Program-made: the position numbers and the translations under genes
The notes under the pieces: model-generated
What the model was told of the DNA's origin: nothing
Seen by the model: only the letters and a program-made list of their open reading frames with translations
Databases searched by the model: none
Part shown: piece by piece, positions 1-64,000 of the stretch
Layout of the letters: each line of letters starts with the position of its first letter
How positions within the stretch are numbered: position 1 is the stretch's first letter
Assembly: GCA_963811865.1 (NCBI GenBank)
Contig: CAWESZ010000013.1
Coordinates: 377,411 to 441,410 of the forward strand
DNA: 64,000 bases
Direction of reading: 5' to 3'
From: an uncultured delta proteobacterium
GTDB lineage: Bacteria; Desulfobacterota; Binatia; Binatales; Binataceae

Positions 1-1773
1 TATCAAAGTGACCAGTTGCTTCTGGCGGTTTTCCTCGAACGCATTGATGGTCTTATCGTCACCCTTGTAGTAAGCAAGCGGATAGTACATCGCAAGCGAG
101 AAGAGGGGCTTTTCCTTCGAGAACGCTTTCTCGATCATCTCGAGCAGCCGCCCATAGGTCTTCTTCACCGAGTACGCGACCACGGTTGGATCTTCGCGAG
201 TCGGAAAGATTGTCTGAGACCCACCGCTCTGCTTCTGGCTTTCGCGGACGTAGCCGCGGCTCCGCTGAACCACAAGCGCGCGGAATAGGCTGTCATTGAA
301 CAGCACCTGCTCAGCCTCGACTTCATTGGTGGCGGCAGCGCCGTCAGATTCGCGTTGGTTTTCGCCGAGTGCCTGCTCCAGGTCGTTTTCGATCTTCCTG
401 AAGTGTCCAACCAGCGAGTGAATAGCAAGCGGGGCAGCCTTGAAGTAGTCGGCCTGACGGCGCGAGAAGAGCTCGATCATATGTTGCAGATCGAGCAGGC
501 TGTTGTTCACCGGCGTCGCGGTCAACATGAACAACGTCTTGCCCTCGACGATCTCGAACAGGCGCCAATAGCGCGAAGGCCGAACATCGCCTCTGCCCCG
601 GATGCCCGGAATCAGTTCGCCCCCGCCTCTAACTCCCGGATTTCGGAAGTGGTGCGCCTCGTCGATGATGATCACGTCGGCAAGCTCTTTCATCCGCTCA
701 AAGCGAGCTGGGAACTCGTTCGCACGGTTCAGGTCCGTATGATTGAACACGACGAGGTTGCTGAAATCCCCGAGTAAATGAGGAAGATACCGTTTCAACC
801 CGCTTTCCCAGACGGGCTCGCGAGCGGTCTTGGGCACCAGGAGCATCACGCGTTTGCGCTCGTACATCACTAGCCGCTCAATCAACATTAGGCCGACAAA
901 CGTCTTTCCAAGACCGACGCCATCGCAAAGAAATGCACCGCCATACTGGCGGCCAATCTTCATCAGGGCTTGGTAGCCCTCTTTCTGATACTGGTCGAGC
1001 ACCGGGAACATTCGCGAGTGAAGCTGTTCCCACTCCCCGGCCGAGACCTCGTGATTCCGGAAATATTCCTGCAGGGCCTTCGCGTAGACCTCAAATGGCA
1101 GGTATTCGTGAACCTGCCGCTCGACGACCTTCAGCACATCGGCCGAAATGTCCTCCGCTTCCTTCCAATGCCTCTCGAACCACTCCTGTAGGAGCTCCAC
1201 CTCGCGTCTCAACTGAACGTTGAGTTCAACATTCTGGCCCAGGCCCGGCGCGCTGAAGTTGCTCGAACCCACGAGTGCAGACGAGCCCACGACCGCCAGC
1301 TTCGCATGCGTTATATATGCCTTGGCGTGAAATCGGTCCTTCGTGTACGCGCGGCACTCAATTTTCTTCTGCCGCAGCGCATCCACAATCGCGGGAACCC
1401 CCGCAAGAAAGTCATTGCCCTCTTTCTCCCGTTCGATACTCTCATCGAGCTTCGAGCGAACACCGGACAGCACGCCCTCGAGTACTGCTTTCTTGGTCCG
1501 CTTGGAGACCTCGTCGCCCATCAAAATGCGGATCTTGTCCAGTTTCTGCCAGTGGCCATCGAGTATCAGAAGCGCCCCGACCTCAAAAAAGCCGGTGGCG
1601 ATATCGAAAGTGTGCGCAATTTCGGTCCACTCCCGGAGATAATCGCGCACCTTCCATTCCGCGTCGCTATTGTCGACGATCAGTACATCGCCACCGGCTC
1701 GCCTCTCTGGCGCCAAGCTGCCTTGTGCGGCCGACTGCCCTTGAGCCCTTTTCAAAACCGAGCGCTTCGCCAC
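1..1773 (-). CDS. PLD-family nuclease domain fused to SNF2/SF2 helicase; C-terminus lies beyond the left edge
   Basis: Absent from the ORF track because there is no stop inside the window. My own minus-strand translation from GTG 1773 (AGGGGGA upstream) stays open to nt 1. Motifs: RFHAKAYITHAKLAVVGSSALVGSSNFS (HxK...GSxN PLD motif), GVGLGKT (helicase motif I), VIIIDEAHHFRN (motif II), LTATPVNNS (motif III). Confidence 0.85.
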   Translation of the reverse strand, partial: MAKRSVLKRAQGQSAAQGSLAPERRAGGDVLIVDNSDAEWKVRDYLREWTEIAHTFDIATGFFEVGALLILDGHWQKLDKIRILMGDEVSKRTKKAVLEGVLSGVRSKLDESIEREKEGNDFLAGVPAIVDALRQKKIECRAYTKDRFHAKAYITHAKLAVVGSSALVGSSNFSAPGLGQNVELNVQLRREVELLQEWFERHWKEAEDISADVLKVVERQVHEYLPFEVYAKALQEYFRNHEVSAGEWEQLHSRMFPVLDQYQKEGYQALMKIGRQYGGAFLCDGVGLGKTFVGLMLIERLVMYERKRVMLLVPKTAREPVWESGLKRYLPHLLGDFSNLVVFNHTDLNRANEFPARFERMKELADVIIIDEAHHFRNPGVRGGGELIPGIRGRGDVRPSRYWRLFEIVEGKTLFMLTATPVNNSLLDLQHMIELFSRRQADYFKAAPLAIHSLVGHFRKIENDLEQALGENQRESDGAAATNEVEAEQVLFNDSLFRALVVQRSRGYVRESQKQSGGSQTIFPTREDPTVVAYSVKKTYGRLLEMIEKAFSKEKPLFSLAMYYPLAYYKGDDKTINAFEENRQKQLVTLI

Positions 1774-2030
1774 AGAATCCCCCTACTGGTTCGCCTTCGC
1801 TGACTTGCCCGCCGATGCTCCACCACCCGGCAGCGGACCCCCGCGCCTTCGTTTCTCCGTGCCGACCGAAATTTCGCCTTGACCCACCGACTGTTCGCCC
1901 CGGATCGTGAGCGTAGACTCGGAGTTGATTGAGCGCAAACGGCACAGGTCGCCCCTGATCGCCCCCCCGCCGCAAGCGATACCTGCCTTCGACCGCTACG
2001 TCGACGCACCGAACTGAAGCCATTTCCCCC

Positions 2031-2296
2031 GGCTGCGGCGGCAGAGTTCATCTGTGTTCATCCGTGGTTAGTTTATTTCTGGCGCCTCAGCCCGTTCCCC
2101 GAATGCATTACAATCGACGCGCCGAGCCGAAGCCAATTCCTGTGGCTGCGTTGGCAGAGTTCATCTGTGTTCATCCGTGGTTAGCTTATTTCTGGCGCCT
2201 CAGCCTGTTCCCCGAATGCATTACAATCGACGCGCCGAGCCGAAGCCAATTCCTGTGGCTGCGTTGGCAGAGTTCATCTGTGTTCATCTGTGGTTA
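2031..2296. repeat. 113-bp tandem repeat, 2.3 copies; each unit opens with the 31-nt REP/MITE-like motif GGCAGAGTTCATCTGTGTTCATC(C/T)GTGGTTA
   Basis: Units start at 2040, 2153 and 2266 (period 113). Copies 1 and 2 differ at only 2 positions. Copy 3 ends after the motif. The motif contains the tandem decamer GTTCATC(T/C)GT twice. Confidence 0.95.
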
Positions 2297-2349
2297 AATT
2301 GTCCGGCAAGGGGCGGCGGGTTACCGGACCAGCCCCTACGGAGGCGAAA

Positions 2350-2802
2350 ATGAAAAGGCGCGACCAAATCAAGCTGACACCCGAGGAACAGGCGATATTT
2401 CTCCGCGACGCCCGCAACGCCGCCCTGGCGACCTTGGACAAGGACGGGTTTCCCCGCGTCGTCGCGATGAACTTCCTGGCCCGTGACGGCGCGATCCGTA
2501 TGACTTCGTACGGCAAGGCGCAAAAGGTGATCAACATTCAGCGCAATCCCAAGGTGGCCGTGATGGTCGAGACCGGCAGAACCTATTCAGACCTGCGCGC
2601 AGTAATGATTCGCGGCGAATGCCAGGTTATCGCAGACACCGCCACAGTCGAGGCGACCATGCACGCAATTCGCGAGAAAGATGCCGGCGGCGCCGCCCTA
2701 CCGCGCGGCCCGCTAGCGAGCGCACGCAAGCGGGTCGTGCTCAAGGTGATCCCAAAGAAAATCGCAAGCTGGGATCACTCCAAACTAGCCGGCCGGTACT
2801 GA
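2350..2802 (+). CDS. pyridoxamine 5'-phosphate oxidase-family (split-barrel, PPOX/F420-type) protein
   Basis: ATG 2350 follows GGAGG, in frame with track ORF 2290..2802. The sequence (LTPEEQAIFLRDARNAALATLDKDGFPRVVAMNF...VMVETG...RAVMIRG) is typical of the PPOX class. Confidence 0.7.
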   Translation: MKRRDQIKLTPEEQAIFLRDARNAALATLDKDGFPRVVAMNFLARDGAIRMTSYGKAQKVINIQRNPKVAVMVETGRTYSDLRAVMIRGECQVIADTATVEATMHAIREKDAGGAALPRGPLASARKRVVLKVIPKKIASWDHSKLAGRY

Positions 2803-2952
2803 GCAACCCGCGCCCACCCGGCCCCCCCGATTCCGCCGCCGACCCGGATCGCGCCCGCTATGCGCCAGGCCCATTCGCCCGCCGTTTCGAGTCCCTGCCA
2901 ATCCGGCTCCCCTGCGTTTGACTGTCGCGCATTGTTAGTGCATAGTAGCACG

Positions 2953-3135
2953 ATGCAAGGCACGCTGACCATCCGGATAGACGCGGCGCTCAAGCAGGAG
3001 GCTGAGAAGAAGGCCGCCGAGCGGGACGAAACGCTTTCGCAAGTAGTGCGGCGCGCTCTCCGCGATTACGTGTCCGAGCGCGGCCGGCGTGCGAGGTTCA
3101 CGCCCAAGGCGGATTCAAGTCGCAAGAGTGTATGA
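2953..3135 (+). CDS. ribbon-helix-helix (CopG/Arc-type) protein, antitoxin-like
   Basis: Internal ATG of ORF 2860..3135. MQGTLTIRIDAALKQEAEKKAAERDETLSQVVRRALRDYV shows the beta-strand plus two helices RHH pattern. Its stop overlaps the next start (ATGA at 3132). Confidence 0.7.
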   Translation: MQGTLTIRIDAALKQEAEKKAAERDETLSQVVRRALRDYVSERGRRARFTPKADSSRKSV

Positions 3136-3434
3136 GGCCCCAGAAGCCGGAAGCGAGAACGCAACATTCGATCGAGACACTGAAGCTACGTGGCTACAAC
3201 GATTTCATCGGTCATACCGTGCAACCGAACGGGACGCGCAAATGCGGAGCTTCGGAATGGCCGCATATAATCGAGCTGATAGCAGGGCCCTGTTATACCG
3301 GCGGCGGCTGGCACAACTTCGCGGCCGACGGCGTGTGCCAAGATTGCGGCATCAAGAGTGCCTGGGTATTCGGTATCGAAGGCGCCGATTCCAAACCAAT
3401 TTGGAGAAGATGGGGCCGGAGGCAAGCGAGATGA
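3132..3434 (+). CDS. hypothetical Cys/Trp-rich 100-aa protein, middle gene of the RHH cassette
   Basis: Track ORF. ATGA overlaps on both sides (3132 and 3431). Codon-position pattern looks coding. No recognisable family (CGASEW...CYTGGGWHNF...CQDCG). Confidence 0.5.
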   Translation: MRPQKPEARTQHSIETLKLRGYNDFIGHTVQPNGTRKCGASEWPHIIELIAGPCYTGGGWHNFAADGVCQDCGIKSAWVFGIEGADSKPIWRRWGRRQAR

Positions 3435-3664
3435 AACGAGTCTACCGTCTGACAGCGCAGGTACTCGAAACCGAGCTTCACAAGGCCGAAACCCACGGGT
3501 GTCAACGCCGGAGCGAAAGTACATCAGTGGGCCGGAGTGAAAATGCATCAGTTAGAGGGGCAGAGGAATCGTGGTTTGACTTCCGGCAGGGGGAGCGCGA
3601 GGGGGATATCCCCCTCGCTGTTGCCGCGAGTGGCTAGTCTCGTCGCGACGTGATCGGAGCAGTC

Positions 3665-4444
3665 TTATCCGGGTTCCTGGGGTGGCTGATCGTCACTGAT
3701 CCGGCGCTTGCTGTGTTTGAGCCTGAAGCTGTCGCCGTTGAGCTCGAGGATGTGAACGTGGTGGGTGAGGCGGTCGAGCAGCGCTCCGGTCAGGCGCTCG
3801 GAGGCGAACACGCCGGTCCATTCATCGAAGGGCAGATTGCTGGTAACGATGATCGAGCCGCGCTCGTAGCGCTGGCTGAAGACCTCGAACAGCAACTCGG
3901 CGCCGATCGGTGAGAGCGGAACGTAGCCCAGCTCGTCGACGATCAGAAGTTTGTAACCTGCGAACAGCCGTTGCAGGCGCAGCAGACGCTTTTCATCGCG
4001 TGCTTCGTGGAGCTCGTTGACCAGGGCGGCGGCGGTGGTGAAGCCGACCGGAAGACCCTTCTGGCAGGCGGCCAGCCCGAGCCCCAGCGCAATGTGGGTC
4101 TTGCCGGTGCCGCTGTTGCCGAGCGCGATGACATTCTCGCGGCGGGCCACATACTCCGAACGGGCCAGTTCCAGCACCAGGGTCTTGTTGAGCGAGGGGA
4201 TGGCGGTGAAGTCGAAGCTGTCGAGGCTTTTGACCGCCGGGAACCTGGCCTCCTTGATCCGGCGCTCGACGGTCCGCCGTTCCCGCTCGATCATCTCCAG
4301 CTCGGCCAGCCGCAGCAGGTAGCGGGCGTGGTCGACACCTTCGGCGGCGCACTGGCGGGCGAGCTTGTCGTACTCCCGCAGGAAGGTCGGCAGCCGCAGC
4401 GCCTTCAAGTGATGGGCGAGCAGCACCTGCGGGGTATCGCTCAT
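3665..4444 (-). CDS. istB: IS21-family helper ATPase IstB
   Basis: Internal ATG 4444 overlaps the istA stop (ATGA). Walker A GNSGTGKTH, LLIVDELGY, and the typical IstB C-terminus. Confidence 0.95.
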   Translation of the reverse strand: MSDTPQVLLAHHLKALRLPTFLREYDKLARQCAAEGVDHARYLLRLAELEMIERERRTVERRIKEARFPAVKSLDSFDFTAIPSLNKTLVLELARSEYVARRENVIALGNSGTGKTHIALGLGLAACQKGLPVGFTTAAALVNELHEARDEKRLLRLQRLFAGYKLLIVDELGYVPLSPIGAELLFEVFSQRYERGSIIVTSNLPFDEWTGVFASERLTGALLDRLTHHVHILELNGDSFRLKHSKRRISDDQPPQEPG

Positions 4445-5940
4445 GATGCTGCTCCCGCCAGCAGCCTCAGGTAGGCCCGGGCCGAGGTGGTCGCCACCGT
4501 GGCCTGCGGCAGGTAGGGATAGATCTTGAGGTCCAGCCGCGGCGGGCGGCGCTCGATCCGGCACAACACCAGATGCTTGACCGCATCGAAGCCGATCACG
4601 CCACGGGCGATCGCTGTTCTGACCCCGGCCAGCACATCGTCGGGGTGGAACACCTCCATCAAGCGCAGGACCTGGACGAACTCCCGCTTGCCGGGCTTGC
4701 CCATGCGGGCTTCGAGCAGCCGGCGCAGGGTCGCGAACTCTTCGGGCAACTGCCAGACGGCCAGCGGCGCGGCTTGATCCAGTGCGCCGATCTTCCGCTC
4801 CAGCAGCGCCAGATAGTGCAAGGGGTTGAAGACGAAGTCCTCGCGCTCATAGGACCGCGGATGACGAGCGATCTCCTCGGCGCCGCAGGCGATCACCACC
4901 TCGTGGACGTAGCCGCGGACCAGCACTTCGCGGTGGCCGTAGGCGGTCGGCACGGAGTAGTCGTTGCTCCGGTAGCGCACCAGGGACAACGAGCTGACCC
5001 GGGCCACCTTCTTCTCGCAGGCTTCGTAGGGAGTCGCCGGCAGCGCCAGCAAGGCGGCGCGGTCTCGCACCAGCCGCTCGCCGATGGTCTCATCATGACC
5101 ACGCAGCCGGTCGCCCAGCCGGCGCCGACAGTGCTCCAGCAACTGCGCGTTGAGCTCGGCGAAGCTGGTCGCTCGTGGGATTGGCACCATGAAGTTGCGC
5201 CGCGCGTAGCCGACCAACCCTTCGACCTTGCCCTTGTCGTTGCCCTTGCCCGGCCGCCCGAAGCGGTCGGCGAACAGATAGTGCGACTGCAGCTCGCTGA
5301 AGACTCTGGTCCGCAGCCGCCGGCCATCGCCCAGGATGCTCGCCACTGCCAGTTTGGTGTTGTCGTACAGGATCGAGCGCGGTACTCCGCTGAAGAACTC
5401 GAAGCCGGCGTTGTGCCCTTCACAGAAGGCTTCGCTACTCTCCGCCGGATAGGCCTGTACCAGGCAGCCGTCGCTGTGCGGCAAATCCATCGCGAAGAAG
5501 TGGATCTTTCGCTCCACTCCCCCGATCACCGCCCGCGCCTCGCCGAAGTCTACTTGCGCGTGCCCCGGATCGTGCCGCAACGGCACGAACATCTCGCGCT
5601 GCCGCTGCCGATGCTCGTGCACGTAGTCCTTGACGACGGTGATCCCGCCGCTATACCCGTGCTCGTCCCGCAACCGCTCGAAGATCCGCTTCGAGGTATG
5701 CTGCTGTTTGGCCGGCTGTCCCTTATCGTCCGCCAGGATTCGGTCAATGATCCCGATGAACGGATCGAGCTTCGGCCGCGCCGGCGGCTGGCTCCGCCGG
5801 TATCCCGGCGGTACCGAGAACGCCAGCATCTTCGCCACCGTCCGCGGATCGATACCGAATCGCCGCGCCGCCTCCCGCCGGCTCATCCCCTCAACGAAAA
5901 CCGCGCGCCGCACCTGCCCATACAGTTCCACGCCTTTCAT
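4441..5940 (-). CDS. istA: IS21-family transposase IstA
   Basis: 499-aa track ORF with an N-terminal HTH (MSRREAARRFGIDPRTVAKM) and an integrase/DDE core, followed by istB. Confidence 0.95.
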   Translation of the reverse strand: MKGVELYGQVRRAVFVEGMSRREAARRFGIDPRTVAKMLAFSVPPGYRRSQPPARPKLDPFIGIIDRILADDKGQPAKQQHTSKRIFERLRDEHGYSGGITVVKDYVHEHRQRQREMFVPLRHDPGHAQVDFGEARAVIGGVERKIHFFAMDLPHSDGCLVQAYPAESSEAFCEGHNAGFEFFSGVPRSILYDNTKLAVASILGDGRRLRTRVFSELQSHYLFADRFGRPGKGNDKGKVEGLVGYARRNFMVPIPRATSFAELNAQLLEHCRRRLGDRLRGHDETIGERLVRDRAALLALPATPYEACEKKVARVSSLSLVRYRSNDYSVPTAYGHREVLVRGYVHEVVIACGAEEIARHPRSYEREDFVFNPLHYLALLERKIGALDQAAPLAVWQLPEEFATLRRLLEARMGKPGKREFVQVLRLMEVFHPDDVLAGVRTAIARGVIGFDAVKHLVLCRIERRPPRLDLKIYPYLPQATVATTSARAYLRLLAGAAS

Positions 5941-6269
5941 CCCTCCGCCCTCTGCCCATCTTGGCAGATGGCCTGCCGCTGCCGGACTTTTGCTCCGGCG
6001 CGACCGGACTACCCGGCCGCTTCACTGAGGGATTTTCTCTCCGGCGCTCTCACACGGGCGTTTTGCAGAGCGCTACCCCCTTCTTCGCGACATCGCCCAT
6101 TGTCTGGCTCTGAGTTTCGGAAGCGCCGACCCAAACTTCCGGGCCGAACAATTTGCAAGTGCCTGCGGAATGCCGGAAATCGCCCGATGAGGATGCTCAT
6201 CGCCGGGCACTCAAAGGGCTCGTAGCTCCCGGTGTCTGCCGGCTCCCCGCATTCGTGGCTCTCGATGAT

Positions 6270-6704
6270 TTAGTCTTCTGTTTGGTCGTGGGTCGTCATT
6301 GTACCGAGGAGTAGGCGTATTTTTTTGATGACACGTTGAGGGCTTCCGAGCTGGTGCTCCCATATCCTTAGTACCGTCCAGCCGTCGCCGCGAAGAATGC
6401 GATTCACCGTTCGGTCGCGCTTGCGGTTTGCCGCGAGCTTTTTCTCCCAAAACCCGCGGTTGTTTGACGGCTGTGTACCGCACCTCGGGCAGCAGTGCCA
6501 GAAGCACCCGTCTACAAATACGGCAAGTCGCGCAGTCTTGAATGCAAAGTCGGGCCTGCCCTCGACGCGCGCATGACGCCGCCAACCATAGATGTGCGAC
6601 GCGCGAAGCAGCTCCAACAGCGCCAACTCCGTCGCGCGATTGCCGCGTCCTCTGATTCGCGACATCACCTCTGAGCGTTTTTCTTTGGTGAAAACGTCGC
6701 TCAT
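6270..6704 (-). CDS. vsr: very short patch repair endonuclease
   Basis: 144-aa ORF with SRIRGRGNRATELALLELL, RPDFAF, FVDGCFWHCCPRC and WTVLRIWEH, all hallmarks of Vsr. Confidence 0.93.
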   Translation of the reverse strand: MSDVFTKEKRSEVMSRIRGRGNRATELALLELLRASHIYGWRRHARVEGRPDFAFKTARLAVFVDGCFWHCCPRCGTQPSNNRGFWEKKLAANRKRDRTVNRILRGDGWTVLRIWEHQLGSPQRVIKKIRLLLGTMTTHDQTED

Positions 6705-6793
6705 TGCCGCTGCGGCTCCAGCGATAATAGAGGCATGGCGTTTCTGAACGAACGTGGTAACTTGGTCAACCAGATCCGATTCGGGGAGGCCAC

Positions 6794-7749
6794 GTGGCTA
6801 CAGCATTGGACCTTTTTTGCGGTGCGGGAGGCGGCAGCGCGGGAGCCCGCGCGGCGGGCTTCGACGTGATCGCCGCCATCGATATGTGTCCAATTGCGAC
6901 GCAGACGTTTAAAGCAAACTTCCCGAGTAGCCAGGTTTTCACCGAGCGCCTCGAAGGCCTGCATCCGGGTAATTTAGGCCGACGCTTGGGTAAAATCGAT
7001 CTACTGCTCGCCTCCCCAGAATGCACTAATCACACGTGCGCTAGGGGCTCTGCACCGCGCGACGAGCAGAGCCGTGCCACGGCCATGCAAGTAGTCCGAT
7101 ATGCAAGCGCCCTACTGCCGCGCTGGCTCGTACTCGAGAAACGTGATCCACATGCGCCCTTGGTCCCGCTACGCTGAATTGAAGGAAAAAATCCGCCGGT
7201 TGGGGTACAGTGTGACGGAACAGATACTCGACGCGTCCGATTTCGGCGTCGCGCAGACCCGCCGCAGACTTTTCATTGTGGGAGATCGCGAACGCCCACC
7301 GACGGTCGTCACAGAGAAGCGACGCGGTCGGCGTCGGGCAGCGAAATCTATCCTCGATCCGCCCGGCACCTGGGACACCACACCGCTATTTGCACCGACG
7401 AGAGCGCCCGCGACGCTCGAAAGAGCCCGGCGCGCCTTTGCTGCGTTGGGTGATCACGCGACTTTTCTCCTTGTGTATTACGGAACCGACGGGAGCGGCG
7501 GCTGGCAACCTTTGGGGCGCCCTCTTCGCACCATTACCACTATTGATCGTTTCGCGCTGATCCAGCCTTGCCGGAACAATCCCCGGATTCCGAATGCTGC
7601 AGGTACCCGAACTGAAGCGTGCGATGGGGTTCTCCGACAGCTTCGCGCTGCCAACTGGCACCCGCCGCGAGCGCGTCCGTTTGCTTGGTAATGCGGTCTG
7701 TCCTCCCGTCATGGAAGCAGTCGTGAGGGCATTGACCAAGCACGGGTAG
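6794..7749 (+). pseudogene. dcm: DNA (cytosine-5)-methyltransferase, interrupted by two +1 frameshifts
   Basis: Motif I DLFCGAGG and catalytic SPEC in frame 1. LVLENV is only readable after skipping one A of AAA 7139-7141. QTRRRLFIVG (motif VIII) is in frame 2. RMLQVPELKRAMGF...LLGNAVCPPV (motifs IX-X) is in frame 3, after the CCCC run at 7581-7584. Stop TAG at 7747-7749. Confidence 0.85.
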
Positions 7750-8057
7750 CCCCCGGGGATCGTCACTTCGGCTTCTTTTCCCCGGTCTCATTTGGCGGCG
7801 TCTGCAAAGCCTTTTTCTCATGAAACGAGATAATACCGGGTCGGGCACCGTAGCTGTGAAATCTATATGCTAGGTCATTCAGCAACGCTTCGCGAACACG
7901 AAATAGGACGGGGGATTTCTTCGCTTCCCCCCTAGACAATGACACCTGAAACCGCGAGTTGACCACCAGAAGTCGCGTTTTGCCCCCGATGGCGACCGGT
8001 GGACTGATCCACAGGGCCCCGGGGCCGTCCCCTTCGATTTCGATTCAAATGGCATTT

Positions 8058-9111
8058 CTAATCCCAGCAAATAGGGCAGTGGCCCTGGCTGCTGCTGCGC
8101 AAAGTCGCAGGCGGCTTGTATCTGGACGTAGAATCCACCGAAACCGGCCGTCGGTGTCCGCATAGTCCTTGCAAGCGAACTGCTCCGACGCGAGCTCCTT
8201 CGCCTTCGTGCCGAAGCGATTCTCGAATTTCGCTGCGTGCGATGGCGGAAGTCCAATAACCGCACCGCGATCGTGTAGACGAGGTGCCTTCCCCTTCCGC
8301 AATCTGAAGCAGACGATTTAATCTGGCCGCCTCCTCCGCCTTCAGTTCCCTGCGGATGTCTTCGGGCCCGAACGCGCCCCTCCACACCCTCTCGTCGGCA
8401 GGCCGGCCTTCAAGGAAGGCGATGCGGTCCGCCAGAATAGGAAGCAGCGTCCCATTGACAGCTTGGAACCGATCCCTCTCCACGTGGGCTTCCCCAACGG
8501 CCTCAACAGCTAGCCTGCACAGCAGGCGTCCCAGTTCCCGATCGTGCTTCGGATCGGCAACGGCAGTGGTCAGATCAATAACAGCCGACACGGTTTCAGC
8601 GGCTGCATCGAGTACGCGCTCCTCCCAATTGAAAAGCGCCGCTATTTTGAGCCCGCTCGCTGACTATCTTTTCAATGGCGGCCACGAGCTTGCTAACGTT
8701 CCTTACTTTTCCCGCTGAGTCGAGATGTTTCGTCTTATCGAGCGATGCTACCGCGAACGGCTTCCGTACCCCCACGACATGTTTGTCGAGAAACTCTCGC
8801 AGAGCATTTGCCTGGCCCGCGAACCTGGTCCAGAGGACGATAATGTAGGGACCGGTCGGGGCAAGACTTTCCTCGATGAGGCCTCCGATCATTGCGAAGT
8901 GTCTGGCATGATTGCCGTTTCCAGCGCCGCTCTCGTTGAGATGAAGGTCTGCAAAGATGACACGAACTCGCGGACAGCTCTTCAACTCACTCACGTCGCC
9001 AGTAAACAAAATCGGCAGGCAGGCCGCGCCAAACCGGTTCAGGGCATCCGCAAGCCCTCGGAGATCCAGTTCGTTATCGTCGATGATGATGATCCGCGGT
9101 GCGGGGAGCAT
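8058..9111 (-). pseudogene. response-regulator receiver (REC) domain protein with an unrecognised helical output domain; at least 1 frameshift and an uncertain 3' end
   Basis: ATG 9111 directly follows the TAA of the upstream kinase gene. REC residues present: IIIIDDN, VIFADLHL, IIVLWT, VRKPF. The frame is lost in an A4 run (plus-strand TTTT 8645-8648) and continues as IAALFNWEERVLDAAAETV...LLQIAEGEG (track ORF 8058..8591). More coding-like pieces in other frames reach about 7879. Confidence 0.65.
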
Positions 9112-11251
9112 TTATTTACCCTTCCTGAAAACCAAGGCGGCGACCGCTCCATCAAACCCGTCTGGCAAGTCGACCTCCCCGGCATGCGGTAGGACCAGCT
9201 TTCCCCCACTGAGCTCCCATCGCCAAGTTCGCATAATACAGCCCGAGCCCCATCCCAGTGGGCTTGCGTGTAAAGAACGGTCGCACGAGCAGTTCTGGAT
9301 CATCACCTTGAAATCCTGGGCCGGTGTCCGCCACGACCATGGCTGGCCCGAGGTCGAATTCGTCGCTGGCCCCTATGTACAACTTTCGCGGGCTGGAGCC
9401 ATCGTCAGCCGGTTCGTCCGGCCACCTCACCCTCATCCAATACAGCGAGTTATCGATGAGATTGTTGACGGCGCCCAAAACGAGGCTGAACGAAAACTTC
9501 GCCTCGAATCCCGAACCGTTTGTTTCTAGAAGCGGACAGTAGAGCCGTACGCGATGATGGCGAAAGCGCAAAACGTTGAACCGCCGCGCAGCCTCGACGA
9601 GCTTTCGGGCTGAATGCTTCTCCTGTCTGTCGCGACGTAGTAGGACGGAGAAGCCGTCAAGCAGATGCATGAGATCGCGCGCTTGGCGCTCCGTGGCATC
9701 CGGATCCGCTTCTCCACGATCACTTGGTGAAGAGCGCGCACGCCCCGCTCAACCTCATGGAATACGACGGCAAGGTTGAGTCCAGACATTCCCGCGGTTA
9801 AGAGCGTATCCTGCATATCCCGGTAGTCGTGCTCGATTTTCGTTACATACGGCTCGAACGTCTTGAGGATACCTCTGTCGTTCAGAGCCTTCCGAAGATC
9901 CTGGATAGGCTTTCTAATTCCGACCGTGTCGGAGTTGCCCGTGGTTCCGGTTACCCTCCGAATTCGATCCTTATCGATTTGCCTCTCGGACTCGAGCGCC
10001 GCGATGGCGCCCAATACAATGCGACGAAGATTAGCGCACGCAGCGTTCTCGACAAAGCCTTCGCGGTTAGTTTTCTCAACCAGTAGATTAGACCTTTCCA
10101 GTGAGAGATGGACAGCGCCCAGGATGATGTTGCGGCTAATACCACGCGTCGGAGCATTTACGCGTCGCAGGTCCAGTCCCAACCAGTCATCCCCGGCTTC
10201 GCCGTAGTTGTACACGCGAATACCATCCCGATATACACGCACGCCCCCATTTTCATCGAGGTAGTCGGCTAGAAGCTGTACATCCGCCAATCGCCGCAAC
10301 ACCTCCCGATCTCTATCGTACACATAGAATTCTCCCGTAACGGGCCCGATCCCACGTAATGTGCTCCCGTCCGCTACGATCTTTTTCTCCATTCGGTCGT
10401 CGCCGGATGCCGGCGGGAGCTTGAGTCTGTCGCCGCGTTTCCGCACCAACCTTGGCTCGAGCTTGAGGCCGGGCACCTGCCTAAATTCATATTTCCAACC
10501 GAACCCCTTCCGGTCGAGCCGAAATGCAAATTTCCAAATCGCCCTGTCGAGGAATTTCTCGACATCGGGAATGTCGGCAATCCAGTCTTCTTCCCCGGGG
10601 ACTTCCAGCCTCGCGGAAAAACCGCTCGGTTCTCTGAACGGCGAGCAGATGGAGGTTATCTGCTCTGCAGCCGACGAACCTCATTGCGCGACCACTGATT
10701 CTGTCGAAGCTCACTGATCTCCACCACCGTTCCGGTCGTCTTTCCCGTGAATAGCTCGGGTGAACGAACCCGTATGGTGACCGGAGCCTGGGACAAAAAG
10801 GGCCTCGCGATTAATTTGTGCCAGTCGATCTTGACGACGCACTCGTCAGCACCCTTTGCGCGTGTAATTAGGCGGATTCTGTTGCCGAGCTTGTGCACGG
10901 CAAACCGCCCAAGCCCCTTCTCGCCGAGCGGTAATCTCCGATGTTTCTTCGAGCGTGCGAGCGACAGACGCTGCTTCATCCGGAAATCATCGCCGGGCAC
11001 GAGCCATACATTTTCTAGCTGCTCGATGTCATCCCCTCGCCGTCGTCGCGGACAGTGATGGTCGGTTGGCGTTGCCGAAGATCGAGGGTCACAACTGCCT
11101 CATTCGCGTCGGCATCATAAGCATTTTTCACCAACTCGAAGACCGCAAGCCGCGCACTCCCTATCAACTCGTCACCAAGCAACTGAAGCAGCCTGGCCCG
11201 TGGCCGGAACGATCTACGAATTTCACTTTCCACTCTACGGTTCACCTTCAA
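9112..11251 (-). pseudogene. fusion of an N-terminal MORC/Hsp90-like GHKL ATPase module with a C-terminal histidine-kinase core (DHp+CA); needs 4 frame corrections
   Basis: Stitched from track ORFs 11015..11251, 10656..11000, 9526..10476 (frame open from ~10690), 9152..9670 and 9112..9306. N-terminal motifs: ELVKNAYDADA, VRDDGEGM, GEKGLGRF. C-terminal motifs: H-box-like VVFHEVERGVRAL, N-box NNLIDNSLYW, G1 VADTGPGF, G2 TGMGLGLYYA. Frame changes near 11015, 10665, 9705 and 9225. Confidence 0.7.
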
Positions 11252-11292
11252 ACTCTTGCACTCGCAGAAGCGAACATGCTACCACCGCTGAA

Positions 11293-11600
11293 TCAGCATT
11301 TTCGATGGTGCACGCCGGAGACCGTGCTGGCGCAGAGCGCCTCGAAGCGGGGCGTCAGCCCCTCGCCAAACACTCGCGTACCCAAAAAGAGCCCTGAATG
11401 GCCACCCGGCGCGCCCGGCAGCCGCAGACCGCGAAGCTCGGCGGGACCGGAAAGTAACGCCCGGTACCTCACCTCACTCGCCCGTGGCCCGATGCCCCGA
11501 CTCCAGCAGCCCACGATTGCGTCGCGATACTTCCCGTAACGGTGGCGCTGATCGCGCAGCACGCCGTCGCGCCGAAAACCGCCCTTCTCGTACGATGCGG
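11293..11600 (-). pseudogene. possible degenerate 3' remnant of an alpha/beta (epoxide-type) hydrolase gene
   Basis: SYEKGGFR...LRLPGAPGGHSGLF loosely parallels EFKRTGFRG...VLAGAGHWTQ of the intact hydrolase at 26776..27729. There is no start and the reading is degenerate. Confidence 0.3.
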
Positions 11601-11699
11601 GCGCTCGAGGGCTCGTCCTGTTCGACCGCCTGAGGGTCTGGTCGGCGGCGCCGCCCAGACCGGCAAGGTCGGCGGGCCCTTGCCGGCCTAGTTGGCTCG

Positions 11700-11822
11700 C
11701 GGGGAACCGGCAGCCAAGACGCGGTCGCGAGCGCCAAAAACGCCACGACGGTCATCAGAGCAAATGCGAGCGTGAATCCTCGGGCCGCTGACGCAGCCCT
11801 GGCAACGATAGCGCCTACCAAG
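11700..11822 (-). pseudogene. 3' fragment of an MFS transporter gene, paralogous to 27814..29155
   Basis: VGAIVARAASAARGFTLAFALMTVVAFLALATA aligns with the C-terminus GAIVARAASADGGFTLAFGLMTVAALLALATA of the intact MFS gene. DNA similarity is visible over ~100 nt and is lost at ~11822. Confidence 0.55.
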
Positions 11823-11869
11823 CCGGCGCACGCCCTACCTCACCAGCGCGGCGGACGGCAGGAACTCCG

Positions 11870-12063
11870 GTCCGCTCGTGATCGTCGGACCGGCGAGGCT
11901 CAAAATTTATACGTAGTGCCGACGTTGGAGAATGCCAAATTTCCCACCGGGCCAGTGCCTTTAAGGAAACCTCCGGTGAGAAAGCTGGCCAGATTGACAG
12001 CGATCGTCTTATGCAAATCGAGCGCCCAGCGCAGCTCGAAATTCGGCTGGCTTCCGATATACC
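11870..12063 (-). repeat. displaced copy A of the OMP gene 3' end (last 53 codons plus ~30 nt downstream), in-frame and intact
   Basis: Reads YIGSQPNFELRWALDLHKTIAVNLASFLTGGFLKGTGPVGNLAFSNVGTTYKF* (stop 11900-11902). It aligns with 12921..13113 apart from scattered substitutions and one 1-nt indel. Confidence 0.9.
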
Positions 12064-12074
12064 GCGGCCGCGGT

Positions 12075-12111
12075 GGCAGAGTTTATCTGTGTTCATCTGT
12101 AGTTACATTGG
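12075..12111. repeat. solo copy of the REP/MITE-like motif seen in the 2.0-2.3 kb tandem repeat
   Basis: GGCAGAGTTTATCTGTGTTCATCTGTAGTTACATTG versus 2266-2301 GGCAGAGTTCATCTGTGTTCATCTGTGGTTAAATTG: 33/36 identical, same orientation. Confidence 0.9.
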
Positions 12112-12138
12112 CGCCGCGCTCGCCGGAACTCCCGGCCG

Positions 12139-12516
12139 TTATTCGAGGCGCAGGCCGGAGAATCGCCGGAAGTCATCGCGATTCGCGGTCGCGAGGCTGG
12201 CGCCTACTCTGATCGCGGTCGCGGCGATCATGCAGTCCAAAAGCGAGCCCCGGCGCCGTCCCGAATGGTTGAACAGTTCCGCGGCCTGAATCGAATCCTC
12301 CACCACGAAAGGCTCCGGCTCGCCGACCATCGCCGCCGCCAGCGCAAGCTGCCGCTGGTCCAGAGGGCCGCAGAGAAACTCGGCCCATCCGATGGCGCTC
12401 ATGCCGAGCTTGACGCCATCCGCCATCCAGCGGCGCAACTGCTTGTCTTCGCCGGAATTCGCCTTCAGCGCCCCGATCAGAAAACTCGTATCGAGATGAA
12501 CTATCGCTTGCGCCAT
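12139..12516 (-). CDS. vapC: PIN-domain toxin (VapC type)
   Basis: Internal ATG of ORF 12139..12567. IVHLDTSFLI (N-terminal Asp), GWAEFL, DCMIAATA and TANRDDF give the conserved acidic residues of PIN. Confidence 0.85.
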   Translation of the reverse strand: MAQAIVHLDTSFLIGALKANSGEDKQLRRWMADGVKLGMSAIGWAEFLCGPLDQRQLALAAAMVGEPEPFVVEDSIQAAELFNHSGRRRGSLLDCMIAATAIRVGASLATANRDDFRRFSGLRLE

Positions 12517-12785
12517 TCGTGACGAGCCAACGTCCTTGCGCGCTCGATGCGGACCTTGCGCGACCACTCGTCAGTCCGTTGTCTGGTGAGCTTGACGCTC
12601 TTCTGCAATTCGTCCAACGCTTGCAAGGGGGACGGCGCCGGGCCTAGCTGATCGCGGGCGACTACGTCAATCGCGCGGCGCAAAACTTCCGATTTCGAGA
12701 CCTTCCACCGGGCGGCCACCCGGTCGAGTTTGCGGATCGTTTCCACATCCAGAGCGTAGGTCGATTTGATCGAGGTTCGGGCCAT
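12501..12785 (-). CDS. vapB: ribbon-helix-helix antitoxin (VapB type)
   Basis: ATG 12785. MARTSIKSTYALDVETIRKLDRVAARWKVSKSEVLRRAI is an RHH pattern. Overlaps the vapC start by 16 nt. Confidence 0.8.
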   Translation of the reverse strand: MARTSIKSTYALDVETIRKLDRVAARWKVSKSEVLRRAIDVVARDQLGPAPSPLQALDELQKSVKLTRQRTDEWSRKVRIERARTLARHEWRKR

Positions 12786-12920
12786 ACCAGAGCCATTATA
12801 TGGCCATACCATGAGCAGATTCCACCGGACGCGAAGATGCCGGCCGCCGCCGGCCCCTGATCGCCCGACCGGTGTCAGTATCGCATCCAAGTAGGAGTTG
12901 ACCGAACGAAAGTGGCACAG

Positions 12921-13113
12921 GTCCGCTCCTGATCGGCCAACCGGCGGGGTTCAAAATTTATACGTAACGCCGACGTTGGAGAATGCCACATTTCCCGCCG
13001 GGCCCGTGTCCTTAAGGAAACCTCCGGTGAGAAAGCCGGCCAGATTATTGCGATCGTCGTATGCAAATCGAGCGCCCAGCGCAGCTCGAAATTCGGCTGG
13101 CTTCCGATATACC
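12921..13113 (-). repeat. copy B of the OMP gene 3' end, still attached to the gene but one nucleotide shorter than copy A
   Basis: 163 nt from stop to boundary versus 164 nt in copy A (AGATTATTGCGATCG versus AGATTGACAGCGATCG). The terminal beta-strand AGFLTGGFLKDTGPAGNVAFSNVGVTYKF* is therefore out of frame with the gene body. Confidence 0.9.
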
Positions 13114-14429
13114 TCGCTCTGCTGCCATCGCTGGGGCGGATTAGCGCACCGCCGATTTGGTACACGCCGTCGTCAAGGCTCTGGCGCCAGAACCAGCCCC
13201 AATCGAAAGCACAGGTGACGTTCGGCAGGAGGGCGAACATCAGCACCGGATGCACATCAAACAAATTGTATGGTCCGAACATGGTCAGCTTCGGGCCGAA
13301 ATACGCTCCGCGCGGGAACAAGGGATTGAATGTGTTCAGCGTGCCGCCGTTGGGATGGTCCCCGCCGCTGGCGATATCCGCGCGCAGGGCGAGCCGTGGC
13401 GCGAAGCGCACCGGCAACGTGTAGCCCGTTTCGGTCGCGACCGTCCACGCGTTGATGTAGTTATTCCCGAACGTGCCGAGCTGATAAACCAGCTCCCAAT
13501 TGTAGTCCAAGCCGGCCTCGAATGGTGCCCCAGCCGGATGATTGAACAATCGCGTGCCGATACTGTGGCGAATCTCGCGCCCACTGCCTTGCTGATAGGT
13601 CGCGCGCGTCGTATCGACTCCGAGGTAATAGAGGTCCGCCTGCCCGTTCTGATCGATCAGACGCAGCGGCACCGTGCCATAAGCTCCCCAGAACGTCTGT
13701 TGCGAGGTCGGACGATCGTCGAACGTTCCGGTGTTCTGTTCGGTCGGCTTGACGCCGAAGACTTCAAGCCGCAGCGTTTCCGTTTTAGCGATAACTCTCG
13801 CGCCGTAAAAGCTGGACTTCACATTCACGCCTTCGTTGTTGTCCACGAGCCTGCCGGTTCCATAGACCAGCTCTTGCTCGCCGAGCCGCACGGTGACCGA
13901 GCGCTGGTCGTCGAGTCCGCTGCTTAGATCGATAAAGGCTTCGTGGAAGTCGCCCTGGTCCTCGTCGATCCCCGGGCGCGGCCCGCCGTTGTTGCCCATC
14001 TCCTTTTCGTACTGAAATGAAGCAAACAGGCGCACGTGCGGACCCGGCGGTCAGACTTGCTTCCGGGATGACGCGTTGCAGCCAGTAGCCGCTGATAGTT
14101 TGCGGCCCCGCGCCCCACATCGCATTCTGGAACCATTCATATTCGGTACGGTTTTCCAGGCCGAGGGTCAGATAAAAGTTCCCGGCCTGGTCGAGCGGCA
14201 CATACTTGAGCGGATCCCACAAGTCCGTGCGGTTCGCAGGATCCTTAAGAAAACTGAAATTCTCGTCGGCTTGATCGACCGGTGTCAGCGGCGGCCGAGC
14301 GGGATTGGACGGTGGTCCCGGCGGCATCGGCTGAGGAGTCTGGGCCAACGTCCGACCAGACGACATCAGTACTATGACGAGCGCGGAAACACTCGATGCG
14401 ACCAGTTTCCGGCGTGGGCGGCGCATCAT
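12951..14429 (-). pseudogene. alginate-export (AlgE-like) family outer-membrane beta-barrel protein, two apparent frameshifts
   Basis: Signal peptide MMRRPRRKLVASSVSALVIVLMSSGRTLA. DLWDPLKYVPLDQAGNFYLTLGLENRTEYEWF is typical of the family. Frame break near 14050 (track ORFs 13785..14429 and 12875..14035) and again near 13045, just before the C-terminal ...YKF. Confidence 0.75.
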
Positions 14430-14464
14430 CTCTGTCAGGAGGAGCCGTCAGGTCTGCTGCTTAG

Positions 14465-14523
14465 CAGGGTGTTGAGAAAGTAAGACCAAATGAGTTGGAG
14501 AAATGTGCGCGCTCAACACCCTG
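14465..14523. repeat. 12-bp perfect inverted repeat (CAGGGTGTTGAG ... CTCAACACCCTG) with a 35-nt loop
   Basis: Read directly from sequence. Lies between the oxidoreductase stop and the OMP gene start. Confidence 0.8.
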
Positions 14524-14550
14524 CATGAAACTGGCTTCCTTCCTTAACCT

Positions 14551-14569
14551 TCTCTCCCTCTGGGAGAGA
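14551..14569. repeat. 8-bp stem hairpin TCTCTCCC-TCT-GGGAGAGA, a REP-like palindrome
   Basis: Read directly from sequence. It sits ~45 nt downstream of the stop at 14615 on the minus strand. No U-tract follows, so I do not call it a terminator. Confidence 0.6.
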
Positions 14570-14614
14570 TAAGAGTGAGGGCGCAGGCTGTGAAAATCCT
14601 TTTTCAACAGCCTG

Positions 14615-15588
14615 CTAGGGCGCCAGGACGAGTCGCCCGCGCACTTCGCCACGCTCCACCTTTCCGTAGGCCGCAGGTCCGTCTGAAAGCGCAAGCACCC
14701 CGTCGATTGAAGGTGCTCGGAATGTGCCTTGGTCAAAAAGTGGCGTGAGAGCTTCGAGCAGCACACCCGACGCGATCGCATCGCGCGCGCGGGTATCCAC
14801 GCCAAATAGCCGGCTCTCATTGTGATAAAAGTCGATAAGATCGAAACTTACGCGGCGATCGCCTGTCGACGCGATCTCCAGCAGCCGGCCGCGATGGGAG
14901 AGCGCTTTCAGCGCCGGCTCGAACATCGGTCCGCCGACGCTGTCGAAAATGACTTCGGCCGCCTTTTCCCTGCGTCGCACCGCGCACGATCGATTCGAGC
15001 GGCTCGCCACCCGGCACAAAGTACTCATCCAGCGCGCCGGCTGCCGGCGCATCCGCGGGCGAGCGGCCGCTGGTCCACTCCGATTACGCGGGCACCGCGC
15101 CACTTTCCGATCTGCGCCGCCGCGCCGCCAACGCCTCCGTTCGCGCCGATTACCAGCAAGGTCTCGCCGGCAGCGATCTGCGCGTATTCGATCAGCCCGA
15201 GCCAGGCCGCGAGGTACGTTACTCCGATTGCCGCGGCCTGCTGCAGCGAAAGCGCGCGGGGCTTACGGCGCAGACTCGCGATCGGGACGGCGATCAGCTC
15301 GGCGTGACTGCCATCGACCGAGTAGCCGATTTCGCCGCCAGTTCCCCAGACCTCCGCCCCTATCCATTCCGATGGACCCTGGACGACGGTTCCTGCATAG
15401 TCGCGCCCCGGCACGCGGGGCAGGGTGGTATGTTCCATCTTGCCCTGGACGTTCTTAACGTCGCTTGGGCTGATCGAAGCTGCCGCCACCTTGACGATAG
15501 CGGTCCCCGAATCGGCCTTGGGATCAGCGAGTTCGACCAGACGCAGGTTCGCGACCGGGCCGAATTCGCTGAATTGCAGTGCGCGCAT
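14615..15588 (-). pseudogene. MDR-superfamily quinone oxidoreductase / zinc-type alcohol dehydrogenase-like, two apparent 1-nt insertions
   Basis: MRALQFSEFGPV...LPRVPGRDYAGTV...LVIGANGGVGGAAAQIGKWRGARVIGVD, then ADAPAAGALDEYFVPGGEPLESIVRGATQGKG (second frame, ORF 14817..15017), then AEVIFDSVGGPMFEPALKAL... (third frame, ORF 14615..15103). Confidence 0.8.
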
Positions 15589-15591
15589 CGC

Positions 15592-15828
15592 TCACGGCTC
15601 CGCTCGCCGCGATGGCGTCTGAGACGGGGCCAAGCCGCTCGGTCCGGCGCAATCCGGAGCATGCTGAGCCGGCGACGACACCCGCCGATCGACCGCGATA
15701 TAACCGATCGTCATCGCCATCACGAGCAGCGCGCCGAGGATCATGGGCGGCGCCGGCGACGGAATTCCGAACGCGCGGCAGGCGAAACCCAACGCGAAGG
15801 CCAGCACGATGCCGATCACGGCTTTCAT
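15592..15828 (-). CDS. XapX-domain small membrane protein
   Basis: MKAVIGIVLAFALGFACRAFGIPSPAPPMILGALLVMAMTIGY carries the XapX/DUF1427 SPAPP signature. ATGA overlap with the upstream paralogue. Confidence 0.7.
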   Translation of the reverse strand: MKAVIGIVLAFALGFACRAFGIPSPAPPMILGALLVMAMTIGYIAVDRRVSSPAQHAPDCAGPSGLAPSQTPSRRAEP

Positions 15829-16016
15829 TGCTTATCCATCTGCACCAGGGTCTTTCCCGGCGGCAGGATATAATCGGCGGTGACAAAGCCCACGGTCATT
15901 GCCAGCAGCAGGCATGCTCCAATCAGTCGCGGCGGCGCCGGCGACGGGATGTCGAAGAACCGGCATCCAGCGCCGATTACCAATCCCAGGGCGAGTCCAA
16001 TAACGGCGGCGGTCAT
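15825..16016 (-). CDS. XapX-domain small membrane protein (tandem paralogue)
   Basis: Internal ATG 16016. MTAAVIGLALGLVIGAGCRFFDIPSPAPPRLIGACLLLAMTVGF. Confidence 0.7.
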   Translation of the reverse strand: MTAAVIGLALGLVIGAGCRFFDIPSPAPPRLIGACLLLAMTVGFVTADYILPPGKTLVQMDKQ

Positions 16017-16027
16017 GATGTTCCTCC

Positions 16028-17835
16028 TCAGAAAGCGAAACAATCGCAACCAAAGTCCCATAGTGAATCAGGATGCGGAAGATGCGAACGCAGTCGGCTG
16101 GCGAGCTTCACGGCTCGAAGCCTGGCTCCGGTCTGTGCGGCCGACGCACGAAAGTAACCGCCGTAGTTCTTGACCGGCGACCAGTCTGGACTCACCGGCA
16201 GCGGCGGCGGAGCCAGCTTTGTGAAAGATCCCGCCGCATACACCACCTTGCCGCCCACTATCGTCAGCACCGACTCGAGTCTTTGATCTGATCCTCGGGA
16301 ATCGAAAAGTAGTCGGCGGAGAGCACGCTGAGATCCGCCAATTGCCCCGGCGCGATGGAACCCTTTTTGCCGTCCTCGGAGGAAAACCAGCTACTTCCGA
16401 CCGTATAGAGACGCAGCGCTTCGCCGCGATCGAGACGATTGCTTTCCGGGTAGAGAGCGGTGCCTCCGACGGTCCTGCCGGTGATGAGCCAGTACAGAGA
16501 GACGAAAGGATTGTAGCTCGAAACTCGCGTCGCATCCGTCCCGGCGCCGACCGGTACGCCCAATTCCAGCATTCGCCGGATCGGCGGCGTGCGCTGCGCC
16601 TGCTTTGCGCCATAGCGATCAACGAAATACTCCCCCTGAAAGGCCATCCGGTCCTGCACCGCGATACCACCGCCGAGCGCTTTGACCCGTTCGATGTTGC
16701 GATCGGAGATCGTCTCGCAGTGATCGAAGAACCAGTGCAGGCCGTCGAATGGAACTTCACGATTCACTGCTTCGTAAACGTCGAGGGCACGTGTGATGGT
16801 CTCGTCGTAGGTAGCGTGGAGGCGAAACGGCCAACGGCTTTCGGCAAGATGGCGGACGACCGTCTTGAGTTCCGCTTCCATCACGCCCGGCAACTCCGGA
16901 CGCGGTTCGAGGAAATCCTCGAAATCCGCGGCCGAATAGACCAGCATCTCGCCGGCGCCATTCGCCCGGTAGAAATCGTCGCCCGCGCCAGGCTTCGTGA
17001 GCCGCGTCCACGACTGGAAATCTCCCAGTTCCTGTTTGGGCTTCTGAGTGAACAGGTTGTAGGCCACTCGGACAGTGAGTTCACCGCGCTCATGAAGCTC
17101 GCTGACGACACCGTAGTCATCCGGGTAGTTTTGAAATCCGCCCCCGGCGTCAACCACGCTCGTAATACCGAAACGGTTGAGTTCGCGCATGAACAGGCGC
17201 GTCGAATTGATCTGGTCTTCGCGCGAAAGCCTGGGCCCCTTGGCGAGCGTGGAGTAGAGGATCATCGCGTTCGGCTTCGCGATCAGCAGCCCGGTTGGAT
17301 TCCCGTGCCGATCGCGTTCGATCTCACCGGCCGGCGGCGGGGGCGTATCTTTCGTATAGCCGACGGCGCGCAACGCTGCGCCATTCAGAAGCGCGCGATC
17401 GTACAGATGGAGCACAAAGACCGGGGTGTCCGGCGCGGCGGCGTTGATCTCGTCCAGCGTGGGCATCCGACGCTCGGCAAACTGGAACTCCGTCCATCCG
17501 CCGACTACTCGGACCCATTGCGGCGCCGGCGTCCGCGCGGCTTGCTCTTTCAGGATGCGTAGCGCATCCGCCAGCGAAGGCACGCCGTCCCAGCGCAGCT
17601 CCATGTTGTAGTTGAGCCCGCCGCGGATCGGATGCATGTGCGAGTCGTTGAGCCCCGGGATTACGGTACGGCCGCCGCAGTCAATCACGGTCGTTGCGGT
17701 GCCGCGTTGCCGCAGAATTTCCTGATCGGCGCCGGCGGCGGTGATTTTTCCGTCTTTGATAGCGACCGCCTCGACCAACGACGGAGCGTTGTTCGTGGCG
17801 ATTTTGCCGTTATGAAGAATGCTGTCCGGCTGCAT
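16028..17835 (-). CDS. amidohydrolase-3 family metal-dependent hydrolase (YtcJ-like), apparent frameshift near 16268
   Basis: ATG 17835 after AAGGGAG. GLNDSHMHP metal motif. The C-terminal SVLTIVGGKVVYAAG continues in ORF 16028..16270 after a 1-nt gap in AAAGAC-TCGAG. Confidence 0.85.
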
Positions 17836-17891
17836 ACACGACTCCCTTGCTGACGCTGACAATTGAGACGGCCGACTCTCGGCCCGCGCGT

Positions 17892-18593
17892 TTACTTGTG
17901 CGCCGCGGCCGGGACGGCGTACTCCGGGAACTTGGTCGGCGCCGCCCCGTGGACCATCGTGTAGGCATACTCAACGCCGATTCCGTATGCTCCGTAGTGA
18001 CTCTTCACGATGTCCATGACCGCGTCATACGTGTCGGTCAGGGCCCAATCGCGCTGCCACTCGAGCATCACCGAGAGCGAGGTAACCGGCTTCGCGCCCG
18101 CCTGGATCACCCGCTTCATCGCGTTGTCGTGAGCCAGCTGGCTTACGTCGCCGCAGCAGTCTTCGACCACATAGATCTCGTAGCCGTCGTGGATCGCCTG
18201 CACTGTAGGAAGCGCGACGCAGGTCTCGGTCCACAGTCCGGACAGCACGATCTTTTTCCGCCCGGTCTTCTCGACCGCCGCGACGAAGTTCTTGTCGTCC
18301 CAGGAATTCATCGAGGAACGCTCGATTGGCGACTGCCCCGGAAAGACGGCCTGGATTTGCGGCCACATGTTGCCGCTGAAGCTCTTGCTCTCGACCGTGG
18401 TCAAGATGACCGGGACGCCGAATACCCTCGCCGCCTTGGCGAGCGCGACATTGAAATTGATGATCGATTGGCGATCGAAATTCGACACCCCGAAAAGCAT
18501 CTGGGGCTGCAGATCGATCAGAGCTACGACGCAGTTGTCCGGTGTAAGCAGGCCTTTCTCGCTGCGTTTGGCAAGACCGCTGGTCTGAGACAT
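17892..18593 (-). CDS. isochorismatase-family hydrolase (YcaC-like)
   Basis: Internal ATG 18593. ALIDLQPQM, VPVILTT, and LSGLWTETCV (catalytic Cys context). Confidence 0.85.
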   Translation of the reverse strand: MSQTSGLAKRSEKGLLTPDNCVVALIDLQPQMLFGVSNFDRQSIINFNVALAKAARVFGVPVILTTVESKSFSGNMWPQIQAVFPGQSPIERSSMNSWDDKNFVAAVEKTGRKKIVLSGLWTETCVALPTVQAIHDGYEIYVVEDCCGDVSQLAHDNAMKRVIQAGAKPVTSLSVMLEWQRDWALTDTYDAVMDIVKSHYGAYGIGVEYAYTMVHGAAPTKFPEYAVPAAAHK

Positions 18594-18826
18594 GACTTCC
18601 TCCGTTTCGAGTGAGCTGACGAATGCACGGGCCTTCTGCAAGCTCCGTTCCCAATGGACGTTCGCGTGATTTTCCACGGTGCGTCGAGGTTTCAGCAGAA
18701 AAAGTCGATCACTGCGCGCTCGCGAATTTTCGCGAATTCGTGAAGAGTCGCGACTCGGCCCCGTTCGTTATCGTCGCGATGCCGCGATTTTCGCCGTGCT
18801 CGCCTTGTTTACGCAGCGCGGCGCTC

Positions 18827-18842
18827 TGGCACGTCCCTCGCA
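18827..18842 (+). promoter_or_regulatory. candidate sigma-54 (-24/-12) promoter TGGCAC-GTCCC-TCGCA
   Basis: GG and GC are separated by exactly 10 nt. The site lies 25 nt upstream of the STAS gene ATG (18867). The direct/near-palindromic repeat TCGCGAATTTTCGCGAATTCG at 18718-18745 is in a UAS-like position. A sigma-54 activator gene is adjacent. Confidence 0.5.
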
Positions 18843-19062
18843 AAGCAGGGCCGTCAGTCAAAACCGATGCTCAAGATCGTAAGGTCCACGAATCGCGATG
18901 CAGTCGTCTTCTCTCTCAGCGGCCGTATCGACCTGGAGCACACCGCACTGTTGCAGGCGGCGTTCGATGCAGAGACTTTCGCCATCATGGTGGACATGCG
19001 AGAGGTGAGGCGCGTCGACCGAGAGGTCGTGCCGACTCTCGCGCGCTGGAACTCCGAGGGTA

Positions 19063-20871
<1,809 letters not shown>

Positions 20872-21017
20872 CTCGGCGAAACCTTCCCGACGATAGCGTG
20901 CTTGGCGCTCAGGTGCGAGGATTTGTCGGCATGGCGCGTGGCGGATCGACAAACGCCACGGGCTCCTGATAAGCAGCGAATCATCCGTGAAACTCTCGCC
21001 GACCCGGAGGATATGCG

Positions 21018-21846
21018 ATGCCCTACGACGGTTATCAGTGCTTGAAGACCCGTGTCGATCACGGCGTGGTGTGGGTCACTATCGATCATCCGCCGATCAA
21101 CCTCCTCGATCTTCAGCTTATCCAGGAACTCGACCGCATCGGCCGCGAACTCGAGGCCGACGGCGACGCGCGAGTCGCGGTGTTCCAAAGCGCGAATCCG
21201 GAGTTTTTTATCGCCCATGCCGACGTGAACCTGATCCTGCGGCTTCCGGAACAGGCCCCGCCCAGAGGGAAAGCGCTGGGGCCGTTTCACCAGATGGTCG
21301 AGCGGTTTCGCACGATGCCCCGGGCCACGATCGGAAAGATCGAGGGACGCGCGCGCGGCGGCGGCAGCGAGTTCCTGCTTGCGCTCGACATGCGCTTCGC
21401 CGCTCTGAGCAAAGCCGTCCTCAGCCAGCCTGAAGTCGCACTCGGCATCATCCCTGGCGGCGGCGGCACGCAGCGCCTGACGCGCGTGATGGGCCGGGGC
21501 CGCGCGCTCGAAGTAGTCCTCGGCGCGGAGGATTTTCCGGCGGATCTGGCCGAGCGCTACGGTTACGTCAATCGTGCGCTAAGGCCCGAAGATACTCGGC
21601 GCGTTTGTCGAGCGCCTCGCGTATCGGATCGCCTCGTTCCCGGCCGACGCGATCGCCTTGGCCAAGGAGGCGCTAATCGCCGGCGAACCTCCGACGGTCG
21701 AAGGCTTGATTGACGAGGAGCACTGCTTCATGCGCTCGGCCGCGACTATAGAGGCGCGCCATCGCATGAAGCAGTTCCTCGAAAGAGGCGGGCAAACGCG
21801 CGAGGCTGAGTTGCGGCTCGACGACGTAACCTCGAAACTCGGTTAG
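21018..21846 (+). CDS. enoyl-CoA hydratase/isomerase (crotonase) family, apparent frameshift near 21580
   Basis: VVWVTIDHPPINLLD...GRARGGGSEFLLALDMRFA in ORF 21018..21713. The C-terminus ILGAFVERLAYRIASFPADAIALAKEAL... continues in the frame of ORF 21658..21846. Confidence 0.8.
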
Positions 21847-21867
21847 GTGCACGGAGGAGGGAACGAT

Positions 21868-22362
21868 ATGGAAGATAAACTTCAACTCCTGCTCAATCGG
21901 GCCGAGATCAGCGACGTTCAACTGCGCTACGCAACCGGCCTCGATATGCGCGACTGGGCGACTTTCCGGTCCTGCTTCGCCGACGAGATCGAGGTGGACT
22001 TCACTTCCGTGTTCGGCGGAAGTCCGCGCAAAGTCAGCGCCGACCGCTGGACCGAGGCGGCCCGCCGCACGGTCGGCGGCCTCGCCGCCACGCAGCACAT
22101 GATCACCAATCACGTAATCACGGTCGATCGCGATGAGGCGACGTGCGTCGCTTACGTGCAGGCCCAGCACTACCTGCCGAACGACAAAGGCGACAGTACC
22201 CAGACGATGGGCGGCTACTACACCAATCGATTAGTGCGCACTCCGCACGGCTGGAGGATTCGGGCCTGCAAGCTCACCCTAACCTGGACGACGGGCAACT
22301 GGCACATTTTCGAACTCGCGCGTCAGCGCGTGAACAGCGCCGAAGGCAAAGCCCGAACCTAA
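21868..22362 (+). CDS. SnoaL-like / NTF2-fold protein
   Basis: ATG after GGAGGG. EISDVQLRYATGLDMRDWATFRSCFADEIEVDF...HMITNHVITVDRDEA is typical of the SnoaL_4 pattern. Confidence 0.7.
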   Translation: MEDKLQLLLNRAEISDVQLRYATGLDMRDWATFRSCFADEIEVDFTSVFGGSPRKVSADRWTEAARRTVGGLAATQHMITNHVITVDRDEATCVAYVQAQHYLPNDKGDSTQTMGGYYTNRLVRTPHGWRIRACKLTLTWTTGNWHIFELARQRVNSAEGKART

Positions 22363-22400
22363 CGCGCCGTTCGCCGCAGCTCAGCAGCCGACTTGGGTAT

Positions 22401-23834
22401 TCATCGCGCCGCGCGGCGCTCGAGTACCGTTCCCCCTAGAATCACGTGCGTAATCATCCCGAGGTCGCTGATGCGTGAAACCGGGTCGCCGGCCACGAGC
22501 ACGAGGTCAGCGCGTTTGCCGACCGCGATCTCACCGAAGTCCGCATCTTCACCGGCCAGGAAGCGGGCGTTATCCCACGTCGCGGTACGCAGGGCTTCGG
22601 CCGGCGTCAGACCCGCCTCGACCAGCTTCACCAGCTCGAGATGAAGTCCGGCGCCGGGTAGATCGAACGGGTTGCACGCGTCGCTGCCGGCCAGAATCGG
22701 AATCCCGGCGGCGCGCAGTTTCACGACGTTGCGGCGCCGCGCGTCGTGAGCGGCCGTAGCGGCCCGCATGAAAGCGGCCGTCATCTCATCGAGCGGCGGC
22801 GGAGGTTCGAGAAATTCGGCGATGAGTTTGGGCCCCGCGACCTCCAGCTCAATCGGCAGAAAATCCGCGCGGCTGGTTCGCGGGGTTCCCGCAACATCCC
22901 AGACCGCGAGCGTGATTACGACCGGCACGTGAGCTGCCTTGATCGTGGCCACCGCCTCGTCGGAGATGTCCTCGCGCCACGGCGAATGAGCCAGCGCATC
23001 GACGCCGCCCTTGACCGCGTCAATCGCCTCGGCCGAACTCCCGATATGCGCGATCGATCTGACGCCCGCCCGGTGGCCGGCCTCGGTGATAGCCGCAATC
23101 ATATTCCGGTCGAGTCGTGGAACATCGCCGTCGCCGCCGGCGTCGAGCGCGAGTTTGATCACGTCCGGCCGCTCGGGGAGCAGGTCGCTGACCGCGCGCC
23201 GCGCCTCGTCCGGGGTGGACACCTCGCGGGTCGCGCGGGGCACGACGTACCATCGAAGGTAGAAGGGCAGGGCGTCACGCAGAACCTCGGCCGGATGGCC
23301 GCCGGGAACGGTGAAAATCGGACCCGCGGCATAAATCTGCGGCCCCAGGAGTTCGCCCTTCGCCACGCGCTCGCGTTCACGGAAGATCGCGGGGCTCATC
23401 CCGCCAAGGTCGAGCACCGTAGTCACGCCGGCATAAAGAAAGGCCGCGAGGTTCGCATCCACGTCGGGCAACGACACCTTCCAGGGCGGATCGGATGCCG
23501 CCGAGGTATGCGTGTGAACGTCGACCAGCCCGGGCAGCAGCGTTTCACCGTGGCCATCGACTTCGAGCATCCCGGACGCCGCCGCTCCGGGCAGTCCGAT
23601 AGCTTCGATACGACCGTTTTGCACCACCACGTCGCGCAGGCCCTCAAGCAGTATGGCGTTGGGCGCGTCGAATACGCGGACGTTGCGGAGGACCAGCGAT
23701 CGTGACCCTTGCGCTGGACGCGACACGAGCGGCGCCTCGCGCATACAAGCCGATGCGGCACTCAAAACGATGACCAGCGCAATCGCACCCACATTCGCGC
23801 TTCTGATCACGCCAGCTCGCGTATACGCTGCCAA
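22401..23834 (-). CDS. amidohydrolase family protein, exported
   Basis: 477-aa ORF with an N-terminal hydrophobic signal, PGLVDVHTHT metal motif and SIAHIGS. Confidence 0.85.
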   Translation of the reverse strand: MAAYTRAGVIRSANVGAIALVIVLSAASACMREAPLVSRPAQGSRSLVLRNVRVFDAPNAILLEGLRDVVVQNGRIEAIGLPGAAASGMLEVDGHGETLLPGLVDVHTHTSAASDPPWKVSLPDVDANLAAFLYAGVTTVLDLGGMSPAIFRERERVAKGELLGPQIYAAGPIFTVPGGHPAEVLRDALPFYLRWYVVPRATREVSTPDEARRAVSDLLPERPDVIKLALDAGGDGDVPRLDRNMIAAITEAGHRAGVRSIAHIGSSAEAIDAVKGGVDALAHSPWREDISDEAVATIKAAHVPVVITLAVWDVAGTPRTSRADFLPIELEVAGPKLIAEFLEPPPPLDEMTAAFMRAATAAHDARRRNVVKLRAAGIPILAGSDACNPFDLPGAGLHLELVKLVEAGLTPAEALRTATWDNARFLAGEDADFGEIAVGKRADLVLVAGDPVSRISDLGMITHVILGGTVLERRAAR

Positions 23835-23862
23835 TTCGAGTCTCCTGTTTTCATCTCAACGA

Positions 23863-24480
23863 TCAGATCTCTCTCAGCGCGTCGATGAACCTGATCATTG
23901 CCTCGATCGCCGCCGCCAGATTCTGCGCTTCGGTACGGCCCGAGCTGGCTCGCGGCTTGAACGAATGGTCACCGTCCTCGATCCAGACGATCCGAATTTT
24001 CGCCGCTAGACTGTATCCGGCGACCTCGTCGGGGCGGCCAAACGAGTCGCGCGTGCCCTGCAGGATCAGCGCGGGCGTGCGAAGCGTCTCCAGATGCTTC
24101 ACGCGGGTGCGGGTCGGATCGCCCGCAGGATGAAACGGATACCCGAGGCAGATCAGCCCGGCCGCGCCGACTTCGTCGGCAATCATGCTCGCGATGCGCC
24201 CGCCCATCGATTTTCCGCCGACTACCAGGGCTGTGGCCTTCCCGACCTTGGCCACAACGTCGCGCCACGCTTGCATCAGAACCGCCTCGCGATCAGGCGC
24301 GCGCCGTTTGCCGATGGTCCGACGCTCAGCCATATAAGGAAATTCGAAGCGCACGACTCGCAGCCCCTTTCGCGCGACGCCTCCAGCGATCGCGTTCATA
24401 AAGGGATGGTCCATCGGAGCGCCGGCCCCGTGCGCAAGCACCAGCGTAACGGGCGCGTCCTTAGCGCCGTTCACGATCAT
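23863..24480 (-). CDS. alpha/beta-fold hydrolase (dienelactone-hydrolase-like)
   Basis: Internal ATG 24480. LVLAHGAGAPMDHPFM, nucleophile elbow GGKSMGGR, and DGDHSF. Confidence 0.75.
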   Translation of the reverse strand: MIVNGAKDAPVTLVLAHGAGAPMDHPFMNAIAGGVARKGLRVVRFEFPYMAERRTIGKRRAPDREAVLMQAWRDVVAKVGKATALVVGGKSMGGRIASMIADEVGAAGLICLGYPFHPAGDPTRTRVKHLETLRTPALILQGTRDSFGRPDEVAGYSLAAKIRIVWIEDGDHSFKPRASSGRTEAQNLAAAIEAMIRFIDALREI

Positions 24481-24621
24481 CGACGCATCGCCGCCCCCGC
24501 GCGATGAACTACCCTTTGCCCTCATTTCCGCGTCTCAATGACGTGCCTACTCATTAGAACTAAATCGCTCCGAAAACATACTGAAGGCGCGAGACTCGCT
24601 GAAACGCTTTCCTTGACGACT

Positions 24622-25653
24622 TCAGTGTTTCGGCCTGGACTGCGCCGGCGCGGCTGACGCCTTTGCCAACGCCTTGCTGAAGTCCGGCATGAATACTATC
24701 AGGCCGTATGAAGGGGTGTTCCGAACGAAGCCAGCAACCAACTGTACGTTATACCGGTCGATGTAGAACTCAAACGGACCGCTCGGATCGATGTCCACGA
24801 TCTCCAGATCGGCGTCCCGCATCGTGAGCTTGCCGAAGGCCACCATGCCGCCGCGCAGATATATGAAATTATCAGCCTTTACGGGCAACGGCGGCGGCGT
24901 TGGCGTATTCCTCCCGAAGACCAAATTAAGCCGGTCCCCAGCGATCCGCACCGCGGTCACGCGCCCGCGAATTTGCGGCGCAATAGGGATCCGATTCACG
25001 TCGAGGAGCAGATCGTTGCCCTGGATATCCACGCCCCGGTCGCGATGGAGCGCGAGGATGCCTTGAACTTTGACTCCCAACAGATCGAGCAAGCCTTTGA
25101 CCGGCAGATCCGCCGCGCGGATCGCGGTGATTCCAAAACGGATTGTTCCGTCAGCGTCGACCGACATGTTCCCCTTCATGTGCACCGGGATTCCGATGCC
25201 TTTGTGGACCACGGCGTTCAGCGCAATGGTCCCGTGGTCAAAGGCGATTTTCACATCGGTGATCGGCGCGCCCGGATAGGCGAAGACGTAGTCGTTCAGC
25301 AGGTCCGCGAGATTAGCTGATGAAAGCGCCAACTTGGCCGCGTCGATCGAGATCAGCAGCGAGTGTTTGTCATCGAAGGTGGGCAGCCTGGAAGGCTCGG
25401 CGCCAAGCAATTGCCCGCGCAGGGTTTCGATATGGAAGACAATCCGCGGATCGATCCGCAGATCGACGTGTCGCATCGCAATGCTGGTCGGGGCGGCAAC
25501 CTCGGTTTTCGTCCCACCAATCGCATTCGTGATGGGTCCAGAACCGATGGCCAGCGCCAGCCCGAGCCAAGCAACTATTGAGTGACTGCGCGACAAGGTC
25601 TTGGTACTTGTGATTGCAGTACCCGATCTAGGGCTGCTGAACGCAGGTCGCAA
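24622..25653 (-). CDS. hypothetical exported protein
   Basis: 343-aa ORF with an N-terminal hydrophobic segment. No motif recognised. Confidence 0.5.
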   Translation of the reverse strand: MRPAFSSPRSGTAITSTKTLSRSHSIVAWLGLALAIGSGPITNAIGGTKTEVAAPTSIAMRHVDLRIDPRIVFHIETLRGQLLGAEPSRLPTFDDKHSLLISIDAAKLALSSANLADLLNDYVFAYPGAPITDVKIAFDHGTIALNAVVHKGIGIPVHMKGNMSVDADGTIRFGITAIRAADLPVKGLLDLLGVKVQGILALHRDRGVDIQGNDLLLDVNRIPIAPQIRGRVTAVRIAGDRLNLVFGRNTPTPPPLPVKADNFIYLRGGMVAFGKLTMRDADLEIVDIDPSGPFEFYIDRYNVQLVAGFVRNTPSYGLIVFMPDFSKALAKASAAPAQSRPKH

Positions 25654-26065
25654 TCTCGGTCTGAGATATATCGGTGTCGACCGGGCTCAGGTGCGGATGC
25701 CCGGTCAGAACGCCCCACCCAATCTCTTCCCGGATGTAGTACTCTTCGGCGTGAGCGTGAATTTCTACCTCGTCGGCAGCCTCCTCGTTCTCCACACTGC
25801 ATACGACCTTCCCGGGCGCGACGACGAAGGCATGGTATCCACCCGGACCAATCCGCGCGCTTTCGTCCCCGCACGTGACCGACGGACGCAAGAGCGAACC
25901 CGCATAGCTGTACGGCCGGTATACGTAGATCACGGCGTCGTGCGTAGATGCTGACGAGCGGACTTTTTCAAACGGTGGGCCCTGGACGGCGCATCCCGAA
26001 ATCAGGAATCCAGCCGTCAAGACAAGAGCGCCGCAAAGCCGGTCGGTCGCGAATCGGCGCTTCAC
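25628..26065 (-). CDS. lipoprotein (DUF2846-like)
   Basis: Lipobox LISGC. VIYVYRPYS...GPGGYHAFVVAPGKV resembles DUF2846. Confidence 0.55.
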   Translation of the reverse strand: MKRRFATDRLCGALVLTAGFLISGCAVQGPPFEKVRSSASTHDAVIYVYRPYSYAGSLLRPSVTCGDESARIGPGGYHAFVVAPGKVVCSVENEEAADEVEIHAHAEEYYIREEIGWGVLTGHPHLSPVDTDISQTEIATCVQQP

Positions 26066-26643
26066 TTTCCGCCCGGCGCAGGCGAAGCCTTGGCGACCGC
26101 AACGATGGCCGCCAGGCGATCCAGGTCTGCGTGCAGTTGCTGATCGATTTTCTCCCGCACCTCGGCGCGCGCGGCTTGCTCCACTTCCCGATGAGTCGGT
26201 CCGGAGTACAAGTTGTACGATTTCGACACGTGCGCCTTCGCCGTATAGTCACCCAGCACCTTGTCGCCCTCGAAGATCGACAATGACGCGAACGCGGTCA
26301 CGTCAATATCGCCGAGCGGCGCTCCTACATAGGTAACGGGATCGATCGCCGAGAACAGCAGCGGAATGTGATAGTCGTCGTGGGCCAGCTCCTCCCGATA
26401 GTGAAAGGTCACGGGCGAAGTATCGGACAGCGACTTTGCCACCGCCGGCGGAAGCTCGTCCGCGTCGCCCTCAGCGAGCCGGCCCTTGAATGGCATTGAC
26501 CACGCCGCGGTTGCCTGCGCCTCGGTTGCCTGCGCGCGCGGCGCCACGGCGGCCTGCGGCGCCACGGCCGCTTGCTGAACGCTGCACGAGGCGCCGGCAA
26601 TCGCGGCGAGCAACGCCGCCATAGCGAGTGGGCATTTCCTCAC
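26062..26643 (-). CDS. hypothetical lipoprotein with an Ala/Gln/Pro-rich linker
   Basis: Signal sequence plus Cys (IAGASC). Short DNA tandem duplications encode AVAPQAAVAPRAQATEAQATAA. ATGA overlap with the next gene. Confidence 0.5.
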   Translation of the reverse strand: MRKCPLAMAALLAAIAGASCSVQQAAVAPQAAVAPRAQATEAQATAAWSMPFKGRLAEGDADELPPAVAKSLSDTSPVTFHYREELAHDDYHIPLLFSAIDPVTYVGAPLGDIDVTAFASLSIFEGDKVLGDYTAKAHVSKSYNLYSGPTHREVEQAARAEVREKIDQQLHADLDRLAAIVAVAKASPAPGGK

Positions 26644-26775
26644 GATCGGAACTATAGCAAAGCCTCAGCCGCATCCGGCAGGGCTTGAAGCAACTCGGCG
26701 CGGGCTCGATCGGCCGGCCGTTACTCTCCCGAGCCGATCCAATGTATGTAAGTCTATCACGCGGAGGTTCTGCTT

Positions 26776-27729
26776 ATGTCCGAGCTTCAGCATCGATTCG
26801 TCAAAACCAACGGAATCCGGATGCACTATGTCGAGGCCGGCTCCGGCCCGCTGGTAGTCCTGTGCCATGGCTTCCCGGAGTCGTGGTACTCGTGGCGCCA
26901 TCAGATTCCCGCGCTCGCGCACGCCGGCTACCATGTCGTTGCGCCTGATATGCGCGGGTACGGACAGAGTGATCGTCCCGAGCCCGTCGAGGCTTACGAC
27001 ATTTTTCAGCTCACCGGCGATATCGTCGGGCTGGTGAACGCGCTGAATGAGAAACCTGCCGTCATAGTGGGGCATGATTGGGGTGCATGGATTACCCCAT
27101 ACGCCGCGCTGTTTCGTCCCGATCTGTTCCGAGCGGTCGGGTTGCTGAGCGTTCCGTACTTTCCACGTTCGAGCGTGAGTCCGAGCGAATGGGAGCGGCA
27201 GAAATATCCCGGCAAGATTTTCTACCAGGCGATGTTCAGATCTCCCGGCGCCGAGAGCTTTTTCCAGGCGGACGTCAGAGGCGGTCTGCTCAACGGCCTG
27301 TACGCCGCCTCGGGAGACGCGGCTGGAAACGAACGATGGAATCCGGTGATCGATCCGAGCGCGCCGCCGCGGGCGCCGGCGGTGCCGAACAAGCTGCCGC
27401 CCTGGCTCACGGAACCAGACCTGGATTTCCTGACGGGCGAATTCAAACGGACCGGCTTTAGGGGTGGTCTCAATTACTATCGGAACGTCGATCGCAACTG
27501 GGCGCTCACGCCATTTCTCGATGGTGCGAAGCTCCTGCAACCGACAATTTTCATCGCCGGCGACCGGGACGCAGTGATCGAATTCTGGGGCGAGGAATTC
27601 AATGCTCTGGAAGCCAACGTTCCTAATCTGAGGAAGAAGGCGGTGCTTGCAGGCGCCGGCCACTGGACGCAGCAGGAGCGCCCGAAGGAAGTGAATGATC
27701 TGCTGATCGAGTTTTTGAAGGGGCTCTAG
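26776..27729 (+). CDS. epoxide-hydrolase-type alpha/beta hydrolase
   Basis: HGFPESWYSWRHQIPALA, MRGYGQSD, VGHDWGA, GAGHWTQQERP. Confidence 0.88.
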   Translation: MSELQHRFVKTNGIRMHYVEAGSGPLVVLCHGFPESWYSWRHQIPALAHAGYHVVAPDMRGYGQSDRPEPVEAYDIFQLTGDIVGLVNALNEKPAVIVGHDWGAWITPYAALFRPDLFRAVGLLSVPYFPRSSVSPSEWERQKYPGKIFYQAMFRSPGAESFFQADVRGGLLNGLYAASGDAAGNERWNPVIDPSAPPRAPAVPNKLPPWLTEPDLDFLTGEFKRTGFRGGLNYYRNVDRNWALTPFLDGAKLLQPTIFIAGDRDAVIEFWGEEFNALEANVPNLRKKAVLAGAGHWTQQERPKEVNDLLIEFLKGL

Positions 27730-27813
27730 TCGTCGCCGAAGGGGTAGGGCGCGCGGCAGCGTCGAATCGTTCGTCGGGTCCGCAGAAACCTTCGTCGGGG
27801 AGGCGAACGGGAA

Positions 27814-29155
27814 TCAGGCCGGCTTGGGACCCGGCAGCCGAAGCGCAGTCGCTAGCGCCAAAAGCGCGGCCACGGTCATCAGACCAAATGCGAGCGTGAA
27901 TCCTCCGTCCGCCGATGCAGCCCGGGCGACGATGGCGCCCACGATGCCCGCGCCGAGCGCGACGCCGACGACATTCGCCAACTGCATCGCCGCCGACGCG
28001 GCGCCTTCGCCTCCTTTCGGCGCTTGCTCGAGCACCGTCAGGGTGATGGTCGCGTATGCGATGCCCATGCCGAGGCCGGCGACACCCCAGGCGATCCACG
28101 CCGTCACGATGGGGGTCGTCTCGCGCACCACCGACGCCATCATGGCGACACCGGCCGCGATCAGCACTGCACCGGCCGCGACTAGAGCGCGGCGGCTGCG
28201 CGACTTGGCGAGTCGCGCCTGGACCCACGCGCCGGCCGTCCAGGTGAGTGTCGCTGCCGTCAGCGCCAAGCCGGCGACGGACAAGGACTGATGGCGACGC
28301 GAGGTGATAAGGAGCGGGACCACTGTCTCGGCTCCGAAGAATGCGACGCTAACGAGTCCCATCGCGAGAATCGCGGCCGGCAGACCTGGGCGTACCGTGA
28401 GCGTTCCCGCCGGCATCAGGCGTTGCAGCCCGTACACCGAAGCTGCCGCTCCCGCAATCAGATATCCGAGTATCAGCAGGAGTTGATGGCTCTGGAGTCC
28501 CATCAGGATCGCGACGACCCCGGCCGCCAGCAGGACGGCGGCTCCGAGCTGGCTTTTGATCGGAGCCGCCTGATCTGCACGAGGCAGGCGCCGCAGGATC
28601 GGGAGCGTGAGTATCGCGACCACTGGGAGCGGGGGCAGCAGACCGAAAAATACCAGCCGCCAGCCGAGATGGTCGGCGACCAGTCCACTGAGCGCCGGAC
28701 CGATCAGCCCCGGCACCACCCACGCCGTTGAAATCATCGCGAGCATCCGGGGCTGCTGCTCGTTCGGGTAGGCGCGCGCCACGCACGCATACACCACGGC
28801 CGAGAGCGCACCGCCGCCGAGCCCCTGGACAACCCGTGCCGCGATCAGCACTGCCATCGAGGGCGCGGCGCCACCTATCGCCAGTCCCAGACCGAAAAGC
28901 GCGAGGCCAACACCGAACGAGCCTAGGGGACCGTCGCAATCGGTGCGTTGGCCCGCCGCGGTGATGCCGACTACGTTGGCAAGCATGAATGCGCTGAACA
29001 CCCATCCATATGCTTTGAGGCCGCCGAGACTCGCGCGCGACCTCAGGCATCACGGTCGGGACCGCCAGAGCCTCGAAGGCGATCGACGCGACGGTGAGAA
29101 CCAGCCCGGCGGTGAGCGCGCTCCGTTTCGAGTCCTGCGCCGGTATCACATCCAC
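27814..29155 (-). CDS. MFS transporter, apparent frameshift near 29035
   Basis: 395-aa ORF 27814..29001 with many TM segments. The N-terminal 40 aa (VDVIPAQDSKRSALTAGLVLTVASIAFEALAVPTVMPEVAR) sit in the frame of ORF 28349..29155. Confidence 0.8.
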
Positions 29156-29327
29156 CGCCCTTGATGCAGGTCACGATGACGCCCATCGCGATGGTTGCAA
29201 CGCAGGCTGCGGGGCAGTACGAGGGAAATGACGAGCCCCTTTCGAATTCATTTTGCCGCGTGCGCATGCAATTGGAAACTGACCGGCGCTGGATGCTCCA
29301 GAGCTTCATCGCAAAGAGAACGCTCAA

Positions 29328-30343
29328 TTGAAACTCTCCGTAATCGATCAGTCTCCCGTGTCTTCCGGCTCTACCCCGGCGGACGCGCTCCGCAACACGA
29401 TCGAGTTGGCGCGCCTGGCGGACCAGTTGGGCTACGAACGCTACTGGATCGCGGAGCATCACGCGATGGAAACGCTGGCCAGCCCGTCGCCGGAAATACT
29501 TGTCAGCCGGATCGGCGCCGAAACTTCGGCGATCCGCATCGGCTCCGGCGGCGTGATGTTACCCCATTACAGTCCGATGAAGGTTGCCGAAAGCTTCCGC
29601 ATGCTCCACGCGTTGTATCCAAATCGGATCGATCTGGGTATCGGCAGAGCGCCGGGCGGAGCTCGCTCGAGACCTTCGCCCTGATGCGCGATCGCAGCCG
29701 GCGCGAACTCGCCGACGATTTTCCGCAACAGTTGATGGAGTTGATGGCGTTCCTGAACCAGACCTTTCCCGCCGACCATCCCTTCAGCCGGATCAAGCTT
29801 TCGCCGGACATGCCCGGCGGACCCGACGTGTGGCTGCTCGGCTCCACGCTGTGGAGTGCGGCGGCGGCCGCACAGATCGGGTTGCCCTACGCGTTCGCGC
29901 ACTTCATCGATCAGCGTCCGACCCGCTCGGCGCTTGAATATTACCGGTCGCACTTCACGCCGTCCGACGATCTTTCCGAGCCGCGCGCACTTGTCGCGCT
30001 GGGCGCGATCGTCGCGGACAGCAGCGCCGAAGCCGAACGCTTGTCGGCGAGTTCGCGGTTGCTGATCCGCCGGATCAGACAAGGCGATCGCCGCCCGGTG
30101 CCGACGCCCGAAGAGGCGCAACGCGAGTTGGGTCCGGAGCCCGATCCGGTCGCTGCGGACAGCGAGTTCCCGCGTTACTTCGTCGGTGAGCCTCACGATG
30201 TCCGCGACAAACTGCTCGATATGGCCAGCGTACTTTGCGTCGACGAGCTTATGATCGTCACGATTGTGCACGACCATCAGGCGCGTTTGCGCTCCTATCA
30301 GCTTCTGGCCGAAGCCTTTGATCTCAAGCCGCGGCAGCGCTAG
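29328..30343 (+). CDS. LLM-class flavin-dependent oxidoreductase (luciferase-like), apparent frameshift near 29655
   Basis: MKLSVIDQSPV...YERYWIAEHHAM...GSGGVMLPHYSPMKVAE (ORF 29328..29684), continued by SLETFALMRD...VDELMIVTIVHD in the ORF 29195..30343 frame. Confidence 0.85.
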
Positions 30344-30424
30344 AACGTCACCTCGATCCAACGAGAGGTCCGGAAAGGTTGGCGGGTTTGCCTGCGCCTG
30401 GATGATGCGCGTAGAGAAGATGCC

Positions 30425-31303
30425 ATGCCCCTCGCATCGTCGCTGGTCGGCACCTGCTCGGAAGTGACCGTAGTCGAAGTCGAACCGCGCTGGTCGATGG
30501 CCTTCGCGGCCGCGTTGGACGACCCGCTCCCCGGTTACATGGACACGCGCGACACCGCGCGATTCCTTGCGCATCCACTTTTCCCGGTATGCTTCGAATG
30601 GCCGGTCCTCGTCGCGATGCGACGGCAAATGCTCGGCGGAAACCTTCGTCCCGAGGAGGCGATGCGCGGGGTTCACGCCACGCATGACTTGCTGCTGCAT
30701 CGGCCGATTCGTCCTCCGCAACGCCTCGCGACGCGCGGCCAGATTGTCGCGATGGAACAGCGCAGATCGGGCGCATACGAGGTAATCCGCCTGGACACTA
30801 CCGATGATAGCGGCGCGACGGTTTGCTCTTCATGGTACGGGTCGCTTTACCGTGGCGTTCAAATCGACGGTCCCGACCGAGCGCTCGAGAATCGTCCGGC
30901 GGCTCCTGAATCGGCCAGTCCTGCTCCCGGTCCACGCTCTACGAAAGTAGTGCATCTCCGCGCGGGCCTGTCGCACATCTATACGGAATGCGCGCGGATC
31001 TTTAACCCGATTCACACCGACCCCAAGGTTGCAGAAGCTGCCGGGTTGCCCGGTCTCATCCTCCACGGCACCGCGACGCTTGCGCTGGCGGTCTCTCACG
31101 TTGTCGCCACGGAAGCGAACGGCGATCCCCTCCGTGTCGCCTCGATTTCAGGAAGCTTCAGAGCGATGGTCGCAATGCCTTCGGACCTGACGATCCGCAT
31201 TCTGTCGCACCAGAGGTCTGACGGCGTCGACGACGTCCATTTCGAAGTGCTCAACGACCAGGGCGGAGCCGCGGTCTCCAAAGGCGTGATCGGGCTTCGA
31301 TGA
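30425..31303 (+). CDS. MaoC-like (double hot-dog) dehydratase
   Basis: 292-aa ORF. IFNPIHTDPKVAEAAGLPGLILHGT hydratase motif in the C-terminal half. Confidence 0.75.
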   Translation: MPLASSLVGTCSEVTVVEVEPRWSMAFAAALDDPLPGYMDTRDTARFLAHPLFPVCFEWPVLVAMRRQMLGGNLRPEEAMRGVHATHDLLLHRPIRPPQRLATRGQIVAMEQRRSGAYEVIRLDTTDDSGATVCSSWYGSLYRGVQIDGPDRALENRPAAPESASPAPGPRSTKVVHLRAGLSHIYTECARIFNPIHTDPKVAEAAGLPGLILHGTATLALAVSHVVATEANGDPLRVASISGSFRAMVAMPSDLTIRILSHQRSDGVDDVHFEVLNDQGGAAVSKGVIGLR

Positions 31304-31348
31304 GCGCAGCCGTCTCGGGCAAAACCGCGCCGATGCTACAGTGGCGGG

Positions 31349-32226
31349 GTGAGGCTGCACCTCGTCGACGGAACTTATGAGCTTTATCGGGCGCACTACG
31401 CGCCGCGCCCCGGCCACCTGGCGCCCTCGGGTCGCGACGCAAAGGCCACCGTCGGAGTGGTCGAGTCGCTGTTGTCGTTGCTTCACACCGCGGACGAAGC
31501 CGTCACCCATCTGGCGGTGGCGTTCGACAACCCGATCCGGTCCTTCCGCAACGATCTGTTCCCGCCCTACAAGAGCGATGAGGGCGTGCCGCCCGAGTTA
31601 CGTGCGCAGTTCGATGCGGTCGAGGAGGCCGTGCGCTCGATCGGCGTGGTGGTCTGGTCGATGCGCGAGTACGAAGCCGACGACGGCCTCGCCAGCGGGG
31701 CGCGCCAGTTTCGCGATCAGGTCGAGCAGGTGCGGATTCTCACGCCGGACAAGGATCTCGGCCAGTGTCTGCAAGGCGATCGGGTGGTCCAGGTCGACCG
31801 GCGTCAGCGAAACGTCGTAAACGAAAACGCGTTTCGCGCCAAGCGGGGCTTTGGGCCCCGTAGCATGCCCGATTTCCTGGCGCTCACGGGCGACACGGCC
31901 GACGGCATCCCGGGCCTGGCGGGCTTCGGCAAGAAGAGCGCGTCGATGCTGATCGGCGCCTACGAGCAGCTCGAGCGGATTCCCGCGGACCCGTTCCAGT
32001 GGAAGGTCAAGCCGCGCGGAGCGTTGCAGCTCGCGGCCACACTGGTCGAGCAGCGCGACGACGCACTCTTCTACCGGAAGCTGGCAACGCTGGTCGACAC
32101 CATTGCGCTCGAGTGCTCGCTCGAGGATCTGAGATTCGGCGGCGTGCCTCGCGCGCGCTTCGAGCGCTGGTGCGACGAGCTCTCGGCGTCGCCCGACTCA
32201 AGACCGTGCCCCGACAGTGGCAATAG
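31349..32226 (+). CDS. 5'-3' exonuclease (FEN/PIN-like plus H3TH), probable C-terminal frameshift near 32185
   Basis: GTG start. LVDGTYELYRAHYA, EYEADDGLAS, TGDTADGIPGLAGFG. A natural-looking end ...WCDELGVARLKTVPRQWQ* appears in the ORF 31999..32226 frame. Confidence 0.8.
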
Positions 32227-32700
32227 TCAGCCGCTTCGAGCTGCGTCCTGGTTGGCCCAGCCCGTTTCATACGGCGCCGACATTCGGCCGATCGCCTGCA
32301 AGTGCTTGATCTTCCACTCGCCGTTGATCTTGACGTACTGCTCTTCGTAACGCGCGGCCAGCCACATCGCGCGATTCCCTTTGCGAAAGGTGAAGGGCCC
32401 GAGAAAATACCAGGTGCCTTTGGCACGATCGCCCGCGACCTCGATAATCGGATTCATCACGTTGTGCTGCGAGAAGCTGATCCGCTCCTGGAAGCTCTGG
32501 AACAACGCGCGAATTGCCGCGTGCCCCTGATGGACCCCGATACCCTCGCTTTCCCACACCGCGTCGTCCGTGAACAACTGCGTGATTCGGTCGGGATCGT
32601 GATTGTCGTCGCAGACTGCACAGTAGCGCGCTTTCAGTTGCTTGATCGCCTCGATGTCTTCGACGATCGTGATCCGCCTTTCGAGTTCTTCTATCGTCAT
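32227..32700 (-). CDS. SnoaL-like / NTF2-fold protein
   Basis: 157-aa ORF. DIEAIKQLKARYCAVCDDNHDPDRITQLFTDDAVWE pattern. Confidence 0.7.
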   Translation of the reverse strand: MTIEELERRITIVEDIEAIKQLKARYCAVCDDNHDPDRITQLFTDDAVWESEGIGVHQGHAAIRALFQSFQERISFSQHNVMNPIIEVAGDRAKGTWYFLGPFTFRKGNRAMWLAARYEEQYVKINGEWKIKHLQAIGRMSAPYETGWANQDAARSG

Positions 32701-32793
32701 GGCCAGGTCCTCTGTTTTGGAGTTGCGGAGAACCGATCATCGTGGCGAGTCTGGTTGCATTGCAAGCCTTGTATGGCGGCGGTGAACTGAGCG

Positions 32794-33577
32794 ATGCCGG
32801 CCTTCGGACGTTACGTCGGCATCGACTATTCGGGGGCTAAGACGCCGACCTCGAGCCTCAAGGGCCTGCGGGTGTATGCGGCGGACTGGAGGTCTCCGCC
32901 GGTCGAGGTTCCACCTCCGCCGAGCCCGCGCAAATACTGGACGCGCCGGGGCATCGCCGAATGGCTGGCTGACGTGCTCGCCGAAGATCGGCCGGCGCTG
33001 ATCGGCATCGACCACGGGTTTTCATTTCCGCTGGCGTATTTCGAGCAGCATCGCCTTCCCCACGACTGGCCGGCATTCCTCGACGATTTTCAGCGCCATT
33101 GGCCGACCGACGAGGACCATATCTATGTCGACTTTGTACGCGAGGGCGCTTGCGGCAATGGCGCCGACCGCCTCGGCAATTCTCGCTGGCGGCGGATTAC
33201 GGAATTGCGGACCAGAACTGCCAAGTCCGTTTTCCATTTCGATGTCCAAGGCTCCGTGGCGAAGTCCACTCATGCCGGACTGCCCTGGTTGCGCTATCTC
33301 CGCCGGCGTTCGGCCGGACGCGTGCACTTCTGGCCGTTCGACGGTTGGATGGTGCCGGCGGGGCGCTCAGTCGTGGCCGAGGTTTATCCGTCGCTCTGGA
33401 GCCGGCGTATTCCGCGCCAGCGACGCAGCCCGGACCAACACGACGCCTACTGCGGTAGCTGAATGGCTACGCCGCGCCGACCTCGACGGCACGCTGGCAA
33501 AGTTCTTCGCGCCCGAAATGTCACCGGCCGAGCGGGAAGCGGCCACGATCGAGGGATGGATTCTCGGCGTCGCGTAA
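32794..33577 (+). CDS. hypothetical RNase-H-fold-like protein (DUF429-like), apparent frameshift near 33450
   Basis: YVGIDYSGAK...LIGIDHGFSFP...DQHDAY then AVAEWLRRADLDG... in the ORF 33125..33577 frame. Family assignment is tentative. Confidence 0.45.
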
Positions 33578-33601
33578 GCTTAGCGGACCAACTTGTGCGG
33601 G

Positions 33602-36118
33602 CTAACGTCTGGCGTCAGGTTCCGCGTCGGGGATGGAGACGCGAGTCGTGGCGCTCCCGGTTACTTCGGTGAGAGCTTCGTGCAGGGTCGCCTTTTTGAC
33701 CGGCTTCGCGACGTGCATCCGGAAGCCCGCGGCGAGTGCCCGTTGTGCATCTTCCCTGAACGCTGACGCGGTGAGCGCGATCACCGGGGTCTCGCGAATC
33801 TTCTGCTCGCGCTCCCACTCGCGAATCTCGCGCAGCGCCGCGTAACCGTCCATCACGGGCATATTGATATCCATCAGCACGGCGTCATAGCCGCCGGCCC
33901 GGAACTTAGCCACTGCGACTTCGCCGTTCTCGGCGGTGTCGAGATGGAAGCGCGTATTTCTGAGGAACAACTCGATCAGCATCGTGTTGTCGCGTGAGTC
34001 TTCGGCAAGCAAGACGCGGATCGTGCGCGCGTCGCCCACGGACACCGCCGCCATTGGGCGTGCGGGATGCGGCGCAGCCGTCTGGCGGCGAGCGTGAGCC
34101 GCGCCCAGCGCCAGCTTCACCGCGCCGAGCAGCTCGGCGCGCTTGATCGGTTTGACCAGGTAGGCGTCGAGCCCGACCTGATGCGCGCGCGACAACTGGA
34201 TCTTCAGGTCGTCCGAAGTCAGCATCACGACCACCATGTGATGGGCCAGACCCTTGGCGCGCAGCATGCCCATCAGCTCGATGCCGTCGATGGCCGGCAT
34301 CCGGTAATCGAGCACCAGCAAGGCATACGGCCGGCCGTTAAGCGAAGCGTGCTCGATCTCGGCCAAGGCGTTTAGCGCGGTGTCAGCCTCGCTGACCTCG
34401 GCGCCGTTCGCGGAGAGCATCTCGCGGACTATCAGCCGGTTGATCGGAGTATCGTCGACCACCAGGGTTCGCACGCCGTGCAGATCGACGTCCGCAACCG
34501 GGCGGCCGGTCTTGACGCCGTCGCCCCGGCGCGGCTCGAAGCGGGTGGTGAAATGGAAGGTGCTGCCTTGGCCCAGCTCGCTCTCGACCCAGATCCGCCC
34601 GTCCATCATCGCCACCAGGCGCTTGGCGATCGCGAGCCCGAGACCGCTGCCGCCGTACTGCCTGGTGGTCGAAGCGTCGGCCTGGGTGAAATCGGAGAAA
34701 ATCGATTCGGCCAACTCGGGCCGGATTCCGATGCCCGTATCGGCAACCGAAAAGTGCAGGAAGCGCCGGCCGGAGTCGCCCGGCTCGAGACCGACGCTGG
34801 CAGTGACCGACCCACGCTCGGTGAATTTGACGGCGTTGCCGACCAGATTGATCAGGATTTGGCGGATGCGCAGCGGATCGCCGATCAACTCGACCGGCGC
34901 CTCCGGTAAAACGCGAATCGCCAATTCCAGGCCTTTTTCGTGCGCGCGCACGGCCAGTGCTTCGCCGACCTGATTCATCAGATCGCCGAGATCGAAGCCG
35001 ACCTCTTCAAGGGTCAGGCGCCCGCTCTCGACCTTGGCGAGATCGAGTACGTCATTGATCAGTTGCAGCAACGAGTTGCCGTTGTTGGTCATCACGTCGA
35101 GGAACTTGCGCTGCTCCTCGTCGAGTTCGCTCTCGCCGAGCAGATCGGCCATCCCGAGGATCGCCGTCATCGGGGTGCGAATCTCGTGCGACATGCTGGA
35201 CAGAAATTCCGACTTGGCGCGCGACGCGGCCAGCGCGGCCTCGCGCGCGGCGATTAGCTGCCGCGAGGTGCGCTCGAGCTCCGCGAACGCGGCTTCCCGC
35301 CGCGCCGCCTCGTCGTGCAACCGGATCACGGCGGAAGATATTTCGCGCCGCCGCCGGTTGTTGAGTACGACGCAGACCTGCGCGATACCGCCCGCGATCA
35401 GCAGCACGACCCAGCGTGTAGATCCGTGAGTGTCTCCAGCCCGGGGCAATCCCGCCAGCAGGGCGTATGAAATGATGGAGCCGCCGAACAACGCGCCCTG
35501 CCAGGCCATCTCCCACGGGACCAGAGCGCCCGCCCCGGTCATCAGCAGAACGATCTCGTAGCACAGCAGATCGAAGTTATGGTCGCCGGCCGCGATCCAG
35601 ACGCTCGCGATCACCCAGGTGCAGACCAGGACAAACGCGAACGGACGCCAGTTGCGGCGAAACATGGCGGTGAACGTGAGCAGAAATCCCAACGCCGCGG
35701 TGACGATACTGAAGATATGGACCGGGTATCCCTCCCGAGTGAGATTTCCCGACAAGCTCGAAGCCATCACCAGGACATTGAACAGGGCCACGAAAAGCGT
35801 ACCGGCCCGGAACAGGCGACCGGCGCTAACGGCCGAATCGACGAGCGATTCTTTCGTTTCCCTGTGTGCGGGAGTCAGCGCGACGGCCTCGCCGGGGCGT
35901 GGATCGCGCATTCGCCGGGGGCGCGCGAACTGATCGGTCTCGCTCGATGCAATCGGTTCAAACGTAGCCATCGTGCTTTTCCGGGGTTCCCCCCCCAACC
36001 AGGCTGGAATACCTCCTTCGCAAGGCGCGTGCCTCGACGCGAGGCGCGCCAAGCTACGTTGTGCCATCTTCTGGCGGGACTGCCGGTCGCACTCGTGCAA
36101 CACCGGGCGCATCGCCAC
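33602..36118 (-). CDS. membrane-bound hybrid sensor histidine kinase with two receiver domains
   Basis: 838-aa ORF with a polytopic N-terminus, H-box SHEIRTPM, N/G boxes (NLVGNAVKFT, DTGIGI, GGSGLGLAI), and two REC domains (LVVDDTPINR; VLLAEDSRDN). The true start is uncertain. Confidence 0.9.
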   Translation of the reverse strand: MAMRPVLHECDRQSRQKMAQRSLARLASRHAPCEGGIPAWLGGEPRKSTMATFEPIASSETDQFARPRRMRDPRPGEAVALTPAHRETKESLVDSAVSAGRLFRAGTLFVALFNVLVMASSLSGNLTREGYPVHIFSIVTAALGFLLTFTAMFRRNWRPFAFVLVCTWVIASVWIAAGDHNFDLLCYEIVLLMTGAGALVPWEMAWQGALFGGSIISYALLAGLPRAGDTHGSTRWVVLLIAGGIAQVCVVLNNRRRREISSAVIRLHDEAARREAAFAELERTSRQLIAAREAALAASRAKSEFLSSMSHEIRTPMTAILGMADLLGESELDEEQRKFLDVMTNNGNSLLQLINDVLDLAKVESGRLTLEEVGFDLGDLMNQVGEALAVRAHEKGLELAIRVLPEAPVELIGDPLRIRQILINLVGNAVKFTERGSVTASVGLEPGDSGRRFLHFSVADTGIGIRPELAESIFSDFTQADASTTRQYGGSGLGLAIAKRLVAMMDGRIWVESELGQGSTFHFTTRFEPRRGDGVKTGRPVADVDLHGVRTLVVDDTPINRLIVREMLSANGAEVSEADTALNALAEIEHASLNGRPYALLVLDYRMPAIDGIELMGMLRAKGLAHHMVVVMLTSDDLKIQLSRAHQVGLDAYLVKPIKRAELLGAVKLALGAAHARRQTAAPHPARPMAAVSVGDARTIRVLLAEDSRDNTMLIELFLRNTRFHLDTAENGEVAVAKFRAGGYDAVLMDINMPVMDGYAALREIREWEREQKIRETPVIALTASAFREDAQRALAAGFRMHVAKPVKKATLHEALTEVTGSATTRVSIPDAEPDARR

Positions 36119-36194
36119 TACGCAGCGCGGGACGCGCGGCCGGCGCGGGTACAGGCACGCTACAACAAAGTGTGGGGCAGGGGACCGAGGCTGC

Positions 36195-36229
36195 TGTCGT
36201 TGCCGAAAATTAGATCCCGAACGTATTGA
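36195..36229. repeat. conserved intergenic motif copy A: TGTCGTTGCCGAAAATTAGATCCCGAACGTATTGA
   Basis: Lies between the CoA-transferase stop (36243) and the kinase start (36118). Near-identical to 37473..37505. Confidence 0.8.
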
Positions 36230-36242
36230 AGGGGCCGGGGGT

Positions 36243-37457
36243 TTAGAGAATCGCGCCCGCCTCGCGCATCGCGGCGATCTCGTCCCACGAGTAGCCGAGC
36301 TCGAGCATCACTTCCTCGGTATGCTGTCCCAGTTCAGGCGCGGGACTCGCCACCTGCGGAATCTCGCCGTTGATCGTCACCGGCGTTCCCGCCACCAGGA
36401 CGCGTCCGGCAGTCGGATGATCCAGTTCCAGGAGATAGCCGTTGACGCGGGCCTGCTCGCTTTTCAGCATCGAGCGGTAATCGACGACCTCGGTGGCGAG
36501 AATGTCGGCCTCGTTGAGTTCCTTGAGCCATTCCTGGCTGGTCTTTTTGGGAAAGATTTCGTCGAGCACGGCCATCAGCTCTTCGCCGTGGGCATGCCGC
36601 TTGGCGACCTCGAAAGCGGGATCGTTTTCGCGATCCTCGATACCTAGGATGCGACAGAACGCATGCCATCGCTTGGCGTCCACGCCCGCCAGGCAGATAT
36701 GCCCGTCGCGAGTCCGGAATGCGCCCCAAATGCCGTGCAGGAGCGGATTGGCTCCGCGGCCGGTGCGCTCGGGTTCCACGCCGGTGAACGAGGTGTAGTT
36801 AATCTCGGTGGCCTGGATAGCGATCATGGTGCCGTAGATCGAGGTGTCGACGCGCTGGCCCTCGCCGGTGCGCTCGCGCGCGACCAGCGCGGCAAGGATT
36901 CCGCCCGCGAAACATAGTGCTCCGGAGTTGTCGGCAACCAAGGTGCCGGCGATCAGCGGCGGGTCGGAGGGCATCCCGGTCTTCGCCATCAGGCCGCCCG
37001 ATGCTTGCGCGAGCGGGTCGCGGCTCGGTCGTTTGGCCCACGGACCGGCGGGTCCCCACGAGCTGGTCTGCGCGTAAACCAGCCGCGGATTTATCTTGCG
37101 CATCGCATCCCACCCAAGGCCCAGCCGATCGAGCACCCCCGGGCGATAGTTGGTCATCAGCACGTCGTAACTCTGCGCCATCCTGCTGACCAACTCGATA
37201 GCCCGGGGATTCTTCAAGTCCGCGGCGATGCTGCGCTTGCCGCGATTGGCCGCGACAAACATCGGCGGCACCATCGCGTTCTTCACGCTGGGTCCTGCGA
37301 TCGTGATCGGGAGCAGCCAACGGCTGGTATCACCGGTCGTTTTGTTTTCGACTTTGACGACTTCGGCGCCCAAGTCGGCGAGGAAAAGCCCCGCGAACGG
37401 GCCTGCGAGTTCCTGTCCGATCTCGATTACCTTGATTCCTGCAAGCGGCTTGCTCAT
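36243..37457 (-). CDS. family III CoA-transferase (CaiB/BaiF type)
   Basis: ATG 37457 after AAGGGA. MSKPLAGIKVIEIGQELAGPFAGLFLADLGAEVVKVE is a typical N-terminus. Confidence 0.88.
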   Translation of the reverse strand: MSKPLAGIKVIEIGQELAGPFAGLFLADLGAEVVKVENKTTGDTSRWLLPITIAGPSVKNAMVPPMFVAANRGKRSIAADLKNPRAIELVSRMAQSYDVLMTNYRPGVLDRLGLGWDAMRKINPRLVYAQTSSWGPAGPWAKRPSRDPLAQASGGLMAKTGMPSDPPLIAGTLVADNSGALCFAGGILAALVARERTGEGQRVDTSIYGTMIAIQATEINYTSFTGVEPERTGRGANPLLHGIWGAFRTRDGHICLAGVDAKRWHAFCRILGIEDRENDPAFEVAKRHAHGEELMAVLDEIFPKKTSQEWLKELNEADILATEVVDYRSMLKSEQARVNGYLLELDHPTAGRVLVAGTPVTINGEIPQVASPAPELGQHTEEVMLELGYSWDEIAAMREAGAIL

Positions 37458-37472
37458 CGCGTCCCTTGGCCT

Positions 37473-37505
37473 TGTCGTTATGAAAATTAGACCCGAACTT
37501 GTTGA
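37473..37505. repeat. conserved intergenic motif copy B: TGTCGTTATGAAAATTAGACCCGAACTTGTTGA
   Basis: Lies 16-48 nt upstream of the CoA-transferase ATG. A third, core-only copy (CTCGTTACCGAAGATTAGAC) is at 54001..54020. Confidence 0.8.
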
Positions 37506-37851
37506 TGATGCGGTTCTCCGACCAGCGGCACAGCGGTGGTTTGCCCAACGCGGGCGCACAGCCGTTGCCGCCGCGTGACGAGTATAGGAACTGCATCACG
37601 CCGCCTCAACCACGCGCGCCGGCCACGCGCCTGGCGAGCCGGACGTTGGCCGGCACAGTCGCATCTGCGCCACAATGCTTCAATGCTCCTGCGCGCTGCG
37701 CCGCACCTTCGCCGGAATGTCGCTAAAATCGACAATTTGGCTATTTGATACATTGCTCAGCCCGCCGGTCCCTCGGGCATGGCGATTGCTTTGATCCATT
37801 CGGGGTTCTTCGCCTCCACGAGCCGTCAGCGACCGGACCCGGCGAGACCAA

Positions 37852-40800
37852 TTGGACCAGCCACGCGAATCGACCGAGTTGCCTTCTCCCGCTCCGGCCC
37901 CGCAGCAGGCGGAGCCCGCGCGATCGCCGGGGAATGCGGGCGCGGACCCCAGTCGCCTGAATCGCAGCGATGCGGTAACGGATCCTTTTGTCGCCGGCGA
38001 TCCGGCACGCGTCGCGATTCGCATTGCTCGGGTCGGCGGCGTGCTGATTCTGATCTTCAACGTCGCAGCGGCGGTCTACGACTTGCGCGCGCCGGGACCG
38101 CGATCGTGGGGGGCTTTGCGCGTCGATCTGCTCAACGCGACGCTGGGGATGACGCTCTTCGCGTTGAGTTTCACGCACTCGTTTCTCAGGTACTGGCGGC
38201 CGCTGGTGCTGGCGGTGTGCGGCGTGCTGCTGTCCGGCAACCAGCTCGGCGTTCATACGGTTAGCTTCGAGGGCTCATTCGTCGGCACGCTGCTCACCAT
38301 GTTCGGCGCCGCGGTGCTCGCTCCGTGGTCGCCAATCTGGCAAGCCGCGCTCGGTGCGGCGGGCCTGCTGACCTTCGGCCTGACCTTGTGGCAGCATCCC
38401 GGCGCGGACCCGGATGTATGGCTGCACTGCCTGGGGCTCGTGATGGGGTTCGCGGGGGCGCAGGCGGGAGTAATTCTTCAGGGCCGATTGCGCGCTGCGC
38501 TGTCGCGCAACCTGGGGGCGCTGGAAGCCAGCCGCGACCACCTGCACGCGGCGATGGGTCTGCAAGAGGCTACCTACCGCAAGCTGGCCCAGAGCGAATC
38601 GACCCTGCGCAAAGTCTTCGAGGCGTCGCCCGACCTGCTCGCGATCAGCCGCCTGTCGGATGGCCGCTTCATGGAAGTCAACGAGAGTTTTTTGCGCGCC
38701 GGCTTCACCCGCGGGCAACTCGCTTCACAGCCCATCGGCGCCATTGCGCCCTTCAGCCGCGACAGCCTCAGGGCGGTCGAAAAGGCGCTGCGCCGCGACG
38801 GCTTCGTGCGGGACGTTGAGACGCGCGTCGCGCAGCCCGGCGGCGAAAGAATCTGGCTGGTGTCGGCTTCGCTCGCCGAAATCGACGGCGAAACCTGTAT
38901 CGTTTCGAGCTCGCGCGACATCACCGTCCTGAAACTCGCTGAACAGGAGTTGCTGGGCGCGCGCGAAGACCTCAAAGCCCGGGTGAAAGCCCTGGCTGAG
39001 AGCGAGACGAAATTCCGCCGCGTGTTCGACAGTTGCCTCGACGCGATTTCCATCAGCCGCCTTTCCGATCGTACCTACCGCGACGTGAACCAGGCCTTTC
39101 TCAATTACGGCTACGCGCGCGAGACCCTGCTGGCGCGGCCTGAATACGAGCTCGAATTGTGGCCGAATCGCGCGCAATACGACGATTTCATCGCGACCCT
39201 CGCGCGTGACGGGCAGGTGAACAGCATGGCGATCGACCGGCGCAAGCGCGGCGGCGCGATCGTGCCCACGCTGCTCTCCGCGGTCGTGGTCGAGATCGAG
39301 GGCGAGCGCTGCGCGGTGGCAGTCGAGCGCGACATCTCCAAACTCAAGGCCGCCGAAGACCAGTTGCGCTACAACCAGGCGGTGCTGCGCAAGACTTTCG
39401 ATTCGGTGCTCGATCCGCTGTCGGTCAACGATTTCCCCGACGGCCGTTACCTCTACGTCAACGACGAGTTTCTGCGCGCCATCGGCTACGCCCGCGAGCA
39501 GGTGATCGGCAAGACCTTCCACGACCTCGGCATCTTTCTGGAAGCCGATCAGGAACACCAGTTCCTCGACCAGCTTCGCACGCGCGGCGAGCTGCGCAAT
39601 ATGGAGGCCACCTTCCGCACCAAGGCCGGCGCGGCCATCCCGGTACTGCTCTCTTCCTCGGTGCTGGACCTCGGCGGCGAACGCCGCATCCTGTCGATCG
39701 CGCGCGACATCACGGCGCTCAAGCAGGCCCAGCGCGAGCTCGAGCACGCCCGCGAGGCCGCGCTCGAAGCCTCGCGCAGCAAGTCGGCGTTTCTCTCCAG
39801 CATGTCGCATGAGATCCGCACCCCGATGAACACGGTGCTCGGGATGGCGGACATGCTGTCCGAAACCAGCCTTGATGCCGACCAGCACCGCTACCTCGAC
39901 CGGATCGTGTCCAACGGCAACGCGCTGCTCGAACTGATCAACGGAATTCTGGACCTGGCCAGGGTCGAGAGCGGACGCCTGAGCCTCGAGTCGGTGGCGT
40001 TTGACGTGGTCGACCTGACCGGCAAAGTCGCCGACACGCTCGCCGCGCGCGCGCACGGCAAGGGGCTCGAGCTGATGGTGCGCTTCGCACCGGATTTGCC
40101 CCGCGCGCTGATCGGCGACCCGCTGCGCCTGCAACAGGTGCTCACCAATCTGATCGGCAACGCGATCAAGTTCACCGAGCAGGGCGAGGTCCTGGTCAGC
40201 GTGGCCCGCGATCCTTCCGACTCAGCCGCCGGCGCGATCCTCTTTGCGATCGCCGACTCCGGAATCGGCATTACCGGCGACCAGCTCGGCGGGATCTTCG
40301 CCGCATTTACCCAGGCTGATTCCTCCACCACCCGCAAGTACGGCGGCAGCGGCCTCGGACTCTCGATCGTTGAGCGGCTGGTCACCTTGATGGGCGGGCG
40401 AGTGTGGGCCGAAAGCGAGCCCGGCAAGGGCAGCACGTTCCGCTTCACCGCGCGCTTCAACACCGCCGACCTGAGCCAGGCAACGACCGCGCCGGTGGCA
40501 AATGAGATCGCGGGCCGGCGCGTGCTCGTCGTGGACGACAATGCGACCAACCGCACCATCGTGCGTGAGATGCTCGCGCAGACCGGTGCGGTCGTGACCG
40601 AAGCTGACTCAGGACGCGCCGGGCTTGAAGCGATCGAGCATGCGCACCAGACTGGCGCGCCCTTCGACCTGATCCTGGCCGACGACCATATGCCATCAAT
40701 GGATGGGATCGAGATGGTCAAACGCGCGCTCCTGGATTCCCCAGCCAGCCGCGTGATCGTGATCCTGACGGCGGATGAGCTCAACTCGGCCCTGGCCAGA

Positions 40801-41382
40801 ACGAGGCAGGCGGGGATCGGGCACTACCTGGTGAAGCCCGTCAAGCCGGATGAACTCTACGCCGCGCTCGCGCAGACGATGGCGGACCGCGCGTCTCCAT
40901 CCGCTGATCAGGTGCCGGCCAGCCTCGGCTCCATTGGGGCCGCGCAGCCGCAGCCGCAGATTCTCGGCCGCGAGCTTCGCATCCTGCTCGCCGATGACTC
41001 CCCGGACAACCGGATGCTGGTACGCGCCTATCTCAAGCAGACTCCCTATCAACTCGAGGAGGCCGAAAACGGCGCGATCGCGTTCGGCAAGTATACGGCA
41101 GGCAGCTTCGACCTCGTTTTGATGGACATCCAGATGCCGGTTCTCGACGGTTACGCGGCCGTGCGCCGGATCCGCGCCTGGGAGCAAGACCACGGCGCCC
41201 CGCATACCCCGGTAATCGCGCTCACTGCCTCTGCGCTCGATGACGATGTCCGCCGCGCCGCCGAGGCCGGCTGCGATCGGCATCTGAGCAAGCCGGTCAA
41301 GAGGGCCACCCTGCTCGAGGCGATCGCGCAGGCCGTCAACCTGGCGCCCGCCCGCTCGTCAGAAAGATCGAGCGAAATTTAG
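37852..41382 (+). CDS. membrane-bound multi-PAS hybrid sensor histidine kinase with two receiver domains
   Basis: 1176-aa ORF with a polytopic N-terminus similar to that of 33602..36118, at least 3 PAS-like modules, SHEIRTPM, NLIGNAIKFT, DSGIGI, GGSGLGLSI, and two REC domains. Confidence 0.9.
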   Translation: MDQPRESTELPSPAPAPQQAEPARSPGNAGADPSRLNRSDAVTDPFVAGDPARVAIRIARVGGVLILIFNVAAAVYDLRAPGPRSWGALRVDLLNATLGMTLFALSFTHSFLRYWRPLVLAVCGVLLSGNQLGVHTVSFEGSFVGTLLTMFGAAVLAPWSPIWQAALGAAGLLTFGLTLWQHPGADPDVWLHCLGLVMGFAGAQAGVILQGRLRAALSRNLGALEASRDHLHAAMGLQEATYRKLAQSESTLRKVFEASPDLLAISRLSDGRFMEVNESFLRAGFTRGQLASQPIGAIAPFSRDSLRAVEKALRRDGFVRDVETRVAQPGGERIWLVSASLAEIDGETCIVSSSRDITVLKLAEQELLGAREDLKARVKALAESETKFRRVFDSCLDAISISRLSDRTYRDVNQAFLNYGYARETLLARPEYELELWPNRAQYDDFIATLARDGQVNSMAIDRRKRGGAIVPTLLSAVVVEIEGERCAVAVERDISKLKAAEDQLRYNQAVLRKTFDSVLDPLSVNDFPDGRYLYVNDEFLRAIGYAREQVIGKTFHDLGIFLEADQEHQFLDQLRTRGELRNMEATFRTKAGAAIPVLLSSSVLDLGGERRILSIARDITALKQAQRELEHAREAALEASRSKSAFLSSMSHEIRTPMNTVLGMADMLSETSLDADQHRYLDRIVSNGNALLELINGILDLARVESGRLSLESVAFDVVDLTGKVADTLAARAHGKGLELMVRFAPDLPRALIGDPLRLQQVLTNLIGNAIKFTEQGEVLVSVARDPSDSAAGAILFAIADSGIGITGDQLGGIFAAFTQADSSTTRKYGGSGLGLSIVERLVTLMGGRVWAESEPGKGSTFRFTARFNTADLSQATTAPVANEIAGRRVLVVDDNATNRTIVREMLAQTGAVVTEADSGRAGLEAIEHAHQTGAPFDLILADDHMPSMDGIEMVKRALLDSPASRVIVILTADELNSALARTRQAGIGHYLVKPVKPDELYAALAQTMADRASPSADQVPASLGSIGAAQPQPQILGRELRILLADDSPDNRMLVRAYLKQTPYQLEEAENGAIAFGKYTAGSFDLVLMDIQMPVLDGYAAVRRIRAWEQDHGAPHTPVIALTASALDDDVRRAAEAGCDRHLSKPVKRATLLEAIAQAVNLAPARSSERSSEI

Positions 41383-41412
41383 GGGGCTTCCGTGTCGTCG
41401 GGGGCGCGTGGT

Positions 41413-42676
41413 TCAGGCCCGCGAGGGCACGTCGGCGGCTGACGGCTGCGATACTGTCACGGGTGCGGCTTCGCGCACTGCGAGCAGACGGCGCTTGGCG
41501 GCCTTGGTCGCCGCAAGGTCACGCGGCGGCAACCCGAATCCGGTGTAGAGCACCCGCCGCTCGCGATCCACGGGCGGCTGCGCCATGTGCAACGTGCAAC
41601 TCAGATGCACGGTGATATCACCGGTGCGAGTCGGCAAATCGATCACCGGCAGATCGAGCCCCGGCTGGAGCATCGCCGGCCACATCAGCGCGCGATGCGA
41701 TCCGGCGACGACTTTCAGTTGTCCCGATCGTTCGTCCGCGCCGGTGACCGAGATTCCGACCGTGATCGAGCAGCAATCGTAGCTGTGGCGGCCGAGCGCG
41801 CAGTCCTTATGCCACGGCACGTCGGAAATTCCCTGCACGATACCCAGCGGCTTGACTAGCGCTTCGATCCGATTGCCCTCGAGCTTGTTGCCCAGCGCGT
41901 GGCCGTCACCGGTCAGGCGCGAAAAACGCGCGAGCCGGCCGTCCGCCAGCAGCGCCTCGGCCGCCGCCGATCGCTCGTCGAAGCGCTGCATCCGCACCAG
42001 ATGGTCGGCGCCGTCGGCGGTGCGAGCCCACCACGAGCGCCCGTCGCCGCGCGAGTAGCTGGGCGCGGCGCGGTCCATATCGACGGAAATCGCGGCCATC
42101 TCGGCCTCGGTGAACACGCCTTCGACGTGTAGGTACCCAGCTTCGATCAGGAAGTCGCGCAACTCCTCGTCACGATCGTCGAAGCGAAAGGCGCGGCCGA
42201 AATCAAGCGGCGAGCCGTCGCGCCCTTTGAACGTCGATCGATCCAGGCAGGTACGGCTGCACGCCGTCCAAAGCTCCGCGCAGCAGCATCCACCAGTCCA
42301 GCAAATGGTCGATGCTGCCGTGCAGCTTTAGTTTGCCGCTGGCGAACCAGCCCATCGGCGCGACCTGATCGTGCACCAGATCGGCGAGCTGCTGGGGATC
42401 CAGGCTGAGCCGCGCGGCACCGCCGATGGCGCCGGCTGCAACCGTGATCCGGTCTCCCTCGGCAATCAGCGTCCACGCGGCGCCGCCACTTTCGATTGCG
42501 AGCGGCGCGGGCTTGAGCGCCCGGATCGCGGGCGCCGGTAGCGGCGTGGCGGCGGAGAGCGCCGCGGGCAGTTCCTGCCCAAAGAATCGCCGCGCATCGA
42601 CGACCGCGACGGGTCCGTCCACCCGCGTGCGCACATCCACGCTGCTGCCGCCATCGCTCGCATTCACCACGCTCAT
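41413..42676 (-). CDS. SCP2-like domain fused to a phytanoyl-CoA dioxygenase (PhyH) family domain, apparent frameshift near 42235
   Basis: ATG 42676 after GAGAGG. GWFASGKLKLHGSIDHLLDWWMLL (SCP2-like) is in ORF 42203..42841. The linker FKGRDGSPLDFGRAFRFDDRDEELRDFLIEAGYLHVEG leads into ORF 41413..42162 (PhyH-like: VPWHKD...HMAQPP). Confidence 0.65.
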
Positions 42677-42785
42677 TTGGGCACCTCTCGGCAAGAACTG
42701 GTATAGCCAAGGCGCCTGCGCTCGCACAACTGCCGGCGGAGCATCCACGATTACTAGTGAGAGCTTGACGGGTCTGCAAATTAGA

Positions 42786-42800
42786 TGGTAATAATTATCA
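42786..42800. promoter_or_regulatory. Fur-family operator (7-1-7 box) TGGTAATAATTATCA
   Basis: Matches 13 of 14 specified positions of the classical TGATAATnATTATCA box. Lies 7 nt upstream of the fur-family ATG, in the only AT-rich patch of the divergent intergenic region. Confidence 0.65.
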
Positions 42801-42806
42801 GGTAGT

Positions 42807-43310
42807 ATGAAACTGCAGACGATCAGCGACGGACGGCGCACGGGTTATGCGGCCAGGCGCCTGGCGGACTTCGAGGCGCGCTGCCGCGAAGGCGGGCTCG
42901 CGGTCACTCCGCAACGGCTTGCGATCGTGCGGGCGCTGCTCTCTTCCGCCGAACATCCGCGCGCCGAGACGATCTACGCGATGGTTCGCCGCGAGCATCC
43001 GCACATCTCGCAGGCGACGGTCCATCGTACGCTCGAGACCCTGTGCGAGATCGGCGAGGCCCACAAGGTCACCACGCTCCACGACAGCGCTCGCTACGAC
43101 GGCAACGTCACACCGCATCATCATGTGGTCTGCGTCCGATGCCGCCGGGTGCGGGATATCGAAGTGCCGGAGCTCGAGCAATTGCTCGCGGGACGCGAAT
43201 CAATCGGCGAGTTCCAGGTGCTCGGCACCTCGCTCGAGGTCCGCGCAATCTGCGCCCGCTGCAACCACAATGGCGCTACGCGCCGGAGCAAACGTGCGTC
43301 GTCGCACTGA
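42807..43310 (+). CDS. Fur-family transcriptional regulator (PerR/Fur-like)
   Basis: 167-aa ORF. TPQRLAIVRALL, HISQATVHRTL, HHHVVCVRC...CARC metal sites. Confidence 0.88.
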   Translation: MKLQTISDGRRTGYAARRLADFEARCREGGLAVTPQRLAIVRALLSSAEHPRAETIYAMVRREHPHISQATVHRTLETLCEIGEAHKVTTLHDSARYDGNVTPHHHVVCVRCRRVRDIEVPELEQLLAGRESIGEFQVLGTSLEVRAICARCNHNGATRRSKRASSH

Positions 43311-43342
43311 TTGGCCGGCACAGAAGAAGACGGAGGATGACG

Positions 43343-43762
43343 ATGAAGAACTTGAAAGGAACCAAAACCCACCAGCATCTCAAAGAGGCGTTTGCCGGTG
43401 AGAGCCAGGCCAACCGGCGCTATCTCTATTTCGCCAAGGTGGCGGATATCGAAGGGCAACCCGAAATCGCCGGACTGTTCCGCGATACTGCGGAAGGCGA
43501 AACCGGCCACGCCCACGGCCATCTCGACTATCTGAAGGTGGTCGGCGATCCGGCCACTGATAAGCCCATCGGCGACACCATGATGAACCTCCAGTCGGCC
43601 GTTCATGGCGAGACCTACGAATACACCGATATGTATCCCGGGATGGCCAAGACCGCGCGTGAGGAAGGCTTCGCCGAAATCGCGGACTGGTTCGAGACCC
43701 TCGCCAAGGCCGAGCGATCGCACGCCGGGCGCTTCTCCAAGGCGGCCGATACGCTTAAGTAG
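43343..43762 (+). CDS. rubrerythrin-family diiron protein (no rubredoxin domain)
   Basis: ATG 43343 after [41 protein letters not shown] (ExxH pairs). Confidence 0.88.
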
Positions 43763-43906
43763 CTCCTTGCGAGGACGGCGGTCGGCGCTTTGATCAGCCC
43801 GGCGCGCGCGCCGATGGCAGCGTAGGCCGGGCGGGATCTTCTCGCCGAAGCCGCGTGCAACTCACCGGCCGCGCAAGAGCTTGCGCCGCTGCGAGGCATT
43901 CTCCAG

Positions 43907-45240
43907 ATGAGCCGAATCGAGGCCAAGCCAACCGCCGGGCTGTGCTACGATCCCAGCGAACCTGCGTACTGGGATCGCCGCGGGCTCGACCAGGAAGTCG
44001 AGCGCGTGTTCGACATCTGTCACGGCTGCCGGCTGTGCTTCAATCTCTGCCCGTCGTTTCCGGCCTTGTTCGACCGGCTCCAGGACCAAGACGCCGACGT
44101 GCGAAATCTTTCGTCCGCTGAAAAGCAGCACGTGGTCGACTCTGCTATCTGTGCAAGCTGTGCGAGTTGCGCTGCCCCTACACGCCCCGCGACGGCCACG
44201 AGTTCCAGCTCGACTTCCCGCGCCTGATGCAGCGCGCGAAGGCGGTGACCGCCAAAGAGTCCGGGATTCGGTTGCGCGATCGCGTGCTCGGCAATCCCGA
44301 TCGGCTCGGCAAGCTCGGCAGCATGTTTGCCGGGCTCGCCAACCTGGGATGCCGCAACAAGCTGCAACGCGCGGTGATGGAGCGTTTGCTCGGGATTCAT
44401 CGCGACAAGAAGCTTCCCGAGTTCGCCGGCGAGACGCTGGAGAAGTGGATCGCGCGCGTCGGCTTGCCCAAGGAGCCGGCCAACCCGGCCGCCCGGGTCG
44501 TGCTGTTTCCGACCTGCTTCATCAACTACAACGACCCCGGCCCGGGTAAGGCGGCGATCAAGGTGCTGGACCGCAACCGCTGCGCGATCGCGTGTCCGAA
44601 GCAGAACTGCTGCGGGATGCCCGCGCTCGACGGCGGCGACGTGGCGTTCGCGCAGAAGCAGGCGCGCGCCAATATCGACTCGCTGCTGCCGTACGCGCGC
44701 CAGGGCTATCGGATCGCGGCAATTAACCCCACCTGCTCGCTGACCATGCGGCGTGAATATCCGCGGCTGCTCGCCGGCGCGGAGGTCAAGGAATTCGCGG
44801 CCGCGGTGGTCGATCCGGGCGAGTTGCTGTCCGAGCTCAGAAAACAGGGCGCCTTCAACCGCGATTTTCGCAGCACCCCGGGAAAGATCGCGTACCATCT
44901 GCCGTGTCACCTGAAAGCGCAGCAGATCGGTTTTCGATCGCGCGATCTGATGCGCACGATCCCGGGCGCGGAGGTCATCACTGTCGACGCCTGCACCGCG
45001 CACGACGGCACCTGGGCGATGAAGAAGGAGTACTTCGCGCTCTCGATGAAATGGGGCGAAAAAGCCTTCAACGGGATGCGCGACGCCTGCGCCAGGGTGA
45101 TGGCGACCGACTGTCCGCTTTCCGCGATTCAGATCGAGCAGGCCATCGGCACGCGGCCGATGCATCCGCTCGAAGTGCTGGCGCGCGCCTACGATGACGA
45201 TGGCTTTCCCGAGCCGGCGCCGGCCGGGCCAGCCTCATGA
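43907..45240 (+). CDS. heterodisulfide-reductase-like (Fe-S)-binding protein with CCG domains, apparent frameshift near 44140
   Basis: [12 protein letters not shown] is in ORF 43907..44227. [13 protein letters not shown] plus FPTCFINY and [10 protein letters not shown] (CCG motifs) are in ORF 44167..45240. Confidence 0.82.
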
Positions 45241-45252
45241 GCGAACACTGCG

Positions 45253-45837
45253 ATGGATCGAATCAGTAAAGAAGACCTGCTCGGGTTCGAGCAATGGGAG
45301 CGCGTCAGAAAAGCGCTGCGCCCCTTATTCATCCATGAGAAGGACCGCCGCCGGCTGAGCGCGGGATCGCATCTCACCTTTCTTTTCGAGAATACGCAGA
45401 CGCTCTGGTATCAGGTCGAGGAGATGCTTCGCACGGAGCGGATCACCGCGCCGGAGGCGATTCAGGCGGAGATCGACACTTACAACGGCCTGATTCCCGC
45501 AGCCGGCGAGCTTTCGGCCACCATGCTGATCGAATTTCCCGATCCCGCGGAGCGCGACCCGGCGCTCAAAAGCCTGGTGGGTCTGGAACGTCACGTGTGG
45601 TTGAAGCTCGGCGAGCGTCGAGTCGCAGTGACGTTCGACCAAGGACAGATGTCGACCGAGCGGATCAGCTCCGTACAGTTTGTCCGCCTGCCGGTCGGAA
45701 TGGATTCGGACGCGTTTATGCAACTGGCCCAGGCAGACCAGATTGCGATCGTGGTCGATCATCCGCAGCTTAACGCTACCGCGCCGATCAGCGGCCTGCT
45801 GGCGCTGGCACTGGCCGAAGATCTGCGCCCGGACTAG
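45253..45837 (+). CDS. DUF3501-family protein
   Basis: 194-aa ORF. TLWYQVEEMLRTERI...YNGLIPAAGELSATMLIEF...ISSVQFVRL matches my recollection of DUF3501, which commonly accompanies rubrerythrin and Hdr-like Fe-S genes. Confidence 0.7.
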   Translation: MDRISKEDLLGFEQWERVRKALRPLFIHEKDRRRLSAGSHLTFLFENTQTLWYQVEEMLRTERITAPEAIQAEIDTYNGLIPAAGELSATMLIEFPDPAERDPALKSLVGLERHVWLKLGERRVAVTFDQGQMSTERISSVQFVRLPVGMDSDAFMQLAQADQIAIVVDHPQLNATAPISGLLALALAEDLRPD

Positions 45838-45849
45838 CTCGGCACCCGG

Positions 45850-46431
45850 CTATGCAGGCAGCTCATATCCGATCGCGGCTTCGATTTCGCACGTTCGTTG
45901 GACCGCGCGGCGCGCCATCATGTGGTCATAGTGGGCGGAGAGGTTCGGGAACTCACTGGGCGCCAGGTTAAGCGAATTCCGGAAGCGCCAGAACAGCCGG
46001 AACAGATGGATGTCGGCGATTGAGTAGCGTCCCAGCGCCCACTCCCGATTCCCTAATCGCCGATCGGCGATCGCGTATACCGCGCGAGCATGGTCGATAC
46101 CCTGGCGTCGCGCCGGATGCACCGTCGAGGCGATGAACGACATCCACGAGACCGCCTGCGCGTGCGCTTCGATATCGCCTTCAGGCAGCAGACTCGCCTC
46201 AGGGAAGCGCCGGGCCAGATAGAACAGGATCGCGGCGACCTCGGTCAGTGGGCGCTCGTCGATCAGCAGGGTCGGCACATGGCCTTCCGGATTGATCGCG
46301 AGATAGCCGGGCGTGCGGTTTTCTTTCTTTGCCAGCGAAATCGGCCGGCTCTCGAACGGCGCGCCGATCTCGTGCAGCGCGATATGCGGCGCCATCGAAC
46401 TCGATCCCGGCGCGAAGTAGAGCGTGAGCAT
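45850..46431 (-). CDS. glutathione S-transferase
   Basis: Internal ATG 46431. MLTLYFAPGSSSMAPHIALHE...INPEGHVPTL...ADIHLF. Confidence 0.82.
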   Translation of the reverse strand: MLTLYFAPGSSSMAPHIALHEIGAPFESRPISLAKKENRTPGYLAINPEGHVPTLLIDERPLTEVAAILFYLARRFPEASLLPEGDIEAHAQAVSWMSFIASTVHPARRQGIDHARAVYAIADRRLGNREWALGRYSIADIHLFRLFWRFRNSLNLAPSEFPNLSAHYDHMMARRAVQRTCEIEAAIGYELPA

Positions 46432-46448
46432 GGGCGGTCCTCCTTGGG

Positions 46449-47357
46449 TCACCCTCGGGTGGCGGACTTTACGAGGACGGCGCACCCGCCCTCGGCGGCC
46501 TTGCTCGACAAGTCCGACATCGCCTCGATAAAATCGCGCCGGCCGCGCCAGAAGGGAAAGCTTCCCAGCCGCCGCGTGAGCGGCGCCGCCTCACCGGAAA
46601 TCGCAACTTGTCCATAGCGATCGTCGGGAAACGGACGCCCGCGCCAAAATACTTCCGGGTTGGCCGATAGAGCGCGAGTTTCACGAGCCGGTTCGGATTC
46701 GATGGCGCCGCCGGCCGCGGGTTGGGTTTGAGACCCTCCGCTCTTGCCGAGCATCGCCACGAATTGCTCGCGCTCCATCCCGCGCAGCTTGAACAGCAGA
46801 AACGGATCGCGGTCGAACTGCTCGGCCAACAGGTAGTACACCGCCGCGATGTGTTTGCATGGATTGGAGGGATCGGGGCAGTCGCAATGGGTGATCAAAT
46901 CTGCGTTCCGTGCAGGAAACAGTGCGACTCCCGCCTCGGCGAAGCTCTTCTCCGCCTCCGGCGGCAGCGCGCCGGCCATCAACCGAGCTGCGATCGCAAC
47001 CTTCGCCGCCATCGCCTTGCCCACCTTGCGCCATTGGGCGATCGGAATCCGTCGTAGTTCGATCGTCACGTTGTAGGGAGTCGGGATCGAGCCCTGAACC
47101 GTAGCGGTCACTTTCTGGTTGGCGATCTCGAGATGCAGCACCTGCCCGCGCCGCGCGTACGACCGGCCCCGGTTAAGCCGCGCGTGGACCTGAAACGACT
47201 CGAGCGTCTGGATCCATCGCCGCCCCCACCAATTGGTTGCGAAGTCGCCAATCCGGCTGTGCGCCCGGATGCCTCCGCGTGCGGGAAGCGGATTCGAGGG
47301 CGCAAAGAAACGTTGAGAGTTGCCCCGTCGCGATCTTGGCCGGTCCCAGCGCGCCAT
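46449..47357 (-). CDS. SWIM zinc-finger protein
   Basis: 302-aa ORF. HCDCPDPSNPCKHIAAVYYL gives the CxCxnCxH SWIM signature. Lies 35 nt downstream of the SNF2 gene. Confidence 0.85.
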   Translation of the reverse strand: MARWDRPRSRRGNSQRFFAPSNPLPARGGIRAHSRIGDFATNWWGRRWIQTLESFQVHARLNRGRSYARRGQVLHLEIANQKVTATVQGSIPTPYNVTIELRRIPIAQWRKVGKAMAAKVAIAARLMAGALPPEAEKSFAEAGVALFPARNADLITHCDCPDPSNPCKHIAAVYYLLAEQFDRDPFLLFKLRGMEREQFVAMLGKSGGSQTQPAAGGAIESEPARETRALSANPEVFWRGRPFPDDRYGQVAISGEAAPLTRRLGSFPFWRGRRDFIEAMSDLSSKAAEGGCAVLVKSATRG

Positions 47358-47392
47358 CGATTCTCAGCTCCTTGGCTCAGCTCCTCGAAGCG

Positions 47393-50698
<3,306 letters not shown>

Positions 50699-50781
50699 TT
50701 GCAGAGCGCGGTCGCGCGGCCGGAGTTATCAACAGCGCGACGGATCGCGAGAGCGTACGCGATTGAGAGACATGGATGCGC

Positions 50782-52903
50782 TTACGGCGCCGCGCTCAAC
50801 TCGCCTTGCGGCTCCCAGGCGATCGCGCGCCGAAGGAAGACGTAGCCGAGGGCAGTGAAAGCCGCGCGTTCGCGGTTGTCCTTGCCGTAGCCATGCCCAC
50901 CCGCAGCCGGCTCGTAGAGGTGCGCCGCGTAACCCATCGCTTGCAGCTTTGCCACCATCTTTCGAGCGTGTCCCGGATGGACGCGATCGTCGCGGCGGCT
51001 CGTCGCGATGAGTATTGGCGGATAAGCCCGGCCGGGCGCCGCCGTGTGGTAAGCGGACATCGCAGAGAGGAATGTCCAATCGTCAAGATTGTCGGGGTCG
51101 CCGTATTCGGCAATCCAACTTGCTCCAGCCAGCAGCCTGGTGTAGCGACGCATGTCGATGAGCGGGATGGTGCAGAACAGAGCGCCGAAGCGTTCGGGGT
51201 ACCGCGTCAGCATGTTGGTGATGAGGATGCCGCCGTTCGACCCGCCCTCGGCGGCGATCCGCCCGGGGCGCGTCACGCCGCGCCGGACCAGATCGGCGGC
51301 GACCGCGGCAAAGTCGTCATGCGAGAGCCGCTTGCCCGCTCTGCGTCCGGCCTCGTGCCACGCCGTGCCGAATTCGCCGCCGCCGCGGATGTTGGCGAGG
51401 ACATTGGTGCCGCCGCGCTCGAGCCAGAGCTTGCCGATGGCCGCGTCGTAGTAAGGCAGCAGCGAAATGCCGAAGCCGCCATAACCACTGAGATGGACGG
51501 GCGCTTCGCCAGTTTCACCCGGCGGACCAACTTGAAAATAGGGCACCCTGGCGCCGTCGGTGGAGACGGCCTCGTGGCGCGTCACGACCAGCCCAGTGGG
51601 GTCGAATGCCCGCGGCCCGCGCTTCAGGAGCTGCGGCGCCGTGGCCGGACGCACGAGAAACAGCGCGGGAGGTGTCAGTGGATCCTGCGCGCTGGCGAGA
51701 AGATCGCCATTCGACTCTTCTTCGTGAATATCGAGCGGCCAGACTTGAGCGCCGCCGATATCGGGCAGCCCGGTGATGCGTTCGCGCGACCATCCATGTA
51801 CGGACGGTGTCAGTATCTCGAAGACGGGCCTGAGCTCGTCGAGAATCGACAGCACGAGGCGGCCACCGCACCAGAAGAAGCCTTGCAGAGCGCGGCGCGC
51901 GCCCGGCTCGAAGAGAGTCTCGAATTGACGATCGCCATCCAGGAAGGCCGGAAAAGCAATGCCCACGGCGGTGTCCGGCGCATAGCTCTTACCGCCGACC
52001 GTCCACGCAGTGCGCGGCTTGACGGCCAGCCAGCCGCGATGCCAGCTCAGCCACGCATCGGTTGGCAGATCGATCCTTTGCTGCGGCCCGGTGCGATCGC
52101 CGATCCAGACGATCGCATCGAAGAAGCCGGGCTTCTCCACGAACAGGACGCGCTCGTTCTCGGCCGTGCGGTCGACATCTGCCCAGACGCCCATCGAGTC
52201 GTCGCGCGTCTCGAAGATCACGGGAGCTGCGAGCGGGTCGGCGCCGCGCTGCCATCGCCGCACGGTGCGCGGGTACCCAGCCCGAGTTGACATCCCCTCG
52301 CCCAGCGCCGAGGAGAGCAGCAGCGTGTCGCGATCAAGCCAGGCGGCCACTCCCTTGGCTTCCGGCAGATGGAAGCCGTTCGGCACGAACTCGCGCGCCC
52401 GGAGGTCGAATTCGCGCAACTCGACCGCATCGGCGCCGCCGCGCGACAGCCTCAGAACGGCCCGGTCATGCGTGCGCGGGATCGTCGCAGCGCCGTTCCA
52501 GATCCAGATCTTGCCCCTCCGCTTGAGCCAGCGCGTCGAGGTCGAGCATTTCCTCCCATTCCGGGGACTCACTGCGGAAGCTTTCCAGCGAGGTCGTTCG
52601 CCATAGGCCACGGGCGTGGGACGCATCCTGCCAGAAATTGAAAACCCGCGCGGCGCGCCGGGCGATGAGCGGAATGTTGTCGGGTCGATCGAAGATCGCC
52701 GCGAGCAGATCCCGATCAGCAGCAAAGGACGCATTTCCGAATCGCTTCAAGGTCGCGGCATTCTGCGCCTCGACCCAGGCCAGCGCCCGTGAGCCCTCGA
52801 TCTCCTCGAGCCAAAGATAGGGATCGTTGTCAGGCAGCGCGAGCGTCGGGCGCGGATCGCCGGCAGGCATGGTTGATCCGATGTAGACCGGAATCGAGGT
52901 CAT
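50782..52903 (-). CDS. prolyl oligopeptidase (S9A) family peptidase, apparent frameshift near 52515
   Basis: N-terminus DPYLWLEEIEGSRALAWVEAQN is in ORF 52466..52903. The body is in ORF 50782..52734, with GGSNGG (catalytic Ser) and DDRVHP. Confidence 0.88.
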
Positions 52904-53050
52904 CGCAATAGGTCTGTAAACAGCCGGCGCGGCGCCCCGGCTGGCTAGCGGAGAGGGGAGGGTTCGAACGCCCGGTCCCCCGAAGGGACACTCTGCGGCC
53001 GCCCGATTTTCGCATCCAATCGACTTTCAGTAATGACGGGTTATCGCCGA

Positions 53051-53113
53051 GCAGCCGCGGCCAAAACCTTAGGGCCTCACAGTCACTTCATAGACTGGGT
53101 TTTCCGCGGCTGC
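53051..53113. other. long imperfect hairpin (10 bp + 2-nt bulge + 6 bp stem, 29-nt loop) in a 726-bp non-coding gap
   Basis: GCAGCCGCGG-CC-AAAACC ... GGTTTT-CCGCGGCTGC, paired by hand. CCTTAGGG occurs both in the loop and just 3' of the stem. Confidence 0.6.
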
Positions 53114-53242
53114 GACCAGCCTTAGGGTATACCCATCGTGCGCGAGGCGTGAACGCCACCAGTCGAAGGGTCCTCCCGAGAGTAGAAGGAACTCTCGGCC
53201 TCATAGGTTTCTATCGCATGGAGACGGCCCGCATGCACGTAG

Positions 53243-53482
53243 AGCAGGGCTGGACCTTGGAGACGGCTGCGGTCAATTCGAACGCCCGCCGAAATTCAGG
53301 AGTGGATTGGAAAACAGCAGCAGCGCCGGCGCGGGGCCGAGGAGAACTACGATCGGCGGCGTTTTCGGCAACAATGCGCAAAATGCGGCAAAGAGATCGA
53401 GCCGAATTCGGAATATATCGAGGGCGGAGGAGATCTCGAATATCATGCACGATGCTGGAAGGTGATGACGTTCGGACAATGA
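53243..53482 (+). CDS. possible small zinc-ribbon-like ORF without a canonical start
   Basis: An open frame reads ...AEIQEWIGKQQQRRRGAEENYDRRRFRQQCAKCGKEIEPNSEYIEGGGDLEYHARCWKVMTFGQ*. The codon-position GC pattern looks coding. Only CTG/ATT are available as in-frame starts, so the 5' end may be lost to a frameshift. Confidence 0.3.
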   Translation, partial: SRAGPWRRLRSIRTPAEIQEWIGKQQQRRRGAEENYDRRRFRQQCAKCGKEIEPNSEYIEGGGDLEYHARCWKVMTFGQ

Positions 53483-53629
53483 GCAGGATCGGATCGCACG
53501 CCGTTGGTCTGCGTACACAGAGCGTGGGGTGTTGTGCGCTACGCCGCGCCGGGATTGTACCTCTATTCGCGATACGTCTCCTTTCCTGCTATTTAAGTTG
53601 GGGGCGATTGCCCCCATAGGAGACCAATC

Positions 53630-54151
53630 TTGGACCTACAGTCGATTGTTTCGGAGTTGAAGAGCGAGCGCGACCGGATTGCCCGCGCCATAGCAGCGCT
53701 TGAGCAGGAATCAATAGGCGGCAGCGGAAAGTCTGCAGATCGTTTGTCAGGCGGTACCACAGCGCCGGGGCGGGGGAGAGGCCTCACGCCGGCCGGCAGG
53801 AGGCGCCTATCGGAATCAATGAAGCGGCGCTGGGCGGCGCGACGCCGCACGGGCGTCGTATCGGCAAAGACGACCGCCAGCGTGGCGCCACAGAAGAAAA
53901 GCGGCGGGTTAACCCCTGCCGGCCGGAGGAGGCTTTCAGAAATGATGAAGAAGCGCTGGGCCGAGAAGAAAAAGCAGACCCATAGGCGCCCCCTGCGCCT
54001 CTCGTTACCGAAGATTAGACTAGTTTTCGATAGCGACAACGGACAGGTTACACCGGGTGTTCACGCCGCTGAGATGGCTGACCATAGACTATGCGCCGCA
54101 TCCCGAGGAGCGCTCGTTTTTGGAGCGCGCCCAAACCCGCCGAGAGGGTAA
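53630..54151 (+). CDS. basic protein with an internal duplication GLTPAGRRRLSE(S/M)MK(R/K)RWA; 3' end uncertain
   Basis: TTG start after AGGAG. The two repeat units lie 34 aa apart. The ORF tail overlaps the next gene by ~95 nt, and an alternative stop (TAG 53983-53985) is reached by a 1-nt shift in an A-run. Confidence 0.55.
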   Translation: MDLQSIVSELKSERDRIARAIAALEQESIGGSGKSADRLSGGTTAPGRGRGLTPAGRRRLSESMKRRWAARRRTGVVSAKTTASVAPQKKSGGLTPAGRRRLSEMMKKRWAEKKKQTHRRPLRLSLPKIRLVFDSDNGQVTPGVHAAEMADHRLCAASRGALVFGARPNPPRG

Positions 54152-55382
54152 GGTTGAGACCACGGTTGCAGTGCCAAGCGACCGGGAGAGCGAGCGGATA
54201 TTTGGGGTTCGGCTGGCGCGCCACAGGTTGCAGGCGGTCTGGTTGGAGGTAGCGAATGGCGGTGGGGAGCCGTTATGGCTGGACCGGGTCCAACTTGACC
54301 CTGACTACTACACCCCGCTGGAGGCCGCCCACCTCGTGCACTTCCGTATGGGCACGCGGTTGGTGGCATTCGGGGTGCTCGGATGGCTGTTCCTTCCACT
54401 TCTCCCACTCGTGCCACTCAAGCTCCTGGCCGCGCGCGCCGCGAACCGGCATCTGAACAAACTCTTCCGCACGGTGGGTTTTCCCACGGGTATCATCCCG
54501 CCGGAGAAGAAGGTCAGCGGTTTCGTGTTCACCCCGTTGGACGAAGGGACGAAACGTATGGACGTGCGGTTGCTGGGCCGCAGCCAGGCCCTGGATTTCC
54601 CGTTCACGGTCGAGGTACCGGGGTTGGTGTTGCCACATACGGCAGAAGAAGCGGAACCAGCCGGCAAGGCCGAAGAACTTGACGAAGCGGCGTTCCAGGT
54701 TTGGCTGGAACGGCAGCCGCGCTGCACCGGGAACGCGCGGGGGACCGTTGAGGGTGACCCGCTCAATCTGGTCATTGTGGGCGACCGGGCCAGCATTCAG
54801 GAGTGCCTCGGCGCCTGGGACGAGACCGAGTCGGTCACACTTGGTACCGCTTGGAAGACCGCCAAGGCCTTCCTGCTGGAGTCGCAATACCGCTACTCTC
54901 CGGTGAGCCCGCTGTACATCAGTGGACACCAGCAAGATCTCGCGCTGCAACGCGCCCGCGCGAGCCTGAACCAGCGCCTGCACCTGCGCTTGTGGGCTAC
55001 GCGCGTCCGCTTTGACGGCCAGCCGGTGTGGATCGGCCAGGTCAGCCGCGATATCGGCGTGCGCTTTACGCTGAGAACCTGGAACTTGACAACTCATCAG
55101 ATTGATCCGGACGTTGATGAAGCGCGGGACTACGTGCTGGATGACCTGCTGGTCGCCGGCCGTGTCGCCCGGCTCGGCTTCGTCCCCGGGGTGGAGACCG
55201 CGCCCGCCGTTGCGCCACGCCGCAACCTGACGTGCGATCCGTACTTTACCGACGGCCTGCGGGTAGTCGCCGTACTATCGCGCGCGCGCACGGCCCCCTC
55301 GTTCCTGTCCTGGTCGTTTGGGCATGAGCGGGTTTTCGAGCCGGCGAGCCAGCGCGAAGGGCGGCGCACAACTGCTACGTGA
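54057..55382 (+). CDS. LssY-C-terminal-domain-like membrane protein
   Basis: 441-aa ORF. GDPLNLVIVGDRASI...YSPVSPLYISGHQQDLALQ...LHLRLWAT...PVWIGQVSRDIG resembles the LssY_C family. Confidence 0.65.
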   Translation: MFTPLRWLTIDYAPHPEERSFLERAQTRREGKVETTVAVPSDRESERIFGVRLARHRLQAVWLEVANGGGEPLWLDRVQLDPDYYTPLEAAHLVHFRMGTRLVAFGVLGWLFLPLLPLVPLKLLAARAANRHLNKLFRTVGFPTGIIPPEKKVSGFVFTPLDEGTKRMDVRLLGRSQALDFPFTVEVPGLVLPHTAEEAEPAGKAEELDEAAFQVWLERQPRCTGNARGTVEGDPLNLVIVGDRASIQECLGAWDETESVTLGTAWKTAKAFLLESQYRYSPVSPLYISGHQQDLALQRARASLNQRLHLRLWATRVRFDGQPVWIGQVSRDIGVRFTLRTWNLTTHQIDPDVDEARDYVLDDLLVAGRVARLGFVPGVETAPAVAPRRNLTCDPYFTDGLRVVAVLSRARTAPSFLSWSFGHERVFEPASQREGRRTTAT

Positions 55383-55510
55383 AGACCGGGAACACCTCTG
55401 CCGGTGCGGGACTCACGCTATATATAGAGATTCCGGGCAAGCCTCTTTCACTTCTGCCGGCGCGGGTCTATGTGATGTATCAGGAATAATCCAGTCGGAG
55501 GGAGGAACCG

Positions 55511-55957
55511 ATGGCAGCGAAGAAACCGGATCGCCAGCGCAGCCAGATCGAGCAGCTCCGCGCCACCGCCCGCAAGCTGCGAGACAAACTCGAGCAGGAG
55601 GCGCGCCAAAGCAAGCTGCACAAGGATCTGGCTCAGGCGGCGCAAAAGGCGCGGACCGAAATCGCGAAACAGGTCGCGGTGCTCAAAGCGCGCGGAGAAT
55701 CGCTCGCCAAGCAACTGCGCGCAGCGATCGCCGAAGGCGAGAAGAAAGAGAAGCAGGCGCGCACCGAGGCGCTTGCGAAAGTGGAGGAGCTTCGCAAGGA
55801 GCTCGGGCTCAAGACTGCGGAAGTGAAGCGCAAATCAGCAGAGCTAGCGAAGCTCGCGGTGGAATCAGCCGAGCGCGCCCGAGCGATCATAACCGAATCG
55901 GCGTCCACTGAGACCGTCGGCGAGGCACCCCAGACGCCAAAGCCGCCCGAATCCTGA
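55511..55957 (+). CDS. hypothetical coiled-coil, Lys/Glu/Ala-rich protein
   Basis: 148-aa ORF after GGAGGGAGG. Heptad-like charged sequence. No family recognised. Confidence 0.55.
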   Translation: MAAKKPDRQRSQIEQLRATARKLRDKLEQEARQSKLHKDLAQAAQKARTEIAKQVAVLKARGESLAKQLRAAIAEGEKKEKQARTEALAKVEELRKELGLKTAEVKRKSAELAKLAVESAERARAIITESASTETVGEAPQTPKPPES

Positions 55958-56092
55958 TCCTGCGCGAGTGCGACAGCGGCAGATCAAGGCAGCCTGCCCG
56001 GCGTTCGCGCCGAATAGCTGTACGCGGCGATTGCGCGAGACACTCATCGGGCCTGAGAAATCAGCAAAAGGTAGCCCCAGGATACGAGTCCC

Positions 56093-57097
56093 ATGCTCAA
56101 GATCGCTATCCTGGACGACTACGCTAAGATTGCGCTCCAATGTGCCGACTGGTCGGTGCTTGACGGCAAGGCGGAGATCACCGTCTTTAACCGGCACCTC
56201 GCTCGGGAGGAGGCGGCCATCGCACTGCAGCCCTACAACGTGCTTTGCACGGTTCGGGAACGGATGAGTATGCCGCGGAGCCTGTTCGAGCGACTATCGA
56301 ATCTCAAGCTGGTCACCATCATTGGGATGTCTCTGCCTAATCTGGACATGACGGCGGCGACGGAGCACGGGGTGATCGTCGCTCATTCTAATTTCGCCAA
56401 TCCCGTCTACGCCAACATCGCCGACGCTACACCGGAACTGGCCTGGGGACTGATGATCGCAACCGTACGCCACATCGGCCTTGAGAGCCGGCGGATGCAC
56501 CAGGGCGGCTGGCAGAATACGGTGGGAGTGAACCTCGCCGGTCGCACGCTCGGGCTCTTGGGGCTGGGGCGGATTGGCCGGCGGATGGCTGAATATGGAC
56601 GCGTTTTTGGCATGCCAGTGATCGCCTGGAGTCAAAACCTCACCGACGATGCGGCCGCCGCGGTCGGGGTCAGGCGGGTGGAGAAGGAAGATCTGTTCCG
56701 CCTCGCCGACGTGCTCTCGATCCACGTCCGTCTCAGCGATCGCACCCAGGGCCTGGTCGCGGCACGCGAACTCGCCTTGATGAAGCCAGGGGCCTATCTG
56801 ATCAATACCTCGCGCGGGCCGATTGTGGTCGAAGCCGATCTGGTGGCGGCCCTGCGAGCAGGCCGCATCGCCGGCGCGGGAATCGATGTCTATGATGACG
56901 AGCCACCGCCAGCGGACCATCCGCTGCGAACCATGGACAACGTCACCCTTACCCCGCACCTGGGCTACGTGACGCGTGAGACCCTGACGGCCTTTTATGT
57001 CGACACGCTGGAGGCAGTGGTCGCGTTTGCGGATGATGCGCCGATCCGGATCGCGAACCCCGCCGCGTTGGCCCATCCACGACAGCGAGGATCCTGA
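56093..57097 (+). CDS. D-isomer-specific 2-hydroxyacid dehydrogenase family protein
   Basis: GLLGLGRIGRRMA (NAD-binding site), INTSRGPIV, TPHLGY. Confidence 0.88.
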   Translation: MLKIAILDDYAKIALQCADWSVLDGKAEITVFNRHLAREEAAIALQPYNVLCTVRERMSMPRSLFERLSNLKLVTIIGMSLPNLDMTAATEHGVIVAHSNFANPVYANIADATPELAWGLMIATVRHIGLESRRMHQGGWQNTVGVNLAGRTLGLLGLGRIGRRMAEYGRVFGMPVIAWSQNLTDDAAAAVGVRRVEKEDLFRLADVLSIHVRLSDRTQGLVAARELALMKPGAYLINTSRGPIVVEADLVAALRAGRIAGAGIDVYDDEPPPADHPLRTMDNVTLTPHLGYVTRETLTAFYVDTLEAVVAFADDAPIRIANPAALAHPRQRGS

Positions 57098-57226
57098 TCG
57101 GGACCCGTCGTTACTGAAGGTTAAATTCGATTGTTTCGTCTCCGGCTGAACTCAGGTCCGGCGGCCTGCATCATCGCCTGACTCTTTCCCAGATTCCTGC
57201 TCACCAATGGTTTTGCCGCGGCCGGT

Positions 57227-57616
57227 ATGCCGTCGTCTAACGATCTCTGTACCGTAGGCTTTTTGATCGCGATCGGGGGCCGAGCAGTTTGAGTTCTGAC
57301 TGCGGCTTGGTTTACCGAACGAATCGATCTTCAATTGCTTGAAGGGCACAACAGCGTCATCCACCTCTGCTGGGACGACCGACAAGAGCCCTGTTCGTAC
57401 CCTTTGAGGAATTTGAGGAAGTCTTTTCAGCGCTCGTCCCTGCCAACGAGGGCCAGTACAAGGCGTGGGGTTTCGCGCAAATCGAGGGGACCGAGCTCTA
57501 TATACCAACTGCCCGGACTGACCAACGCGATCGGCGATCAGCTCGGTTCCTGGTGGGAGCGGGCCCGAGTCTTCGCCGCGCTCCCCGCTCCCACTCGAAA
57601 ACAAAAGCCGGGGTGA
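57227..57616 (+). pseudogene. unresolved plus-strand coding signal broken by an in-frame TGA and at least 2 frame changes
   Basis: Codon-position GC analysis of 57401-57460 supports the plus frame reading LFVPFEEFEEVFSALVPANEGQYKAWGFAQIEGTELYIPTA. The tail LTNAIGDQLGSWWERARVFAALPAPTRKQKPG* is in another frame. The 150-aa minus ORF in the track is probably spurious. Confidence 0.3.
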
Positions 57617-57623
57617 GTTAGAC

Positions 57624-57797
57624 CTAGGTCCGGTCCCCGGCCGCGCCCCTGGCTTTGTCCACCACTTTTTCGACCGCCTGCTTGACCTTGCCGGATGCTT
57701 GATCGAGCTTTCCGGAGTGTTTCAAATCCTTATCGCCGGTGAGAACTCCGACTGCTTCTTTCACGCGTCCTTTGGCTTCTTCACTCTTTCCACTCAT
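57624..57797 (-). CDS. csbD: CsbD-family stress protein (57 aa; below the ORF-track size cut-off)
   Basis: Own translation: MSGKSEEAKGRVKEAVGVLTGDKDLKHSGKLDQASGKVKQAVEKVVDKARGAAGDRT*, with GGAGAG upstream. Confidence 0.85.
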   Translation of the reverse strand: MSGKSEEAKGRVKEAVGVLTGDKDLKHSGKLDQASGKVKQAVEKVVDKARGAAGDRT

Positions 57798-57864
57798 CGC
57801 ACTCTCCTACTTTCGGGTATGACAGTTTACGCGCTCAATTACAAACGGGGAACGCGTCCGCTTC

Positions 57865-58188
57865 CTAGTAGCTGCTGGTGGTGTTACTTGAGGAATGCTC
57901 ACTCGAGTTGCTACCAGGCGAGGCGGCGTTCGAATTCGACACTGACGATGAATGTTCAGTGGTTGTGGGCGGTGTCACTGGAGCCGGAGCCACGACTACC
58001 GGGGCAGGCGCAACCATTACCGGGGCCGGGTAAACCGTGACGACCGCCGGTGCGGGCGCCGTAGTTGTGGTGTCGCTGGTGGTGTTCGAGGTGGTGCTGT
58101 CAGTAGTGGCAGCGAAGCCGACGGCTACGCTTCCGGCCAGCACCGCAAGACCAACAAACAAAGATGCAGTTGCCAATGAGTGTTTCAC
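57865..58188 (-). CDS. secreted Thr/Ser/Pro/Ala-rich low-complexity protein
   Basis: Signal peptide MKHSLATASLFVGLAVLAGSVAVGFA, followed by TTDSTTSNTTSDTTTT and PAPV repeats. Ends ...NTTSSY*. Confidence 0.6.
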   Translation of the reverse strand: MKHSLATASLFVGLAVLAGSVAVGFAATTDSTTSNTTSDTTTTAPAPAVVTVYPAPVMVAPAPVVVAPAPVTPPTTTEHSSSVSNSNAASPGSNSSEHSSSNTTSSY

Positions 58189-58628
58189 AATGATGTCTCC
58201 ATTAGATCTCGAGATAGGGGATTCGATTCAAGAGTAAGGCTGTATTCGGCCTGGGCGCAAGGACGGATGCGCTGCTAATCGCGGTTTGAGTACTCTGGAG
58301 AACTGGTATTCGCATATGTCGCTGGAATATTCACGGATTAAGTCACATCGACTACGACAGTCGGTTTTGGCGGCACTGAACCGCCTGGGAATGCCTGGTC
58401 AGCAGCAAACACGTTGGATGGCTCCGGACCCGCAAGCCGACGAGAGTGTCGCGCCTGGCGGGATGGTTGGCGAACGGCGTCGCCCGTGACGAATTGTCAG
58501 CGCGATATTGGCAGAGAATCCGGCTTGCAGCTCGATCAGGTGGAGCGAGGCGCAGGGCGCGCGATGAGGCGATGGCAGATCAATGTGATCGCGGCTGAGT
58601 CCCACCTTCGGTATGTCTGGGCCACCCG

Positions 58629-59114
58629 TCAGTCGGCAGATCGAATCCCCGGGCTTTTGAGGGGGTCGTGGCTGCTCTCTTCCTGTGCGTCGATGGAGCT
58701 GAGCGTGCCCTCGGAATACGGTTCGTCGTAGCGGGGCCGAGTCCTGGATTCACGCTCCCGCTCCTGCTGGCAGTCGCAACAGAGGCGGGTGAAAGGCATC
58801 GCATGGAGGCGCTCCTCGGTAACTTCGAGTTCGCACGTCTCGCACAAGCCGTATTTCAGCGATGCGATTCGCCGGAGTGCGTCGTCGATTTGCCCGATCT
58901 TGAGACGATTACGTTCGGCTAGCATGGTGCTGATTTCGCGCTCGTTATCTTCGGAGGCAAGGTCGCAACTGTCCATGCACTCTTCGCGACGGCCTTCACG
59001 CACCGTCCGGTTCGCCGACTCGGCTTCCTGAATCAGCCGCGTCTTGATCTCCGTGAGATGCACGTGCATCTTTGCAAGAAACTGGTCGCGGCTCGTAGCC
59101 TTTCTTTTGGTCAT
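58629..59114 (-). CDS. DksA/TraR-family C4 zinc-finger protein
   Basis: CETCELEVTEERLHAMPFTRLCCDC. ATG 59114 is preferred (AAGGA upstream); the alternative is GTG 59135. Confidence 0.8.
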   Translation of the reverse strand: MTKRKATSRDQFLAKMHVHLTEIKTRLIQEAESANRTVREGRREECMDSCDLASEDNEREISTMLAERNRLKIGQIDDALRRIASLKYGLCETCELEVTEERLHAMPFTRLCCDCQQERERESRTRPRYDEPYSEGTLSSIDAQEESSHDPLKSPGIRSAD

Positions 59115-59489
59115 GGGCTTGATTTCCTTATTCACTCATCTGAAATCGCTGAATGTGACTAACTACCCTGCGCAAGACATTTCGTGGCAGTCGGTTCTCT
59201 GCCGCTGAACTAGCGCTCGCCGGCGTTGTCAATCGTACAGTCGAGATGCCAGAGCGCGCCAGCAGGTCACTGTTCTCCGCGAGACGCAATCGTCCGTTCG
59301 CGGCATCCGACGTCGCAAAGGCACCGGCCGGGCGCCTTGGTCGAGGGTATCGCGACGGATCGGGCTATGAGGCGATGCTCAAGAATACCCTGACGCGCAG
59401 CCGAATGCCGCCTGACTGACTATGCAGGCGCTGCCTCCCTTCAACGGCTGGTCGGGCCTTGCCGCACAATGCCCGGACACCAAGCTCTT

Positions 59490-59903
59490 CTAGTTCTGAG
59501 AACCTGCGTCGGACACTGTCAGATCATTGGTAACGCCTCGTACGCCCGCCGTATTTCGAGCGATCGCTTCAGCCCGTGCTGCCATGTCCGAATTCTGTAC
59601 CTGGCCATCCAGCGTGACGACGCCGGCCGTGGTGCTGACATGGATATCGCCGGATTTAATATCCTTGCCATTTACGAAAGCGGCCTTCACCTCGGTGGTG
59701 ATTTTCGTATCATCCAACGCCGTAACCGTTCCGGTATAGGCGTTCTTCACGGCCCCGGTGGTGTCTTCGCCTGCCTGATGCATCGAAGTGCCGGCCGAAA
59801 CGGAAGGGCTGGTACTCGTGTCCTGGGCGTGAGCAGAAATCCCCAGCCCAATTCCCAACACCATCGCCGGAACCATCGCCAGTATCTTGCTTGTGTGATT
59901 CAT
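59490..59903 (-). CDS. BON-domain periplasmic protein
   Basis: Signal peptide, then DDTKITTEVKAAF...IHVSTTAGVVTLDGQVQNSDMAARAEAIARNTAGVRGVTNDL. Confidence 0.85.
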   Translation of the reverse strand: MNHTSKILAMVPAMVLGIGLGISAHAQDTSTSPSVSAGTSMHQAGEDTTGAVKNAYTGTVTALDDTKITTEVKAAFVNGKDIKSGDIHVSTTAGVVTLDGQVQNSDMAARAEAIARNTAGVRGVTNDLTVSDAGSQN

Positions 59904-59945
59904 AACCTTACCTCTTCACTAAACTTCGCGTGCTAAAGACCTGCG

Positions 59946-60176
59946 CTATCCGAGCAGTCGGTGTGAGACCAACGGATCCGCACCTGAGACGTGGTATCGA
60001 TTGCCGTTGATCGCCTCAAGGAGCTGATTGATATGTCGCCGCACGTTGCCGAATTCGTCGGCGTGAGCCGGAACTTGATCGGACAGCAGGAAGGCCAGCT
60101 CGGTGCGCGCGTGCATCAATTCCAGCCTCAGTTGATCTTCCGCTTTCATTTTATCCTCAGCTCCATTTGTTTCCAT
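59946..60176 (-). CDS. hypothetical small helical protein
   Basis: Internal ATG 60176 of ORF 59946..60392 (METNGAEDKMKAEDQLRLELMHARTELAFLL...). No family recognised. Confidence 0.4.
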   Translation of the reverse strand: METNGAEDKMKAEDQLRLELMHARTELAFLLSDQVPAHADEFGNVRRHINQLLEAINGNRYHVSGADPLVSHRLLG

Positions 60177-60235
60177 TTGGTTGTGACGCCCAAGCACCGC
60201 TCCAGCCGGTCCCAGGAGTCGAACCGCATGCCTGA

Positions 60236-61186
60236 CTATTGCCGGCGCTCTATGGCGCGCTCGTGCTCGAACGAATCCACCCAGGCGGGGCGATGGCGCG
60301 ACGACGACAGCACGTCGAGCACGCGCTTGGGCTCGCCCAAATCGCTCCATCTGACGTCGTCCACACGCTGCACCGCGAGGTTGCGCGGACATCGCGATAG
60401 GATTTGCTTCGAGAACTTGACCTTTTCAAGCTTCGCGTACAGGGTTTCAGCCGCCGCCTCCTCGTCGCCTGAAGCGAGCGATGCCGAGGCCAGCTTAAAG
60501 GCCGCGAACAGGCTGGGCGCGTAGTCGGCGATCATGCCACGCAGAACCGACGGGTGGGCGACCATCACAAAGCTGTTCCACAGACAGCCCTGACGCCACA
60601 GTGTCCGCGCCATTTCGAGCTCGGGTTTCTCCCAGAATCGTCGGACGCGATACACCGGCGGTTTGGAGGGCGAAACCGGAGCCCCCGGCTCGATCCAGTC
60701 GTAGGAGGTTTCGGCCGACACCGGCGCCATCCCGAGGATTACCGCGAACTCGGGAAATTTCGCAATCGAGTCCAATGCGAAGGCCACATGAGTCATGAAG
60801 CGCGCGTCGTGTCCGACAAAGTGACCGGCGGGAAAAATCGTCACGCTGGCGTCTGCGGCGATTTTCGCCAGGCGCTCTAATCCATAGAGAATCGCGGCCG
60901 CGGTGCCCCGGTTGGACGGCTGTCGGACAATTTGCGACCTCGACAGGCCGCCGAGCAACGGTTCGTAAAACTCGCCGTGCAAGCGACTTACCACGACCAC
61001 GATCCGCTCCAGCGGAATCACCTGATGCACGCGATGGATGGTCTCTTCGAGCAGGGTCTGCTCGCCGGTGACGCAACAGAATTGTTTCGGTATTGCCCGG
61101 TCGGCGAAGTATCGGCGCAACGAAAGAAGGTGCATCCCGTCGCCGCCCGCAAGAATTATCGCCGCAGTGTTAGGTCTCACGTGCAT
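60236..61186 (-). CDS. sugar-phosphate nucleotidyltransferase (mannose-1-phosphate guanylyltransferase-like)
   Basis: AIILAGGDGMHL (GGxGxRL-type loop), QPSNRGTAAAI, WSDLGEP. Confidence 0.8.
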   Translation of the reverse strand: MHVRPNTAAIILAGGDGMHLLSLRRYFADRAIPKQFCCVTGEQTLLEETIHRVHQVIPLERIVVVVSRLHGEFYEPLLGGLSRSQIVRQPSNRGTAAAILYGLERLAKIAADASVTIFPAGHFVGHDARFMTHVAFALDSIAKFPEFAVILGMAPVSAETSYDWIEPGAPVSPSKPPVYRVRRFWEKPELEMARTLWRQGCLWNSFVMVAHPSVLRGMIADYAPSLFAAFKLASASLASGDEEAAAETLYAKLEKVKFSKQILSRCPRNLAVQRVDDVRWSDLGEPKRVLDVLSSSRHRPAWVDSFEHERAIERRQ

Positions 61187-61609
61187 CGCTCCCGGTGGAA
61201 GGTCGCTCAGCCCGGCAAACTGGTCGGAAGGCCCGGCTGACCTCGGCCTCCAATTACTAAATTATTTGTACGTCCGGGATCCGCGCGCCACAACGAACCG
61301 CAGTGCTCCAGAGAACACGATTGTGGTTTTCCCAGAGACGCCTATCATCAGGTGCGGGCTCGTGTGGCTGGCGAAACGAAGGGAGCGCGGCCGGACCGTG
61401 CGGGCCTGTAAGTAGCACGGCCTGCTGCAATACCCGTTACGGTAGGGCCGCAGCCGGGAGTATCCGCGATCCGGTCACTCCCCGGATCTTCCATTTGCGA
61501 ACGTTCGGCACTTCGGGGCCACGACTTTGAGACCTTTCAGTCACGTGGATAACCACAATCGCGGTAAAACCGTATCCAGCGTCAGGCTCGCCATGTTAAG
61601 TTGAGCATT

Positions 61610-61816
61610 ATGAACAACAAGCTAAGAACTACAGCCGTATATATCGCCGCTACCCTCTTGATTGGCAGCCTAGGTGCTGGATGCGCAGCCTCCGATCCCG
61701 CGCCACAAACGTCGGAGCGGTCGCAGACCACGACTACGAGCCAGAGCACTGTGCCGGCTCCCCCGGTGACCACGACTAGCCAAAAGACCACAACGATGAA
61801 CAGCAGCAGCTATTAG
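61610..61816 (+). CDS. small Thr/Ser-rich lipoprotein
   Basis: MNNKLRTTAVYIAATLLIGSLGAGC lipobox. Low-complexity TTTSQS sequence. Ends ...NSSSY*, like 57865..58188. Confidence 0.6.
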   Translation: MNNKLRTTAVYIAATLLIGSLGAGCAASDPAPQTSERSQTTTTSQSTVPAPPVTTTSQKTTTMNSSSY

Positions 61817-61971
61817 CGGCGGCTTCGGGTAAGCACCCGGAGCGAAGCGCCGGCATTCAGTCATAGGCTTTGTTGCAGTCCCGAGTTCGGCGCCGAGTTC
61901 ACGCCATGTGACGGCCATCCGAGGCTCGAGACCCGTGCCAACGACGTAATGGCAGGAGAGGAGTCATCGTG

Positions 61972-62553
61972 ATGGCTTTCAAATTGCCCGAGTTACCGTA
62001 CGCGAAGAGCGCGCTCGCGCCCTACATTTCCCAGGAGACCCTTGAGTTCCATCACGGAAAGCATCATGCCGCGTACGTGAAAAAGCTCAATGAATTGATC
62101 GCCGGCAGCCATTTCGCGGAGCTGCCGCTCGAGGAGATCATCAGAACCGCCGGCGCCGGCGAGATCTTCGACAATGCGGCTCAGCACTGGAATCACAGCT
62201 TCTACTGGATGTGCCTCAGGCCCAGGGACGGCGGCAAACCGGTTGGCGCCCTGGCCGATGCGATCAAGCTTGCTTTCGGCGGGTTCGACGAGTTCCGCAA
62301 ACAGTTCGCCCAAGCCGCCCTCTCAACGTTCGGCAGCGGATGGGCCTGGCTGGTGCTGAAACGCGACGGCTCGCTCGCCATCGAACATACGCCCGATGCG
62401 GAGAATCCGTTAACGCGTGGCGAGAAACCCCTTCTGACCTGCGACGTGTGGGAACACGCTTACTACATTGACTACCGCAACGCACGCGCCAACTATGTCG
62501 ATGCGTTCTGGAATATAGTCAACTGGCAATTTGTCGCGGCGAATATGAAGTAA
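61972..62553 (+). CDS. sodB: Fe/Mn superoxide dismutase
   Basis: LPELPYA...LEFHHGKHH...FNNAAQHWNHSFYW-like...DVWEHAYYIDY. Confidence 0.93.
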   Translation: MAFKLPELPYAKSALAPYISQETLEFHHGKHHAAYVKKLNELIAGSHFAELPLEEIIRTAGAGEIFDNAAQHWNHSFYWMCLRPRDGGKPVGALADAIKLAFGGFDEFRKQFAQAALSTFGSGWAWLVLKRDGSLAIEHTPDAENPLTRGEKPLLTCDVWEHAYYIDYRNARANYVDAFWNIVNWQFVAANMK

Positions 62554-62564
62554 ACGAAGCTCGA

Positions 62565-62586
62565 GGGAGAGCCGCTCGGCTCTTCC
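62565..62586. terminator. GC-rich hairpin between the convergent sodB and DUF2383 genes
   Basis: GGGAGAGCC-GCTC-GGCTCTTCC, ~9-bp stem. No clear U-tract on either strand. Confidence 0.35.
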
Positions 62587-62612
62587 TCAAACCAACGTCG
62601 CGCCGATACTCG

Positions 62613-63056
62613 TCAGGATCGTAGGCCGCCATAAACATTCAGGACGTTATCGAGGCCGGCTATTGTGGTACGCACCTCTCCGAGCTGTCGCTGAATTATG
62701 CCTCGCAAATGAGGCGTCAGGTCTTCCCTCAGGGCATTCTCATACTCGGTTGCCGTAGCCTCAGCGCCCTCGCGACACCAATTCACTACCCCGGTGTCTC
62801 CCATGCTCATGACCACGCTGAAATCCATCGCGCGCCGATCGGCGACGCCAGCCCACGTTCCGGCTTCATCCCCGACTGCGCCGAGGCGGGTGCGCTCGGC
62901 CTGAAGTTCGTCGGCCGCGCGTTTCCGGATCTCGGACTGCCGTTCGAGAAATTCTCCGAAGTTTGCCTTCCCAACGTCTTTGGCGGCGCGGTGATAGCGC
63001 TTTTCGGAGTCGACGCACGTGGCGATCAAACGATCAAGCATCATGATAGTTTCCAT
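62613..63056 (-). CDS. PA2169/DUF2383-family four-helix-bundle (ferritin-like) protein
   Basis: LDRLIATCVDSEKRYHRAAKDV...ATEYENALRED pattern. Confidence 0.7.
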   Translation of the reverse strand: METIMMLDRLIATCVDSEKRYHRAAKDVGKANFGEFLERQSEIRKRAADELQAERTRLGAVGDEAGTWAGVADRRAMDFSVVMSMGDTGVVNWCREGAEATATEYENALREDLTPHLRGIIQRQLGEVRTTIAGLDNVLNVYGGLRS

Positions 63057-63468
63057 GTTATAGCCTCCACAGCGAAATCTTCTGAGAGAATCGGGCGACT
63101 TTTTTGGAACCCAGGTGACTCCACGGATTCGCGAAGCTCAATGCCGCGCGAGAACATGTGGATGGGCCGAGGATGGCGCGCGTTTTGACGGCCAGGGCCG
63201 CGTCTTTCTTGGCAGGAGGACTTCCGCTGCCCCCTCGGCCCAATGCTCTTCCGAATGTCCTTACAGATCCTCGAAACTCTCTCTTCGCGTTTCCGTGCGA
63301 AAACGATCCTAACATGGGCCTCGGCGCGTATACCACTAGAGCCTTCGCAAGCTTGGTTCTTTAGATAACAAGGATCACGGAATTCGGATCCACTGCGAGT
63401 TGGGCCTATGCGGCCCTGGGTTTGGACTCGTCCGGTGAAAGAGAATTCGAGGATAGGCTCGACATGAA

Positions 63469-64000
63469 CTAGCCTTCGCTATCAATGAGATTGTGAGAGC
63501 GGTGGCCGCCGGGAGATACTTCGCCAACCTGGTTTACCTCACCCAATGTGACTCGTACCCGATGGGTCGCGCCGTCATCCGACAAGGGGATCAGAGCTGG
63601 AGTTCCCGGCAGCGACTTGCCGTCGAGTTCGACGCGAGTAACGCCGCGACTGACTCCGTGAGGATTCTCGACCGCGATGTCGTAGCGCGCGGAGTGGTAC
63701 CGGAAGACGATTTCGAAGTGTCGCCAGGCCTTCGGGAATGCAGGGATCGATGAGGAGAGTCGCGCCGCGCAGACGAAATCCGAGTATCCACTCGAGACCC
63801 GCCCGATACATCCATCCGGCCGAGCCGGTGTACCAGGTCCAGCCGCCGCGCCCGACATGTGCGGGCTCGGCATATACGTCGCCGCAGGCAACGTACGGCT
63901 CAACCTTGTAGCGATGAATGCCGGCACGCGTGCTGGCGTGATTGATCGGATTCAACAGCGAAAACAGCTCACCGGCCTTGTCTCCGTCACCGAGCATCGC
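63469..64000 (-). CDS. C-terminal part of a GH94 glycoside phosphorylase / cyclic beta-1,2-glucan-synthase-type protein (N-terminus beyond the right edge), apparent frameshift near 63735
   Basis: NPINHAST...YKVEPYVACGDVY...GRGGWTWYTGSAGWMYRAGLEWILG...LLIDPCIP, then KAWRHFEIVFRYHSARYDIAVENP in the ORF 63469..63927 frame. The shift coincides with a C3 run. Confidence 0.8.

Follow-up and report, generated by a model that had tools for sequence, protein, structure and literature searches.

A degraded copy of a widespread methyltransferase, Vsr, kinase and receiver cassette in an uncultured Binataceae bacterium, with a possible role in toxin-mediated defence

A cytoplasmic kinase that signals to a receiver fused to a cell-harming effector is known from the defence system Detocs (DtcA kinase, DtcB buffer receiver, DtcC receiver-effector). 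Proteins closer in sequence architecture to those considered here were described in silico by Bellieny-Rabelo, Pretorius and Moleleki (2021; PMC8011034). They combine HATPase_c_3, HEF_HK and HATPase_c domains, and a 'Response_reg_2' protein is encoded adjacently in 91.6%. The pairs were found to be linked to C5-methylases and Vsr, and a regulatory role was proposed; the C-terminal region of the partner lay outside that analysis. Earlier, Iyer, Abhiman and Aravind (2008; PMC2292703) had linked paraMORC ATPases with Vsr-superfamily nucleases and Dcm in restriction-modification (RM) operons. MADS was also considered as a precedent and rejected, the 'histidine kinase' there being only a flanking marker gene.

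The locus analysed here lies in a window of 64,000 nucleotides (the whole stretch of DNA studied) on contig CAWESZ010000013.1 of assembly GCA_963811865.1. It is a degraded copy of a widespread, horizontally mobile cassette of four genes, encoding a Dcm-type C5-methyltransferase, Vsr, and two signalling proteins referred to below as HK-like and RR-like. A first, sequence-only reading of the locus had regarded the domain combination as without precedent, which does not hold: the architecture and its methylase/Vsr linkage are known from PMC8011034. What is new here is the receiver fold identified from the predicted structure, the weak resemblance of the β-rich domain to CcdB/MazF toxins, and the existence of sister loci with PIN and RES toxins.

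The locus and the condition of its genes

The HK-like gene (9112..11251, minus strand) encodes a paraMORC-type GHKL ATPase, a middle region, and a DHp and CA kinase core, approximately 712 residues when intact. In the window it is split into five open reading frames (11251-11015, 11000-10656, 10476-9526, 9670-9152 and 9306-9112). Its TAA directly abuts the ATG of the RR-like gene (9114-9109), as first noticed from the sequence, and the RR-like gene is translationally coupled to it. The RR-like gene (7763..9111, minus strand) encodes a receiver, a helical bundle and a β-rich domain. It had been taken to end at 8058, but the intact copy on a metagenomic contig, with 99% DNA identity (P0135 on L010, 449 residues), places the end at 7763.

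The dcm gene (6733..7749, plus strand) is convergent with the RR-like gene and separated from its stop codon by 13 bp, in agreement with the tail-to-tail arrangement originally proposed; the intact L010 copy matches PF00145 (6e-37). The vsr gene (6270..6704, minus strand) is intact, divergent from dcm, and matches PF03852 (1.2e-18). IS21 (3665-5940) adjoins the cassette. The sequence-only reading also counted a PLD-SNF2 helicase among the neighbours, but this gene is 36 kb distant and has no PLD domain by Pfam. The GC content of the locus, 0.565–0.59, is modestly lower than that of the flanks (0.60–0.68), as had been observed.

Compared with L010 and with protein homologues, the kinase, receiver and dcm genes contain about 11 frameshifting indels, so that none of the three proteins could be made from the sequence as written. 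Four are in the kinase gene, as originally counted, at ~11030, ~10660, ~9710 and 9218 (the last an extra G relative to L010). Because exact-pattern scans of metagenomes found no intact near-identical kinase gene, the first three sites were located from alignment of the proteins, to no better than about ±15 bp. The RR-like gene was thought to need one correction; it needs four (+1 at 8648, 8275 and 8128, and −1 at 8024) and has in addition lost three nucleotides in frame at 8549-8544. The dcm gene contains three further indels (−1 at 6782, +1 at 7141 and +1 at 7589).

The suspicion that this copy is dead or mis-assembled was thus well founded: it is either dead or locally mis-polished. Uniform sequencing error can be ruled out as the cause, since long genes are intact elsewhere in the window (open reading frames of 1176, 1101, 838, 629 and 532 residues with full-length Pfam matches, the longest spanning 3.3–3.5 kb), showing that the error rate is not uniform. 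The frameshifts could instead be consensus errors in a low-coverage, strain-variable island of a long-read assembly, the real genes being intact. Over 3.1 kb there are 10 indels relative to L010 against 13 substitutions; seven of the 10 indels are changes in homopolymer length, and several coincide with motifs of palindromic or methylation type (CTAG twice, GGATCC and CCGG). On the other hand, the intact long genes argue against this explanation, and the damage affects three functional cassette genes and also a nearby porin gene, as would be expected of a decaying island beside IS21. We regard consensus error and genuine pseudogenes as about equally probable.

Domains of the HK-like and RR-like proteins

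When the five minus-strand pieces are stitched together, the translation (about 712–716 residues) aligns end to end with more than 100 intact proteins of about 712 residues, with 97–100% coverage, 66–74% identity and E=0. The initial assembly of the pieces into a single protein of some 710 residues was therefore correct. The N-terminal Bergerat-fold module (10650..11190, minus strand) carries the motifs ELVKNAYDADA, DDGEGM and GEKGLGRF. Pfam identifies HATPase_c_3 (PF13589) here, at 1.2e-17 in the intact homologue P0008 and 4.3e-09 in the first piece from the window. Residues 19–197 match the NCBIfam model for the BbrUII/HgiDII restriction-enzyme family (9.4e-23), and the PADLOC model REase_II also matches (6.5e-8). 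These matches support the original proposal that the module is a paraMORC/RM-type GHKL ATPase, and not a kinase CA domain or an ordinary sensor. It is followed by a highly conserved middle region of about 280 residues that has no Pfam match.

The C-terminal part begins with the DHp helix, whose H-box, GMSGLNLAVVFHEVERGV, is encoded at 9730..9790 (minus strand), with the codon of the putative phospho-acceptor histidine at 9759-9757. The CA domain (9120..9480, minus strand) contains the N-box NNLIDNSLYW and the G1 and G2 boxes VADTGPGF and GMGLGLYYA, all of which had been picked out from the sequence. It matches HATPase_c (PF02518) at 2.2e-15 in P0008 and 1.1e-4 in the window, and among solved structures the C-terminus matches the FixL CA domain (9e-8) and LvrB DHp+CA (1.5e-6, profile positions 429-687). 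In an alignment of 36 family members, E35/N39/D42, DxGxG, GEKGLGRF and H497-E498 are invariant, as are the CA residues N596, D599, N600, D641, G643, G645 and G665-G669 (D641xGxG and GMGLG). On this sequence evidence, a true kinase core is supported. Neither the window pieces nor the intact homologue give a HisKA-family or PF19191 match to the H-box. The profile searches proposed at the outset have thus recovered both ATPase families, but neither HisKA nor Response_reg. The protein is soluble.

The receiver domain of the RR-like protein (8650..9111, minus strand) is modelled by AlphaFold (pLDDT 88) with (βα)5 topology, and Foldseek matches it to the receiver domains of FixJ, PmrA, NtrX and PhoB in the PDB, with probability 1.0. 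The acid pocket D11/D12, the phospho-acceptor D55, and T95 and K126 are conserved in 115–116 of 116 sequences. The canonical receiver residues noted earlier are therefore present, with one reassignment: the conserved β5 lysine is K126, in 'SLDK' (116/116), and not the lysine of 'VRKPF' (94/116). The sequence itself is divergent. The protein matches neither PF00072 nor PF19192, and a Pfam search with 58 RR-like proteins gave PF00072 in one, at E=0.07, whereas two ordinary hybrid kinases in the window, used as controls, gave E-values of 1e-19 to 1e-23 for HisKA and of 1e-45 to 1e-48 for Response_reg. The receiver identity is confirmed structurally, through the predicted fold together with the invariant D11/D12/D55/T95/K126.

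The remainder of the RR-like protein had been described as a helical tail of at least 130 residues with no known DNA-binding or enzymatic motif. The absence of such motifs stands, but the tail is helical only in part, being predicted to consist of a helical bundle followed by a β-rich domain of about 160 residues (7790..8300, minus strand), which is the candidate effector. This domain has pLDDT 88–95 in both models. Its invariant residues are W326, Q330, Q332, C335-D336, Q339, R405, R407, H419 and R424-P425-G426. It has no sequence relative in the PDB or Pfam, and hhalign against MazF and CcdB sequences found nothing. In a Foldseek search of the PDB, 13 of the 15 top matches are CcdB/MazF/Kid-type toxins, with E 0.04–0.4, probability 0.6–0.94 and TM 0.5–0.58, which is below significance. 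The predicted domain thus resembles CcdB/MazF toxins weakly but consistently. An exhaustive profile search found it in 464 clusters among 1.84 billion representatives, essentially only in REC-fused proteins of about 430–450 residues, the shorter matches resembling fragments. Neither Pfam nor fold searching identified a DNA-binding or other regulatory output domain, no PADLOC model matches the RR-like protein, and a PD-(D/E)xK or HNH nuclease found no structural support by Foldseek.

Homologous loci and a possible mechanism

The gene neighbourhood was analysed in 80 homologous loci. The receiver gene adjoins the kinase gene in 74/77, lying 0–9 bp downstream in most. A C5-methylase is found within 3 kb in 50 of 59 loci and Vsr within 3 kb in 45, and 30 of the 59 share the convergent layout of the window. 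Eight of the 59 have no C5-methylase within 10 kb, and methylation may therefore not be obligatory. The Dcm/Vsr linkage is kept in Burkholderia and Rhizobium plasmids at 30–34% receiver identity, and in 10 of 11 full-length IMG/VR relatives, whose kinases are as little as 35% identical. The family occurs in more than 10 phyla at 50–77% identity, on plasmids, in predicted prophages and, in many cases, in chromosomal defence islands. Kinase-like homologues number at least 4,900, and 185,579 species-representative genomes contain 432 loci, from many phyla. Since the context is overwhelmingly one of RM and defence, the cassette is a conflict-system module and not a housekeeping two-component pair, as the sequence-only reading had favoured. 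The pair stands in the slot of the restriction enzyme beside Dcm and Vsr, which we count in favour of a conflict-system mechanism.

A further comparison is with sister loci, in which the kinase is still about 70% identical but the effector is exchanged. Sixty-three loci are of the window type. In four or five, the RR-like gene encodes the receiver and a short tail and is followed by a PIN gene (Pfam 6.6e-15 and 3.1e-13). In four others the receiver is fused to Xre_MbcA_ParS_C (3.2e-5) and followed by a RES gene (1.8e-12). As the same kinase is here paired with a receiver-antitoxin and a PIN or RES toxin, the output of the RR-like protein is probably toxin control.

On the basis of these observations, we hypothesise, with roughly even confidence, that the cassette is a methylation-linked, phosphorylation-triggered toxin defence system. 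Methylation by Dcm-type enzymes and repair by Vsr of the T:G mismatches that arise from deamination of 5-methylcytosine are established for these families. In the cassette, the methylase would mark host DNA and Vsr would carry out this repair. The N-terminal paraMORC/MutL-like GHKL module would take the place of a kinase ligand sensor and act as an ATP-driven sensor of DNA state, as its homology to the BbrUII/HgiDII ATPase heads suggests. On meeting unmodified or invading DNA, the kinase core would autophosphorylate on H497 and pass the phosphate to D55 of the RR-like protein; this step is inferred from the complete conservation of the catalytic residues on both sides. Phosphorylation of the receiver may then release the C-terminal effector (the helical bundle and CcdB/MazF-like β domain), which would arrest or kill the cell, or attack nucleic acid. 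The weak fold match points in this direction, and the sister loci with receiver-antitoxin and PIN or RES toxin do so more strongly. The more specific version is put forward only tentatively, namely that the MORC-like ATPase reads cytosine methylation and that His-Asp phosphotransfer frees interchangeable toxins (CcdB/MazF-like, PIN or RES), giving an RM system in which a two-component abortive-infection switch takes the place of the nuclease as the 'R' arm.

[quoted passage not shown] The kinase and receiver would then act chiefly as a switch for assembly or allostery, and would not form a true phosphorelay that sets a toxin free. The homology of the head to BbrUII/HgiDII, the REase_II match and the operons reported in PMC2292703 would be consistent with this, and the invariant D336, Q330/Q332, R405/R407 and H419 could form an active site. 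However, all the catalytic residues of kinase and receiver are invariant across phyla, which argues that phosphoryl chemistry is used. The fold search gave no PD-(D/E)xK, HNH or other nuclease fold for the C-terminal domain, Vsr is absent from about a quarter of loci, and the variants with PIN and RES suggest toxins aimed at the cell, not restriction of DNA.

The effectors of toxin-antitoxin type also fit a somewhat less probable reading, that the cassette is primarily an addiction (post-segregational killing) module stabilising a mobile element, in which loss of the methylase triggers the kinase-receiver-toxin arm and phage defence is incidental. It is found on conjugative plasmids and beside the transposition genes TniB/TniQ and IS21, and its distribution is patchy, as in horizontal transfer. 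Many copies are nevertheless in chromosomal defence islands. Sequence data do not separate addiction from toxin defence, and classical RM systems show both behaviours.

It is improbable that the pair is a regulatory two-component system controlling the expression or activity of the adjacent RM system, with the RR-like protein acting on transcription or the methylase and not as an effector, as speculatively proposed in PMC8011034, for although Dcm and Vsr are tightly linked and some loci have a separate nuclease (e.g. EcoRII-C on an R. gallicum plasmid), most have no restriction nuclease to regulate, Pfam and fold searches recognise no regulatory output in the RR-like protein, and the alternative partners are toxin-antitoxin modules.

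Should the preferred mechanism of phosphorylation-triggered toxin release prove correct, the cassette would bring together restriction-modification, two-component signalling and toxin-antitoxin systems, which are as a rule considered separately. It would also provide a bacterial model for the way in which MORC-type GHKL ATPases link the state of DNA to signalling downstream; in eukaryotes such ATPases act on methylated chromatin. The family is large, highly conserved and mobile, is absent from PADLOC, and literature searches found no experimental work on any member, making it a ready candidate for testing as a defence system. For the copy in the window the message is smaller: it is broken or mis-polished, and its domain combination has already been published.

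Comparison with known systems

The closest known counterparts are the HEF_HK/Response_reg_2 pairs. They share the N-terminal HATPase_c_3 domain, the DHp helix with His-Glu and the C-terminal HATPase_c ('group 1'), are soluble, have an adjacent divergent-receiver partner with no other known domain, are linked to C5-methylases and Vsr, and occur in overlapping taxa (Rhizobium, Agrobacterium and Chlorobium-type). Searches with PF19191 (HEF_HK) and PF19192 (Response_reg_2), run without a positive control, gave no match at E≤1 (E≤10 for the 58 RR-like proteins) in the window pieces, close homologues, or relatives down to 24–35% identity, among them plasmid relatives and IMG/VR relatives at 35–41% identity. 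The clade of the window is either outside the reach of these models or a sister subfamily. A blastn search of E. coli genomes for a bridge to known members found no match.

With paraMORC/MORC ATPases and the BbrUII/HgiDII enzymes the cassette shares an N-terminal GHKL domain whose ATP-binding motifs are intact, a position beside Dcm and Vsr-superfamily nucleases, and lateral spread. The described paraMORCs, however, terminate in S5 domains with nuclease, TIR or uncharacterised extensions, and act together with helicases or nucleases, whereas here the C-terminal extension is a complete histidine-kinase core with a receiver partner. From canonical two-component systems the cassette differs in having no match to HisKA, PF00072 or a recognised output domain.

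The kinase-to-receiver-effector logic, in a defence context, is shared with Detocs. No component matches Detocs in PADLOC, where REase_II on the GHKL head was the only match. The cassette also differs in that its sensor is a GHKL ATPase, each locus has two signalling genes and no buffer receiver, the place of the nucleosidase effector is taken by the predicted CcdB/MazF-like domain or by a toxin-antitoxin pair with PIN or RES, and the system is linked to DNA methylation. [quoted passage not shown] Unlike in type II toxin-antitoxin systems, a phospho-receiver under a dedicated kinase either stands in for the antitoxin or is fused to it, and proteins of the window type hold the toxin-like domain in the same polypeptide.

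Architecture of the coupled gene pair

The locus consists of two translationally coupled genes on the minus strand (11251–7763), both broken by single-base frameshifts. The kinase-like gene (9112–11251) lies in five ORF pieces in three frames, which a sequence-only reading had joined into one long protein. This is borne out by alignment: the stitched product of 716 aa matches more than 100 intact proteins of about 712 aa over 97–100% of length at 66–74% identity, and among the candidates examined 4,943 proteins are homologous at E ≤ 0.001. Its TAA directly abuts the ATG of the receiver-like gene (7763–9111), as had been noted. The end of the latter had been placed wrongly at 8058, since homologues carry the gene on to 7763. 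One database protein, P0046 (900 aa), reads through from the kinase-like into the receiver-like gene, either as a natural fusion or through an artefact of gene calling or frameshifting.

Pfam finds both of the expected ATPase modules in the kinase-like protein, an N-terminal HATPase_c_3 and a C-terminal HATPase_c. Residues 19–197 align to the BbrUII/HgiDII restriction-enzyme family (NCBIfam, 9.4e-23), and the sole PADLOC match, to a type II REase model, covers the same stretch. The C-terminal kinase core proposed earlier is supported by the family profile, which matches the solved kinases FixL (CA, 9e-8) and LvrB (DHp+CA, 1.5e-6) by sequence. An alignment of 36 members, including plasmid proteins at only 51–58% identity, shows no variation in the ATP-binding motifs of either GHKL module, in the His-Glu of the H-box, in the N, G1 and G2 boxes or along an extended part of the middle region. 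None of the HisKA-type Pfam models matches the H-box. This divergence is real, because the same models strongly recognise both of the window's ordinary hybrid kinases.

The receiver-like protein is recognised by none of the sequence profiles. A confident AlphaFold model (pLDDT 88), based on 116 homologues, predicts a (βα)5 domain, a five-helix bundle (154–270) and a β-rich domain (271–425), so that the helical region described after the receiver is retained, but is followed by a further domain. Foldseek against the PDB matches the first domain to the receiver domains of FixJ, StyR, PmrA, NtrX and PhoB with probability 1.0. All 116 sequences have D11, D55, T95 and K126, and 115 have D12; the lysine originally picked out, in VRKPF (K117), is found in only 94 of 116.

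The β-rich domain is kept, with high confidence, when the C-terminal half is modelled alone. Thirteen of its 15 best Foldseek matches in the PDB are CcdB, MazF, Kid-type or ToxN-type toxins, these being weak fold matches (E 0.04–0.4, probability 0.6–0.94, TM about 0.55), and sequence comparison with the PDB, MazF and CcdB was negative. In an exhaustive profile search across 1.84 billion representatives the domain turned up in just 464 clusters, virtually all of which have it at about 265–435 of proteins of about 430–450 aa, the same architecture as the receiver-like protein.

The predicted tail-to-tail arrangement with dcm is correct: this C5-cytosine methyltransferase gene (6733–7749) lies on the opposite strand and ends 13 bp past the receiver-gene stop. 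An intact vsr (6270–6704; PF03852, 1.2e-18) diverges from it, and an IS21 element (istB 3665–4564, istA 4441–5940) adjoins the two. On the other side a vapBC-type pair (12139–12890, minus) precedes the kinase-like gene by 0.9 kb, comprising a PIN toxin (12139–12567, minus; PF01850, 9e-14) and an overlapping RHH antitoxin (12501–12890, minus). Beyond it, an Alginate_exp-type porin (12875–14429, minus) is split into two overlapping ORFs, so that it too is a frameshifted neighbour of the island. A repeat of about 45 codons, WPAFSPEVSL..WHSPTSALRINFEPRR, flanks the vapBC pair on both sides (11815–11960 and 12880–13000), so that the pair looks as if it had inserted into the 3' end of the porin. The supposed neighbouring PLD-SNF2 helicase is 36 kb away (47393–50698, minus), and its Pfam domains are DUF3670, SNF2 and Helicase_C, with no PLD domain.

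State of the window copy

An intact version of the receiver-like protein (P0135, 449 aa) is encoded on L010, a metagenomic contig 99% identical to window 6200–9299, on which the intact dcm matches PF00145 (6e-37). Over these 3.1 kb there are 10 indel events and 13 substitutions. The indels are +1 at 9218 in the kinase tail; +1 at 8648, 8275 and 8128 and -1 at 8024 in the receiver gene, with an in-frame 3-nt loss at 8549–8544 scored as two adjacent events; and -1 at 6782, +1 at 7141 and +1 at 7589 in dcm. Protein alignment adds three more frameshifts in the kinase gene, near 11030, 10660 and 9710. L010 is otherwise intact, apart from a premature stop in its vsr (TCG to TAG at about 2700, window ~6600), which is intact in the window.

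Seven of the 10 events are changes in homopolymer length. Four (8275, 8128, 7589 and 6782) sit in short palindromes, with CTAG becoming CTACA or CTACG (twice), GGATCC becoming GGAATCC and CCGG becoming CCG; base-calling errors linked to the motifs or to methylation might explain them. The damage is local, because the other long genes in the window (1176, 1101, 838, 629 and 532 aa) are intact with full-length Pfam matches. There are two candidate explanations: a poor consensus in a low-coverage, strain-variable region, favoured by the indel:substitution ratio near 1:1, or a decaying island, favoured by damage in kinase, receiver gene and dcm of the cassette alike. The window copy is a real feature, but non-functional or mis-polished.

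Exchange of partners across related loci

A one-genome-per-species scan gave 432 kinase loci, of which the best 80 were analysed by profile searches of six-frame ORFs. The most informative result is that among these 80 the partner changes while the kinase stays about 70% identical. The window-type receiver is the partner in 63 of the 80. In four or five loci it is a short-tailed receiver of 194 aa with a PIN toxin directly behind it (PF01850; 6.6e-15, 3.1e-13), and in four the receiver carries a fused Xre/MbcA/ParS antitoxin domain (PF09722; 3.2e-5, 1.1e-3), with a RES toxin next (PF08808; 1.8e-12, 2.4e-12). Two unrelated toxin-antitoxin pairs have their antitoxin half fused to a receiver, which speaks for a kinase signal that serves to set a toxin free. 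By analogy, the common form would carry a built-in effector of this type in its helical-plus-barrel C-terminus.

The 80 loci, at 51–77% identity, come from Acidobacteriota, Proteobacteria, Spirochaetia, Chloroflexota, Gemmatimonadota, Nitrospinota, Chlorobi, Myxococcota, Binatia and others, a spread that indicates lateral transfer. In 74 of the 77 loci with enough sequence, the start of the receiver-like gene lies no more than a few bases from the kinase stop. Where flanks are full (59 loci), a C5-methylase lies within 3 kb in 50, Vsr in 45 and both in 44, with the convergent layout of the window in 30. Eight of the 59 (L026, L036, L040, L053, L060, L062, L063 and L064) lack a C5-methylase out to 10 kb; among them are PIN and RES variants as well as three Spirochaetia loci whose partners are full-length, and the eight may be methylation-independent versions.

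Plasmids of Burkholderia glumae and of Rhizobium/Agrobacterium keep the quartet of kinase, receiver, methylase and Vsr, with a receiver protein of just 30–34% identity. Of 11 full-length relatives found on predicted viral contigs, 10 retain the receiver and methylase with the kinase, at kinase identities as low as 35%. More distant relatives (24–27%) on plasmids of Enterobacter mori (L093, 6977–10199) and Hymenobacter (L094, 5637–10771) keep the double-GHKL kinase with other partners: in one, a 357-aa protein whose N-terminus matches canonical Response_reg (2.6e-6); in the other, an N6-methylase upstream and a 227-aa protein and MBL-fold hydrolase downstream.

Possible mechanism and relation to known systems

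A mechanism can be framed around what is shown, namely the architecture, the conservation of each catalytic residue, the gene coupling, the methylase/Vsr linkage and the toxin-type alternative partners. The GHKL head would sense DNA state, candidates being invading DNA or target sites that lack methylation; the kinase core would phosphorylate H497 and hand the phosphate to D55; and the phosphorylated receiver would free the effector, leading to growth arrest or death. Dcm would shield self DNA, and Vsr would limit the mutational cost of 5-methylcytosine. We give this scheme as a whole an even chance. Its rivals are a two-component system regulating the RM genes, as speculated in print; an ATP-dependent restriction enzyme whose kinase and receiver parts serve a structural purpose; and a module that acts mainly in addiction.

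The system does not match Detocs, as had been surmised: no PADLOC Detocs model hits it, and the likeness is one of logic only. The supposed absence of precedent for the domain combination does not hold. Bellieny-Rabelo et al. (PMC8011034), starting from a Pectobacterium locus, found HATPase_c_3 + HEF_HK + HATPase_c proteins adjoining Response_reg_2 proteins, themselves without any other domain, in 91.6% of 644 regions. The authors found these pairs enriched beside C5-methylases and Vsr, and related them to the paraMORCs of Iyer et al. 2008. Judged by architecture, residues, context and the overlap in taxa, this is the same system as the window pair. A literature search for experimental papers on the system found none, and the family is so far described computationally. 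The Pfam models derived from PMC8011034 gave zero matches among the proteins scanned, in a scan without a positive control, and the clade is therefore filed under the published HEF_HK/Response_reg_2 system by architecture and context, to which the toxin-type output is the new lead of this analysis.

Follow-up and report, generated by a model that had tools for sequence, protein, structure and literature searches.

A vapBC cassette between two copies of a gene end

The locus lies on contig CAWESZ010000013.1 of a Binataceae genome (G000, of which C12 and C13 are contigs), and coordinates refer to the window, the whole 64-kb stretch of that contig that was analysed. It combines the gene for an outer-membrane protein (OMP), a toxin–antitoxin (TA) pair and several fragments of gene ends:

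12951..14429, minus strand: alginate-export-type outer-membrane β-barrel gene, ~492 codons (Pfam PF13372, Alginate_exp, E=1.7e-52)
12903..13116, minus strand: copy B, the attached OMP 3' end and probable working gene end (93% nucleotide identity to the orthologue in the sister-species genome G001, conservative amino-acid changes)
12875..12891, minus strand: cas6 3'-end relic (…TTGGATGCGATACTGA) bordering the cassette on its upstream side, seen in an alignment of upstream regions from 16 loci
12137..12849, minus strand: core of the mobile vapBC cassette, 713 nt, with its own promoter/operator, vapB and vapC
12501-12785, minus strand: vapB, RHH antitoxin gene (Pfam PF01402, E=1e-4)
12139-12516, minus strand: vapC, PIN toxin gene (Pfam PF01850, E=6e-14)
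12067..12110, minus strand: REP-like motif (AACCACAGATGAACACAGATRAAC…CTCTGCCACCGCGGCC), its 3' side cut off at the copy A boundary
11852..12066, minus strand: copy A, the displaced OMP 3' end and probable non-functional relic (54 codons at 11903-12064, stop at 11900-11902, ~48 nt downstream)
11699..11829, minus strand: 3'-end relic of an MFS transporter gene, ~43 codons (83% nucleotide, 77% amino-acid identity to the 3' end at C13:405227-406459)
11467..11613, minus strand: 3'-end relic of a GNAT acetyltransferase gene (80% nucleotide, 68% amino-acid identity to the 3' end of C13:706496-707104)

The OMP carries a signal peptide at its N terminus (MMRRPRRKLVASSVSALVIVLMSS…AQ) and both copies of its end close on …TYKF, with a C-terminal aromatic residue, in keeping with an Alginate_exp barrel. 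Its last 54 codons, the stop codon and ~50 nt of downstream sequence form a direct repeat of ~215 nt at ~90% identity (copy A, 11852-12066; copy B, 12903-13116), slightly longer than the ~190 bp (11870-12063 and 12921-13113) that a sequence-only reading of this DNA had reported. Alignment resolves the repeat into two blocks of 85% and 97% identity with a 1-nt indel between them, bearing out the substitutions and single indel described in that reading. By blastn the copies are 90.4% identical over 198 nt, and they are the only two in the 4.9-Mb genome; the repeat is therefore not a dispersed family. The 836 nt separating them hold, by open reading frames and Pfam, only vapB, vapC and the REP-like motif, as had been claimed, and no integrase, transposase or other mobile-element gene.

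vapB and vapC overlap at 12501-12516, the PIN toxin gene following the small gene for a DNA-binding antitoxin. Acidic PIN residues can be picked out by eye in VapC (D8, E45, D93 and D114), and a putative promoter/operator, TATAAT with a repeated GGTATGGCC, lies upstream of vapB at ~12790-12830. This is the gene layout of type II VapBC systems, and the pair is a predicted TA module. Exact-sequence look-ups of VapB, VapC, Vsr and a 171-aa island protein from this genome returned no match. The core of the REP-like motif has 29 copies in the genome, and a tandem 113-nt version of the unit occupies 2031-2301.

Beyond copy A, the MFS relic marks the start of an island specific to this genome that replaces the native downstream DNA. 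The far border of the island was not located by synteny with G001 and a further genome, G004: only ~8 kb (12947-20926) is collinear with them, in a genus that is heavily rearranged. tRNA and Rfam scans of positions 1-16000 revealed no tRNA, tmRNA or known RNA able to serve as an att site.

The OMP locus in relatives

A single OMP 3' end without vapBC, an empty site, is present in both G001 and G004. The same holds for 39 metagenome orthologues (at most 81% amino-acid identity, used as empty-site controls only), none of which has vapBC or a second gene end, and none of these relatives has two full tandem OMP paralogues. A metagenome contig from another sample, L074 (95% identical, independently assembled), shares the insertion. 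Its order is OMP, vapB, a truncated vapC, REP and copy A', with a junction identical to that in G000. Copy A' carries a frameshift and continues for 77 nt beyond its stop into native downstream sequence of the G001 type; the 5' limit of copy A is the same in both. Because copy A of L074 enters the DNA that lies downstream of the single, vapBC-free OMP gene of G001, we read the structure as an insertion with a 215-bp target duplication, rather than as tandem paralogues or an assembly artefact. The single-end relatives and the shared junction thus support the earlier proposal of an insertion footprint at the 3' end of this gene. Neither outcome that the sequence-only reading had named as refuting it was encountered: full tandem paralogues were absent, and the structure recurs in a second assembly.

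A further haplotype is seen in five near-identical contigs from several samples (L015-L019), which run OMP, vapBC and REP with no copy A. Their REP unit is more complete and extends beyond the point at which REP meets copy A in G000, a joint where ~1 nt (G) is shared, and their match to G000 ends exactly at 12063. That stop had suggested copy A to be a novelty of G000 that arrived with the island, an idea overturned by L074. Repeat matches downstream of the locus in L016 were likewise considered as gene-end relics and rejected as intergenic repeats. At least three haplotypes, and a mosaic patch (13023-12443) in which G000 differs from L015-L019, mark the locus as a recombination hot spot; an L074-like donor for the patch was rejected, L074 being ~90% identical to both. 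Copy B is 93% and the gene body 90% identical to G001, a comparison in which gene conversion between the copies blurs origin. Since six of the seven private changes of copy A in G000 are nonsynonymous and the orthologous relic in L074 is frameshifted, copy A would be a decaying displaced relic, with copy B serving as the working gene end.

In the G000 assembly, ...FSNVGTTYKF* of copy A is in one frame, and the gene body, which shows two apparent frameshifts (~14039, +1 G; ~13047, -1 C), does not share the frame of ...FSNVGVTYKF* in copy B. Over positions 17084-13050, L015 is 99.9% identical to G000, with 4 substitutions versus 5 single-base indels (16285, 15056, 14963, 14039 and 13047), each of the indels disrupting a different conserved open reading frame. 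The base missing at 13047 is present in L015 and L017-L019; elsewhere the OMP is intact, at 492 aa in G001 and L074, and uninterrupted reading frames reach 458 aa in L015 and 490 aa in L018. Given this excess of indels over substitutions and the intact orthologues, the frameshifts at 13047 and 14039 and the three nearby are most likely consensus indel errors of the assembly. The sequence-only reading had stated that only the displaced copy keeps the barrel terminus in frame; this is so in the assembly as it stands, yet it hinges on a 1-nt deletion that is probably such an error, and in L074 it is the displaced copy itself that is frameshifted and decaying. A second break in the gene, placed near 14050, does appear at ~14039, where comparison with L015 again makes a consensus error the probable cause. 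Most 'pseudogenes' of this metagenome-assembled genome would be of this kind and should not be interpreted biologically.

The cassette at other genes

The 713-nt vapBC unit recurs with the same boundaries, at 75-93% nucleotide identity, in 12 other Binataceae genomes and in the contig L020. In related Binataceae three further genes have their 3' ends duplicated on either side of it: a TPR gene (147 nt at 95% identity in G001; 144 nt in G002), an alkyl sulfatase gene (37-44 nt in L020, with an empty site in G000 at C12:369127-369173) and cas6 (55 nt in G130). The four targets (OMP, TPR, sulfatase and cas6), with repeats of 215, 147, 37-44 and 55 bp, share no boundary motif. In other genomes, about half the copies of the cassette lack a flanking duplication within 1.5 kb. 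At the TPR locus the repeats are more alike within a genome (95%) than between genomes (86-88%).

Nested relics of cas6 at the cassette edges, found at both the OMP and the TPR locus, allow earlier positions to be traced. In L086, L087, L089 and L092 the cassette follows an intact cas6 end (…TFGLGKYRI*), with a duplication in the last and without one in the other three; longer relics are found in L081 and L082. The short relic at 12875..12891 in G000 thus appears to be a remnant of the cassette's earlier home. Where the cas6 relic meets the TPR copy, 5 nt (ATCGG) are shared. The two cas6 relics in G001 correspond to one and the same part of that gene, from which we infer that the move from cas6 to the TPR gene involved a linear fragment spanning both repeats; an excised repeat-to-repeat circle was rejected on the same ground.

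Scars of this kind in G000 extend to other cargo. A glmM-type gene has given rise to an array of gene-end copies in the order S1, DUF4258/MqsA pair, S2, BrnT/BrnA pair, S3; a HicAB pair sits inside a 244-bp duplication of the 5' end of a MiaB-like gene; and two single genes, DsbA-like and ORF6N, are flanked in the same way. Across all such scars the repeats measure 37-281 bp and the targets vary. Local direct repeats are frequent in the genome, which also has a Ku gene.

Origin of the duplication and known systems

We favour, at a probability of roughly 55%, an insertion of vapBC and REP into the OMP 3' end that duplicated ~215 bp of target without a dedicated recombinase. In an ancestor of the strain, the 0.7-kb cassette with its trailing REP-like element would have entered the gene end, duplicating the last 54 codons and ~50 nt downstream; the upstream copy B would complete the gene and remain under selection, leaving the downstream copy A to decay. 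To judge by the footprints, host break repair or illegitimate recombination with little or no microhomology is the most likely source of the join, with no dedicated recombinase involved; the Ku gene of G000 speaks for this explanation. An insertion near a gene end would survive only where one copy of the gene is kept intact by the duplication. Gene conversion would later swap sequence between the two repeats, in keeping with their higher identity within than between genomes at the TPR locus, and an addictive TA pair would be expected to penalise loss through recombination between them. The microhomologies at the junctions, 1-5 nt, are short and count against this explanation, as do the cassette copies elsewhere that have no flanking duplication. 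A one-step origin would also require a later replacement of copy A in the L015-L019 haplotype, for which a two-step recombination between haplotypes is about as good an account.

That two-step route, homology-facilitated illegitimate recombination between locus variants, is to our minds rather unlikely. In its first step vapBC and REP would have been plainly inserted behind the OMP gene, which yields the L015-type haplotype; DNA of this type would then enter a vapBC-free relative and pair through the OMP gene on one side; on the other, an illegitimate join from inside the REP unit to recipient OMP codon 437 would leave the recipient's own end as copy A. It would call for DNA uptake by natural transformation, in a lineage that is uncultivated. 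The donor-type layout is seen in the five L015-type contigs from several samples, with a full REP unit that is truncated exactly at the G000/L074 junction; cassettes directly after cas6 likewise occur both with a duplication and without; the locus recombines, as its haplotypes and mosaic patch attest; and this model has also been put forward to explain the orphan 3' ends of T6SS and Rhs loci (PMC5361080). It demands two events per locus, however, and the first-time insertions of cas6-derived fragments into the unrelated TPR, OMP and sulfatase genes had no homology anchor yet are flanked by duplications. The HicAB scar, moreover, duplicates a 5' end.

The sequence-only reading had proposed attL/attR-like integration by an element that carried a replacement end and is now reduced to a TA module. 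Spelled out, this would be a site-specific integrative element, comparable to e14 and phage 21 at icd, that brought copy B as its own replacement end and was since deleted down to vapBC, with A as attR and B as attL. TA pairs are often located at the ends of integrative elements, which speaks for this model. So do the geometry and size of the scar, which match icd/icdC: there the gene keeps a whole attached end, and a pseudogene made of its C-terminal fragment is found past the element (PMC13626634). Even so we consider it improbable. No integrase is found in G000, L074 or the L015-type flanks, and in two lineages the deletion would have had to stop at precisely the att core. Around the same cassette lie duplications of four different, unrelated genes, with repeats of 37-215 bp and no common core. 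Copy B, as far as gene conversion lets this be judged, is no farther from G001 than the gene body. [quoted passage not shown] Less probable still is a model in which the OMP gene was duplicated in tandem and its second copy then mostly deleted, vapBC lying between the two by chance: the 5' limit of copy A could be a deletion end-point in a genome where local direct repeats are common, but copy A has the same limit in G000 and L074 and adjoins native downstream DNA, no relative has two OMP genes, and further genes show this pattern around the cassette. Least probable of all is an assembly artefact joining two strain variants of the OMP 3' end in one contig. The assembly is error-prone, with many single-base indels and an estimated completeness of 75% despite having 13 contigs only; yet the joint between REP and copy A offers no sequence overlap to mislead an assembler, and L074, from another sample, has the same junction with diverged sequence.

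Taking the scars together, we tentatively suggest, at somewhat less than even odds, that Binataceae have a general cassette-insertion route, with no element-encoded recombinase or an unknown one, that duplicates 40-280 bp of a host gene end. By this route addictive TA pairs would lodge at housekeeping-gene ends, hop on with scraps of former landing sites, and build integron-like arrays of gene-end repeats (end-TA-end-TA-end, as at the glmM-type gene). Chromosomal TA cassettes have been termed 'mobile' mainly for their patchy distribution, and how they spread with neither transposase nor integrase is a question of long standing. At the loci described here a single cassette can be tracked across four landing sites through duplicated gene ends, nested relics, empty sites and several haplotypes in one population, and the repeat lengths, junction microhomologies, gene-end bias and gene conversion between repeats form a concrete data set for a test. 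Should the general route be true, it would provide a traceable mechanism for the movement of chromosomal TA cassettes.

Several known systems resemble parts of this picture. TA cassettes of super-integrons are also complete operons with their own promoter, travelling as small mobile cassettes and possibly arrayed between repeats (PMC2654758). Those cassettes have attC sites and are handled by IntI at attI, whereas the repeats here are copies of host gene ends, with no attC or integron integrase. C-terminal displacement with orphan arrays has reportedly been described as well (Jackson et al. 2009). In the orphan arrays of Rhs, CDI and T6SS effector–immunity loci, displaced 3' ends are strung downstream of an intact gene and new modules enter beside a conserved one (PMC5361080). 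There, polymorphic toxin genes exchange their own tips; here, housekeeping and envelope genes are mere landing sites and the displaced end would have no function. e14 and phage 21 reportedly integrate into icd with a replacement 3' end (Hill et al. 1989). As at the OMP gene, the final ~50 codons are present in two copies: the gene stays functional through the attached one, and the other is a C-terminal pseudogene fragment on the far side of the insert. Chimeric ends arise by recombination between the copies (PMC13626634). Unlike the 15-kb e14 prophage, with its tyrosine integrase, fixed att core and one target gene, the 0.84-kb insert has no integrase, and targets and repeats vary.

Restriction–modification (RM) gene complexes, too, reportedly insert with long target duplications (Nobusato et al. 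2000, Gene 259:99). RM systems show long, variable target duplications, often across start or stop codons and without mobility genes; these measure 46-423 bp, and double-strand breakage caused by the RM systems has been suggested as a common cause (Furuta, Abe & Kobayashi 2010, PMC2853133). That study required repeats of more than 30 bp that are single at the empty site, an insert of less than 20 kb with no mobile-element genes, a non-dispersed repeat and RM cargo. The OMP locus has the empty-site repeats, a small insert lacking mobility genes and a non-dispersed repeat, with VapBC in place of RM cargo; its scar would thus be the footprint known for RM systems around a different class of cargo. 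Alike are the small addictive unit without mobility genes and the long, variable repeats (37-281 bp here), single-copy at a relative's empty site and often lying across a stop or start codon. The differences are that our cargo consists of type II TA pairs (VapBC, BrnTA, DUF4258/MqsA-like and HicAB) and single genes, that no DNA-cleaving enzyme accompanies the cassette, that one cassette is traceable through four targets by nested relics, and that serial insertions make gene-end arrays. That RNase-type TA pairs and single genes bear the same scar points to a process driven by the host, be it break repair, template switching or homology-assisted illegitimate recombination, and insertion with long target duplication would, if the general route is true, be independent of a restriction enzyme.

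The duplicated OMP gene end and its empty sites

The 3' end of an outer-membrane β-barrel (OMP) gene occurs twice in the window, on either side of a vapBC pair:

14429 to ~12951, minus strand: OMP gene, Alginate_exp-type β-barrel (PF13372, E=1.7e-52)
12903-13116, minus strand: copy B, the OMP 3' end attached to the gene
12785-12501, minus strand: vapB (RHH)
12516-12139, minus strand: vapC (PIN), overlapping vapB
12110-12067, minus strand: REP-like motif
11852-12066, minus strand: copy A, the last 54 OMP codons, the stop and ~50 nt downstream

The minus-strand order is thus OMP gene (ending in copy B), vapB, vapC, REP motif and copy A. The copies are ~90% identical and differ also by one 1-nt indel; their sequence is present just twice in the 4.9-Mb genome (G000). 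The sequence-only reading had described a direct duplication of ~190 bp, which is correct with slightly wider limits, and a genome-wide search for this repeat finds only copies A and B.

It also held that only the displaced copy keeps the barrel terminus in frame; this is most likely an artefact, resting on a C at 13047 that is missing in G000 and present in the metagenome contigs L015 and L017-L019. L015 (JGI) matches window 17084-12063, and the first 4 kb of the match contain 4 substitutions but 5 single-base indels (16285, 15056, 14963, 14039 and 13047), which in G000 interrupt conserved ORFs: two hit the OMP, two a quinone oxidoreductase and one an amidohydrolase. A further single-base indel, against near-identical contigs, lies at 12790. 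Intact 492-aa OMP proteins are encoded by L074, a contig from another sample, and by the related genome G001, and the OMP ORF is uninterrupted in L015 (458 aa) and L018 (490 aa). Because indels outnumber substitutions, orthologues are intact, the MAG has 13 contigs yet an estimated completeness of only 75%, and its Ku gene is likewise split (C5:151627-152159), the G000 frameshifts are probably consensus indel errors. A second OMP break reported near 14050 is indeed seen, at 14039, but as biology it probably dissolves into the same class of error. The assembly seems to carry ~1 indel per kb, so apparent pseudogenes of this MAG are not to be trusted.

Related loci were expected to show a single 3' end without vapBC, and they do: in G001 and G004, which are congeneric species, one OMP gene with one 3' end is present and no vapBC follows it, and the same holds for 39 more distant metagenome loci. 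L074, 94.7% identical to G000 over window 17196-12460, carries the OMP gene, vapB, a vapC lacking its 3' part, the REP motif and a counterpart of copy A (A'), with the REP/copy-A' junction exactly as in G000 (…CCGCAGCC joined to ACGGTATATCG). Copy A' lacks 1 nt and carries many substitutions, and runs past its stop into 77 nt homologous to the native OMP downstream region of G001, which argues that the G000/L074 structure is an insertion with a 215-bp target duplication. A G001-like ancestral order X-S-N would have become X-S-[vapBC-REP]-S-N; by adjacency alone either S could be original. Copy B is clearly the functional gene end, and copy A is not, because B is 93% identical in nucleotides to G001 with conservative amino-acid changes, 6 of the 7 private changes in A are nonsynonymous, and A' is frameshifted. 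The proposed footprint of an insertion with a displaced gene end is therefore borne out by the empty sites and L074. A tandem-paralogue remnant is ruled out by the single OMP in relatives and by A' joining native downstream DNA, and an assembly artefact by the same junction in a contig from another sample. In L074 itself (4703-4790), vapC is deleted from ~codon 16 almost as far as the REP motif and vapB is intact; the cassette there is degenerating, its toxin lost.

The cassette and the scar at other genes

The 713-nt vapBC unit (window 12849-12137) recurs with identical boundaries in 12 further Binataceae genomes (68-93% nucleotide identity) and in contig L020. The sources of close VapC homologues bear the name Candidatus Binataceae, which points to an uncultivated member of this group as the host of the window. 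In L020 an alkyl-sulfatase gene ends at the cassette, and the gene's 3' end is present on both sides (37-44 nt, 86%), the native terminus and downstream DNA belonging to the copy beyond vapC; the G000 orthologue (C12:369127-369173) is an empty site. In G001 and G002 the cassette sits between two copies of a TPR gene's 3' end (147 and 144 nt, respectively, 95%), together in G002 with a second TA pair (PIN plus Phd/YefM), and the empty TPR site is on C5 of G000. The G130 copy separates cas6 from cas3 and is bracketed by a duplicated cas6 end (55 nt, 78%), and several further copies directly follow cas6 with no detectable duplication. Relics of the cas6 3' end mark the upstream edge of the cassettes at the OMP and TPR loci: 17 nt in G000 and, in G001 (L082, G001:C6, 1256-1500), a 245-nt cas6 in which an internal deletion has left ~35 codons at the start and ~15 at the end (…YRVTFQATETLDLPGYPGSTLRGALGHAFRAV joined to RYQMVRHGATFGLGKCRMRC and the stop). 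A second cas6 relic in G001 lies beyond vapC and meets the TPR copy at an ATCGG microhomology. These relics show that the cassette travelled as part of a fragment that included remnants of an earlier site, and that it made a new duplication wherever it landed; as judged from sequence comparison, it is mobile and its scar recurs.

Scanning G000 for local direct repeats and inspecting the results, we found that the scar is not specific to vapBC. Outside the window, a glmM-type phosphoglucosamine-mutase locus (C13:225427-229560) alternates gene-end copies with TA cassettes in an array: three 3'-end copies (226828-226971, 227899-228037 and 229278-229379) separated by a DUF4258 plus MqsA-like HTH pair and a BrnT plus CopG/BrnA pair. 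The 3'-end arrangement is mirrored at C3:318575-319600: there the 5' end of a MiaB-like gene, with ~60 nt upstream of it, is duplicated (244 bp) around a HicB/HicA pair, the displaced 5' fragment being upstream and the intact gene downstream. Duplicated ends of adjoining genes also bracket single DsbA-like and ORF6N genes (168 and 140 nt, respectively).

Haplotypes and downstream variability

The OMP–vapBC locus is hypervariable, a hot spot at which three or more haplotypes are seen. Contigs L015-L019, from several samples, are 97.7-99.3% identical to G000 up to window 12063; beyond it they have no copy A, and the REP unit carries on as in other REP units. Further downstream this haplotype (L016, L073) has ~3.4 kb occupied by small genes and a DUF433/DUF5615 pair, after which the match to G000 resumes at a PNPOx-family gene plus REP (window 2910-2228). 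After this block L073 (JGI 3300075371, 2006-10881) has type I CRISPR-Cas (cas6, cas3, cas7-like DevR, cas1, cas2 and cas4), in whose place G000 has a PLD-SNF2 helicase gene (window 1-1773). A paralogous PNPOx plus REP block lies at C13:371567-371833, 8 kb left of the window.

The REP-like motif (AACCACAGATGAACACAGATGAAC) occurs 29 times in G000; directly oriented copies bound the variable segment 2911-12066 on either side (window 2031-2301, amplified as a 113-nt tandem unit, and 12067-12110). DNA beyond the short downstream stretch of copy A has been replaced in G000; two relics follow head-to-tail, then a methylase/Vsr/GHKL-kinase cassette and an IS21 element:

11829-11699, same strand as copy A: MFS transporter gene 3'-end relic
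11613-11467, same strand as copy A: GNAT acetyltransferase gene 3'-end relic

Akin to the cas6 relic on the vapBC cassette, these may be scraps of the methylase/Vsr/GHKL-kinase cassette's earlier landing sites. Across a mosaic patch at 13023-12443 (OMP tail, vapB and 5' part of vapC), G000 differs from all of L015-L019 by ~25 substitutions and a 6-nt indel, with flanks ~100% identical; sequence comparison rules out L074 as its source. OMP and quinone-oxidoreductase gene order is swapped in G004 (L014, G004:C5, 7590-10143) relative to G000/G001 (window 12951-15588), and synteny within the genus is scrambled beyond ~8 kb.

Mechanism and comparison with known systems

The att-like integration proposed by the sequence-only reading, of an element carrying a replacement gene end and reduced to a TA module, is poorly supported: no recombinase gene lies within or beside the vapBC insert, and targets and repeat lengths vary among insertions, which share no core sequence. 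Junction microhomology is 1-5 nt. We favour, with a probability of roughly 55%, one-step insertion with long target duplication, which would occur either at a staggered break or through template switching, because first-time targets are non-homologous and the HicAB case involves a 5' end. A two-step course, which would start with plain insertion and continue with homology-facilitated illegitimate recombination between haplotypes, is a lesser but serious contender: the L015-type 'donor' arrangement exists, and its full REP unit is truncated exactly at the G000/L074 junction. Under one-step insertion or otherwise, host processes would make the insertions, and a bias to gene ends would arise because only those leaving one intact gene copy survive. 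A Ku homologue in G000 is context for the mechanism, not proof. The repeats evidently undergo gene conversion, because at the TPR locus their identity within a genome exceeds orthologous identity, and A' and its attached counterpart B' in L074 have private variants in common.

The duplication at the OMP end is real, and more general than is visible from the window sequence alone. Similar geometry is found in icd/icdC with e14 (PMC13626634), although e14 has an integrase and the vapBC locus does not, and in Rhs/T6SS loci with displaced 3' ends (PMC5361080), whose polymorphic-toxin logic is absent here. Insertion with long target duplication has been described for every type of restriction-modification (RM) system; the repeats there measure 46-423 bp and frequently include a start or stop codon, and DNA cleavage by the RM system was suspected to be involved (PMC2853133). 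The vapBC footprint has the features by which such insertions are defined there. PMC3874152 and PMC2654758 cite this work, and neither reports such insertions of TA cassettes. The footprint is thus of a type known from RM insertions, here with TA pairs and single genes as cargo.
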